Shown here: positions 1 through 32,000 of the stretch, in pieces
Layout: each line of letters starts with the position of its first letter
Position numbering within the stretch: the first letter of the stretch is position 1
Assembly: GCF_050563455.1 (NCBI RefSeq)
Contig: NZ_CP191777.1
Coordinates: forward strand, 3,603,845 to 3,635,844
DNA length: 32,000 nucleotides
Origin: Crocosphaera watsonii WH 8501
Lineage (GTDB): Bacteria; Cyanobacteriota; Cyanobacteriia; Cyanobacteriales; Microcystaceae
Reading direction: 5' to 3'
The notes under the pieces: generated by a model
Told to the model about the DNA's origin: nothing
The model's database searches: none
The model's input: only the letters and a program-made list of their open reading frames with translations
Made by a program: the position numbers and the translations under genes

Positions 1-863
1 CTAATGCTTGCCTTAGTTAAGCCACTGATATAATCCAATCCTTCTACTGGTTTCACCAACTCTTTAATATTTGAAGACGTTAAAATACCTCTATCTGTCA
101 CCCACACCACATTCTTAACCTCAAATCGTTTCCTAACTTTCTCTATTTGACTTTCTAATGTGCTAGTATCCGAGGTGTTTCCTTCAAAAACTTCTACAGC
201 GACAGGACAACCATTTTGGTCACAAAGTAGTCCAAAGACTATTTGGGTTTTTCCCTTCTTCTTATCTCGATTATATCCATATTTTCCTAATTCACATCCG
301 TTCCCTTCTAGGTAGGTTGAGGTGACATCATATAAAACTAATGAGCCATTATTGAGATGAAGACTAGCTAATTTATTTTCAATTTTCTCTTGTTTATTGA
401 CTAACCAATCCAAAGCATCATAGAGTTCGTCTTCATCAGCTTTTTCTAAGTTTAACACTTTTCCTAAACTATTACTAAAAGTTTTCTCATGAAATCCTCT
501 GGCTGTGGCTAATTTAGATTTAGGATTGATAATTCTCGCAATTATCATACCCAAAACTAAGTTTCTAGTTCGAGAAGAAGTTTTGGCAATTATCTTATCT
601 AACCCTAACTTTTTAATGGTTTCTAATATAACCATCACATGACCATGAGGACGACTTCTTATCACCTCAAAATTATCGGGTATCGTTTCAGTCATTGAAA
701 CTTTCGCCCCTTTTAATACCAGTTTCATATTATCAACAACTTCATCTGGCAATGTTGATAGATTTGCCAGGGTTCTTTTTTTGACTCTCTCTCCTTCTCT
801 GTAAGATTCACGAAGCAGAACAGCCGGGGGGGAATTTCTATTCGGAACTCGCTCCATATACAT
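1..863 (-). CDS. IS4/IS1634-like DDE transposase, N-terminal ~287 codons; the gene continues past the left window edge
   Basis: Not in the supplied ORF track because it is open at the window edge. My minus-strand translation from ATG 863 (second ATG at 857) is stop-free to base 1: MYMERVPNRNSPPAVLLRESYREGERVKKRTLANLS...SLVLYDVTSTYLEGNGCELGKYGYNRDKKKGKTQIVFGLLCDQNGCPVAVEVFEGNTSDTS...NVVWVTDRGILTS. I associate the YDVTSTY-EG / GYxRD...Q / V-DRG layout with IS1634-group IS4 transposases. Confidence 0.6.
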   Translation of the reverse strand, partial: MYMERVPNRNSPPAVLLRESYREGERVKKRTLANLSTLPDEVVDNMKLVLKGAKVSMTETIPDNFEVIRSRPHGHVMVILETIKKLGLDKIIAKTSSRTRNLVLGMIIARIINPKSKLATARGFHEKTFSNSLGKVLNLEKADEDELYDALDWLVNKQEKIENKLASLHLNNGSLVLYDVTSTYLEGNGCELGKYGYNRDKKKGKTQIVFGLLCDQNGCPVAVEVFEGNTSDTSTLESQIEKVRKRFEVKNVVWVTDRGILTSSNIKELVKPVEGLDYISGLTKASI

Positions 864-1108
864 GACTACTATTTTAGCAAATAGAGAGAATCCCTGTCCA
901 TTAAGATATGTTATCATATACATGGGTACAGCACCGGAGTCTAATCGCTGTATCCCTTCATAGATAAGGGTTTCAAGGCTCTATAGTAGATATGTATGGG
1001 GGAAGTTCAGATATAGAATAATCATTCAATGGTCAGATGAAGATGACTGTTTTTTAGTCGCATTACCCGATTTTCCAGGTCAATATTGGCGAACTCATGG
1101 AGATACTT

Positions 1109-2801
1109 AGGGTTTGCTGAATAAAAGCAAAACCCTATTCTTTAAAAGGTTACACCCATATTCGCGATCGCAAAAAAGATCAGCTTTGTCGGCTACAAAC
1201 CGCTATAATTGGTAGAAACACCTCCCAGTTGTTGGTCAAGAACAAATGTATCGAAAAGAGGAGCAACCTTTACCGCCCCCAGAAAAATTTGAATTACCTT
1301 TCGAGGGCAAATTGTCCCCCAATAATCGTTGGGTAATCATGGCAGAGTTGATACCTTGGGATGATTTTGAGGAAGAATGTGCTAAACTTTTTTCAGCAGA
1401 AAAAGGTGCGCCAGCCAAACTATTTAGAATGGCATTAGGGACATTAATTATTAAGGAAAAATTAGGAACAAGTGATAGAGAAACTATAGAACAGATTAGA
1501 GAAAATCCCTATCTACAATACTTTATAGGTTTAAATTGTTATCAACAAGAGCCACCACTGGAATCTTCAATGCTAGTTCATTTTAGGAAAAGAATTGATG
1601 GAGAATTGATAAACAAAATCAATAAAAAAATAGTAAAAAGAGAAATAGACAAGAGTGATAAAGAAGTAAAAAAAAAGGATTGTCTCCAAGAAAAAGGAGA
1701 AAAAATAAAAAATAAAGGTAAACTAGTTTTAGATGCGACTTGTGCGCCAGCAGACATCAAATACCCAACGGATTTAGGCATATTAAATCAAGCCAGAATT
1801 GAGACAGAAAGAATAATAGATAATCTTTATAAACCATTAAGAGTAAAATTGAGAAAAAAGCCGAGAACTTCTAGAAAAATTGCTAGAAAGGAATACTTAA
1901 AAGTAGCTAAAAAACGAAAAGTATCTTATCAAGAAAGAAGAAAAGCTATCGGGAAACAGTTAAAATACCTTAAGAAAAATTTAGGAAATATAGAAGACTT
2001 AATTCAAGCTGGGGCTTCCCAGGAAAATCTGAGTAAAAGACAGAAAAATTGTCTAGAGACTATCAAAAAAGTTTATGAACAACAACAGTCAATGTGGGAG
2101 AATAAGACCCAGAGTGTTCCTCAAAGAATTGTAAGTTTAACTCAACGGCATATTCGTCCAATAGTGAGGGGAAAAGCAGGAAAACCAATAGAGTTTGGAG
2201 CTAAACTCTCAGTAAGCTGTGTAGATAACTATGTGTTTCTAGACAAAATAAGTTGGGAAAACTTCAATGAATCTTGTCATTTAAAAGAACAAGTAGAAAA
2301 GTATAAAGAAACGTTTGGCTATTATCCCGAATCCGTCCATGTAGATAAAATTTATCGAACTAGGGAAAACAGAAATTGGTGTAAGGAAAGAGGGATAAGA
2401 ATCAGTGGTCCGAAGTTAGGAAGACCTCCGAAAAATGTCAGTGAAGAAGAAAAGAAACAAGCCCACTCCGATGAATGCTTCCGTAATGCTATTGAGGGAA
2501 AGTTTGGACAAGCTAAACGAAGATTTAGCCTAAATCTCGTGATGACAAAACTCCCTGAAACCTCCATTACATCTATTGCTATTACATTTTTAGTTGTCAA
2601 TCTTTCTAAACTTCTGAGGCAGTTTTTGTCGCTTTTTTTGTCCTTATTTACTAATAATAGAACAGGGGAACTCATCAAACCGCCTTTCATTAATTTTGAT
2701 TATACTTTAAACAATTTTTATGTACTAAAACTTATTGATTTGTCAGAAAATTCTTGGTCAAAAGTGGCATAAATTTTGGAGAAACTTTTTCAGCAAACCC
2801 T
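1109..2801 (+). mobile_element. 1693-bp IS element, copy 1 (IS5/IS1182-superfamily), TSD ACTT
   Basis: 13-bp perfect terminal inverted repeats AGGGTTTGCTGAA (1109-1121) and TTCAGCAAACCCT (2789-2801). Direct ACTT at 1105-1108 and 2802-2805. The same unit recurs at 7630-9322 and, inverted, at 22854-24546. Confidence 0.9.
1246..2772 (+). CDS. IS transposase, 508 aa (DUF772-like N-terminus plus DDE domain)
   Basis: Intact 508-aa ORF. The N-terminal LPFEGKLSPNNRWVIMAELIPWDDFE...LFRMALGTLIIKEKLGTSDRE is DUF772-like. LDATCAPADIKYPTDLGILN looks like the first DDE Asp region of IS5/IS1182-type enzymes. It lies inside the IR-bounded unit. Confidence 0.85.
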   Translation: MYRKEEQPLPPPEKFELPFEGKLSPNNRWVIMAELIPWDDFEEECAKLFSAEKGAPAKLFRMALGTLIIKEKLGTSDRETIEQIRENPYLQYFIGLNCYQQEPPLESSMLVHFRKRIDGELINKINKKIVKREIDKSDKEVKKKDCLQEKGEKIKNKGKLVLDATCAPADIKYPTDLGILNQARIETERIIDNLYKPLRVKLRKKPRTSRKIARKEYLKVAKKRKVSYQERRKAIGKQLKYLKKNLGNIEDLIQAGASQENLSKRQKNCLETIKKVYEQQQSMWENKTQSVPQRIVSLTQRHIRPIVRGKAGKPIEFGAKLSVSCVDNYVFLDKISWENFNESCHLKEQVEKYKETFGYYPESVHVDKIYRTRENRNWCKERGIRISGPKLGRPPKNVSEEEKKQAHSDECFRNAIEGKFGQAKRRFSLNLVMTKLPETSITSIAITFLVVNLSKLLRQFLSLFLSLFTNNRTGELIKPPFINFDYTLNNFYVLKLIDLSENSWSKVA

Positions 2802-2989
2802 ACTTATGAAAAAGTAGTTGCTAACGCCAAAGAAGCAATAGAATCCCTAATTATTGCTTATGAAGCTGATAACGAACCCTTACCAAAACCCTTAATTGTT
2901 AATACTATTTTATGACTCTTAAAAAATATTCAAGAAGCAATTGCACTTTATCTAGAAGTTTTGCAAGAAAGAGGTTAATTAATTCCCGA

Positions 2990-3328
2990 TTACAAAAATT
3001 CAATATGATTAAACATTTCTTCTGGTTCAAGTATTTCCCAAATTAAAAGTAAACCTTTTATAATTGCACCAATAGACTTACTTTGTTGAGGACAATAAAC
3101 AATTCCTGCATGAGTTGTTTCTAATATATTTATTCTTAGAAAATCAGTATCTTGAGTAAAAATAACTCGTCTATGTAACAAAGAATATTGTAACTGAATT
3201 TCATCTGATACCCCTAATAATCCCTCTTCAGGAGTTGTAGTAACATCAACTTCCCTATATCTTAATCCAGAAGCGATCGCCTGACTAACGTTTTCATCTA
3301 AGTGAAATTTAATCTTTTCTTTCATCAA
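2990..3328 (-). CDS. DUF5615-type PIN-like protein (putative toxin)
   Basis: 112-aa ORF, MMKEKIKFHLDENVSQAIASGLRYREVDVTT...VIFTQDTDF. Its start overlaps the 3' end of the upstream DUF433 gene by 20 nt. DUF433/DUF5615 pairs are common putative TA modules in cyanobacteria (recollection). Confidence 0.6.
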   Translation of the reverse strand: MMKEKIKFHLDENVSQAIASGLRYREVDVTTTPEEGLLGVSDEIQLQYSLLHRRVIFTQDTDFLRINILETTHAGIVYCPQQSKSIGAIIKGLLLIWEILEPEEMFNHIEFL

Positions 3329-3629
3329 TATTTTTAATTTTTTCTCTGACTAAAGAAGGCGTTTTAGCTTGCATTTCCCTAGTAAAAATTTCATCATCTT
3401 CAATATCTTTTCTAATTTCTTCTAGATGATCATGATAATAAGATAAAGCAGCATAAACATCAGCTAAAGTGATGCTTGGATAGTGATAAACAATTTCATC
3501 AGGAGACATTCCCATCCTTTCATGCCAAATTACCACATCTTGTACTTTAATACGATGTCCAGCAATACGAGGTTTCCCCCCACATACCCCTGGTGTAATT
3601 TCAATATGATTGATTATTATTGGTGTCAT
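3309..3629 (-). CDS. DUF433 domain protein (putative antitoxin partner)
   Basis: ITPGVCGGKPRIAGHRIKVQDVVIWHERMGMSPDEIVYHYPSITLADVYAALSYY matches the DUF433 signature (CGGKP-I-G-RI-V..V). It overlaps the downstream PIN-like gene. Confidence 0.65.
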   Translation of the reverse strand: MTPIIINHIEITPGVCGGKPRIAGHRIKVQDVVIWHERMGMSPDEIVYHYPSITLADVYAALSYYHDHLEEIRKDIEDDEIFTREMQAKTPSLVREKIKNIDERKD

Positions 3630-3674
3630 AATTAATCTTTTTGGAACATTAATCCCCTTAACTTCTCACTTCGT

Positions 3675-4211
3675 TTAAGATAGCCAACGAGCTAATTTTT
3701 CCTGAGATTGAGTATCCAAACAATTAAATAATAAACGTCCTCGACTGCGTTTATTACTCTGTTGTTTCCGTTTAACTTGAGAACGAGAAGATTGAATATC
3801 TTTCGCTAAAACATCCACCGACATCCATTCTGCACCGTAACCCATAGCCGTCAAATATTGATCTCGATCTGATGTAGCGACTATAATGCGATCGTGGTCA
3901 GTCTCTTGGCGACTGAAAAAAGCAGCACAGACTTTTTCTATGTATGTGTCGGCAGTCTGTGTCCAAGCAGTAAAACAGATAGAAAGATGCTGGGAATGAT
4001 GTTCAATAGTAGAGGGAGTCTTTTGGTATTGAGAGTCAAAGACAACCCGAGTCTTATATCCTTTGTGGACAGTGTAGTTGATTAAAGTCTCCACCAATTC
4101 ATGCCTCGCTTGTTCTAAACCGTGGCGATCGCGGGTGGCTTTTAGGGAAGACCAGGAACCAATGATATTATAGCCGTCGACGAGTAATAAGGGTGTAATA
4201 GAAGAGTACAT
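3675..4211 (-). CDS. NYN-domain / YacP (Rae1)-like predicted ribonuclease
   Basis: 178-aa ORF. LLVDGYNIIGSW...VVFDS...IIVATSDRDQ is the YacP/NYN acidic-residue pattern, followed by a basic C-terminal tail. Confidence 0.6.
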   Translation of the reverse strand: MYSSITPLLLVDGYNIIGSWSSLKATRDRHGLEQARHELVETLINYTVHKGYKTRVVFDSQYQKTPSTIEHHSQHLSICFTAWTQTADTYIEKVCAAFFSRQETDHDRIIVATSDRDQYLTAMGYGAEWMSVDVLAKDIQSSRSQVKRKQQSNKRSRGRLLFNCLDTQSQEKLARWLS

Positions 4212-4394
4212 TTTTCTGAACAGTGATCATAGATTGTTAGCATTTTTGTGGCATACGTCCCCTAATCTTAACAAAGAATTTACCTTATGGCGAATCAAAA
4301 TATGATGATCTCCTGAAATTTCCGAGTTTGCTATTTCCCACAAAACCCTTACCATAGAAGCAGAAAGCTTGCATAGTCACCTATCATCGCCATT

Positions 4395-4652
4395 ATGGAT
4401 ACAATTATTAATGTCATTACTTCGTTACCTCTAGATACCCTGATCACTGCTGGGTTGTATCTAGGGCTAAGTGCGCTCTATCTGTTAATCATGCCAGGAT
4501 TTGTTTATTTTTACCTTAATACTCGTTGGTATGTAGCTAGTTCTTTTGAAAGAGCTTTCATGTACTTTTTGATGTTCTTTTTCTTCCCTGGAGTGCTTCT
4601 ACTAAGCCCTTTTTTAAACTTTCGCCCCAAACGCCGACAAGTTAACCCTTAA
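4395..4652 (+). CDS. ndhL: NDH-1 (NAD(P)H-quinone oxidoreductase) subunit L
   Basis: 85-aa two-TM protein with [50 protein letters not shown], the conserved NdhL core. The ndhL - small membrane protein - trpA order is, as I recall, conserved in cyanobacteria. Confidence 0.7.
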
Positions 4653-4690
4653 TTTCCCTTAATATACAAAAAAACACCTGATAGGCCATC

Positions 4691-4990
4691 ATGAGAAGAA
4701 TCGATGTTATCACCGTTAGCTTAGCAATTTTTGTAGGAGGAGGTCTCCTCTACATCGTTTTTCAAGCCATCGGTTTAGATGGCCTATCCGCAGGGGTGTG
4801 GAGTCAAGCGTTGTTAGTGATCGTTGTCTTAGCTTGGACTTCAAGCTATCTGTTTCGAGTGGCCAACAAAGATATGACCTACAATCAACAACTGAAAGAC
4901 TACGAAGATGCTGTATTACAAAAACGCCTCGAAGAGATGACCCCGGAAGAATTAGAAAAATTGCAACAAGAAATTGAACAAGAAGAATAA
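4691..4990 (+). CDS. DUF3007-like small membrane protein
   Basis: 99 aa with two hydrophobic helices followed by an acidic coiled tail (EEMTPEELEKLQQEIEQEE). It sits between ndhL and trpA. Confidence 0.5.
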   Translation: MRRIDVITVSLAIFVGGGLLYIVFQAIGLDGLSAGVWSQALLVIVVLAWTSSYLFRVANKDMTYNQQLKDYEDAVLQKRLEEMTPEELEKLQQEIEQEE

Positions 4991-5109
4991 TTACCTGATA
5001 TTCAGGGATTTTACTACCTTAAGCGTTAGTTATAAATCTTAAAGATTCAGAAAATAAACCCCAATTCAGGGTAAATTGATGAATGGTAATCTAGCTTGAG
5101 TTGACCCCA

Positions 5110-5904
5110 ATGACATCGGTTTCTGATTGTTTTCAATCCCTACGCGATCGCGGACAATGCGCCCTTATTCCCTTCATTACCGCAGGTGATCCGGATCTTG
5201 ACACCACAGCCAAAGCATTACGGGTTCTCGATGCTTCAGGTGCCGATATCATCGAGTTAGGGGTTCCCTATTCTGATCCTTTGGCCGATGGTCCGGTTAT
5301 CCAAGCCGCAGCCACTCGGGCTTTAGGTCGAGGGGTGAAGTTAGAAGATGTCCTCAAAATTGTTAAAGAGGTGCAACCAGAAATTAAAGCCCCGATCATC
5401 TTATTTACCTACTATAACCCGATTTTTTATCGAGGGGTTGAACCCTTTCTACAACAAATTAAAGCTGCTGGTGTACAAGGGTTAGTGGTTCCTGACTTAC
5501 CCCTAGAAGAAGCTGAAACTTTACTTAAACCTGCTGCTGCCATGGGGATCGAAGTTACATTATTGGTTGCCCCTACCAGTCCCATAGAACGTATTCAAGC
5601 GATCGCTACTCAGTCTCAAGGCTTTATCTATTTAGTCAGTGTCACCGGAGTAACTGGCATGAGAACCCAAGTAGGCAGCAGAGTGGAAGAATTACTGAAA
5701 AATCTTCGTAGCACCACAAATAAGCCCATTGGGGTCGGATTTGGAATTTCTGAACCTGAACACGCTTTACAGGTCAAAAATTGGGGGTCTGATGCAGTAA
5801 TTGTCGGTAGTGCTTGCGTTAAACGCCTAGCACAAGGAACCCCAGAAGAAGGCTTAAACTCACTGGCTACATTTTGCCAAAGTCTTAAACAAGCACTTCT
5901 ATGA
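5110..5904 (+). CDS. trpA: tryptophan synthase alpha chain
   Basis: [16 protein letters not shown]...[18 protein letters not shown]...YYNPI...[13 protein letters not shown]...GFGIS are canonical TrpA motifs. I prefer ATG 5110 over the track's TTG 5101 as the start. Confidence 0.9.
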
Positions 5905-6124
5905 TTAATATAGCGAAGTTGAAATATTTAAGAAAGTTGTTATCATATTAAGGAATGTTAATGTTATACTCATGGGTATAATTAGGGTCATTGTAGCTCT
6001 AACTGCCTGTATGTAAGCACTTGAGGCATAAGGGCAACGCTGCCTCAAAATATTTAGTAAACATTACTCCATAAAACTCAATCAAGTTTTGTAACTTCCT
6101 TAATTTTCTCATAGCTTCTTAATC

Positions 6125-6658
6125 ATGAATAAATCAATACTCAGTTTAGTTTTCAAACCCAACGTCACCCCTAACATCCCTTCCCAAACCGCTTGGGCTA
6201 TTTTTCGGATGGTTGTGGGTTTAATGATGATCCATAACGGACTAGATAAGCTCGGTAATATCGAAAGCTTTGCCGAAGCTTATGTATCTTATATTGGACT
6301 ACCTTTCCCTATTTTCTTTAGTTATGTAGCTGCATTTACTGAATTAATCGGTGCGCCTTTAGTTGCCATTGGTTTATTCACTCGTCCTGCTGCATTAGGG
6401 TTATTTTCAACCATGCTCGTCGCTATGTACCATCACATCTTAGTAGCAGGGTTTAGTGTTGCTTATCTCGAACTTTCTGCTATCTATGCAGTTTGTTTCC
6501 TTTTCTTCTTGATTAATGGTGCTGGTTTATTCTCCACCGATGCTTTAATCTTAAACTTGTTAGATAATCAAGCTTTAACCCAAAAAGCAAAGCAAATCAT
6601 GTTATTAGAAAAGTCTTATCAAGCTTCTTCTGATAAAAAAGAAGCACAAGTAAGATAG
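6125..6658 (+). CDS. DoxX-family membrane protein
   Basis: 177 aa and polytopic. IFRMVVGLMMIHNGLDKL...ELIGAPLVAIGLFTRPAALGL is the DoxX pattern. Confidence 0.65.
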   Translation: MNKSILSLVFKPNVTPNIPSQTAWAIFRMVVGLMMIHNGLDKLGNIESFAEAYVSYIGLPFPIFFSYVAAFTELIGAPLVAIGLFTRPAALGLFSTMLVAMYHHILVAGFSVAYLELSAIYAVCFLFFLINGAGLFSTDALILNLLDNQALTQKAKQIMLLEKSYQASSDKKEAQVR

Positions 6659-6673
6659 ATTTTTACAGTTTTG

Positions 6674-6715
6674 TTTGCTCTAAAATTCTGCTTTGAAGCG
6701 GACTTTTAGAGCAAA
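6674..6715. terminator. 12-bp-stem hairpin between convergent genes
   Basis: TTTGCTCTAAAA (6674-6685) pairs with TTTTAGAGCAAA (6704-6715) across an 18-nt loop, 16 nt after the DoxX stop. There is no clean U-tract on either strand. Confidence 0.35.
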
Positions 6716-6813
6716 AATTAATCTGATTACTATACTATAAAGTATAAGCAATCAATAACTACTAACATTTTTCTAGTTCTTTAGTTTCATCTGTTAATCT
6801 AGAAAGAGCATAA

Positions 6814-7146
6814 TTAAAAATAATGACAACCTAACTGACAATAAGCAGTGGGTTGAATAACTAAATAAAGATTCTCATCTTCTGCAATAGTTGATTGGTT
6901 CTGTTGAATAATTGTTTGTAACTCATTTCCCTCTTCAGGTACTAATAATTCAATATTAATTAATTCTGCTAACATCTCGGAGGGAATTTGTTGAAACTGT
7001 CCTTGTTCAATTAAACTCCAACTTTCTTCATCAATAACCCGAAACATTGCTGTTCTAGTTACATAAATTGCTCGTTTAGTTCGTTCTTCCACTTGATCAA
7101 ATAGAGGACGACTTACTCGATAGTAATGAGATAATTTGAGATTCAT
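6814..7146 (-). pseudogene. N-terminal remnant of a radical-SAM peptide-maturase-type gene
   Basis: The ORF ends ...LYLVIQPTAYCQLGCHYF*, so it stops inside the expected CxxxCxxC cluster motif (CQLGCHY then F-stop instead of Cys). About 95 residues precede the motif, the size and position of an N-terminal RiPP-recognition-type domain. No downstream continuation in any frame. Confidence 0.55.
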
Positions 7147-7272
7147 TATTTTTCCTCAAAATTGAATGAATAAAATTGATAGTAAGTCAAATGTTTTGAT
7201 TAACTTACTATCCCGGAATTTGCACAATTCAAGTTTAGTTAATTAGAAGGTTGCTACAGTTTTAAAGAAAAT

Positions 7273-7306
7273 GAGTTTGATAAAATCTCTGACAATTATC
7301 AAACTC
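7273..7306 (-). terminator. intrinsic-terminator-like hairpin after the small ORF
   Basis: GAGTTTGATAA (7273-7283) pairs with TTATCAAACTC (7296-7306). On the minus strand it starts 11 nt after the small-ORF stop and is followed by AUUUUCUUUAAAA. Confidence 0.4.
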
Positions 7307-7317
7307 TCAAAAGACTT

Positions 7318-7398
7318 TTAGCGTCCAAGTTGACCAATAGAATGGTTAATATGATTAGCACGATTAGTTAAAGTTTGACTAGGCTTTGCGAGTGCCAT
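7318..7398 (-). CDS. 26-aa small ORF (MALAKPSQTLTNRANHINHSIGQLGR), speculative
   Basis: Hand-translated. Same strand as the radical-SAM remnant and ~170 nt upstream of it, with its own hairpin. No recognisable RBS and no homology evidence. Confidence 0.2.
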   Translation of the reverse strand: MALAKPSQTLTNRANHINHSIGQLGR

Positions 7399-7629
7399 TA
7401 TTAGACATTTTTGTTAACCTATAAGTAGTTTATTTTTGCAAGGGCTAATCCTTATGTTAAAGCAGTTGAAACTCCTAGTAAGTGTTGTGTTGTACTTAAG
7501 CTTTAAGGCATAAGCCCTTGTTTTGTTATTAAACATATTAACCAACTCTTTAAGGGGATGTCAGTCCCAAATTTGAAGAAATTTTTTTTATTTTTAATTC
7601 TATTTAAGTAGATAAAAGTAGAAATAAAT

Positions 7630-9322
7630 AGGGTTTGCTGAATAAAAGCAAAACCCTATTCTTTAAAAGGTTACACCCATATTCGCGATCGCAAAAAAGA
7701 TCAGCTTTGTCGGCTACAAACCGCTATAATTGGTAGAAACACCTCCCAGTTGTTGGTCAAGAACAAATGTATCGAAAAGAGGAGCAACCTTTACCGCCCC
7801 CAGAAAAATTTGAATTACCTTTCGAGGGCAAATTGTCCCCCAATAATCGTTGGGTAATCATGGCAGAGTTGATACCTTGGGATGATTTTGAGGAAGAATA
7901 TGCTAAACTTTTTTCAGCAGAAAAAGGTGCGCCAGCCAAACTATTTAGAATGGCATTAGGGACATTAATTATTAAGGAAAAATTAGGAACAAGTGATAGA
8001 GAAACTATAGAACAGATTAGAGAAAATCCCTATCTACAATACTTTATAGGTTTAAATTGTTATCAACAAGAGCCACCACTGGAATCTTCAATGCTAGTTC
8101 ATTTTAGGAAAAGAATTGATGGAGAATTGATAAACAAAATCAATAAAAAAATAGTAAAAAGGGAAATAGACAAGAGTGATAAAGAAGTAAAAAAAAAGGA
8201 TTGTCTCCAAGAAAAAGGAGAAAAAATAAAAAATAAAGGTAAACTAATTTTAGATGCGACTTGTGCGCCAGCAGACATCAAATACCCAACGGATTTAGGC
8301 ATATTAAATCAAGCCAGAATTGAGACAGAAAGAATAATAGATAATCTTTATAAACCATTAAGAGTAAAATTGAGAAAAAAGCCGAGAACTTCTAGAAAAA
8401 TTGCTAGAAAGGAATACTTAAAAGTAGCTAAAAAACGAAAAGTATCTTATCAAGAAAGAAGAAAAGCTATCGGGAAACAGTTAAAATACCTTAAGAAAAA
8501 TTTAGGAAATATAGAAGACTTAATTCAAGCTGGGGCTTCCCTGGAAAATCTGAGTAAAAGACAGAAAAATTGTCTAGAGACTATCAAAAAAGTTTATGAA
8601 CAACAACAGTCAATGTGGGAGAATAAGACCCAGAGTGTTCCTCAAAGAATTGTAAGTTTAACTCAACCGCATATTCGTCCAATAGTGAGGGGAAAAGCAG
8701 GAAAACCAATAGAGTTTGGAGCTAAACTCTCAGTAAGCTGTGTAGATAACTATGTGTTTCTAGACAAAATAAGTTTGGAAAACTTCAATGAATCTTGTCA
8801 TTTAAAAGAACAAGTAGAAAAGTATAAAGAAACGTTTGGCTATTATCCCGAATCCGTCCATGTAGATAAAATTTATCGAACTAGGGAAAACAGAAATTGG
8901 TGTAAGGAAAGAGGGATAAGAATCAGTGGTCCGAAGTTAGGAAGACCTCCGAAAAATGTCAGTGAAGAAGAAAAGAAACAAGCCCACTCCGATGAATGCT
9001 TCCGTAATGCTATTGAGGGAAAGTTTGGACAAGCTAAACGAAGATTTAGCCTAAATCTCGTGATGACAAAACTCCCTGAAACCTCCATTACATCTATTGC
9101 TATTACATTTTTAGTTGTCAATCTTTCTAAACTTCTGAGGCAGTTTTTGTCGCTTTTTTTGTCCTTATTTACTAATAATAGAACAGGGGAACTCATCAAA
9201 CCGCCTTTTATTAATTTTGATTATACTTTAAACAATTTTTGTGTACTGAAACTTATTGATTTGTCAGAAAATTCTTGGTCAAAAGTGGCATAAATTTTGG
9301 AGAAACTTTTTCAGCAAACCCT
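7630..9322 (+). mobile_element. 1693-bp IS element, copy 2, TSD AAAT, intergenic
   Basis: IRs at 7630-7642 and 9310-9322. Direct AAAT at 7626-7629 and 9323-9326. Confidence 0.9.
7767..9293 (+). CDS. IS transposase, 508 aa (copy 2)
   Basis: Differs from the copy 1 protein at 6 residues (C/Y, V/I, Q/L, R/P, W/L, Y/C). The ORF is intact. Confidence 0.85.
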   Translation: MYRKEEQPLPPPEKFELPFEGKLSPNNRWVIMAELIPWDDFEEEYAKLFSAEKGAPAKLFRMALGTLIIKEKLGTSDRETIEQIRENPYLQYFIGLNCYQQEPPLESSMLVHFRKRIDGELINKINKKIVKREIDKSDKEVKKKDCLQEKGEKIKNKGKLILDATCAPADIKYPTDLGILNQARIETERIIDNLYKPLRVKLRKKPRTSRKIARKEYLKVAKKRKVSYQERRKAIGKQLKYLKKNLGNIEDLIQAGASLENLSKRQKNCLETIKKVYEQQQSMWENKTQSVPQRIVSLTQPHIRPIVRGKAGKPIEFGAKLSVSCVDNYVFLDKISLENFNESCHLKEQVEKYKETFGYYPESVHVDKIYRTRENRNWCKERGIRISGPKLGRPPKNVSEEEKKQAHSDECFRNAIEGKFGQAKRRFSLNLVMTKLPETSITSIAITFLVVNLSKLLRQFLSLFLSLFTNNRTGELIKPPFINFDYTLNNFCVLKLIDLSENSWSKVA

Positions 9323-9398
9323 AAATAGATGAAAGTAGAACTGAAAATTATGGGTTAAAACAAAAATAAAACTGATTTGGACTACATAAGTCTATATT

Positions 9399-9426
9399 GT
9401 AGGGTTCAACGGCCGTTGAACCCTAC
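9399..9426. repeat. 28-bp perfect palindrome GTAGGGTTCAACGGCCGTTGAACCCTAC, possible terminator of the E2 gene
   Basis: Perfect dyad located 28 nt downstream of the minus-strand E2 stop. Related GTAGGG...CCCTAC dyads occur at 10873-10900 and, imperfectly, at 26277-26312. Confidence 0.6.
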
Positions 9427-9453
9427 GTGAATGTCTATATTTTTAGATTGAAC

Positions 9454-10743
9454 TTACATGGTTAAAGATTGAACATTATTTTCTAACAAGTTGGCAAACT
9501 CTTGTAAGAAAGCAGCAGCATCTGAACCATAAATAACCCGATGATCGCAGGTAATATTAACCGCCATTTGACGCTTAACTCCCAATAAAGCATCAGCAGT
9601 TGCTACCACTTGGGGACTGGATGCACCGATCGCTAAAATTGATCCTTGGCCGGGGGGTAAAATAGCATCAAAACGATCTACCCCAAACATTCCCAAGTTA
9701 GAGAGGGTAAAGGTACCGCTACTATATTCTTCTGGTTGTAACTGTTTAGACCGCGCTCTGTCTACTAAATCTTTCCAGGTACGAGACAGGGAATAAATGT
9801 CAATCTTATCGGCGTTTTGTAAGACAGGAGTAATTAAACCACCATCCGGCATAGCAACAGCGATCGCAATATTAATAGACTGAGGATAACGAATACTTTG
9901 CTCACCATAGTTAGCATTTACCACAGGATGTTTTTCCAGGGTAACTGCCACCGCTTTGGCCAATAACGCCGTCATTGTCACCCCTTTCGGTTTCAGTTGC
10001 TTATAGAGTTTATCCAACTCATCGGTGGTGATGGTGTAACCCACATGGAAGGTGGGAACCTGTAGGGTAGCCATCATATTTTGTACCACTGCCTTTTGTA
10101 ACGTATTCAGGGGAACAGTTTCTCCTGCGGTTACCGGGGTAGGAGTAGGTGTAACTGCTACTTTGGGGGTAGGAGTAGTTACAGGGGTTTGAGTAGCAAT
10201 AGCAGGGGGAGTGGGGGTTTTTCCTGCGGCCTTTTCAATATCTTCTGCTACAATTCTGCCGTAAGGTCCACTACCTTCAACGGTATTAAGGGCGATCCCT
10301 AACTGTTTAGCTAACTTTTTAGCCCGAGGGGAGGCAACAATTCTGTTACTTTTCCCGTTGGTTGATGGAGGAGCCGTAACTGTTGCTGTAGCAGTGCTTA
10401 CTGGGGCTGTAGCAGTGGCTAATTCCTCTTTTTGAGGTGGGGACGGTTCAGGAGATTTCTGAGGACTAGAAGGTGATTTTTGTTGAGCTTGGGCAATTTC
10501 TGCCTCTGTTTCTGCGATTAAAGCGATCGCATCTCCCACTGGAGCTTCTTGGCCTGCTTCGACTAAAATAGTAGCTAAATAGCCGTCATAGAAAGATTCT
10601 ACATCCATATCTGCTTTATCTGATTCTACAACCACCACGGTTTCTCCTTTGGAGACTTTATCCCCTGGAGACTTAGTCCAAGAGACAATTTTTCCCTCGG
10701 TCATGGTAGAACTTAATGCAGGCATGAAAATATCGTGAATCAT
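9454..10743 (-). CDS. pdhC: dihydrolipoamide acetyltransferase (E2) of the pyruvate dehydrogenase complex
   Basis: Lipoyl domain (VVVESDKADMDVE), Pro/Ala/Thr-rich linkers, subunit-binding domain (ASPRAKKLAKQLGI...GSGPYGRIVAEDIE) and catalytic C-terminus with DHRVIYG. Confidence 0.9.
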   Translation of the reverse strand: MIHDIFMPALSSTMTEGKIVSWTKSPGDKVSKGETVVVVESDKADMDVESFYDGYLATILVEAGQEAPVGDAIALIAETEAEIAQAQQKSPSSPQKSPEPSPPQKEELATATAPVSTATATVTAPPSTNGKSNRIVASPRAKKLAKQLGIALNTVEGSGPYGRIVAEDIEKAAGKTPTPPAIATQTPVTTPTPKVAVTPTPTPVTAGETVPLNTLQKAVVQNMMATLQVPTFHVGYTITTDELDKLYKQLKPKGVTMTALLAKAVAVTLEKHPVVNANYGEQSIRYPQSINIAIAVAMPDGGLITPVLQNADKIDIYSLSRTWKDLVDRARSKQLQPEEYSSGTFTLSNLGMFGVDRFDAILPPGQGSILAIGASSPQVVATADALLGVKRQMAVNITCDHRVIYGSDAAAFLQEFANLLENNVQSLTM

Positions 10744-11068
10744 AGAGTAACCTTCCCAAATATACTGTTAAATTGTTATTGATGTAATTGCTAATAATAG
10801 CAATGGCAATTTATTCTAAGCATTTTTGCCATTCTATATTGTACCTGAAAAGGGATACTTTAACATTAGTCCGTAGGGCTTAATAATATTAAGCCCCTAC
10901 AGAAGCTAATAAGTTGGTGAATTCAAATTTACCGAAAAAAGTATTTCAAAATCCCCATATTTAGGGTATAAAAATAAAAATTTTCCTGATTATCAATTCT
11001 GATATTATGGGAGCATCCCAAAGTTGTAAATTGTTCTTTATTGATAATAGGTTATAGTTATGAAAATT

Positions 11069-11101
11069 CACCCCGTCACCCCGTCACCCCGTCCCCCCCC
11101 C
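11069..11101 (+). repeat. (CACCCCGT)x3 followed by a C9 homopolymer
   Basis: Octamers at 11069-11076, 11077-11084 and 11085-11092, then nine C at 11093-11101. The tract ends 22 nt upstream of the ORF start at 11124. Confidence 0.9.
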
Positions 11102-11123
11102 TCAAACTTCAAGGATAATTTTT

Positions 11124-12080
11124 TTGCAAAAATGGAATGCTCCCGATACTATGGTTATTAAATATCGACTCAAAACCTATTCTAATGATTTGTTAATTGC
11201 AGCTTGGGGCAATGAGATTTTAGTTGAGGAAATAGATACTGGAAAAATTTTGGGCTTTTTCATGCCTCCCCAACCTGGAGAAGTTTATCGCACCATTTAT
11301 GAACCGGAAACTATTATTAATTTAGCTGATTTTCCTCAATATAAAGATATCAAATTTTTTTGGCTTTGGCCCTTGGGTTTAGACTCTGATTGGGAAAGTT
11401 ATAATTTTGAAGTAGAAGAAGCTTTAGTTTGGAAAAGTATTGGTAAGTTTAAGGCAGAAGCAGCGAAAGATTGGCGAGATCATGGCTTTTCTGTACAGTT
11501 GGCTCAACAATGGTTTAAAACTACGTCTCGGTTTCATCCCTTAAATGGTAGAATGACTCCTGAGATAGCTAGAAAGTTCACTGATTTAAACTTGACAACC
11601 AATGAAGTTATAGCTTGGTTTCAATCAGGTTTAAAACCGAAAGATATTGATATCAATGCCGTTGAAAATTTAGTTAACTACGGACTCAATAGTAATGAGA
11701 TTCAAAAATGGATTAGCTATAGTGTTCCTTTAGCAGACATTCTAACTTGGATTAATCTTAATGTTGTTCCTAAACAAGCAGAAGATTGGTATAAATATAA
11801 GTTTATTTTATCAGAAGCAATTCCTTGGCATGAAATAGGTATTACAGCAGGAGAAGCTGCGATGTGGAAAGGGTTAAATATGACCGTTGCCACCGTTAAA
11901 AAATGGGGATACTTAGGCTTTTCTGCTATCTTTACTCAGGACTTTAAAAAACCAGAAATGGATATGGAAAAAGAAGTTAAGCTTTGGTTAAAAACAGGTT
12001 TAGATTTTAAGAAAATTAAGCGCTTAATCAAAAAGGGTTATAGTGCAGAAAAGGCTTATCAGGAGAGAAAAAAAGAATAG
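11124..12080 (+). CDS. hypothetical protein built from ~13-residue Trp-containing repeats
   Basis: 318-aa ORF (TTG 11124 preceded by AAGGA; alternative ATG at 11151). The C-terminal two-thirds is a ~13-aa periodic motif phi-x-x-x-E-A-x-x-W-x-x-x-G/N, e.g. LTTNEVIAWFQSG, LNSNEIQKWISYS, VPLADILTWINLN, VVPKQAEDWYKYK, FILSEAIPWHEIG, ITAGEAAMWKGLN, MTVATVKKWGYLG. Confidence 0.6.
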   Translation: MQKWNAPDTMVIKYRLKTYSNDLLIAAWGNEILVEEIDTGKILGFFMPPQPGEVYRTIYEPETIINLADFPQYKDIKFFWLWPLGLDSDWESYNFEVEEALVWKSIGKFKAEAAKDWRDHGFSVQLAQQWFKTTSRFHPLNGRMTPEIARKFTDLNLTTNEVIAWFQSGLKPKDIDINAVENLVNYGLNSNEIQKWISYSVPLADILTWINLNVVPKQAEDWYKYKFILSEAIPWHEIGITAGEAAMWKGLNMTVATVKKWGYLGFSAIFTQDFKKPEMDMEKEVKLWLKTGLDFKKIKRLIKKGYSAEKAYQERKKE

Positions 12081-12931
12081 ATTTTACTTAATATATAAAC
12101 CCGATCTTCATTGATTTTTAAGGACTCCTTAAATTAATCTTAAAACTAAGTTCAAGATTAAGAATATTGTTAAAAAAAAGTTAATAAATTGTTAAAAAAA
12201 TAGACATATTGTGGGTCATGGTATGGAGTATAGTTTGGAGAGTGAGAGATATTTCCAGAAAAAGTTTTCCAACCAATTAACAATAATCAAGGAGCCACAT
12301 GAAAATCTTTAAGGTTCTTCGAGTTACAGTGATTAAGGTCAGCGAATCACCCCTAACCTTATCTATTCAAGCAGAGGGTCTTGCAGCAACATCAGGATGG
12401 ACAAATCCTCGTTTAGATAACTCCGCCGATCCTAACCCTGATGATTCTATCTTGGAATTTAACTTTGATGCAGATAGACCATCAGGCATTTCCTTACCTC
12501 AGTTAACGCCTATTATGGCTACTGTTGATTTTGAGCCAAGTAACGGGGCCGATGCAGTAATCGTATCCGCTAGGATCAACAGCATTACTGTTCACGCAGG
12601 AGAATTTTTGAATCCTGGTGATAGTCCTGCACAACCCACTACCTTAGCATTCGGAGAAGAAGATCCAGGACCCACAACTCGTGCATTGGGAGAAGAAGGT
12701 CCAAGTCCAGACTTTACCACTCAAGCATTCGGAGAGGAAGAACCTTCTAGTCGTGCATTAGGAGAGGAAGGTCCACCTCAACCTCCTCAACCCACTACCT
12801 ACGCATTCGGAGAAGAAGAAGATCCTAGAGTTACTACCCTCGCATTAGGAGAAGAAGGTGAACCTACTAGTGCAGCTTGGCGAAAGTAATCCACCAGATT
12901 TTTACAGAAACTTTCGTGACTAGCCACGACA

Positions 12932-13513
12932 ATGTGTTTCAATGAAACTAACGGAAGAATCTCGAAGTTGATGTCCATGATAAAAGCATTGCCAATTAAC
13001 CTCTCCAACCTACAGAAAACAGTACTCCAACAAATAGTGAGAGGGACAACAAACCCCTATCGCCTTGTTAGACGAGCCAAGCTAATCTTAGCCGCAGCAT
13101 CAGGAGAGAGCAATAGTTCGATTAGTCGAAGATTAGAATTAGACCGAGTACAAGTGCGTCAGTGGCGATCGCGATGGTTTGAGGAGAGAGAAAAACTGAG
13201 TGCCGCCGAAGAACAACAGGTAACGGAGAAAGCATTAATGGTCTTGATCAAAGGAATTTTAAGCGATCGCCCAAGACCTGGAACAACAAAATCCTTTACG
13301 GTCGAACAAGTAGTCCAGATTGTAGAGATCGCTTGTGAAGAATGTGAAAAATCAGACAGACCAGTGAGCCATTGGACACCTTCAGAGTTGGCGGATGAAG
13401 CCATAAAAAGAGGAATTGTCGAAAAGATTTCCCCCCGTAGTGTGGGGCGTTTTTTAAAAAGAAGCGACATTACAACCACATCTCGTTCGTTACTGGTTAA
13501 ATGCCAAAATTGA
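12932..13513 (+). CDS. IS630-family transposase, N-terminal HTH part (orfA)
   Basis: LQKTVLQQIVRGTTNPYRLVRRAKLILAAASGESNSSISRRLELDRVQVRQWRSRW is the typical IS630 HTH region. The real start is probably an internal Met (MIKALP...). Confidence 0.75.
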   Translation: MCFNETNGRISKLMSMIKALPINLSNLQKTVLQQIVRGTTNPYRLVRRAKLILAAASGESNSSISRRLELDRVQVRQWRSRWFEEREKLSAAEEQQVTEKALMVLIKGILSDRPRPGTTKSFTVEQVVQIVEIACEECEKSDRPVSHWTPSELADEAIKRGIVEKISPRSVGRFLKRSDITTTSRSLLVKCQN

Positions 13514-14219
13514 TGATCCCTTAAAATTTAAAAAGCAAGTCAAATATATCTGTGAACTTCATCAAGAAGCTAAAACTTTGTTAGAACAAGGAATTCATTT
13601 AATTAGTACAGATGAAATGACAGGGATTCAAGCTCTTGAGAGATTATTTCCGAACAAAAGAATCAAGCCTAAACAAGTAGAAAAAATCGAATTTGAATAT
13701 GAAAGACACGGAACTTTAAGCTTGATTGCGAACTGGGATGTGGCAAGAGGAAAAGTTGTTAGTCCCTCTATTGGACCGACAAGAACAGAACAAGATTTTT
13801 CTGAACATATCCAGAGAACGATTAAGATTGATGAAAAAGCAGAATGGATTTTTATTGTAGATAAACTCAACACTCATAAATCGGAAAGCTTAGTCAAATT
13901 AGTAGCAGAAAGCTGTGGAATTACTATTGATTTGGGGAGAAAAGGAAAGGAGGGGATTTTGCAATCTATGGACAGCAGAGCAGATTTTTTATCAGATGAA
14001 TCTCATCGAATTCGCTTTGTTTATATTCCCAAACATACATCGTGGCTTAATCAAATTGAGTGTTGGTTTTCGATCTTAGTCCGGCGTTTACTCAAAAGAA
14101 TTACTGTCCGTTCAACTGAAGAACTATCCCAAAAAATTCTCAATTTTATTGATTACTTTAATCAACATTTTGCTAAGCCGTTCGTTTGGAAATTTAAGGG
14201 CTTTAAAGATCATAAGTAA
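13458..14219 (+). CDS. IS630-family transposase, DDE part (orfB, +1 frame relative to orfA)
   Basis: This frame is open from 13458 (KEATLQPHLVRYWLN...). It carries DDE-type motifs ISTDEMTGIQ, IVDKLNTHKS and PKHTSWLNQIECWFS. The junction with orfA lies at TTTTTTAAAAAG (13450-13461); A4 instead of A5 would fuse the two frames. Confidence 0.8.
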   Translation, partial: KEATLQPHLVRYWLNAKIDDPLKFKKQVKYICELHQEAKTLLEQGIHLISTDEMTGIQALERLFPNKRIKPKQVEKIEFEYERHGTLSLIANWDVARGKVVSPSIGPTRTEQDFSEHIQRTIKIDEKAEWIFIVDKLNTHKSESLVKLVAESCGITIDLGRKGKEGILQSMDSRADFLSDESHRIRFVYIPKHTSWLNQIECWFSILVRRLLKRITVRSTEELSQKILNFIDYFNQHFAKPFVWKFKGFKDHK

Positions 14220-14475
14220 CTGGTGGATTATTTTTGCTAAGCTGCACTAGTCGTGCATTAGGAGAGGAAGGTCCACCTCAACCTCCTCAACCCACAACTC
14301 GTGCAGTAGGAGAAGAAGAACCTCAATTTACTACCTACGCATTGGGAGAGGAAGAACCCTCTACTCGTGCAGCGGGAGAAGAAAGTCAACCCACAACTCG
14401 TGCAGTAGGGGAAGAACAACCTGAATTTACTACTTTAGCCATAGGAGAAGAAAGTTCTCCCTTTGGACGGTATTA

Positions 14476-15384
14476 ATGGTTGATTTAGATCCCAGCAAAA
14501 CCTTGGTGATAGCAGGTGGCCACTCAGATCCTAATTTGGGTCAATTGGTGGCCACTGCTCAACAAGCTGGTATTGTGGTGCAAGACCTTCGCCACGGTGT
14601 CAAAGATAGTCCTCCCCTATCTTGGCAAGTTAATCAAGGTTCTCTCAAGGTCAATAATCAAGAAATCAAGCCTTATGGTGCGTTCATTCGTTATGATGTT
14701 TTTGCCGGGATGGAGGACTCTCGGCCAGAGGTAGCAAAACGGGCCATGGGTTGGTATCAAACCCTGCAAGGATGGTTATTATCTGACCCGAAGATTAGAC
14801 TATTTAATCGTCATCAATCTCCCATGGGTGGCAATAAAGGTGCTACTTTGGTACTGGCACAACAATGCGGTTTAGAGATTCCTCAAACCATGATTACCAA
14901 CGAAGAAGCATCTTTACGGCAATATACTCCAGGAACAGCGATCGCTAAACCGGTGGCCGGTGGGGATTATTGTTATGGGTTAGAAGAACTTTTAAACGGG
15001 GTTGAGTTTCGTTCAGGTTGTGCTGCTAATCTTGCTATTGTCCAAAATAGACTGGTATCTCCAGAAATTAGGATTTATATTGTGGGTAATCAAGCATTGG
15101 CTTTTGAAATGCGCAGTAATTCCCTTGATTATCGAGTTAAACAAGATGCAGAGGTGATCTTTTTAGGGGAGGTTCCCTCAGAGGTGGAATCATTACGGGT
15201 TCTCACGGCTAAACTGAATATGGATTTTGGGGCCGCTGATTTTAAGAGTGATCCACAAACAGGAAAATTGGTTTTCCTCGAACTGAATACCTCTCCCATG
15301 TTTGCTCGTTTTAATCAAGTGTCTCAAGGTGCATTATGTACGGCAATGTTAAAGACACTATTGTCAATCGAAGGTAATGATTGA
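14476..15384 (+). CDS. ATP-grasp ligase (RiPP macrocyclase-like)
   Basis: 302 aa. It shows ATP-grasp features: KPVAGG, QNRLVSPEIRIYIVGNQALAFEMRSNSLDYR and FGAADFKSDPQTGKLVFLELNTSPMF (compare fgAiDl...G..vFLEiNP in MdnB/C-type enzymes). It is start/stop-coupled to the repeat-peptide gene. Confidence 0.75.
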   Translation: MVDLDPSKTLVIAGGHSDPNLGQLVATAQQAGIVVQDLRHGVKDSPPLSWQVNQGSLKVNNQEIKPYGAFIRYDVFAGMEDSRPEVAKRAMGWYQTLQGWLLSDPKIRLFNRHQSPMGGNKGATLVLAQQCGLEIPQTMITNEEASLRQYTPGTAIAKPVAGGDYCYGLEELLNGVEFRSGCAANLAIVQNRLVSPEIRIYIVGNQALAFEMRSNSLDYRVKQDAEVIFLGEVPSEVESLRVLTAKLNMDFGAADFKSDPQTGKLVFLELNTSPMFARFNQVSQGALCTAMLKTLLSIEGND

Positions 15385-15883
15385 TTTAAGGAAAGCAGTC
15401 TATTACGAATATATTGATGATGGTGTGGTTGAAATTTTCGACAAATATAAATGGGGACTGAGACGGTTAGGGGTTAACTTTTCTCAAGAATTATTAGAAA
15501 CTATCGTCTATTGTTCCCGAAATTTAGAGAATACGTTAATGGCATTTTGTTCTTGGGTTTTATGGTTAAAAAGTCGAGGAGAAAAACCCAATTCTGATAT
15601 TTTATCGGAAACATTAATCAACGCCTTAAAATCTGAGATTGGTTGGATACCTTACGATTATCAAAAGGACTTTTTACAGCAAAATCTAGACATTTTAGAA
15701 AGTCCTCAAGTTTCTTTATGGAAAACAGCAGAGAAAGAGTTAGGAGCAAGTTTAAGAAACCGAGTTATTGCTGATATCTCTGAAGAAGGTGAGCTTATTT
15801 TTAAAGTAAATGTTTTATTAACAGATGACGAAAGGGAAAAAATTGAACGGTTTAAAATTTATATTGACCAATTATTTTTATAG
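15377..15883 (+). CDS. hypothetical protein, translationally coupled to the ATP-grasp gene
   Basis: 168-aa ORF whose ATG (15377) overlaps the ATP-grasp stop by 8 nt (ATGATTGA). I recognise no motif. Confidence 0.55.
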   Translation: MIDLRKAVYYEYIDDGVVEIFDKYKWGLRRLGVNFSQELLETIVYCSRNLENTLMAFCSWVLWLKSRGEKPNSDILSETLINALKSEIGWIPYDYQKDFLQQNLDILESPQVSLWKTAEKELGASLRNRVIADISEEGELIFKVNVLLTDDEREKIERFKIYIDQLFL

Positions 15884-16043
15884 GTTCTATCCTTAAATAG
15901 GTAAATGAATGGTCCTAATAGCCCTAATTGTAATTATTATCTTTCTCCCAATAATATAACATTTTCATTTTAGTTGCGTAACATTAAATTTTAGTCAATA
16001 CAAATTGCTATAAAATAAAACATAGTCCTAGAAACTATCAATA

Positions 16044-16685
16044 ATGATTACCATTGCATTACCCAAAGGGGCATTATTATCAGATTCCATTGAACTATTT
16101 AAAGGCATTGGCTTAGATTTTAGTGCCTTTTTAGACTCCAAAAACCGTCAATTACAAATAACAGATCCTACAAATACCGCCCAAGGACTCTTAGTTAGAG
16201 CCACCGATGTACCTGTTTACGTGGAATACGGACAAGCACAACTAGGCATAGTAGGCTACGATTTGCTACTAGAAAAAAGCCCAGAAGTTGCCCATCTAGG
16301 GGACTTAAACTTTGGCGGTTGCCGGATGTCCGTAGCTGTTCCCAAAACCAGTCCCTACCAAAACCCCAGAGAATTACCCCCCAATAGCAAGATTGCCTCA
16401 AAATTTGTAAACTGTGCTAAAACTTATTTTCAACAGCTAGACCTACCGGTAGAGATAATACCCCTTTATGGTTCGGTTGAACTCGGTCCAATTACTGGAA
16501 TGTCAGAGGCGATCGTTGACTTAGTTTCCACAGGGCGTACCCTCAAAGAGAATGGACTGGTGGAGGTGGATACCCTATTCCAAAGTACGGCTCGCCTCAT
16601 TGCCCATCCCCTTAGTTATCGGTTAAATTTAGATCATCTTAATGATTTGAGCGAACAAATCAAAAATTCTGTGTCAAAATCATAA
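16044..16685 (+). CDS. hisG: ATP phosphoribosyltransferase, short form
   Basis: [12 protein letters not shown]...[27 protein letters not shown]...[14 protein letters not shown] are canonical HisG motifs. At 213 aa it is the short, HisZ-dependent type. Confidence 0.9.
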
Positions 16686-16856
16686 AAACAATAGACCCTA
16701 AAATATTATTAATGGAGGAATGACCACCAAAAAAATCAAGAACAAATCGAACAACAGTAGTTAATGCTACAAAATTCAACATTAGTAATATCGACAAAAA
16801 AGCTGTGCTAAAATCAGCTAACAAGGGCAAGTAACAGGTGATGGATTAATAAAGAT

Positions 16857-19328
16857 ATGTTTGAACGCTTTACAGAAAAAGCCATCAAGGTAATAATGCT
16901 GGCGCAAGAGGAAGCTCGTCGCCTCGGGCATAACTTCGTCGGGACAGAACAAATTCTTCTTGGCCTCATCGGTGAAGGTACCGGAGTCGCCGCCAAAGTT
17001 CTCAAATCAATGGGGGTTAACCTCAAAGACGCTCGCATTGAAGTTGAGAAAATCATTGGTCGGGGTTCAGGTTTCGTCGCTGTGGAAATTCCTTTTACCC
17101 CAAGAGCAAAACGAGTGCTGGAACTCTCCTTAGAGGAAGCCAGACAGTTAGGACACAACTATATCGGTACTGAACACCTTCTCTTAGGTCTAATTAGAGA
17201 AGGGGAAGGGGTGGCCGCTAGGGTTCTCGAAAACCTCGGTGTTAACCTCTCCAAAGTCAGAACCCAAGTTATTCGTCAGTTAGGTGAAACCGCAGAGGTT
17301 GCCGCCGGTGGTGGTACACCAGGACGCACAAAAACCCCCACTCTCGATGAATTCGGTTCCAACTTAACCCAGTTAGCCGGTGAGGGTCAACTCGACCCCG
17401 TAGTTGGACGACAAAAAGAAATCGAGCGTGTGATCCAAATTCTCGGTCGTCGTACCAAAAATAACCCCGTTCTCATCGGTGAACCCGGTGTGGGTAAAAC
17501 AGCGATCGCAGAAGGGTTAGCTCAACGCATCGCTAACAAAGATATTCCCGACATTCTCGAAGAAAAACGAGTCGTTACCCTCGATATCGGTTTATTGGTC
17601 GCCGGAACCAAATACCGTGGGGAATTTGAAGAACGTCTCAAGAAAATTATGGACGAAATTCGTCAAGCTGGAAACGTTATCCTAGTTATTGACGAAGTTC
17701 ATACCCTCATCGGTGCTGGTGCTGCTGAAGGGGCCATCGACGCTGCTAATATCCTCAAACCTGCTCTAGCACGGGGCGAATTACAATGTATTGGGGCAAC
17801 CACCCTCGATGAGTACCGTAAGCACATCGAACGGGATGCAGCCCTAGAACGTCGTTTCCAACCCGTAATGGTGGGTGAACCCTCCGTTGATGAAACCGTA
17901 GAAATTCTCTTTGGACTACGGGAACGCTACGAGCAGCATCATAAGCTAAAAATCTTAGATGAAGCTTTAGATGCAGCAGCGAAACTTTCTGATCGCTATA
18001 TTTCTGACCGTTATCTTCCTGATAAGGCCATCGATCTTATCGATGAAGCAGGATCACGGGTTCGCTTAATTAACTCTCAACTGCCTCCTGCGGCCAAGGA
18101 ATTAGACAAAGAACTACGCACTATCTTGAAGCAAAAAGATGACGCAGTTCGCTCCCAAGACTTCGATCGCGCTGGAGAATTGCGGGATCAAGAAATGGAT
18201 ATTAAAGAGCAAATTCGCTCTATTTCCACCGCTAAGAAAGGAGAAGGAGACAGCGCAGAACCCTTTGTGGATGCTGAAGAAATCGCCCAAATCGTGGCTT
18301 CTTGGACTGGTGTTCCTGTGAACAAGTTGACGGAAACAGAATCCGAAAAACTTCTCCACATGGAAGATACTTTACATCAACGCTTGATCGGTCAAGAGGA
18401 CGCAGTTAAAGCTGTTTCTCGGGCTATTCGTCGGGCAAGAGTAGGCTTAAAGAACCCCAACCGTCCTATTGCTAGTTTCGTCTTCTCTGGACCTACTGGT
18501 GTGGGTAAAACCGAGTTAACCAAGTCCTTAGCAGCGTACTTCTTCGGGTCAGAAGAAGCCATGATTCGTCTGGATATGTCCGAATACATGGAACGTCATA
18601 CGGTTTCTAAGTTGATCGGTTCTCCTCCAGGATATGTGGGTTATAACGAAGGGGGACAACTCACGGAAGCTGTTCGTCGTCGTCCCTATACCGTTGTTTT
18701 ATTCGATGAAATCGAAAAAGCACACCCCGATGTCTTCAATATGCTGCTACAAATCTTAGAAGACGGTCGTTTAACCGACGCTAAGGGACGTACAGTGGAC
18801 TTTAAGAACACCTTATTAATCATGACCTCTAACATCGGTTCCAAGGTCATTGAGAAGGGTGGCGGTGGCCTCGGATTTGAGTTTGAAGACGACCAAAATG
18901 AGGCACAGTACAACCGTATACGTAACCTAGTTAACGAAGAATTGAAGCAATACTTCAGACCTGAGTTCCTCAACCGTTTAGATGAGATTATCGTCTTCCG
19001 TCAGTTGAACAAAGAAGAAGTCAAGGAGATTTCCGAAATTCTTCTCAAGGAAGTATTTGCACGTTTAACCGAGAAAGAGATTACTCTACAAGTTACCGAT
19101 AAATTCAAGGAACGCTTGGTAGAAGAAGGGTATAACCCTGCTTACGGTGCAAGGCCGTTACGTCGTGCTATTATGCGTCTCTTAGAGGATGTCTTAGCAG
19201 AGGAAATTCTTTCCGGACGAGTTGGCGAAGGCGATGTCGCTGTAGTTGATATCGGCGAAGATGGCAAAGTTCAAGTGGTTTCTAATGAGAAACAACAACC
19301 AGTTTTAGCTAAAGCTACCGACTCGTAA
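16857..19328 (+). CDS. clpC: ATP-dependent Clp protease ATP-binding subunit ClpC
   Basis: Duplicated Clp_N repeats ([37 protein letters not shown]...), two AAA+ modules (GEPGVGKT and GPTGVGKT) and a UVR-like linker. 823 aa. Confidence 0.95.
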
Positions 19329-19351
19329 TTATTCAGATTTAACCCTCAAGC

Positions 19352-19386
19352 AACGGTAGAAGTTTCACTCTTCTGCCGTTTTTTCT
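19352..19386 (+). terminator. rho-independent terminator of clpC
   Basis: AACGGTAGAAG-tttcact-CTTCTGCCGTT (one G-U pair) followed by TTTTTC, 24 nt after the clpC stop. Confidence 0.7.
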
Positions 19387-19418
19387 TGAATAGAGTAGTA
19401 AATAATTACCACAAAACT

Positions 19419-21059
19419 ATGGATTCTATTCGACTACAAAGATTACGTTGTTTATCAGATACCGGGGAAATTAAAATTAAACCCATTACGATACTTGTGG
19501 GAGAAAATAGTTCAGGGAAAAGTACCTTTTTGCGTTTCTTTCCTTTACTTAAGCAAAGTGTTGAGTCTAGAACCATTGGACCGGTTTTATGGAATGGTCG
19601 ATTAGTGGATTTCGGCAACTATAAAGATGCTCATCAAAAGCATTCTGAAGAGGATATTTGTTTAGAGTTTAAATTTGAAATTCCTTCCTTTCCAAAAAAT
19701 AATGCTTAAAAAAAAAATACAGACGAAGAAATAATATTCTGGTCAAGTAGAAGACCATTAATATTTAATCCCATTGATGTTTCTGTTATTTTACAGCTTT
19801 TAGAAGAGAAAAAACAACAGATTACTATAATACATAAATTGATCATAAAATTTGCCGATTCTGTAATTCAACTTGAAATAAACAAAGAGAATAAAATCTC
19901 TTGCTTTTTAGTAAATTCCTTTGATATTTTAGAAATGTTAGGTGATAAATATATTTTGTTTGATTTGGGTCATAAATTTATGTTACCGCAAGTAAGAGAA
20001 TTTTCAAATAATCAAGAGAAAATTCTCAACTTAGGAGTTTTGAACAGAGTCAATAGAACAAGATTTATTTTTCAACAATTATTCAGTAAACTTTTTCAAA
20101 TAACAAAAAATAAAGCCCATAAGTTTACATCAGAAACTACTATTTTCAAAATGATATCTTCATTTGTCATTGGAGATTCAGCAACTATGCTTCAAGATAT
20201 TAAAAATAATCCTTTTTCTACCAAAACTTGGAAGAAAAGCGTAAACTCATGGACAATAGAATCTAATGAATTTAGGCAATTTAGAGATTTAATTATCGCT
20301 AACTCAGTACCTTGGTTACTAGAAGAATGTGATGATTTATTAGCTAATTTTGCTACTAAAATTAGTTATATGGGTCCAGTTAGAGCAACAGCAGAGCGTT
20401 ACTATAGAACACAAGATTTAGCAGTAGATGAGGTAGATTATCAGGGAACTAATTTACCAATGTTTCTCCGAAATTTAACACATGGAGAATTGAAAGAATT
20501 TAGGACTTGGACACTTAATAATTTTGGTTTTGAACCTCTAATCACAACAAGTCAAGGATTAATTTCTTTAGAAATACGACCTTCTAAAGATTCTAAAGAA
20601 TCTTTTAATGTTGCTGATACAGGATTTGGTTTTTCTCAAATTTTGCCTATTATTACTCAGTTATGGTTTCTGAGTGAGTTTACTAAGACTTCTTCAAGAA
20701 TTCGTCCTCCTGGTTTCCGATATAATAGTCCTGTTATTTTCCCTATTGAACAGCCTGAATTACATTTACATCCCCGTTTACAAGGAGTTTTAGCTGAAGT
20801 ATTTGTTAAATCAATTGAAGCAGCAAAAGAAAGAGGGATTGATTTACGTTTAGTCATTGAAACCCATAGCGAAGTTCTAATTAATAAATTAGGATATCTG
20901 GTTGCAGAAAAACACATTTTACCAGAAGATATTAATATAGTATTATTTTATAAATCTGATCAATCTAAAGAAATAAAAGTCAGGACAAGTCAATTTGATT
21001 CTGAGGGTTATTTAAGCGAAGATTGGCCATTAGGATTTTTTGATATGGATCTTATTTAA
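19419..21059 (+). pseudogene. ABC/SMC-type AAA ATPase (AriA-like; AAA_15/21-type with WP-GFF C-terminus) carrying one in-frame TAA
   Basis: Track ORFs 19386-19709 and 19839-21059 are in the same frame. My translation of 19710-19838 is stop-free, so TAA 19707-19709 (followed by A-run 19708-19717) is the only interruption of a 546-codon gene. Walker A is LVGENSSGKST. The distal motifs are YMGPVRA, ADTGFGFSQILPII, IEQPELHLHP (Walker B-like), ETHSEVL and DWPLGFFD. The likely start is ATG 19419. Confidence 0.7.
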
Positions 21060-21060
21060 T

Positions 21061-22196
21061 ATGTTGATTAAAATTGATGTTTCTGTTGTCCAGAGTTTTG
21101 AAAATTCTAATTCATGGCCAGATGATCTTATTATAGCTCTTGAAAATTTAGCACTTGCAAGACGTGAAGGCAAACATTCAATAATTGCAGATTTAAACAC
21201 TTTAAAAATAATTGCAAAATGTTCAGACTTATCTAAAAATGCCAAAATTTCTTATAAAAAAATATTAAATGACAGACCTAAATTTAAAGCTTATCTTTCC
21301 CATGTCTCTAGATATATTGAAATTATTCATCCTTGTAATGTTAATAAAATAGATTCTAATTCAGGAAAAGATATTATTAAATTACCTTACACTTTTTTCA
21401 ATGATTCAGAAACAATACAAAAATCTATACTGTTGTGTAAAAATTTACAAGATACTGAATTTTATAAAATAATCGCTGAAACTTTTTGTAAATGGAAACG
21501 ATTAAATATTAAACCAAAATTTGAACCATCCTTAGGAGGAGGAAATACAATATCAACTGTATATGAGAATATTCAAAATAAGAAAAAAAGATTGTGTCTA
21601 TGTATTGTTGATAGTGATAAGTTATCTCCTAATAGTAGTCTAGGTTCTACAGCTAGAAATATTAAACAAAAAGATGATAATACTTCCGTTACGACGCTAC
21701 TTTATATTTTACCCGTTCGTGAACTTGAAAACTTAATCCCTCTTTCAATTTTATCTGAACTTATGTCTAAAAATGGAGATAGAGAAAACCCTTTTAAACA
21801 ATTAGAAAAAATTGAAGAAAGTTCAGTAAAAGAAATACGAAATTTTTTAGATATCAAAGAAGGAACAAGACTAAAAAAATAGTTAATGAACCGAGTTCAG
21901 TCAAAGATTTTTGGAAAGATAAACTTGATAAACTGCCAAATTATTCCAATGATATTGATGAATGGTGTTATGAAAATTGGTCGTGTTGTGATCCTGATCC
22001 TAAGAAAAAATCATGTAAGTGTAAGATTTCATTAGGTTTTGGTCAAAAAATCCTAGAAAATACAATTACTTATCTCAATACTCAATCTTCATTTACAATT
22101 CCTTCTATGGTTGAAGAGTCTTTACATTCTGAATGGAAAAATATTGGACAACTTATGCTAAATTGGGGCTTCGCAGATTCTCCAATTCGTGTTTAA
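21061..22196 (+). pseudogene. Toprim/DUF4435-like putative effector (AriB-like), frameshifted at an A7 run
   Basis: ATG 21061 follows the ATPase stop by 1 nt. The frame ends at TAG 21880-21882. The +1-shifted frame is open from 21879 to TAA 22194-22196 (IVNEPSSVKDFWKDKL...GFADSPIRV*). A8 instead of A7 (21873-21879) would give one 378-aa protein. Motif order: LLCKNLQDTEFYKII - GGGNTIS - LCLCIVDSDK - LPVRELENLIP. Confidence 0.5.
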
Positions 22197-22335
22197 TTAT
22201 TCATCGATTGACAATGTTATCAGGGGATCGCCAGTTTTAGTTATAACTAGGATTTGACTCAGCAAAGAAGTTATGGAAATGCTGTTAGAAGAGCAAAAAG
22301 AATCTTTGTAATACAGAGAATATATGAAAAAAAAG

Positions 22336-22462
22336 ATTGCACAAGATGCTTAAGGGAGAGAGACTAAACTCTCCAACCTTACCCACTACTTGAGATGTTT
22401 ATTCAGCATCTCTTCTAACTGTTGTTTGGTGATCGCTCCTTCCTGTTTGGCCAATAGTCCTT
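22336..22462 (-). repeat. displaced copy of the thioredoxin 3' end plus downstream hairpin (direct repeat A)
   Basis: By my manual alignment, about nine-tenths identical to 26426-26553. The minus strand reads GLLAKQEGAITKQQLEEMLNKHLK*, against ELLAKHEGAITRPQLEEMLNKHLK* in the intact gene. Confidence 0.85.
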
Positions 22463-22853
22463 TTTAACAATTAACAATGGTCATTCCGAGGTACGAGGAA
22501 TCTCCTTAACTTCTTGATCATTATAGGTTTTTGTTATCTTCTATAATTGTTGATTAAGTGCTTTAACTAATAAATGTACTGTGGTTGATGGATTATCTTG
22601 ACCAGGATTAGATTTATGATATTGTTTCAGTAACTTTTCAGAATTTCTAATAGCAGTTTCTTGTCTATCCAATAACTCATCATAGATAGTATCACTATTT
22701 TTTGTGTACTGTTTACCTAATAATGTATTTAACTTCTTCAGGTACTCTTTTCGAGGAATAGGTGAATTTAAAAACTCAAAGTGTAAGACATACCATAACT
22801 CAAAAGCTTCGTTAGAATAAGCAACCTCAAATCCCTGCTTTTCAGCCTTATTT

Positions 22854-24546
22854 AGGGTTTGCTGAAAAAGTTTCTCCAAAATTTATGCCACTTTTGACCA
22901 AGAATTTTCTGACAAATCAATAAGTTTTAGTACATAAAAATTGTTTAAAGTATAATCAAAATTAATGAAAGGCGGTTTGATGAGTTCCCCTGTTCTATTA
23001 TTAGTAAATAAGGACAAAAAAAGCGACAAAAACTGCCTCAGAAGTTTACAAAGATTGACAACTAAAAATGTAATAGCAATAGATGTAATGGAGGTTTCAG
23101 GGAGTTTTGTCATCACGAGATTTAGGCTAAATCTTCGTTTAGCTTGTCCAAACTTTCCCTCAATAGCATTACGGAAGCATTCATCGGAGTGGGCTTGTTT
23201 CTTTTCTTCTTCACTGACATTTTTCGGAGGTCTTCCTAACTTCGGACCACTGATTCTTATCCCTCTTTCCTTACACCAATTTCTGTTTTCCCTAGTTCGA
23301 TAAATTTTATCTACATGGACGGATTCGGGATAATAGCCAAACGTTTCTTTATACTTTTCTACTTGTTCTTTTAAATGACAAGATTCATTGAAGTTTTCCC
23401 AACTTATTTTTTCTAGAAACACATAGTTATCTACACAGCTTACTGAGAGTTTAGCTCCAAACTCTATTGGTTTTCCTGCTTTTCCCCTCACTATTGGACG
23501 AATATGCGGTTGAGTTAAACTTACAATTCTTTGAGGAACACTCTGGGTCTTATTCTCCCACATTGACTGTTGTTGTTCATAAACTTTTTTGATAGTCTCT
23601 AGACAATTTTTCTGTCTTTTACTCAGATTTTCCAGGGAAGCCCCAGCTTGAATTAAGTCTTCTATATTTCCTAAATTTTTCTTAAGGTATTTTAACTGTT
23701 TCCCGATAGCTTTTCTTCTTTCTTGATAAGATACTTTTCGTTTTTTAGCTACTTTTAAGTATTCCTTTCTAGCAATTTTTCTAGAAGTTCTCGGCTTTTT
23801 TCTCAATTTTACTCTTAATGGTTTATAAAGATTATCTATTATTCTTTCTGTCTCAATTCTGGCTTGATTTAATATGCCTAAATCCGTTGGGTATTTGATG
23901 TCTGCTGGCGCACAAGTCGCATCTAAAATTAGTTTACCTTTATTTTTTATTTTTTCTCCTTTTTCTTGGAGACAATCCTTTTTTTTTACTTCTTTATCAC
24001 TCTTGTCTATTTCTCTTTTTACTATTTTTTTATTGATTTTGTTTATCAATTCTCCATCAATTCTTTTCCTAAAATGAACTAGCATTGAAGATTCCAGTGG
24101 TGGCTCTTGTTGATAACAATTTAAACCTATAAAGTATTGTAGATAAGGATTTTCTCTAATCTGTTCTATAGTTTCTCTATCACTTGTTCCTAATTTTTCC
24201 TTAATAATTAATGTCCCTAATGCCATTCTAAATAGTTTGGCTGGCGCACCTTTTTCTGCTGAAAAAAGTTTAGCATATTCTTCCTCAAAATCATCCCAAG
24301 GTATCAACTCTGCCATGATTACCCAACGATTATTGGGGGACAATTTGCCCTCGAAAGGTAATTCAAATTTTTCTGGGGGCGGTAAAGGTTGCTCCTCTTT
24401 TCGATACATTTGTTCTTGACCAACAACTGGGAGGTGTTTCTACCAATTATAGCGGTTTGTAGCCGACAAAGCTGATCTTTTTTGCGATCGCGAATATGGG
24501 TGTAACCTTTTAAAGAATAGGGTTTTGCTTTTATTCAGCAAACCCT
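22854..24546 (-). mobile_element. 1693-bp IS element, copy 3 (inverted), TSD ATTT
   Basis: IRs at 22854-22866 and 24534-24546. Direct ATTT at 22850-22853 and 24547-24550. Confidence 0.9.
22883..24409 (-). CDS. IS transposase, 508 aa (copy 3)
   Basis: Intact ORF. Four residue differences from copy 2 (D/E, L/W, S/C, C/Y). Confidence 0.85.
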   Translation of the reverse strand: MYRKEEQPLPPPEKFELPFEGKLSPNNRWVIMAELIPWDDFEEEYAKLFSAEKGAPAKLFRMALGTLIIKEKLGTSDRETIEQIRENPYLQYFIGLNCYQQEPPLESSMLVHFRKRIDGELINKINKKIVKREIDKSDKEVKKKDCLQEKGEKIKNKGKLILDATCAPADIKYPTDLGILNQARIETERIIDNLYKPLRVKLRKKPRTSRKIARKEYLKVAKKRKVSYQERRKAIGKQLKYLKKNLGNIEDLIQAGASLENLSKRQKNCLETIKKVYEQQQSMWENKTQSVPQRIVSLTQPHIRPIVRGKAGKPIEFGAKLSVSCVDNYVFLEKISWENFNESCHLKEQVEKYKETFGYYPESVHVDKIYRTRENRNWCKERGIRISGPKLGRPPKNVSEEEKKQAHSDECFRNAIEGKFGQAKRRFSLNLVMTKLPETSITSIAITFLVVNLCKLLRQFLSLFLSLFTNNRTGELIKPPFINFDYTLNNFYVLKLIDLSENSWSKVA

Positions 24547-24801
24547 ATTTATTGTACTGTTAAAGTTTTGAAAATTATCTTTATCAAAAACACACCAAAC
24601 TTGATCATAGTCATCTTCTTTTTTATATTCAATTGTTTTATTTACTAAGATATCAGGATCTTTGTTCAATCCTTTAACTTTTATAACCTTACGAGGAACA
24701 CGAAAACACTCAAAGTAGTTTTTTCTGTTTCTTCTCCTCCACAAACAATTAAAAATAGTTGTTTAGGCTCTCTTGTGTTTTTCTTTCGACTTGAATATCC
24801 T

Positions 24802-26106
24802 CTAGGATTTCTCTCTGTTTTCGCCATTAGAATTAATTAGTGTAGTTAAATCTCCAATATAGGGTATTGCACCATATCGACCTTTGATGTAATCATTTTC
24901 AAAGGCAGCATCATCACTAATTTTATATTCTACTAAAGAATATAAATCACTTGCACCATATCTATCTTTTTCAGTAAACCAGATTTGATCCCTACGAAAA
25001 AGTTTAGGACTGAGTAAGTTTGTGTCATGAGTCATCACAATTAGTTGACCATTATTAGGGTTGGTTTCATTAGAGTTAAACAATTCAATAATAGTACGAC
25101 TAATTAAAGGATGTAATCTTGCATCAAATTCATCAATTACCAAAGTTTGACTATTTTTTAAAGTATCAAAAAGTGGTCCAGCTAAAGCAAAAGCTTTCTG
25201 CGTACCCTCGGATTCATCTTCTGTAAAATCAAAGGTTTCAGTAGAGATAAACTTATTCTCAGAATCAAATTTACGATGTTTGGTTGTAATCAAAGTTCCT
25301 TTTCCTCCTGAGTCTCTAAGTATCATTTTTCTAAATTCTTGAGGTAAATCATCAGAAAGTTGATCTTCAGTAACTTCTATTTGAGTAACGTTAATGTCAT
25401 CAATTCCTAAATCTAGCTTTTTAATTAAGTTGATGATTTCGTTTTTATTTTCATTCTCCATTAAACACTTTACTGTAAAAGAACGATAAGAAGAATCATT
25501 TAAACCAGAAATCACCTGTAATGAATTAGTTAACCAGTTAAGAATATCTTCCGCAATTTTAATATTAAACTGAGCAGATACAGATAAGAAAAGAGCATTA
25601 TCTCTTGTCAGTTTTTCAACTCCATTTGCTTGATATCTCTTAATAGTGTTTATTTGACCTTCTTTTCTCTCAAAAAGCTTGCTTTCCCTAACATTGGGAA
25701 TGTAATATAACCATTCTGAGACAATTTTTTTTGTAGTTGCTTCAAACCCGTAACGATATTTAATCCCATCCAATAAAAAAACAATTTCAAAGAAAGAAGG
25801 ATTATTCTCAGTTTCAAGACTCAATCTAAAAGGTTCTATGTCTATATCATCTGTGCTTTGAGTCTGTCTAGATGAATTAATCATAAACCATTTCATAAAA
25901 GCTAAAGCTTTAATGAGATTACTTTTTCCACTAGCATTTGCATCATAAATAGCAGCACTTTTGAGCAATTTTAAATCATCATCAACAGCAAAAAGATTAT
26001 CATTATGAATAGTATTATTATCAGCAGTAAGATCGGCCGCTACCATACTAAAAGTAACAACATCTTTAAATGATCTATAATTTCCTACACTGAATTCAAT
26101 TAACAT
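24802..26106 (-). CDS. AAA_21-type ATPase (RloA/AbiLi-like)
   Basis: 434 aa. MLIEFSVGNYRSFKD..., Walker A DANASGKSN, Walker B LVIDEFDARLHP and H-loop MTHDTNLL. Its 3' end overlaps the RloB-like start by 26 nt. Confidence 0.75.
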   Translation of the reverse strand: MLIEFSVGNYRSFKDVVTFSMVAADLTADNNTIHNDNLFAVDDDLKLLKSAAIYDANASGKSNLIKALAFMKWFMINSSRQTQSTDDIDIEPFRLSLETENNPSFFEIVFLLDGIKYRYGFEATTKKIVSEWLYYIPNVRESKLFERKEGQINTIKRYQANGVEKLTRDNALFLSVSAQFNIKIAEDILNWLTNSLQVISGLNDSSYRSFTVKCLMENENKNEIINLIKKLDLGIDDINVTQIEVTEDQLSDDLPQEFRKMILRDSGGKGTLITTKHRKFDSENKFISTETFDFTEDESEGTQKAFALAGPLFDTLKNSQTLVIDEFDARLHPLISRTIIELFNSNETNPNNGQLIVMTHDTNLLSPKLFRRDQIWFTEKDRYGASDLYSLVEYKISDDAAFENDYIKGRYGAIPYIGDLTTLINSNGENREKS

Positions 26107-26425
26107 TAAGTAAGTTTTTGCTATCTAATAAGACTAGAAAGACAAGAGCAATTTCCTCGCTTAAGCATAACAGACAATGGACGCTTTAATACAATCAATC
26201 TGTGCTTAAGTTCATTAAACCATGATAAATAAGACTTGCACCTTGAAATTTATGATAATACCAATTTCTTAAAGTAGGGGTTAACGCTTTGACTGCGCTC
26301 AGCGTTAAACCCTGCAATATAAAGTTATGTAGTCTAAGGTTATTTCTGATAAAAGAGATTCCTTATGTAGATGCTAAATAAGACTAAAATACGACTCTAA
26401 ACTGTAGTTCAAAAGCTTAAACTGT

Positions 26426-26553
26426 ATTGTACAAAATGCTTAAGGGGGAGAGATTGAACTCTCCAACCTTACCCACTACTTGAGATGTTTATTAAGCATC
26501 TCTTCTAACTGTGGTCTGGTGATCGCTCCTTCGTGTTTGGCCAATAGTTCCTT
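26426..26553 (-). repeat. thioredoxin 3' end plus downstream hairpin (direct repeat B, part of the intact gene)
   Basis: Partner of 22336-22462, in the same orientation, 4090 bp away. Confidence 0.85.
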
Positions 26554-26802
26554 ATTCTTATATAGTCGTAAAGCAGGAACACCCTCTACTTTGCACTTTG
26601 TCCGTGCATTGGGGTTGGGGTCAACCTCTAATTTAACTACTTTAAGACTATCGCTATAGCTATCAGCAATCTTACTAACAGAAGGAGAAACCAAACGACA
26701 TGGACCACACCAAGAAGCCCAAAAATAGACTAATACAGGGGTTTGTGTTTCAAACACTTCTGCATCAAATTGAGGATCTGTAATTTCGAGAACACTACTC
26801 AT
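26476..26802 (-). CDS. trxA: thioredoxin
   Basis: 108 aa with the VLVYFWASWCGPCR active site and a typical m-type length. Confidence 0.9.
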   Translation of the reverse strand: MSSVLEITDPQFDAEVFETQTPVLVYFWASWCGPCRLVSPSVSKIADSYSDSLKVVKLEVDPNPNARTKCKVEGVPALRLYKNKELLAKHEGAITRPQLEEMLNKHLK

Positions 26803-26865
26803 AGTTTAGTTATCAGTGATCAATGATTCCGTTACCAGTTAATAGCTTACAGGGTTTGCTTACCT

Positions 26866-27639
26866 TTAGAGATTATCCAGTTGACGGCGTAAGTCATCTA
26901 ATTCTGCATCAACTGCACTATCTTTAGGAGTCGCTTTATCCTCAGTTGATCCTTCTGGTAAAGCGGCTTTTGGTTCAGCAGATCCCGTCATTTGGGCTTT
27001 CAGCATAGCCAGTTCATCTTCTACACCGCTTCCGGCTTCCAGTTCAGCAAATTGATTTTCTAGACTCGATCCCCCTATTTCTCCTACTGCTTGGGAACGG
27101 GCTTCCATATCTAAGACCTTGTTTTCCATGCGCTCAAAAGCAGCCATAGAACCACTGGTATTCAGACCACTCATGGTTGATTGTAGTGCTTCGTTAGCCT
27201 TAGCAGCCTTAGCCCTAGAAACGAGCATATCTTTCTTGGTCTTAGCCTCAGCAATTTTGCTTTCTAAGGCCGTTAAATTACGGCGCATGGTTTCAATTTG
27301 AGCATTTTGCTGATCCAATTGTTCCTTGAGGGTGGTGGCGGTGTCTGTGAAAGATTTTTTCCGAACTAAGGCTTCTCTAGCTAGAGTTTCCTCTCCTTTG
27401 GATAGAGCTAATTTTGCCCGTTGTTCCCAGCTATTAGCTTCTTGGAGAGCTTTTGTGTATTGTCCTTCGGTTCGTTTTTGAGAACCCATAGTTTGGGCAA
27501 AAGCTTGTTTTAACTCGATCAAGTCTTTGCCCATATCCTCAATGGTTTGTTCTAAGATTTTTTCAGGATCTTCTGCTTTGCTAACAAGATCGTTGAGGTT
27601 GGCTCTGACAACTCGGCCTAGGCGATCAAATAATCCCAT
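26866..27639 (-). CDS. vipp1: Vipp1 / IM30 (PspA family)
   Basis: MGLFDRLGRVVRANLNDLVSKAEDPEKILEQ... is the PspA/IM30 N-terminus. The C-terminal extension ending AVDAELDDLRRQLDNL is characteristic of Vipp1 rather than PspA (recollection of the Synechocystis protein). Confidence 0.85.
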   Translation of the reverse strand: MGLFDRLGRVVRANLNDLVSKAEDPEKILEQTIEDMGKDLIELKQAFAQTMGSQKRTEGQYTKALQEANSWEQRAKLALSKGEETLAREALVRKKSFTDTATTLKEQLDQQNAQIETMRRNLTALESKIAEAKTKKDMLVSRAKAAKANEALQSTMSGLNTSGSMAAFERMENKVLDMEARSQAVGEIGGSSLENQFAELEAGSGVEDELAMLKAQMTGSAEPKAALPEGSTEDKATPKDSAVDAELDDLRRQLDNL

Positions 27640-27818
27640 AATACTTTTTGTCCTCTTGGTGTGTACAAGGTTGAGTTTAAGGTTTCAAGTTAAAATGACG
27701 TTGTTATACCCGTCAAGTTAGACGTTCTTGTATTCTAGTGTATCAAACACAAGACAGGACGCAGAAACTTGGCTTCAGAGTGAGGAGTTAGGGTTTTGGG
27801 GTTCGGATTCATAAATTT

Positions 27819-29057
27819 TCAAGCCTTTACTAACTTGATAAACTTCTTTTTACCCACTTGTAAAACTTTACCTGAGAGTTGTTCTGATTGCTCAAAGGTT
27901 ATATTAACATCGGTAATTTTTTCTCCGTCTAAACGAACTGCACCCCCTTGTATTTGTCGTCTGCCGTCCCCACTACTTCCACAGAGTCCACTGGCACTTA
28001 AAATGTAGAATAATTTAGCCGGAAATTCTACTTTTGATAAGTCATATTCGGGTACAGCATCCGTTGCACCAGTGCCTTTATTTTTTACTAAATCTTCGGC
28101 GGTTTTTTGTGCAGTTACGGCTGCTTGTTTGCCGTGAAATTGTGAGACAATTTCTAGGGCTAATAACTTTTGAGATTCACGAGGGTTTTCTGGCAATTCC
28201 TCTAAGGGTAAATTGGTTAAGAGTTCAAAATATTCTTTAATAATAGCATCGGGGGTTTTTTCTAGTTTAGAATACATTGATAACTCATCTTCTTTTAATC
28301 CCACGTAGTTATTGAGAGATTTTGACATTTTTTGGCTGCCATCTGTACCTCGTAAAATTGGTAATAATAATCCAAACTGAGGTTTCTTGCCAAAGTGTCT
28401 TTGTAAGTCTCTACCAACGGCAATATTAAACTTTTGATCCGTTCCACCTAATTCTACATCGGCATCGATCATCACCGAGTCATATCCCTGCATTAAGGGG
28501 TAGAGAAATTCGTGGAGAAAAATAGGATTTTCTTGTTTATAACGTTCAGCGAATCCCTCTTTAGCCAACATTTGTCCTACGGTCATAGTGGCTAAAAGTT
28601 CTTGAATTTTTGCTAAGTTTAGCTCACTTAACCATTCAGAATTATAACGAATTTCTAATCTTCCTGGTGTTTCAAAATCTAAGATAGGACGTAGTTGCTC
28701 TAAATAACTTTCGGCGTTTTTTCTCACAGCTTCAGAAGTCAATTGTTTACGAACTTCTGACTTACCAGTGGGATCACCAATTTGTGCGGTAAAATCTCCG
28801 ATAATGACCACTGCAGTATGACCAGCATCTTGAAACCCCCGTAACTTACGAAAAGGGATACTATGACCTAGATGAATATCGGTTCCAGTGGGATCAATTC
28901 CTAATTTAATCCTCAAAGGACGATGGCATTTTTCTATCAATTTCTCTAAGTTTTCTTCGGGGTTATTCGATTCAGGTTGACTGGGAAATATCTCGCTGGT
29001 TCCTCGATATAACCAATTGAAAGAGTCAGGAATCATGACTGATGACATGGTAGACAA
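27819..29057 (-). CDS. tyrS: tyrosine--tRNA ligase
   Basis: HIGH-type motif (DIHLGH), a KMSKS motif (QKMSKS) and a C-terminal S4-like domain ([25 protein letters not shown]). Confidence 0.9.
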
Positions 29058-29269
29058 ATAAGAATTGATTGTTTGATAAGATACTCTTTATTTTAGCAGA
29101 TTTTACCCTCTGCTTATCACATTTGCTAGAAGTTTCTCGGTAAGAGTTCTTAGGGGATTCTGTAATATCCATGAATAAAAGATAAAAATTTTTCTATGAT
29201 CTTTCCCAGGTCTTTTTATTTTTGTTAAGCTATAATAGTGTTTAATCATCGTTATTACTGAGGATAATC

Positions 29270-29467
29270 ATGACGACAGAAAGAGAATACCAAGAAGGAC
29301 AAAGACGAATTAGAAAACTAAGAAGACAGAAACCAAAAAATAATAATCAGTTTCTCTGGTTTGTGGTGGGAATTATTGTTTTTGTTGGCTTAATTATAGT
29401 TCAATCTTCTCGAAATCGCTCTCCAGAAAACCTTCTTCCTGCAACCTCAGATAAAATTAGTCAATAA
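29270..29467 (+). CDS. small single-TM hypothetical protein
   Basis: 65-aa ORF with GAGGA 5 nt upstream of the ATG. Basic N-terminus and one hydrophobic helix (FLWFVVGIIVFVGLIIV). No other support. Confidence 0.3.
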   Translation: MTTEREYQEGQRRIRKLRRQKPKNNNQFLWFVVGIIVFVGLIIVQSSRNRSPENLLPATSDKISQ

Positions 29468-29690
29468 CTTAGAGATTTTTTGACTTGTAATAAACTTTTT
29501 TAAGTTACACCAGTCAACTAAATTTATTATAATAACTTAAGAAAAAACTTAAGCTTTATTTTACGGAGTAAGCAGTAGACATAGGATAACCTAAAATTAT
29601 AGTATGTGGATACGTAATTTAATCGTCTTCAAAAAAGAGACCATAATTGTTATCCTTGTAAGTTTACTTCTTCTCCTCAAAAGGTAAAAT

Positions 29691-30125
29691 ATGAGAGCAC
29701 TTGACAGAGAAAAAACCAATGCTTTGCTCAACACCATCATGGAATATGAATTAGCCGGTGTTGTTCGCTACACTCATTATTCTTTGATGGTAACAGGACC
29801 CCATCGTCTTCCTATTGTACAATTTTTTCAACAACAGGCTACAGAATCCTTACTTCATGCTCAACAAGTGGGAGAAATTTTGACTGGTTTAGAAGGCCAT
29901 CCTAGCTTAAACATTGCTCCTATGGAAGAAACTAATGAGCATAGTTTGAAGAATATTTTAGAAGAAAGTCTCAACCACGAAAAGAAAGCCTTAGATTTAT
30001 ATAAAGACTTATTAGATGTGGTGGAAGATGCTTCTATTTATATCGAAGAATTTGCACGGGGAATGATTGGGCAAGAAGAAGTCCATAACATAGAATTGAA
30101 GAAAATGTTACGGGATTATGTTTAA
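29691..30125 (+). CDS. ferritin-like / bacterioferritin-like protein
   Basis: 144 aa and helical. The spacing YELAGVVRYTHY...ESLLHAQQVGE...ESLNHEKKALDLY...EEVHNIELKKM resembles a ferritin-like di-iron four-helix bundle. Confidence 0.6.
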   Translation: MRALDREKTNALLNTIMEYELAGVVRYTHYSLMVTGPHRLPIVQFFQQQATESLLHAQQVGEILTGLEGHPSLNIAPMEETNEHSLKNILEESLNHEKKALDLYKDLLDVVEDASIYIEEFARGMIGQEEVHNIELKKMLRDYV

Positions 30126-30301
30126 TCGAATCGAAGTAATGTAATTGAGAAGCAACCCAGATGTTATATCTGGGTTAATCATGAAATAATCGAGAAAAAT
30201 TATATAATTGGTGAAAAATGTTAATTCAGTGAAATCCTTCTTTCATAACTTTAGGCAGAAAAATAACAAAAGTTGTCAATTCAGTTATAGGGAAATAAAC
30301 C

Positions 30302-31270
30302 ATGACAGAGGATTTAAAGCAACGTTTAGTCTCTTTAGCGTCTGTCTTCCTTAAACTGGGAGTAATTGGTTTTGGGGGACCGGCTGCCCATATCGCCATG
30401 ATGGAAGCAGAAATCGTTACTGATCGTCAATGGCTTGAGCGATCGCAGTTTCTGGATCTTTTGGGGGCAACAAATCTAATTCCAGGCCCCAATTCCACAG
30501 AAATGGCCATTCATGTTGGTTATATCTATGGAGGGGTTTGGGGCTTAATGGTGGCAGGAATTTGCTTTCTTTTCCCCGCCATCATTATGACTACTATTTT
30601 AGCCATCATTTACACCCAGTTTGGCAGTTTGCCCCAGATCGCCCCTCTATTATTTGGTATCAAACCAGCAGTTATTGTGGTTATTATTTCTGCCTTATAT
30701 CGGTTGGGTAAAAAAGCAATCAAGCAGCGCAAATTTTGGTTAATTTTTTTATTAGTCATCATTTTGAATTTATTGGGACTAAATGAAATTTTTTCCCTCC
30801 TTTTAGGGGGATTATTTGGTATGGTGGGGTTGATATTAATCGAAAGTAAAGCCAACACCATTCCCCTACTTGTGTTCTTCATTAGCAATAATATTGCTCA
30901 AGCAACAAACCAGAGTAAGCCTACTCCGTCTTTATGGCAGTTAGGGTTATTTTTTCTGAAAATTGGTAGTATTTTATTTGGTAGCGGTTATGTCTTAATT
31001 GCCTTTTTAGAAGGAGAATTAGTCAATCAATATGGTTGGTTAACTCAACAACAACTCTTAGATGCGATCGCTATTGGACAGTTTACCCCAGGCCCGCTTC
31101 TTTCTACTGCTACTTTTATCGGCTATGTAATTTTGGGAATGCCAGGGGCGATCGTCGCTACATTGGGCATCTGTTTGCCTTCTTTTTTCATTGTTTTAGC
31201 TGTTAATCCCATTATCCCGAAATTACGCCGTTCAAAATGGACTGCAGCCTTTCTAGATGCAGTAAATTAG
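30302..31270 (+). pseudogene. chrA: chromate transporter (CHR family), 3'-truncated
   Basis: LGVIGFGGPAAHIAMMEAEIVTDRQWL...LIPGPNSTEMA and a second GQFTPGPLLSTATFIGY repeat are CHR signatures. The ORF ends ...AFLDAVN*, which by my recollection of ChrA topology is short of the last transmembrane helices. No continuation in other frames, and a transposase gene follows. Confidence 0.6.
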
Positions 31271-31373
31271 GAGTTACGCATTGACAGATGGTTTACAATG
31301 TGAATAGTCCAAACAGAGAAAGCGATCGCTGTTAACAAAAAGCAAAAAACTGATAAAATAGAGAGGATTATAA

Positions 31374-32000
31374 GAACTGGAGGTAGATATCCGAACTATA
31401 ACGAAGAAATCAACGGCTAAATGTCATTTAGAACTCTATACTTACTATTTAATTGCTGAATCCAAATATTCGGGTTGTAATCGTTTATCCGAGATATTTG
31501 AGGATTTATCTCATGATAGTGTTAACCGTTTTTTATTAAGAGAAAGCTATAAACCTGTTGATTTATTCAATGAATTTAAACAGCACATTGAACTGAGTGG
31601 GGGAACCTTAAGTATTGATGATACAGTCATTGAAAAACTTTATAGTAATCCTAAATTAAGTAAATTTATTGGTTATTTCTGGTCAGGAAATAAACATAAA
31701 ACTATCAAAGGAATTAATTTAGTTACTTTATTATATACTGACCCTAATGGAATTTCAGTCCCTCTAAATTATCGACTTTATGATAAAGAAGATAATCTGT
31801 CTAAAAATGATTATTTTCGGATGATGCTATCGGAAGTTTTAGCTTGGGGACTGAGGCCAATTTATGTAACTGGTGATAGTTGGTATTCATCTAAAGAGAA
31901 CCTTAAATTTTTGAAAAAACAAGAATTAGGTTTCATGATAGGAATAGCTAAAAATCGACAAGTATCAATCGTTAAAGGACAATATCAATCCGTTGAAAGC
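31374..32000 (+). CDS. IS4/IS701-like DDE transposase, partial (start unclear, runs off the right edge)
   Basis: Hand translation of the frame open from 31374 to the window end: ...CNRLSEIFEDLSHDSVNRFLLRE...GTLSIDDTVIEKLYS...KGINLVTLLYTDPNG...IYVTGDSWYSSKENLKFLKK. The DDT / GDSWY motifs are typical of IS4/IS701-type DDE enzymes. No canonical start codon in frame. Confidence 0.55.

Follow-up and report, generated by a model that had tools for sequence, protein, structure and literature searches.

A putative graspetide cassette of the plesiocin core type, interrupted by an IS630-family element, in Crocosphaera watsonii WH 8501

A putative two-gene cassette inactivated by an insertion sequence

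The 32,000-nucleotide stretch of Crocosphaera watsonii WH 8501 DNA analyzed here (the window) carries what we judge, with a probability of roughly 0.75, to be a graspetide (omega-ester peptide) cassette made up of two genes, with cores of the plesiocin type; an IS630-family element in the seventh of its twelve cores has inactivated it. The esters, ring topology, and inhibitory activity ascribed to the intact allele are proposed by analogy with plesiocin. The intact allele would encode a 265-aa precursor, consisting of a folded beta domain of ~108 aa, a disordered 12-core array, and a C-terminal PFGRY, and a translationally coupled 302-aa ATP-grasp enzyme predicted to phosphorylate both Glu side chains of each core. 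Displacement of the phosphate by two Thr/Ser hydroxyls would yield two lactones in each core, one (T2-E7) nested within the other (T1-E8), and hence at most 24 esters and 12 hairpins per precursor. We infer this nested topology only from the identity of the cores with plesiocin. Each hairpin may form a serine protease inhibitor loop, again by analogy with plesiocin. Coordinates of the features are given in Table 1.

Table 1. Features of the putative cassette and its surroundings (window coordinates)
Feature	Position	Strand	Remarks
Precursor gene, 5′ part	12299-12869	+	Residues 1-190 and first base of codon 191; identical to intact allele P0121/L005
N-terminal folded domain, residues 1 to about 108	12299-12622	+	All-beta, 7 strands; unnamed domain family; matches nothing in Pfam or NCBIfam and no PDB fold (best E = 1.2)
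Cores 1-6 (TTLAFGEE, TTRALGEE, TTQAFGEE, SSRALGEE, TTYAFGEE, TTLALGEE)	12638-12856	+	Pro-rich spacers between
Start of core 7 (Thr190 and first base of Ser191)	12866-12869	+	12868-12869 is the left TA copy
TA target-site duplication	12868-12869 (left copy), 14248-14249 (right copy)	+	Flanks the inverted repeats
IS630-family insertion sequence, 1378 bp	12870-14247	+	Terminal inverted repeats, TA duplication, transposase domains
Precursor gene, 3′ part	14250-14476	+	Rest of core 7 (to 14269), cores 8-12 (14294-14452), tail, stop
Tail Pro-Phe-Gly-Arg-Tyr, residues 261-265	14459-14473	+	Family-wide tag; proposed recognition sequence
Predicted graspetide-type ATP-grasp ligase, 302 aa, intact	14476-15384	+	NCBIfam, PDB profile, Foldseek, model
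168-aa ORF	15377-15883	+	Overlaps the ATP-grasp stop by 8 nt; no Pfam/NCBIfam family

The insertion sequence is present once within the window. Its ends are imperfect inverted repeats of 28 bp, at 12870-12897 (GTGCAGCTTGGCGAAAGTAATCCACCAG) and, as a near-complement, at 14220-14247. The transposase lies in two frames, an HTH ORF (12932-13513; Pfam HTH_32, 1.2e-9) and a DDE_3 ORF (13578-14219; Pfam DDE_3, 2.9e-21). A DDE_3 transposase with an N-terminal HTH, short inverted repeats, and a TA duplication place the element in the IS630 family.

As found, the ORF that begins at 12299 runs on into the insertion sequence and stops at 12889, and a TTG-initiated ORF of 80 aa (14234-14476) spans the 3′ part of the precursor gene. 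Joining the two precursor parts gave 798 nt encoding 265 aa, with the Ser191 codon as the insertion point. An initial sequence-only reading of this DNA had proposed that removal of the element would leave one ORF with 12 particular core units; the repaired ORF holds exactly those 12. The overlap that it described between the precursor stop (14474-14476) and the ATG of the ATP-grasp gene (TAATG) was likewise seen. It had also suggested looking for an uninterrupted allele in related genomes, and one was found in a public metagenome contig (L005), which encodes the identical (100%) 265-aa precursor (P0121) without interruption and thereby provides independent proof of the repair. This contig matched window positions 12208-12871 at 99.8% and 14246-15739 at 99.4%; the two blocks join exactly at the TA, and the insertion sequence is absent.

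The precursor gene is a pseudogene in this C. watsonii WH 8501 genome and, since it is split, the full-length product cannot be made here. A sister allele that is also IS-disrupted (L016) carries G14466A, which turns the tail into PFERY. The cassette is an accessory trait that has been broken repeatedly in Crocosphaera-like strains, by IS insertion, deletions, and tail mutation.

Cores of the repaired precursor

The repaired precursor contains 12 units of the form [ST][ST]xAxGEE, spaced 10-16 residues apart; cores 7 to 12 read TSRALGEE, TTRAVGEE, TTYALGEE, STRAAGEE, TTRAVGEE, and TTLAIGEE. When the 153-aa repeat region was shuffled 20,000 times, the pattern occurred 0.002 times on average and at most once. 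This array was predicted by AlphaFold2 to be disordered and matched no family in Pfam or NCBIfam. Across 940 cores of the family, the consensus was T (.91), T (.99), x, A (.76), a hydrophobic residue, G (.98), E (1.0), and E (1.0), and the group 2 (plesiocin-type) core motif TTxxxxEE is present in both the window precursor and this logo. In plesiocin, each core (T31-T32-x-A-I-G-E37-E38) is published as forming two Thr-Glu lactones (bioRxiv 10.1101/2021.03.09.434688); its register agrees with the one first proposed from the letters of the window.

Core position 3 varies most across the family (L.47, M.13, R.11, F.08, and Q.07 in the 940 cores), and in the 12 cores of the window it is L, R, Q, R, Y, L, R, R, Y, R, R, and L. 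Inhibitor specificity is probably set by this hypervariable residue, in which case the window would encode a mix of trypsin-type and chymotrypsin/elastase-type heads. The plesiocin variant Psn-LLLR acquires trypsin inhibition (PMC10125368).

Conservation of the gene pair

Searches returned at least 314 homologues of the precursor and at least 417 of the enzyme; precursor homologues occur with enzyme homologues in five or more phyla, in otherwise unrelated neighborhoods. The order of precursor followed by enzyme is kept in cyanobacteria, Acidobacteria, Actinomycetota, and alpha- and gamma-proteobacteria. The sequence-only reading expected orthologous loci to keep the repeat peptide, and they do so in all genome loci examined and in 71 of 74 metagenome loci selected by the enzyme (three were without it), a count slightly conditioned on the counted features because ORF picking at these 74 loci demanded a core or a tail. 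No other gene was conserved beside the pair across the loci examined, and no protease or peptidase-transporter was present in any domain-bearing locus examined. The 168-aa ORF downstream is probably co-transcribed with the cassette. It is not a conserved member: its occurrence is limited to two close Crocosphaera relatives, L005 and (in part) L003, and it is missing 3′ of the enzyme in L001, L002, L004, and L006-L013.

The C-terminal tail as a candidate recognition element

A tail of the form PFGx[FYRLW] followed by at most one more residue was present in 104 of 120 precursor homologues. Ninety-eight of these 104 end exactly in PFG plus two residues, and the last residue is F, Y, or R in 97. 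Likewise, [PA][FLM]Gx[FYW]-COOH ends the precursor in 70 of the 74 enzyme-selected loci, and P261, F262, and G263 are invariant or nearly so in the precursor alignment (A1). The N-terminal parts of the clade's precursors are, by comparison, unrelated to one another: they include the beta domain, GG leaders (L004), segments of only 9-17 residues (L007, L012, and L013), PrcB_C, and tyrosinase. Precursors of the PsnB clade lack such a tail and instead carry LF(I/V)xDL as a motif in their N-terminal part; the LFIEDL-type motif was present in the PsnB-clade precursors of L014 and L015 and absent from the window precursor and its homologues. Known graspetide recognition motifs, such as RPFG in ThfA (PMC13003496) and PFFARFL in microviridins (PMC8939145), are Pro/Phe peptides that resemble the tail.

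Given these observations and the replacement of every PsnB leader-pocket residue (see below), we consider the chances about even that the invariant C-terminal tail, as a natural "follower", recruits the enzyme in place of an N-terminal leader. An enzyme recruited in this way could add hairpin arrays C-terminal to almost any protein. Several observations complicate this reading. In the window precursor, only two residues separate the last core from the tail, a spacing that fits poorly with tail binding at a distance from the active site. Among the short precursors of Acidobacteria, a weak N-terminal pattern (K/N-x-L-x-A/N-hydrophobic) recurs, which leaves room for a minimal N-terminal signal, and in 14 loci a GG/GA-type leader is combined with a variant tail (SALGSF), so that recognition could lie at either end there.

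Two of these observations enter into the principal rival account, which accepts a graspetide system and assigns the leader function to the N-domain or to a short N-terminal segment, with the tail acting in export, sorting, or stability or helping the mature inhibitor to dock to a protease. All characterized graspetides have N-terminal leaders, 74 of the 120 precursor homologues strongly conserve the N-domain, and microviridin-type followers are dispensable for modification (PMC12848669); the pattern common to the short precursors and the closeness of the tail to the last core also fit. We nevertheless regard this account as rather unlikely. Enzymes at 51-57% identity (L004, L007, L012, and L013) serve precursors that lack the N-domain, and all of these keep the tail. 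The N-domain family (269 representative proteins at E ≤ 1e-3) also occurs without cores, in stand-alone, signal-peptide-bearing, and fivefold tandem forms. Finally, with no transporter or sorting gene conserved beside the pair, the enzyme is the one co-inherited candidate for reading the tail.

A further, and in our estimate still less probable, reading concerns the product, which would be a modified protein from which no leader is removed: the N-domain would be functional cargo and the hairpin array a permanent protease-inhibiting or protease-resistant appendage. The AlphaFold2 model of the N-domain is very confident (pLDDT 91-98 over residues 1-110), the module of cores plus tail is fused to unrelated folded domains, and the window precursor has no GG cleavage motif between the N-domain and core 1. 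The lack of proteases and peptidase-transporters in domain-bearing loci points the same way. Against this, the N-domain has no known function, short GG-leader precursors of the same enzyme clade resemble ordinary exported RiPPs, and housekeeping proteases could trim the product.

Assignment of the ATP-grasp enzyme

The 302-aa enzyme had no Pfam match at E < 0.1; standard models did not make its nature plain, and its assignment to the ATP-grasp enzymes required NCBIfam, PDB, and structural evidence. The best NCBIfam match was TIGR04187, "ATP-grasp ribosomal peptide maturase" (5.8e-19), followed by MvdD (8.5e-11), MvdC (2.2e-9), and rimK_fam (2.9e-6); all were under the curated cut-offs (68 vs 350 bits), which makes the enzyme a divergent member of the graspetide macrocyclases. 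In the PDB, the enzyme family profile matched only graspetide macrocyclases (PsnB at 3.6e-21, then AMdnB, MdnB, CdnC, PruB, and MdnC). Foldseek, run on the AlphaFold2 model (pLDDT, 89.8; pTM, 0.88), also ranked PsnB first (4.6e-16). R72, K158, and R199 align with R72, K172, and R213 of PsnB, of which K172 is nucleotide-binding, and R72 and R199 are invariant in the clade. The two corresponding PsnB residues, Arg72 and Arg213, bind the Glu residues that form the rings and are retained from one graspetide group to another (bioRxiv 10.1101/2021.03.09.434688). The exclusively macrocyclase matches in the PDB, together with the invariant core-binding Arg residues, support a plesiocin-like graspetide reading, and both sequence profiles and the structural model support classifying the protein as a graspetide-type ATP-grasp.

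The first reading had likewise favored a RiPP macrocyclase over RimK, and the NCBIfam ranking, PDB profile, and Foldseek results bear it out. It is very improbable that the protein is instead an amino-acid ligase of the RimK/LysX type, extending or loading the upstream protein at its C terminus and making no side-chain esters. LysX, ArgX, and RimK share the fold and come next in Foldseek (6e-12 to 5e-11), their protein substrates are modified at C-terminal tails, the precursor tail has a fixed place at the very C terminus, and several database sources label homologues "RimK-type". However, these Foldseek matches are four to five orders weaker than that to PsnB, the maturase model outscores rimK_fam by 13 orders of magnitude, and no RimK, LysX, or ArgX was matched in the PDB at E ≤ 1 by a profile that finds six graspetide macrocyclases. 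Moreover, the enzyme co-varies with an invariant TTxAxGEE core identical to the PsnB substrate, and the tail ends in Phe/Tyr, not in the acidic residue used by those ligases. The weakest alternative, that the repeat ORF encodes a common low-complexity protein rich in Pro and Glu and lies next to the ATP-grasp gene by coincidence, fits the predicted disorder and lack of family match of the repeat region and can be practically dismissed given an adjacency kept in at least five phyla amid unrelated neighborhoods, the overlapping stop and start codons, unit positions 1, 2, 6, 7, and 8 fixed at 91-100% next to a variable position 3, 12 core matches where 0.002 were expected, and only 3 of 74 enzyme-selected loci without the repeat gene.

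By sequence, the enzyme is not of the PsnB clade (Group 2a) and belongs to a separate clade. Its identity to PsnB is 23-27%, and the top 120 homologues of each do not overlap. The direct pairwise E value (about 1e-16, at 27% identity) is far weaker than the alignment score of 70 used in the sequence similarity network that defines the PsnB cluster (Ramesh 2021; Carter 2026); clusters there form by chains of links, and the enzyme may or may not fall in that of PsnB. The Group 2a residue Arg101 is absent, its counterpart being A87 (S/A/N/T in the family). In the leader pocket, Y171/I193/L196/V201/F203 of PsnB are replaced by A157/R179/C182/A187/V189, and R181/R192 by Y167/F178; four of these seven positions are invariant in the window's clade, and the other three vary among few residues. 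The original description of a plesiocin-like cluster is supported, with the refinement that the enzyme belongs to a clade of its own and has a different leader pocket.

Tentatively, and with somewhat less than even odds, we propose that this clade comprises natural follower-guided graspetide synthetases. The tag would perhaps be read via the remodeled leader pocket, including the clade-specific Arg179, and the enzymes would install from 1 to at least 23 hairpins C-terminal to almost anything, folded domains (beta, PrcB_C, and tyrosinase) included. Their products would be cross-linked proteins and not leader-cleaved peptides.

Implications

If the tail is the recognition element, the family would offer a natural counterpart of the C-terminal leaders that RiPP engineers have lately built by hand, with the N terminus free for fusion (PMC13003496). 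The tag has only five residues, and one small enzyme would serve up to two dozen cores. The family is also a possible tool for the cyclization of segments that are appended to whole proteins. By analogy with plesiocin, such precursors may be ready-made multispecific protease inhibitor arrays, with Arg, Leu, Tyr, and Gln heads in one chain. The clade is large, spans five or more phyla, and is without a curated model. For this genome, the biological message is modest, the cassette being an accessory trait.

Comparison with known systems

Among known systems, plesiocin (PsnA2/PsnB of Plesiocystis pacifica, Group 2/2a) is the nearest: its core TTxAIGEE compares with TTLAIGEE, the last core of the window, and in both systems one precursor carries the cores in tandem and is followed immediately by a single ATP-grasp gene. 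Among solved structures, PsnB is nearest to the window enzyme by both sequence and fold, with Arg72 and Arg213 conserved in both. However, the PsnB family matches Pfam RimK, whereas the window enzyme family matches no Pfam. The precursors also differ: that of the PsnB locus has 77 aa, an N-terminal LFIEDL...GG leader, 4 cores, and no tail, compared with 265 aa, a folded N-domain, 12 cores, and PFGRY in the window. Export genes occur in PsnB-clade loci (a C39-ABC transporter in L015 and an RND-type adaptor in L014) and not in the window's clade.

The same build as in the window precursor is found in EGJ32583.1 of Moorea producens 3L, which has an MKVFRV...SGWTNPRLDNS N-domain, about 20 TTxAxGEE cores, and an SSPFGWY end. 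The supplement of Makarova et al. 2022 (PMC8939145), which lists 174 predicted graspetide precursor clusters, contains this protein as "cluster10071", a singleton on which the main text is silent; no family description, tail, N-domain family, or experiment is given there. According to the sequence-only reading, no characterized cyanobacterial example with this core count or leader is known. Our literature search found no characterized member of the window's clade; 12 cores are ordinary, since family members carry from 1 to at least 23, and a homologue was already in this supplement.

RcpA/RcpB of Rheinheimera (group 2), for which up to five dehydrations by MS and protease inhibition were reported, resembles the window in its TTxxxxEE motif and single ATP-grasp (PMC11626197). 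Compared by its published description, RcpA differs in having few cores and an N-terminal GG leader cut by a dedicated peptidase-transporter, RcpC (PMC11626197). Multi-core microviridin precursors are also cyanobacterial, with several cores per polypeptide modified by one distributive ATP-grasp (PMC5934393). They differ in their cage core TxKxPSDx(D/E)(D/E), two ligases (ester and amide), and N-terminal PFFARFL leader. The fuscimiditide pair ThfA/ThfB offers a parallel for the tail, in that the ATP-grasp still works with RPFG placed C-terminal to multiple cores (PMC13003496). This engineered "leader-to-follower" arrangement relies for recognition on a short Pro-Phe-Gly peptide, which resembles the window tail. 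ThfA/ThfB differs in enzyme group (13), core, topology, and an extra aspartimide step. Its C-terminal position is man-made and termed unnatural (PMC13003496), whereas that of the window's clade is natural and conserved.

Class of the 302-aa enzyme

Pfam returned no match for the 302-aa enzyme or for the precursor, so the assignment of the enzyme as an ATP-grasp protein needed its own testing. In NCBIfam, the best match was TIGR04187, "ATP-grasp ribosomal peptide maturase" (5.8e-19), followed by MvdD and MvdC, with rimK_fam reaching just 2.9e-6; all of these scores were far under the curated cut-offs. A phmmer search of PDB sequences retrieved graspetide enzymes only, headed by the plesiocin macrocyclase PsnB (7DRM; 4e-11). 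A profile of 36 family members matched PsnB at 3.6e-21, together with AMdnB, MdnB, CdnC, PruB (9BOU), and MdnC, and found neither RimK nor any other ATP-grasp protein in the PDB at E<=1. The AlphaFold2 model of the enzyme (pLDDT 89.8, pTM 0.88) was searched with Foldseek, which ranked PsnB chains first (4.6e-16), then PruB, CdnC, MdnC, and AMdnB, with LysX, ArgX, and RimK appearing from 6e-12.

Native PsnB (P0380) and eleven of its relatives were aligned with thirty members of the window enzyme's family. PsnB Arg72 and Arg213, which bind the ring-forming glutamates and are reported to be conserved in all graspetide groups (bioRxiv 10.1101/2021.03.09.434688), correspond to invariant R72 and R199 of the window family, and the nucleotide-binding Lys172 of PsnB corresponds to invariant K158. 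The sequence-only reading had posed the choice between a RiPP macrocyclase and a RimK-type ligase; NCBIfam, the PDB profile, Foldseek, and the conserved arginines all favor a graspetide macrocyclase.

The SPMFARF string of the enzyme was considered as a possible internal mimic of PFFARFL, the leader motif of microviridins, and this was rejected, since PsnB shows SAMFRGF in the same place and the string is part of an ordinary ATP-grasp ELNxSPxF segment. The longer invariant segment, ELNTSPMFARF, has the PsnB counterpart ELNASAMFRGF and is most probably the usual Mg-binding segment of ATP-grasp enzymes.

The precursor gene is split by an IS630-family element

Features of the cassette and its surroundings in the window
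Feature	Coordinates	Strand	Remarks
~1.7-kb IS copies	1108-2802, 7613-9327, 22849-24562	+, +, -	99.4-99.6% identical
318-aa ORF	11124-12080	+	downstream of the E2 acetyltransferase gene, upstream of the precursor
Precursor 5' part	12299-12869	+	ORF as it stands enters the IS and stops at 12889
Duplicated TA	12868-12869 and 14248-14249		flanks the insertion
IS insertion	12870-14247		1378 bp; 28-bp imperfect inverted repeats at its ends
3' fragment ORF	14234-14476		80 aa; 5.5 cores plus tail; coupling to the enzyme retained
ATP-grasp ORF	14476-15384		302 aa
ELNTSPMFARF segment	15280-15310		enzyme residues ~269-279
168-aa ORF	15377-15883	+	ATGATTGA; 8-nt overlap with the ATP-grasp stop
AAA_15/AAA_21 ATPase genes (AbiEii-like)	19839-21882, 24802-26106	+, -	flank one ~1.7-kb IS copy

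As read directly from the ORF listing, the precursor 5' part encodes a nonrepetitive N-terminus of ~112 aa followed by TTLAFGEE, TTRALGEE, TTQAFGEE, SSRALGEE, TTYAFGEE, and TTLALGEE. The insertion carries ORFs with HTH (Pfam HTH_32, 1.2e-9) and DDE_3 (2.9e-21) domains, which together with the inverted repeats and the TA duplication place the element in the IS630 family. Joining 12299-12869 to 14250-14476 gave a 798-nt ORF of 265 aa, in which the breakpoint is the Ser191 codon, within unit 7. This repaired ORF holds exactly the twelve tandem units named in the sequence-only reading, and the ATG of the TAATG overlap described there, between the precursor stop and the ATP-grasp start, belongs to the enzyme ORF. 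Composition-preserving shuffles of the repeat region contained 0.002 core matches on average, against 12 observed.

That reading had also suggested looking for an uninterrupted allele in relatives. Metagenome contig L005 encodes an identical 265-aa protein (P0121) without the IS, so the repaired ORF is real and not hypothetical. L005 also carries the 302-aa enzyme together with the ORF that follows it, and both IS flanks align to it at 99.4-99.8%, with the junction at the TA. A promoter and terminator scan of 12050-16100 gave counts equal to the shuffled expectation.

Cores and C-terminal tail across the precursor family

At least 314 precursor homologues were found. A logo of 940 cores reads T(.91) T(.99) x A(.76) hydrophobic G(.98) E(1.0) E(1.0), with position 3 the most variable. 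Chains carry 1-17 cores, and a 5'-truncated metagenome ORF (L077 3-1142) has 23, so that the 12 cores of the window precursor are ordinary for the family.

The window precursor ends in PFGRY (residues 261-265). A tail of the form PFGx[FYR] ended 104 of 120 precursor homologues, with exactly two residues following PFG in 98 of these; because this sample came from a tail-containing query, the count was repeated on loci picked by the enzyme alone. The tail was present in all genome loci so selected (L001-L004, L006, L007, and L010-L013). Of 74 enzyme-selected metagenome loci with enough upstream sequence, 71 had a co-oriented upstream ORF, in agreement with the earlier expectation that orthologous loci keep the repeat peptide. 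Seventy of these 71 ORFs ended in [PA][FLM]Gx[FYW] (55 with strict PFG and 14 with a "SALGSF"-type variant), the sole exception being L016 (PFERY). A literature search on the tail motif strings returned nothing relevant.

In many family members, e.g., P0159, P0163, P0165, P0178, and L006 6286-6939, the last TTxAxGEE core is followed, ahead of the tail, by a second unit type, (T/I/M)T(D/N)P(R/Q)xDDP. This unit keeps the 8-residue register of the cores, with Asp-Asp as acceptors and Pro-Arg in the loop, and it is missing from the window precursor.

N-terminal parts of the precursors

The N-terminal parts of tail-bearing precursors, unlike the tail, are mutually unrelated. They comprise the ~110-aa domain found in the window, with homologous types B and C (hhalign 91%, 1e-6); PrcB_C and tyrosinase domains; and double-glycine leaders (L004, MIQELNQIEIDQISGG), with which we grouped the MKELDxQQTExVTGA start of 14 loci. 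Just nine to seventeen N-terminal residues precede the cores in L007, L012, and L013, the L007 precursor being a 52-aa chain (MTKNTLNNF-STLALGEE...GGPFGAY). L010 and L011 have longer N-termini and a single TTxxxEE-type core. Among individual proteins, P0235 (428 aa) opens with a tyrosinase domain, followed by 7-10 cores and the tail GGPFGRF, and P0198 joins a PrcB_C domain to 13 cores and a tail.

In the AlphaFold2 model of the window precursor (71 homologues), residues 1-110 form a seven-stranded all-beta fold (pLDDT 91-98) and residues 113-265 are disordered. This N-domain bears little resemblance to a classical, unstructured leader. It matched no Pfam or NCBIfam family and no PDB fold (best E=1.2). 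A motif resemblance to PrcB_C was dismissed, as 0 of 71 members match PrcB_C and the hhalign probability was 0.2%. An exhaustive phmmer search with the N-domain found 269 representative proteins at E<=1e-3, including stand-alone proteins of ~100-130 aa and forms with signal or lipoprotein peptides. Some proteins of ~560-710 aa with signal or lipoprotein peptides carry 4-5 tandem copies and no cores; core-less examples, tandem and stand-alone (~100 aa), are P0247, P0252, P0258, P0250, and P0312. The stand-alone and tandem core-less forms indicate that the N-domain is an independent, widespread family fused to a cores-plus-tail module.

The enzyme belongs to a sister clade of PsnB

The window enzyme and PsnB share 27% identity across the C-terminal 193 residues, and 23% when 285 aligned positions are compared. 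Pfam RimK (PF08443) matches the family of PsnB and not that of the window enzyme, and no homologue is common to the top-120 lists of the two enzymes. Arg101, described as conserved in Group 2a enzymes only (bioRxiv 10.1101/2021.03.09.434688), is replaced by Ala in the window enzyme and by Ser, Ala, Asn, or Thr across its family. All seven residues of the PsnB leader-binding pocket are replaced (Tyr171 by Ala157, Ile193 by Arg179, Leu196 by Cys182, Val201 by Ala187, Phe203 by Val189, Arg181 by Tyr167, and Arg192 by Phe178); four of the replacements are invariant in the window clade, and the other three positions vary among few residues. Sequence comparison places the window enzyme in a sister clade of PsnB, outside the PsnB clade. 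At least 417 enzyme homologues were found, with identities of 87-99% in Crocosphaera, 57-71% in other cyanobacteria (Leptothoe, Okeania, Symploca, and others), and about 55% in Acidobacteria, Actinomycetota, and others.

Proposed chemistry and enzyme recruitment

The locus pairs a graspetide-type ATP-grasp enzyme, bearing the core-glutamate-binding arginines, with a translationally coupled precursor whose cores are identical to those of plesiocin, and the pair is conserved. As in plesiocin, core E7 and then E8 would be phosphorylated at the expense of ATP, and attack by T2 and T1 would close two nested lactones per core, giving up to 24 esters in 12 hairpins. By the same analogy, each hairpin would be a tight serine-protease inhibitor loop. 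The engineered plesiocin variant Psn-LLLR gained trypsin inhibition (PMC10125368). From its name, we infer that specificity would be set by a single residue in each core (Leu in native plesiocin), and we take this residue to be at position 3. In the window cores, position 3 reads L,R,Q,R,Y,L,R,R,Y,R,R,L; if it does set specificity, these mixed residues would make the array naturally multi-specific, with R cores predicted to act on trypsin-type enzymes and L and Y cores on chymotrypsin/elastase-type enzymes.

Comparative evidence suggests that the enzyme may be recruited through the C-terminal tail, a model to which we give roughly even odds (about 0.5). Cores apart, the tail is the one feature that every precursor architecture has in common; its position is fixed with respect to the free C-terminus, and it resembles the recognition peptides RPFG of ThfA (PMC13003496) and PFFARFL of microviridins (PMC8939145). 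In addition, the leader pocket of the enzyme is remodelled relative to PsnB, no other conserved gene able to read the tail was found at the loci compared, and an engineered C-terminal leader was functional for another graspetide synthetase (PMC13003496). Against tail recruitment, the last core of the window precursor lies two residues from the tail, and a weak N-terminal pattern is common to some short precursors. The 80-aa 3' fragment resembles natural short precursors and, if transcribed, might therefore remain a substrate. If recruitment does run through the tail, the locus would be useful for RiPP enzymology and engineering.

Neighborhood and decay of the cassette in Crocosphaera

The cassette lies among housekeeping genes, with dihydrolipoamide acetyltransferase upstream and, as named by reading their sequences, probable hisG and Clp-type ATPase genes downstream. 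No gene besides the precursor-enzyme pair was found to be conserved across loci (L001-L004 and L006-L013 among the loci compared). The 168-aa downstream and 318-aa upstream ORFs were rejected as cluster members because neither is conserved beyond close relatives: the former has no Pfam or NCBIfam match and occurs only in close Crocosphaera relatives, and the latter, also without a match, is absent from every related locus, the syntenic L003 among them. The 318-aa ORF is Trp-rich, with apparent internal repeats. Each ~1.7-kb IS encodes a 508-aa transposase (Pfam DDE_Tnp_1_2 and DUF772), and these three copies plus the IS630 element mark the genome as very IS-rich. One AAA_15/AAA_21 gene is followed by an overlapping 280-aa ORF without a family; the two may be a defence-type gene pair.

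Metagenome contig L016 (Ga0064014_10014), the equivalent of window 12676-17169, shares the IS-disrupted allele of the window, at 99.4% identity across 4506 bp with the IS counted in. Its G14466A change converts the family-invariant tail glycine to Glu (PFGRY to PFERY), which is consistent with relaxed selection following disruption. In Crocosphaera sp. Alani8 (L003 5261-6540), a syntenic cassette has lost the precursor start and first 39 codons by a 5' deletion, and its ATP-grasp ends at residue 179, fused to the C-terminal half of the 168-aa downstream ORF, a different route of decay from the IS insertion of the window. Other Crocosphaera-like bins hold intact cassettes, with 14 cores in L001 and 12-16 in L017-L019. 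Set against these intact copies, the IS allele of the window and L016, the L016 tail mutation, and the L003 deletions indicate that the cassette is accessory and repeatedly lost; in the window genome it is a pseudogene. The precursors P0121-P0131 have identical N-domains and C-termini and 4, 5, 6, 7, 8, 9, 10, or 12 cores, a spread that reflects either fast array expansion and contraction or repeat collapse in short-read assemblies, which could contribute.

Comparison with known systems

The literature searched yielded no characterized member of the clade and no mention of the tail. The clade may have a class name in Lee et al. 2020 or Ramesh et al. 2021, e.g., "Group 2b"; a search on "Group 2a/2b" usage returned only irrelevant papers. 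EGJ32583.1 of Moorea producens 3L shares the architecture and has SSPFGWY at its C-terminus; Makarova et al. 2022 include it in their supplement as a singleton, "cluster10071," in a set of predicted precursors, and their main text does not discuss it (PMC8939145). The 2026 RODEO update describes C-terminal leaders as engineered only (PMC13003496). The new groups 34 and 35 of Carter 2026, with long repeat precursors, are families other than the window clade. A PDB search with the PsnA2 peptide and the core array retrieved spurious designed alpha-repeat proteins only.

The locus is uncharacterized and largely uncurated, and its core kind is known and not categorically new. The window cores are of the TTxxxxEE type, the plesiocin spacing pointed out in the sequence-only reading, and are identical to those of plesiocin; the same core chemistry would be expected. 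At the PsnB locus, the precursor (MSNDKKNNELKELFIEDLGQVTGG...TTLALGEE...) lacks a C-terminal tail, and a gene for an RND-type adaptor is located close by. In the PsnB clade, a Pyxidicoccus relative has a precursor with LFVQDL, one core, and no tail, and a C39-ABC transporter at its locus. The window system differs from this known kind in its distinct enzyme clade and in a precursor that combines a folded N-domain, or none, with an invariant C-terminal tag.

What the first reader, a model, noticed from the sequence alone, without database searches (positions are those of the whole stretch)
19419..22196. PARIS-like two-gene module (ABC-type ATPase + Toprim/DUF4435-like protein) downstream of clpC, both genes carrying single lesions
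Seen: a 546-codon ATPase gene with an N-terminal Walker A (GENSSGKST) and distal ABC-type motifs is followed 1 nt later by a 378-codon gene. That second gene has a Toprim-like motif series. The region is visibly more AT-rich than the flanking clpC. Established knowledge, from memory: PARIS (AriA ABC ATPase + AriB DUF4435 Toprim nuclease) and several OLD/Gabija-type systems share this architecture. Inference: this is a PARIS-like or related but divergent anti-phage pair. It is inactivated by one in-frame TAA (19707) and one A-run frameshift (21873-21879). The effector is longer than I remember AriB being and has a ~110-residue N-terminal extension, so it may represent an undescribed variant.
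Basis: partly seen in the sequence, partly recalled or inferred. Interest (0 to 1): 0.7.

Follow-up and report, generated by a model that had tools for sequence, protein, structure and literature searches.

The report
Decayed ATPase–nuclease defence gene pair
Just downstream of clpC in Crocosphaera watsonii WH 8501 lie the broken remains of a two-gene module, an ABC-type ATPase plus a probable metal-dependent nuclease, from a widespread uncharacterised family of likely anti-phage systems that resembles PARIS in layout but is not a member of it.

Summary
Gene A (19419-21059, 546 codons) has an in-frame TAA at 19707-9. Gene B (21061-22196, 378 codons after repair) is frameshifted in the A-run at 21873-9. 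Both lesions are real alleles: the same truncated product occurs on at least 23 independent contigs.

B also carries E127K at the family's invariant glutamate, and A has derived missense changes, including A442P in the Walker B strand.

The PARIS reading is only partly right. A scores best against Menshen NsnB (1.9e-45) and the untested PADLOC candidate PDC-M55A, not against a specific AriA model. B matches no Pfam, PHROG or NCBIfam model, including DUF4435, and no solved structure significantly. Its only hit is a weak one to PDC-M55B.

B's invariant residues (E127, D131, D184, D186, E223) do follow the order and spacing of AriB's published TOPRIM metal site, on a predicted β-α-β-α-β-α-β core.

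The B family is large (2,291 clusters at 50% identity). An A-type ATPase lay directly upstream of B in all 33 non-Crocosphaera loci with upstream DNA, and no third gene is conserved. Hosts span many phyla, a Pf-like phage and a megaplasmid.

Verdict: a pseudogenised member of a PARIS/Menshen-like, uncharacterised two-gene candidate defence family.

The parts
19352..19380 (+). Terminator-like hairpin plus T-run that ends clpC and separates it from the module
   Evidence: 11-bp stem, 5 GC pairs, T-rich tail. Seen directly in the sequence.
19419..21059 (+). Gene A pseudogene: NsnB-like/AAA_15 ABC ATPase, 546 codons
   Evidence: Pfam AAA_15 5e-20 and AAA_21 3e-12. PADLOC NsnB 1.9e-45, PDC-M55A 3.7e-39, HEC-03B 3.6e-26. 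Intact 546-aa orthologue in other Crocosphaera.
19500..19526 (+). Walker A motif GENSSGKST (A residues 28-36)
   Evidence: G28, N30, S31, G33, K34 and S35 are invariant in the A family.
19707..19709 (+). Nonsense codon: TTA (Leu97) -> TAA through T->A at 19708
   Evidence: Shared with metagenome contig L012. A is called as 96-aa and 406-aa fragments in WH 8501 and in SRA assemblies.
19689..20318 (+). Variable insert of the ATPase (A residues ~91-300), a candidate trigger-sensing region (inference)
   Evidence: Column conservation is 0.21-0.41 here against 0.5-0.77 in the ATPase lobes, across 33 A proteins.
20616..20639 (+). Signature-like DTGFGFSQ motif (GxG in place of the ABC SGG motif, as described for NsnB)
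   Evidence: D400, G402, F403, G404, S406 and Q407 are invariant. The NsnB feature is described in PMC12065111.
20733..20774 (+). Walker B/D-loop VIF[P]IEQPELHLHP, with the window-specific A442P change at 20742
   Evidence: The outgroups have Ala at 442.
20919..21044 (+). C-terminal DUF3696-like tail of A (residues 501-542)
   Evidence: Pfam DUF3696 at 19.3 bits, below the cut-off of 22. Orthologues score 18-21 bits.
21061..22196 (+). Gene B pseudogene (two frames): 378-aa effector from a family that Pfam does not cover
   Evidence: PADLOC PDC-M55B 5e-8 is the only hit. The family has 2,291 clusters at 50% identity. The AF2 model of the orthologue P0002 has pLDDT 92.4.
21061..21405 (+). N-terminal α/β domain of B (~115 aa), which AriB lacks; fold unassigned
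   Evidence: Secondary structure of the AF2 model. The only conserved residues are G37 and H39. AriB's catalytic Glu is residue 26.
21439..21441 (+). AAA (Lys127) in place of the invariant catalytic-type Glu127 (GAA in all relatives)
   Evidence: E127 is invariant in 35 and 90 sequences. It is the counterpart of AriB E26, whose E26A mutant is inactive.
21610..21618 (+). D184-S185-D186, a DxD motif after predicted strand β3
21721..21732 (+). E221-L-E223-N224 motif after predicted strand β4
   Evidence: E223 is invariant or near-invariant. It sits 96 residues after E127, as AriB E122 sits 96 residues after E26.
21873..21879 (+). A7 run: loss of one A (A8 in intact relatives) shifts the frame at codon 273
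   Evidence: Reproduced on at least 23 contigs.
21966..22022 (+). Cys cluster (WCx5C(C)x8CxC), a possible zinc knuckle in the C-terminal region of B
   Evidence: C300, C306, C312 and C314 are near-invariant. Metal binding is inferred.
22109..22115 (+). Site where other Crocosphaera strains carry a 174-bp MITE-like insertion that replaces B's last ~30 aa
   Evidence: L002-L007.

Best explanation
This is a pseudogenised copy, in Crocosphaera watsonii WH 8501, of a self-contained two-gene module.

The parts:
- Gene A is an NsnB-like ABC (AAA_15) ATPase with a hypervariable insert and a DUF3696-like tail.
- Gene B is its obligate partner. It has an N-terminal α/β domain, then a Toprim-like two-metal nuclease core (E127, D131, GGG, D184-x-D186, E221-x-E223-N), then a Cys-rich helical C-terminal region.

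Likely mechanism (inferred by analogy with PARIS, Septu and the Menshen NsnB-NsnC model):
- An ATPase oligomer holds the nuclease inactive, probably through the ATPase tail and B's N-terminal domain.
- The variable insert senses a phage cue.
- ATP binding or hydrolysis then releases or activates the nuclease.
- The nuclease cuts RNA or DNA and aborts the infection.

State in this genome: the module cannot work. A stops at codon 97, so Walker A is separated from the rest of the protein, and it also carries A442P. B has lost its catalytic-type Glu (E127K) and is frameshifted at codon 273.

Shown: gene structure, lesions, family size, strict A-B linkage, motif conservation and the predicted topology. 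Inferred: nuclease activity, defence role, regulation and substrate.
For: - Structure and lesions.
- A's family placement: PADLOC NsnB 1.9e-45, PDC-M55A 3.7e-39, HEC-03B 3.6e-26. A profile of seven A proteins hits the Thermus OLD ATPase at 2e-8.
- B's conserved residues: E127, G161 and D186 are invariant, and D131, D184, E223, N224, D264 and K266 near-invariant, in 90 sequences with 23% mean column identity.
- B's predicted fold: AF2 models with pLDDT 92.4 and 91.4 place E127 after β1 and DSD after β3 of a β-α-β-α-β-α-β unit.
- Match to AriB: its published site is E26, D30, D88, E90, E122 (PMC11464382). B's residues come in the same order at offsets +4, +57/+59, +96, against +4, +62/+64, +96 in AriB.
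- Fold searches: the only recurrent theme among the weak hits is Toprim-containing proteins. These are OLD C-terminal region 6nk8 (prob 0.54), retron Eco2 (0.51) and a phage primase (0.57).
- Linkage: an A-family ORF abuts B in 28 of 28 genome loci with upstream DNA, and also in L008, L009, L011, L013 and L014. No third gene is conserved.
- Context suggests defence. The neighbours include an AbiL system, TA modules, DUF4297 on a B. thuringiensis megaplasmid, and the accessory end of a Pf-like phage.
- Related systems: PDC-M55 is a guilt-by-embedding defence candidate. HEC-03 (ABC ATPase plus PIN protein) was validated experimentally (bioRxiv 10.1101/2024.01.29.577857).
Against: - No member of this family has been tested.
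- No profile or fold search gives a significant link between B and any characterised nuclease. Pfam, PHROGs and NCBIfam give nothing. PDB sequence profiles give nothing relevant. Foldseek finds no hit at E<=1e-3. hhalign against RloB gives E=0.37.
- The PDC-M55B match is weak and partial (25-33 bits).
- The N-terminal domain fold and the A-B contact are not established.
- In the Crocosphaera/Cyanothece lineage the pair sits at a fixed chromosomal site next to clpC, which is less typical of mobile defence cargo.
Confidence: 0.7

Rival explanations
1. It is a true, if divergent, PARIS system (AriA plus AriB, class 4 OLD). AriA would sequester the DUF4435 Toprim nuclease AriB and release it on sensing an anti-restriction protein, and AriB would then cleave tRNA.
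For: - Same gene order: ATPase first, then a separate effector.
- The acidic residues of B copy the order and spacing of AriB E26, D30, D88, E90 and E122.
- PADLOC 'AriA' models hit A at 8.7e-25.
Against: - DUF4435 (PF14491) and the PADLOC AriB models hit none of the B proteins tested.
- The 'AriA' hits match A with the same coordinates as its Pfam AAA_15/AAA_21 hits, and they rank below NsnB and PDC-M55A.
- The A profile finds OLD, Rad50 and PtuA in the PDB but not AriA.
- AriB chains are absent from the top 50 Foldseek hits.
- B has an extra ~100-aa N-terminal domain and a Cys cluster, and A has a DUF3696-like tail.
Confidence: 0.07
2. It is the remnant of a three-gene Menshen system (NsnA-NsnB-NsnC) that has lost its DUF262 sensor gene NsnA.
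For: - A's best PADLOC hit is NsnB.
- A shows the NsnB idiosyncrasies: a GxG signature, Arg where the Q-loop would be, and a DUF3696-like tail.
- B is a two-domain protein, like NsnC with its N-terminal adaptor and C-terminal nuclease.
Against: - Across 33-34 loci from many phyla, only A and B are conserved. No third gene and no DUF262 neighbour was seen in the loci that carry Pfam labels.
- This makes the two-gene state the family's normal form, not a loss.
- B's nuclease core is not one of the described NsnC Toprim types (DUF4276, RloB) by Pfam.
Confidence: 0.08
3. The conserved pair has a non-defence role, for example a Rad50/SbcC-like ATPase plus nuclease for DNA repair, a plasmid or prophage maintenance (addiction) module, or a cell-cycle function like the one reported for the archaeal OLD-family ATPase Cran1.
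For: - A stable chromosomal position next to clpC in Crocosphaera and Cyanothece.
- The phage 62-2 annotators labelled the ATPase 'Rad50'.
- A non-defence OLD-family ATPase exists (PMC12796447, listed).
- No defence assay exists for this family.
Against: - Patchy distribution across at least 10 phyla, with different neighbours in each.
- Presence on a filamentous phage and a megaplasmid, next to AbiL, TA modules and DUF4297.
- Both Crocosphaera lineages carry changes in B (frameshift or MITE insertion), so its intact form appears dispensable.
- A's closest models are all defence or candidate-defence ATPases.
Confidence: 0.12
4. The genes are intact in the organism, and the stop and frameshift are assembly or sequencing errors in homopolymer-rich, AT-rich DNA.
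For: Both lesions touch A-runs (A10 at 19708-17 and A7 at 21873-79), a classic error context.
Against: - The nonsense lesion is a substitution, not a change in run length.
- The identical truncated 273-aa product, and the split of A into 96-aa and 406-aa fragments, recur on at least 23 contigs from separate SRA runs.
- Both lesions also occur on a metagenome contig that differs from the window at 10 SNPs.
- Extra derived missense changes fit relaxed selection.
Confidence: 0.02

Closest known systems
PADLOC candidate PDC-M55 (PDC-M55A plus PDC-M55B). This is an untested 'phage defence candidate' found by guilt-by-embedding in BREX, DISARM and type I RM loci (Payne et al., bioRxiv 10.1101/2024.01.29.577857).
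   Same: It is the only library entry in which both genes hit the two components of one system. A hits PDC-M55A at 3.7e-39 and B hits PDC-M55B at 5e-8. Orthologues from a Bacillus plasmid and from cyanobacteria do the same.
   Different: - The matches are partial: A covers only profile positions 174-402 of 421, and B only 142-253 of 315, at 25-33 bits.
- The phage 62-2 and P0060 B proteins do not hit at all.
- The window's family is therefore a relative of PDC-M55, not clearly the same family.
- PDC-M55 has no experimental support or described mechanism.
Menshen NsnB-NsnC module (Millman 2022; Li et al., NAR 2025, PMC12065111)
   Same: - A's best hit is NsnB (1.9e-45).
- A has the GxG signature, the Arg-for-Gln loop and a DUF3696-like C-terminal tail.
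- The effector is bipartite, with an N-terminal non-catalytic domain followed by a nuclease. Some NsnC proteins use Toprim-fold nucleases.
   Different: - No NsnA (DUF262/ParBDB) gene in any of the 33-34 loci.
- DUF3696 scores below the Pfam cut-off.
- B's nuclease core is not DUF4276, RloB or BECR.
- PIN-likeness of B's N-terminal domain is not shown.
PARIS (AriA/AriB, class 4 OLD; Rousset 2022; Burman 2024, PMC11464382)
   Same: - A two-gene ABC ATPase plus a separate Toprim-type effector.
- The same order and near-identical spacing of the five acidic metal-site residues.
- Loss of the first Glu (E26A in AriB, E127K here) is expected to kill activity.
   Different: - No DUF4435 or AriB profile match, and no specific AriA match.
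- ~100 extra N-terminal residues and a Cys cluster in B.
- A different ATPase subfamily.
- Trigger and substrate are unknown.
HEC-03 (ABC ATPase plus PIN-domain protein; validated, with both genes required; bioRxiv 10.1101/2024.01.29.577857)
   Same: The ATPase model 'HEC-03B' hits A at 3.6e-26. It is a two-gene ATPase plus nuclease-type partner system with proven defence activity.
   Different: Its partner is a VapC-like active PIN RNase, not a Toprim-like protein. The similarity of the ATPases is confined to the C-terminal lobe.
AbiL (AbiLi AAA_21 ATPase plus AbiLii/RloB Toprim), the convergent neighbour at 22541-26106
   Same: The same general design: an ABC ATPase plus a small Toprim-fold protein. 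Here it lies 350 bp away and is also inactivated (by an IS).
   Different: B has no RloB (PF13707) match. hhalign between the B and RloB profiles is not significant (E=0.37), although the E and DxD motifs align in register.
OLD-family nucleases, classes 1-3 (P2 Old, Thermus OLD 6P74, GajA)
   Same: The A profile's best solved relative is the Thermus OLD ATPase (2e-8). B's best Toprim-type fold hints are OLD C-terminal regions (6nk8, 6njv).
   Different: In OLD proteins the ATPase and Toprim are fused in one chain. TOPRIM-OLD (PF20469) does not hit B. The B profile against P2 Old gives nothing.

Membership tests
PARIS (AriA/AriB) | The effector AriB belongs to DUF4435 (PF14491) | tested here: not met
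   No DUF4435 hit for the repaired B (max E 1), for 35 members (max E 10) or for 90 members (max E 1). No PADLOC AriB hit.
PARIS (AriA/AriB) | The ATPase is specifically of the AriA type | tested here: not met
   The PADLOC 'AriA' hits (8.7e-25 and 1.6e-13) match A with the same coordinates as its Pfam AAA_15/AAA_21 hits, and rank below NsnB, PDC-M55A and HEC-03B. The A profile does not retrieve AriA from the PDB at E<=1.
PARIS (AriA/AriB) | Adjacent co-oriented genes, ATPase first and a separate nuclease second | tested here: met
PARIS (AriA/AriB) | A two-metal TOPRIM acidic constellation (AriB E26, D30, D88, E90, E122) | tested here: met
   At the motif level only. E127, D131, D184, D186 and E223 are invariant or near-invariant, in the same order and with similar offsets. 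In the window copy E127 is Lys.
PARIS (AriA/AriB) | Activation by anti-restriction proteins and cleavage of tRNA | not testable with these tools
   Needs experiments.
Menshen (NsnABC) | An NsnA gene (ParB-DUF262 plus ParBDB) directly upstream of the ATPase | tested here: not met
   Upstream of A in the window is clpC. No DUF262 was seen in the loci that carry Pfam labels. No third conserved gene family in 34 loci.
Menshen (NsnABC) | NsnB-type ABC ATPase with a C-terminal DUF3696 helix, a GxG signature and Arg in place of the Q-loop Gln | tested here: inconclusive
   PADLOC NsnB 1.9e-45. GFGFS and VRATAERYYR are invariant. DUF3696 scores only 18-21 bits against a cut-off of 22, and is absent from more distant family members.
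Menshen (NsnABC) | NsnC-type effector: an N-terminal inactive PIN-like domain plus a C-terminal nuclease domain | tested here: inconclusive
PADLOC PDC-M55 | Both proteins match the PDC-M55A and PDC-M55B models | tested here: inconclusive
   A scores 3.7e-39 but partially. B scores 5e-8, also partially. Some family members miss PDC-M55B altogether.
Toprim fold (general) | A β-α-β-α-β-α-β core with Glu after β1 and DxD after β3 | tested here: met
   In the prediction only. AF2 secondary structure places E127 after strand 122-126 and D184-D186 after strand 179-183.
Toprim fold (general) | Significant structural or profile similarity to a solved or curated Toprim domain | tested here: inconclusive
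OLD family, classes 1-3 | ATPase and Toprim fused in one polypeptide, with a TOPRIM-OLD (PF20469) match | tested here: not met
   There are two genes, and no PF20469 hit.
AbiL | The partner protein is RloB/AbiLii (PF13707) | tested here: not met
   B has no RloB or AbiLii hit. The neighbouring pair is the real AbiL system.

The most novel reading that the evidence does not exclude
The pair represents an experimentally untouched, very widespread defence family (at least 2,291 B clusters at 50% identity, at least 10 phyla, carried by a filamentous phage and a megaplasmid).

- Its effector would be a previously unrecognised branch of Toprim nucleases, carrying its own N-terminal docking domain and a Cys4 knuckle.
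- It would act as a 'sensor-less Menshen': the NsnB-like ATPase senses phage through its hypervariable insert and gates the nuclease.
- B is altered in both Crocosphaera lineages: a frameshift with a stop in A and E127K in one, and a 174-bp MITE-like insertion that replaces its conserved C-terminus in the other. This would reflect selection against a costly or autoimmune effector rather than drift.
Probability: 0.4. Interest if true: 0.6.

Novelty: new variant of a known kind. Interest (0 to 1): 0.4.

Why it matters
For this genome, the result is a clean annotation. Two pseudogenes and an IS-disrupted AbiL system form a decayed mini defence island next to clpC in the transposase-rich WH 8501 strain. 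Three natural haplotypes record stepwise loss of the module.

For the field, the value lies in the family rather than in this copy. Gene B belongs to a large protein family that Pfam, PHROGs and NCBIfam do not cover. It is strictly coupled to an NsnB-like ABC ATPase. Its conserved residues reproduce the AriB/OLD two-metal site, although no profile or fold search links it significantly to any characterised nuclease.

Characterising an intact pair would add a branch to the ABC-ATPase/Toprim group of defence systems (OLD, Gabija, PARIS, AbiL, MADS, Menshen). It would also test whether the Menshen transducer-effector pair can work without its DUF262 sensor.

Tried and rejected
1. **DUF4435, AriB, RloB and OLD-Toprim membership by HMM.** Nothing was found for the repaired B or for the 35 and 90 homologues scanned. 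PHROGs and NCBIfam also gave nothing.
2. **B profiles against PDB sequences.** No relevant hit. A weak NDUFA10/deoxynucleoside-kinase hit (E~1e-3) over residues 39-139 does not involve the conserved motifs, and I treated it as chance.
4. **hhalign.** The B core against P2 Old as a single sequence gave nothing. Against an RloB alignment it gave E=0.37, not significant, although the E and DxD motifs aligned in register.
5. **Obtaining an AriB sequence for a direct profile comparison.** The PARIS paper has no held supplement. Scanning P4-satellite hotspots in E. coli genomes turned up other cargo (an AAA_13 ATPase, Kiwa, RM, GmrSD) but no PARIS locus. I abandoned this.
6. **Sequencing-error explanation.** Rejected.
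7. **A third conserved gene such as NsnA.** Rejected.
8. **A promoter between the clpC terminator and A's start.** The consensus scan found none, so transcription is unresolved.
9. **Exact-pattern scan of the GTDB genome collection for the window's B sequence.** It found nothing. The source was identified instead through the protein index.
Full report
**1. The observation**

The window comes from Crocosphaera watsonii WH 8501 (GCA_000167195.1, contig AADV02000002.1).

clpC (16857-19328) ends with a terminator-like hairpin at 19352-19380. Gene A then starts at ATG 19419 and runs in one frame to TAA 21057-59, 546 codons in all. Its only interruption is an in-frame TAA at 19707-09.

One nucleotide after A's stop, gene B starts at ATG 21061. 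Frame 0 ends at TAG 21880-82, and the open frame continues in frame +2 to TAA 22194-96. Restoring one A to the A7 run at 21873-79 gives a 378-aa protein.

GC is 0.26-0.31 over the pair against 0.45-0.50 in clpC. Other accessory stretches of the window are just as AT-rich.

**2. The lesions are real, and there are more of them**

Other Crocosphaera contigs (L002-L007) share the synteny hisG-clpC-A-B. They encode an intact 546-aa A and an unshifted B.

A base-by-base comparison shows the following:
- The stop is a single T->A change at 19708 (TTA Leu97 -> TAA).
- The frameshift is A8 -> A7.
- Seven further substitutions fall in the pair, six of them non-synonymous.

Polarising these changes with Cyanothece sp. 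BG0011 and more distant homologues gives the derived states in the window lineage:
- In A: Q303E, A442P (inside the Walker B strand VIFAIEQPELHLHP) and D511Y.
- In B: E127K, at a residue that is invariant in 35 and in 90 homologues.

The exact truncated 273-aa B product, K127 included, and the split of A into 96-aa and 406-aa fragments recur on at least 23 contigs. These include assemblies of independent sequencing runs.

A 119-kb metagenome contig (L012) shares the stop and the frameshift but still has E127. It differs from the window at 10 positions in 5.7 kb, and 7 of the 10 lie in the pair.

So sequencing error is excluded, and the order of events can be read: the stop and the frameshift came first, then E127K.

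The other Crocosphaera lineage keeps A intact. Its B carries a 174-bp MITE-like element with terminal inverted repeats, inserted at window position 22109-15. The insertion replaces the last ~30 residues, including the near-invariant W352 and W362. B is therefore altered in every Crocosphaera haplotype I could find.

**3. What the proteins are**

*Gene A.* A is an ABC-type ATPase: Pfam AAA_15 at 5e-20, AAA_21 at 3e-12, and a sub-threshold DUF3696 hit on the last ~45 residues (19.3 bits against a cut-off of 22).

In PADLOC its best models are NsnB of Menshen (1.9e-45), PDC-M55A (3.7e-39) and HEC-03B (3.6e-26). The 'AriA' hits match A with the same coordinates as its Pfam AAA_15/AAA_21 hits, and they rank lower.

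A profile of seven A proteins finds the Thermus OLD ATPase (2e-8), retron Eco8 OLD, Rad50 and PtuA in the PDB, but not AriA.

A also shows features described for NsnB (PMC12065111): a GxG signature (DTGFGFSQ) and an Arg-rich segment where the Q-loop would be. Both are invariant in the family.

Residues ~91-300 form a poorly conserved insert between well-conserved ATPase lobes.

*Gene B.* B matches nothing in Pfam, NCBIfam or PHROGs. This holds for the repaired protein and for the 35 and 90 homologues scanned individually.

Its only library hit is a weak, partial match to PADLOC PDC-M55B (5e-8). Some relatives miss even that model.

B nevertheless belongs to a large family. A profile search of 1.84 billion cluster representatives found 2,291 clusters at E<=1e-3 and 1,179 at E<=1e-30, nearly all ~370 aa and full length.

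**4. Is B a Toprim nuclease?**

Across 90 sequences with 23% mean column identity, the conservation pattern is as follows:
- Invariant: E127, G161, D186.
- Conserved in at least 90%: D131, G159, G160, C181, D184, E223, N224, D264, K266, G268.
- Also conserved in at least 90%: the cysteines C300, C306 and C312, plus W352 and W362.

AlphaFold models of the Cyanothece orthologue are confident. The full-length model has pLDDT 92.4 and pTM 0.90, and the model cropped to residues 112-371 has pLDDT 91.4.

These models give a β-α-β-α-β-α-β unit. E127 follows strand 1, GGG follows strand 2, D184-S-D186 follows strand 3, and E221-x-E223-N follows strand 4. This is the Toprim arrangement.

The published two-metal site of AriB is E26, D30, D88, E90 and E122, and E26A abolishes PARIS function (PMC11464382). 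B's residues come in the same order at offsets +4, +57/+59 and +96, against +4, +62/+64 and +96 in AriB.

Nothing significant supports the assignment beyond this:
- Foldseek against the PDB and BFVD gives no hit at E<=1e-3. AriB is not in the top 50.
- The only recurring theme among the weak hits is Toprim-containing proteins: OLD C-terminal region 6nk8 (probability 0.54), retron Eco2 (0.51) and a phage DnaG-type primase (0.57).
- hhalign against an RloB alignment is not significant (E=0.37), although it aligns E with E and DSD with DRD.

I therefore rate 'Toprim-fold metal-dependent nuclease' as likely, at about 0.75, but not demonstrated.

The ~115-residue N-terminal α/β domain has no assigned fold. 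By position it corresponds to the adaptor (inactive PIN) domain of Menshen NsnC. That domain is predicted to dock between the DUF3696 tails of NsnB. The correspondence here is an inference.

**5. The pair is an obligate, self-contained module**

An A-family ORF lies immediately upstream of B, on the same strand and abutting or overlapping it, in every case examined:
- all 28 GTDB-genome loci that had upstream sequence;
- Phormidium, two metagenome contigs and one further genome;
- the Pf-like filamentous Pseudomonas phage 62-2, between its repressor and the genome end;
- a Bacillus thuringiensis megaplasmid, next to a DUF4297 gene.

Hosts include Cyanobacteria, Chloroflexota, Proteobacteria, Firmicutes, Planctomycetota, Verrucomicrobiota, Acidobacteriota and Sericytochromatia.

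Clustering all neighbouring ORFs shows that only A (33 loci) and B (34 loci) are conserved. Nothing like NsnA accompanies them.

Neighbours are often TA modules (BrnT/A, PIN, MazE). In the window itself, the convergent neighbour is an AbiL system. Its AbiLi gene scores 4e-105, and its AbiLii/RloB gene is split by a 1.7-kb IS.

**6. Mechanism**

The best-supported reading is a two-component, abortive-infection-type defence. The ABC ATPase oligomer both senses infection, probably through the hypervariable insert, and restrains the nuclease. Nucleotide-dependent release or activation then lets the two-metal nuclease cut nucleic acid.

This rests on analogy with three sources:
- PARIS, in which AriA sequesters AriB and releases it on trigger binding;
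- the predicted NsnB4-NsnC2 assembly;
- HEC-03, an ABC ATPase plus PIN protein pair whose ATPase model hits A and which was shown to need both genes for defence.

Substrate, trigger and stoichiometry are unknown.

In WH 8501 none of this can operate. A is cut at codon 97, so Walker A is on a 96-aa peptide. B lacks the first metal-site Glu and loses its C-terminal 105 residues to the frameshift.

**7. Comparison with known systems, and novelty**

The pair works like PARIS in outline, but it fails PARIS's defining membership tests (DUF4435 effector, AriA-type ATPase).

It resembles the Menshen NsnB-NsnC module most closely on the ATPase side, but it lacks NsnA in every locus.

Its nearest catalogued entry is PDC-M55. 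That is one of 145 untested candidates found by 'guilt-by-embedding', and the match is weak for B.

I therefore class it as a new variant of a known kind (ABC-ATPase plus Toprim-type effector defence pairs). It is not a member of PARIS, and it is not categorically new.

This particular copy is a pseudogene pair, which limits its interest. The family behind it is large, absent from the curated libraries I searched and untested, which is the reason to follow it up.

Noticed in passing
window 22541-26106 (-): The convergent neighbour is an AbiL system. AbiLi ATPase lies at 24802-26106 (PADLOC 4e-105). AbiLii/RloB is split by an IS into a C-terminal part (22541-22879) and an N-terminal part (~24547-24828). 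It is intact in other Crocosphaera contigs and in metagenome contig L012. Together with the A-B pair, this makes a small defence island in which both systems are dead in WH 8501.
   Followed up: partly
window 1108-2802, 7629-9323, 22853-24547: Three 99.4-99.6% identical copies of a ~1.7-kb IS encoding a 508-aa transposase (DDE_Tnp_1_2/DUF772 by the precomputed Pfam labels) within 32 kb. One copy disrupts AbiLii.
   Followed up: partly
L002:9057-9230 (insertion site = window 22109-22115): A 174-bp MITE-like element with terminal inverted repeats (CCCGCATTTCTCACAAA...TTTGTGAGAAATGCGGG) is inserted in the 3' end of gene B in all six other Crocosphaera contigs examined. It gives the 368-aa protein annotated as 'MULTISPECIES hypothetical protein [Crocosphaera]'. 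No copy of it occurs in the window.
   Followed up: partly
window 22336-22462 and 26426-26553: A 128-bp intergenic repeat (92% identical) flanks the AbiL pair on both sides. A second short repeat lies at 12747-12857 and 14247-14354 (85%). Their nature is unknown.
   Followed up: no
L013 (Pseudomonas phage 62-2, OR621022, record 172-2808): A Pf-like filamentous phage carries the same A-B pair, annotated 'Rad50 ATPase' and 'putative OLD family nuclease', in its accessory region next to the repressor. This would be a natural system in which to test function.
   Followed up: partly
window ~21966-22022 (B residues 303-321): A near-invariant cysteine cluster (C-x5-C-x5..20-C-x-C) lies in the C-terminal region of the B family, in the lowest-confidence part of the AF2 model. 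It may be a zinc knuckle.
   Followed up: no
B-family profile positions 39-139: The 90-sequence B profile gives borderline hits (E~1e-3) to mitochondrial NDUFA10 and deoxynucleoside-kinase chains in the PDB sequence search. The hits do not involve the conserved motifs and are probably chance, but they remain unexplained.
   Followed up: no
L001 (Cyanothece sp. BG0011) 6353-9116: An intact orthologous pair (A 74% and B 76% identical) sits at the same place, directly after clpC, and is followed there by cobN instead of AbiL. The pair therefore predates the split between Crocosphaera and Cyanothece sp. BG0011, while AbiL is absent from this locus in BG0011.
   Followed up: partly
window 19386-19418: Only ~38 nt separate the clpC terminator from A's start codon, and the consensus scan finds no promoter there. 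Transcription of the pair (read-through or a non-consensus promoter) is unresolved.
   Followed up: no

Follow-up and report, generated by a model that had tools for sequence, protein, structure and literature searches.

The AbiL-type defence module of Crocosphaera watsonii WH 8501 is bracketed by two copies of the 3′-end of a thioredoxin gene, trx. These repeats delimit a real insert of about 2.3 kb and are the footprint of one old insertion. The original prediction, made from the same window (a stretch of 32,000 nt), was that the module had arrived by site-specific insertion at trx. The insertion and its edges at the repeats are upheld here; the site-specific integrase and the recurrent use of trx as a target are not. 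In their place, we tentatively prefer, while giving it somewhat less than an even chance, a recombinase-independent insertion that duplicated its target and whose outer copy is now a decaying relic.

The repeats and the interval between them

The duplication of the trx 3′-end on both sides of the AbiL module is confirmed (Table 1). The copies are direct repeats of 128 nt, with 91% identity ungapped and 92% with one gap, in keeping with the predicted same-orientation repeats of about nine-tenths identity. Each corresponds to 25 sense codons of trx (24 in the original count) and the stop, at 26476-26553 in the right copy, followed by 50 nt that include the hairpin, which had also been predicted. 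The longest perfectly matching run is 37 nt. Past the 128 nt, on the inner side, there are about 8 nt more of weak homology, containing an indel, and the inner edge of the relic is abrupt. In a search of the genome (6.28 Mb), the repeat was present in exactly two copies (E = 6.6e-47 for the second), and no tRNA, tmRNA or known RNA element (Rfam) was detected in it. A terminator scan did not flag the stem-loop as a canonical intrinsic terminator, and it is referred to here as terminator-like only.

Only the right copy belongs to a complete trx, as had been claimed, and the thioredoxin encoded there is intact. The fragment on the left is dead: it has no start, and stop codons lie immediately upstream. 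The start-to-start distance of the copies is 4090 bp, or 2393 bp once the IS (1691 bp) and its 6-bp target duplication are subtracted, against the 4.09 and 2.39 kb given earlier. The IS aside, the interval holds just the predicted ATPase/RloB pair, AbiLi and AbiLii, which in one operon constitute an AbiL-type module (PADLOC, PF13707). In WH 8501, AbiLii is doubly broken, by the 1691-bp IS and by a poly-A frameshift.

Table 1. Features of the AbiL interval and its borders (window positions)
Feature	Position	Strand	Remarks
clpC	16857..19328	+	Conserved; borders the variable slot on the left
PDC-M55/NsnB-like AAA_15 ATPase (split) and partner	19386..22196	+	Older neighbouring module beyond the relic
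Left (outer) repeat copy	22336..22463	-	Displaced non-coding relic: trx 3′-end and stem-loop
AbiLii/RloB, 3′ part	22541..22854	-	PF13707, 2e-26; PADLOC AbiLii, 1e-10
IS element	22855..24545	-	1691 bp, inside AbiLii; DDE_Tnp_1_2 and DUF772 transposase
IS target duplication	22849-22854 and 24546-24551		TATTTA, 6 bp
AbiLii/RloB, 5′ part	24546..24827	-	Start overlaps AbiLi stop; poly-A frameshift near 24715-24720 (flanks joined in silico)
AbiLi ABC-type ATPase	24802..26106	-	Intact, 434 aa; PADLOC AbiLi, 4e-105, and PF13304
Small dispersed palindromic (MITE-like) element	26250..26343	.	In the gap between right copy and AbiLi; at least 40 partial genome matches
Right (inner) repeat copy	26426..26553	-	Last 25 codons and stop of functional trx, and 50 nt with conserved stem-loop
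trx (thioredoxin)	26476..26802	-	Intact, 108 aa; PF00085, 9e-27

The arrangement in other assemblies and in the ocean

Both junctions are present in the WH 8501 draft, in Logan contigs, in a TARA scaffold, in a JGI metagenome contig and in eight ENA metagenome contigs. Their presence in so many independent assemblies, including at least nine metagenome contigs, rules out an assembly artefact, a possibility raised with the original prediction. In nine metagenome contigs the only departure of the repeat copies from the window is a single SNP, in the L209 relic (L096 provides the relic only), and the right copy is identical in 8 of 8 environmental contigs. Since the arrangement is fixed and the copies are nearly invariant across the metagenome contigs, the insertion is old. 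The search for an empty site, suggested at the outset, found none in any C. watsonii sequence at hand by exact-protein look-ups, cluster variants or a pattern scan of metagenomes: all contigs are occupied.

The metagenome contigs lack the IS, and L096 and L202-L209 have an intact overlapping AbiL pair with an AbiLii of 196 aa. The PDC-M55-like ATPase is intact (546 aa) in some ocean contigs, and in L202, L204, L205 and L208 a partner of 368 or 378 aa adjoins it.

Ancestry of the two copies

Judged by their sequences, the two copies appear to be each other's closest relatives. Several substitutions and a 3-nt deletion are common to both and missing from 12 of 12 relatives, and their identity to each other is 92% vs. 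78-82% to the nearest species. These features lend no support to the earlier suggestion of separate origins for the two 3′-ends. Only a small number of differences (seven) can be polarised, and five of them are derived in the relic. Three of the four coding differences of the relic are non-synonymous, and a His codon kept in all 12 relatives has become Gln there. The seven polarised differences reveal no single switch point between the copies, and gene conversion is possible; it could make repeats of different origin resemble sisters.

The AbiL module at other loci

The same module is found in other Crocosphaera species behind psbC, at 85-86% nucleotide identity and without such repeats. The module is a discrete unit, mobile within Crocosphaera: homology with these congeners starts only 95 nt ahead of AbiLi and ends 16 nt beyond AbiLii. 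Duplications of the upstream flank are found at two AbiL modules elsewhere. In G078, one of 50-55 nt brackets the module, and the congener G125 has the empty site. In Scytonematopsis, the duplication is of 294 nt and comprises a gene end and its terminator. That the length varies between AbiL loci counts against a fixed attachment site and likewise against a fixed staggered cut. The repeats of G078 first looked promising as a clean mosaic of native and foreign sequence; as the G102 copy is itself mosaic, nothing was concluded from them. Another repeat, at L130 (173 nt, 100% identical), truncates RloB in a MAG and was excluded from the count as a possible misassembly or dispersed repeat.

The clpC-trx slot and the search for a recombinase

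The interval between clpC and trx is a low-GC variable island. In the congener G008, it spans 7 kb and holds a pAgo with a PD-(D/E)XK nuclease, BrnTA, HigBA and an HTH/M78 pair; homology on the clpC side stops about 70 nt past the stop codon. The interval is a defence slot with different defence cargo in two species. A check for other cargo between the same repeats in other genomes had been suggested originally. Other cargo is seen between the same bordering genes, in G008, and none of 40 relatives has a displaced trx end. It should be noted that only two of the sampled species share the clpC-trx adjacency and that the 3′ side of trx is a general synteny breakpoint in the genus. Older trx relics, sought with an nhmmer profile in this island and in those of relatives, are absent save for a 51-nt tandem duplication in G007. 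Nor is there any trx-like sequence beside the 29 other AbiL loci scanned (a further 80 were left out), and the idea that the trx end travels with AbiL in other genomes was rejected. Both the 40 relatives and the 29 loci speak against trx as a recurrent attachment site.

There is no positive sign of a site-specific integrase. That no integrase is present had been stated originally, and Pfam searches with all ORFs of the interval detected neither an integrase nor a remnant in the 2.3-kb insert. The nearest surroundings are equally devoid: there is no tyrosine recombinase (PF00589) within 270 kb of the interval and no serine recombinase (PF00239) within 130 kb. The rest of the genome has about 10 tyrosine recombinase genes (11 PF00589 matches). 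The AbiL insert also lacks the hallmarks of a transposon, having no terminal inverted repeats and no transposase of its own. A transposon with a short, fixed target duplication was rejected because the duplication is of 128 nt; only the IS has such a duplication, of 6 bp.

How the insert may have been joined

In the preferred reading, a cassette of about 2.3 kb with AbiLi and AbiLii would have entered the chromosome 75 nt short of the trx stop codon, and some 128-136 nt of target sequence, from the last 25 codons through the stop to the stem-loop beyond it, would have been duplicated. The resulting order would be trx, stem-loop, AbiLi, AbiLii, relic trx end, stem-loop and older island, so that trx would be kept intact and the cassette would acquire a stem-loop at its own 3′-end. 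The joining may have been a recombinase-free, illegitimate copy-and-paste event such as a template switch in replication or the repair of a staggered break. The copies, identical at the outset, would then have drifted 8% apart, the unconstrained outer copy faster. We favour duplication in situ because the copies are sisters with five of the seven polarised differences derived in the relic; because there is no nearby recombinase, no tRNA and no Rfam match and trx is not reused in 40 relatives; and because the module is a discrete unit, the arrangement is fixed in metagenomes and two other AbiL modules are flank-duplicated. Several considerations count against it. Besides the missing empty site, no donor sequence for the C. 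watsonii insert was found; copy-and-paste needs a former copy, for example behind psbC, to have been lost later; and the tyrosine recombinases encoded elsewhere in the genome (about 10) could act in trans. To our knowledge, the duplication of long target stretches is poorly documented as a mechanism of insertion in bacteria.

The reading closest to the original one treats the repeats as attL and attR. A site-specific element would have entered the trx 3′-end with a replacement end, its integrase being lost or acting in trans, as in CIMEs or degenerate tycheposons. The layout matches exactly what is seen where elements have entered a gene 3′-end, the newer cargo lies on the trx side and older cargo outward, as in Prochlorococcus islands (bioRxiv 10.1101/2020.12.28.424599), and the genome has its 11 PF00589 matches elsewhere. 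We nevertheless consider such an origin unlikely, given the lack of an integrase or a fragment of one in the insert and within 130 kb, the count of displaced trx ends (0 of 40 relatives) and of trx-like sequences at other AbiL loci (0 of 29 scanned), copies that are sisters and not a native and a foreign end, and the presence of the same module behind psbC without such repeats.

Two routes through homologous DNA have also to be considered. A Campbell-type single crossover, in which circular DNA with AbiL and a captured trx 3′-end recombined via RecA with the resident trx end, would leave direct repeats of any length without an integrase, and the varying repeat lengths at other AbiL loci fit this. 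The 37-nt perfect stretch is sufficient for homologous pairing, and a closely related donor fits the sister relation; it would have been a very near relative or, in a polyploid cell, a second copy of the chromosome, with repeats that already differed by a few per cent. A prior illegitimate event that placed AbiL beside a trx end in the donor is still required, however; no such circle or donor was found and the polarised differences have no single switch point, and we regard the crossover as improbable. More improbable still, in our judgement, is that the relic came with the other side of the island, in an imported block with clpC at one end, the PDC-M55-like module in the middle and the last 26 trx codons at the other end. 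Such a block, imported from a relative with the clpC-island-trx layout, would have crossed over in clpC, and homology-facilitated illegitimate recombination would have joined its trx end to DNA immediately downstream of a resident AbiL. G008 shows that a clpC-island-trx layout with other cargo exists, and the relic sits exactly between the two modules with a sharp inner edge. But with 128 nt of homology at that end, homologous recombination with replacement of AbiL would be the usual outcome, and no recombination tract was detected in clpC.

Relation to known systems

Integrative elements in the 3′-ends of protein genes include ICESt1 and ICESt3 at fda in Streptococcus thermophilus, and their integrase-less derivatives are known as CIMEs. 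The trx locus resembles these in having cargo between direct repeats with a gene 3′-end, the gene intact and the partial copy at the far end. It differs in the absence of an integrase, excisionase and transfer genes, in a target that is not reused, and in copies that are sisters rather than host and element versions. In the tycheposon islands of Prochlorococcus, serial insertions at one site push older cargo outward; tycheposons have tRNA genes as their targets and encode tyrosine recombinases, whole or fragmentary (bioRxiv 10.1101/2020.12.28.424599). Here, too, the island is marine cyanobacterial and a partial copy of the target gene is left between cargo blocks, whereas the target is a protein gene, trx, and there is no trace of a recombinase.

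The slot itself can be compared to core defence hotspots. These lie between conserved genes and are known from pan-genome studies of P. aeruginosa and E. coli. The same core genes, clpC and trx, border different defence cargo in two species, with low GC and no mobility genes; unlike at such hotspots, the adjacency is limited to two sampled species and the trx 3′ side is a genus-wide breakpoint of synteny. The module has the make-up of AbiL of the Lactococcus lactis plasmid pND861, an AAA_21/AbiLi ATPase with an overlapping RloB/AbiLii gene, but is chromosomal, cyanobacterial and predicted from sequence, with AbiLii broken in WH 8501.

Significance

Taken alone, the trx locus is a well-documented but modest scar, of a fairly ordinary kind, left by an insertion into a variable defence slot. 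It shows that a small defence cassette without mobility genes has been added beside an essential, highly expressed gene, leaving that gene undamaged. The exact unit moved within Crocosphaera is now defined by its limits 95 nt before AbiLi and 16 nt after AbiLii. Two defence modules that have decayed in the culture strain are both intact in some ocean populations.

Whether the scar exemplifies something wider is doubtful at present. AbiL-type cassettes may spread without a recombinase, by being pasted behind a gene with duplication of its end and terminator over 25-300 nt; the upstream gene and the cassette would then each retain a terminator. The cases are three, independent and cyanobacterial (trx, 128 nt; G078, 50-55 nt; Scytonematopsis, 294 nt). 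If flank duplication should prove general among AbiL cassettes, defence genes would seem to move by a route not yet described.

The duplicated thioredoxin end and the cassette between its copies

The AbiL module of C. watsonii is a discrete cassette that entered the 3′ region of the thioredoxin gene (trx) once, long ago. The insertion came with a 128-nt duplication under which trx and its stem-loop remained whole; the relic that it left, which separates the new cassette from the older island, is decaying. The two copies are direct repeats with an identity of 91% in an ungapped alignment, or 92% if one gap is allowed, and are the only two in the 6.28-Mb genome (second copy E = 6.6e-47 in a whole-genome search). 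The right copy takes in 25 codons at the end of trx with the stop codon and then the 50 nt that follow, which form a stem-loop (UAAGG..GGAGAG/CUCUCC..CCUUA). It lies at the end of a run of genes in the order TyrRS, PspA/Vipp1, thioredoxin, on the minus strand throughout. The left copy translates as KGLLAKQEGAITKQQLEEMLNKHLK*; with stop codons before it and no start of its own, this fragment is dead. The original prediction was of ~127-bp direct repeats, about nine-tenths identical, around an AbiL-like interval of 4.09 kb (2.39 kb without the IS), each copy made of the gene end, its stop and a GGAGAG...CTCTCC hairpin, with a complete trx at the right copy only. All of this agrees with what we find (4090 and 2393 bp, start to start), except for the codon count, which had been put at 24.

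The interval had also been said to contain, besides the IS, just the ATPase/RloB pair. The pair is there, and so is a MITE-like element, with at least 40 partial copies genome-wide, of the GTAGGG...CCCTAC family, which had already been noted. Two further copies of the IS that splits AbiLii are present in the window. To the left of the relic are a decayed PDC-M55/NsnB-like ATPase and its partner. GC content is 23–34% across 19.6–26.4 kb vs. 40–50% in clpC, trx and vipp1.

Features in and beside the repeat-bounded interval (window positions unless a metagenome contig is named)
Feature	Position	Strand	Remarks
Left repeat copy (relic)	22336-22463
IS, 1691 bp	22855-24545		splits AbiLii; 6-bp target duplication TATTTA
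AbiLii/RloB	start at 24827		start overlaps AbiLi stop; poly-A frameshift near 24715-24720
AbiLi, 434 aa	24802-26106		PADLOC AbiLi 4e-105; PF13304
Dispersed palindromic MITE-like element, roughly 90 nt	26250-26343		AbiLi upstream spacer, between right copy and AbiLi
Right repeat copy	26426-26553
Thioredoxin, intact, 108 aa	26476-26802	minus
PspA/Vipp1	26866-27639	minus
TyrRS	27819-29057	minus
Intact AbiLii/RloB allele, 196 aa	L096:1341-1931; L202-L209:9976-10566

Reality and age of the arrangement

The right junction is spanned by several Logan contigs, and the left by the NCBI WH8501 draft (GCA_000167195.1) and a TARA scaffold. Nine metagenome contigs, one from JGI (L096) and eight from ENA (L202-L209), are 99.6–99.9% identical to the window, and their repeat copies are exactly those of the window save one SNP in the L209 relic; L096, which stops before the right copy, shows the relic only. 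The presence of both copies and junctions in independent metagenome contigs indicates that the structure is real, fixed in C. watsonii and old, and the draft, Logan, TARA, JGI and ENA sequences together dispose of an assembly artefact.

L096 and L202-L209 have neither the IS nor the frameshift; their AbiLi is intact and their AbiLii is 196 aa long. Both AbiLii lesions are therefore specific to the cultured lineage, and are recent in the strain of the window. At the site of the window's broken PDC-M55-like pair (19386-22196), some ocean contigs carry an intact 546-aa ATPase, adjoined in four of them (L202, L204, L205 and L208) by a 368/378-aa partner. About 173 extra nt are seen near window 22109-22115 in L202, L204 and L205. 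In one contig of the WH8501 draft (L064, AADV02000002.1) the DNA joined to the far side of the IS is not that of the closed genome but holds an acetyltransferase gene and further IS elements; either the draft was misassembled through the IS, or the IS mediated a rearrangement.

Origin of the two copies

The two 3′ ends had been proposed to differ in origin, a view our comparison does not support. Several substitutions and a 3-nt deletion are common to both copies and occur in none of 12 relatives, and the copies are 92% alike vs. only 78–82% between either of them and the nearest species. When the differences were polarised with outgroups, five of the seven that allowed it were derived in the relic and two in the functional copy. 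One relic-derived change removes a His codon that all 12 relatives have, and three of the four coding differences between the copies are non-synonymous. No single switch point appears in the differences along the repeat. The pattern fits a lineage that duplicated a sequence of its own, after which the copy free of constraint decayed the faster; gene conversion could blur the sister-copy signal.

Among 40 relatives, just one shows another duplication of the trx end: in the congener G007 a 51-nt in-frame tandem duplication, of the C-terminal helix region also doubled in C. watsonii, yields a 125-aa thioredoxin (L044:10684-11061). It may be the footprint of an earlier event at the trx site. The first duplication unit of G007 and the C. 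watsonii relic have Gln-for-His and Lys changes in common. At window 26505-26512, in the trx 3′ region, C. watsonii reads GAGCGATCAC, and several relatives (L035, L036, L037) read GGCGATCGG, near the cyanobacterial HIP1 palindrome; a link of this HIP1-like sequence to recombination at trx is pure speculation.

How the cassette was joined

As to the joining mechanism, we infer, tentatively and at somewhat less than an even chance, that the target was duplicated in situ by illegitimate joining that needed no recombinase, for instance through a template switch or the repair of a staggered break. The original prediction was of a site-specific insertion at trx. The old insertion of a discrete cassette in the trx 3′ region stands, but the interval, noted before to lack an integrase, encodes no recombinase. 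A genome-wide search gave 11 PF00589 and 4 PF00239 matches, the nearest >270 kb and >130 kb away, respectively, and the window has no tRNA, tmRNA or Rfam match. Integrase-mediated att recombination, CIME-like or tycheposon-like, seems rather unlikely. Similar brackets do exist elsewhere. In G078, a genome of another family, AbiLi and AbiLii lie between 50–55-nt direct repeats, 89% identical and unique in that genome (L076:1353-1407, 3452-3505); its congener G125 (L101) has one repeat copy with matching flanks on both sides, and hence an empty site. In a Scytonematopsis contorta MAG the repeat is 294 nt long and 80% identical (L140:3524-3817, 7236-7529), and consists of the final 240 nt of the DUF4351 gene upstream together with that gene's clear intrinsic terminator. 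Of 25 paralogous matches, its second copy, placed after AbiLi, AbiLii and one more gene (DUF7453), is much the closest and the sole one to cover the non-coding part. The three cyanobacterial cases differ in how long the repeat is and in what sequence was targeted, which argues against one fixed attachment site or a fixed cut. A second contig of the G102 MAG (C524) diverges mid-repeat, a hint that the G078-type slot holds other cargo there or that a strain variant of it exists.

A circle bearing a captured trx end could have integrated by Campbell-type homologous recombination, which we consider just as unlikely as att recombination. The draft, Logan, TARA, JGI and ENA sequences yielded neither a donor nor an empty site for C. 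watsonii. Import of a clpC-side block ending in trx is improbable. It had been proposed to look in relatives for the empty site between clpC and trx and for other cargo between the repeats. In the congener G008, clpC and trx enclose unrelated cargo over 7 kb, made up of a Piwi-domain pAgo with a PD-(D/E)XK nuclease, BrnT/BrnA, HigB with an antitoxin, and an HTH/M78 pair. G008 itself lacks a second trx end.

A defense slot and a mobile two-gene unit

An aminotransferase gene directly follows trx in G004, G002, G011, G009, G013 and G015, the last of another genus. clpC is 3.3 Mb from trx on the same contig in G004, the sole near-complete assembly of these, and on a different contig in the other five. 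G001 and G005 have yet other trx neighbors, whose C. watsonii orthologues sit elsewhere in the genome. In all compared genomes conservation breaks off at one position, give or take a few bases, about 45–50 nt past the trx stop, just beyond the stem-loop. With the neighbors differing, this common end point makes the trx 3′ side a synteny breakpoint, and it is one border of a defense slot in two species.

Of 401 genomes of the order, 114 have an AbiLi homologue, and the best of these matches come from other families and reach 67% aa identity; a broader scan found homologues of 80–81% in three Crocosphaera MAGs. The module lies directly behind psbD-psbC in three other Crocosphaera species, the congeners G003, G010 and G013 (L105-L107, L185-L187), that of G010 being split over two contigs, and G007 has downstream neighbors in common with G003. 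At both the trx and psbC locations AbiL comes after a core gene that is highly expressed, and shares its orientation. DNA homology of the C. watsonii module to congeners is 85–86% and limited to the stretch from 95 nt before AbiLi through about 16 nt after AbiLii. Since core genes diverge to a similar extent, no distant donor is needed. The psbC location in congeners, with no AbiL behind psbC in C. watsonii, indicates that the two-gene unit has moved within the genus.
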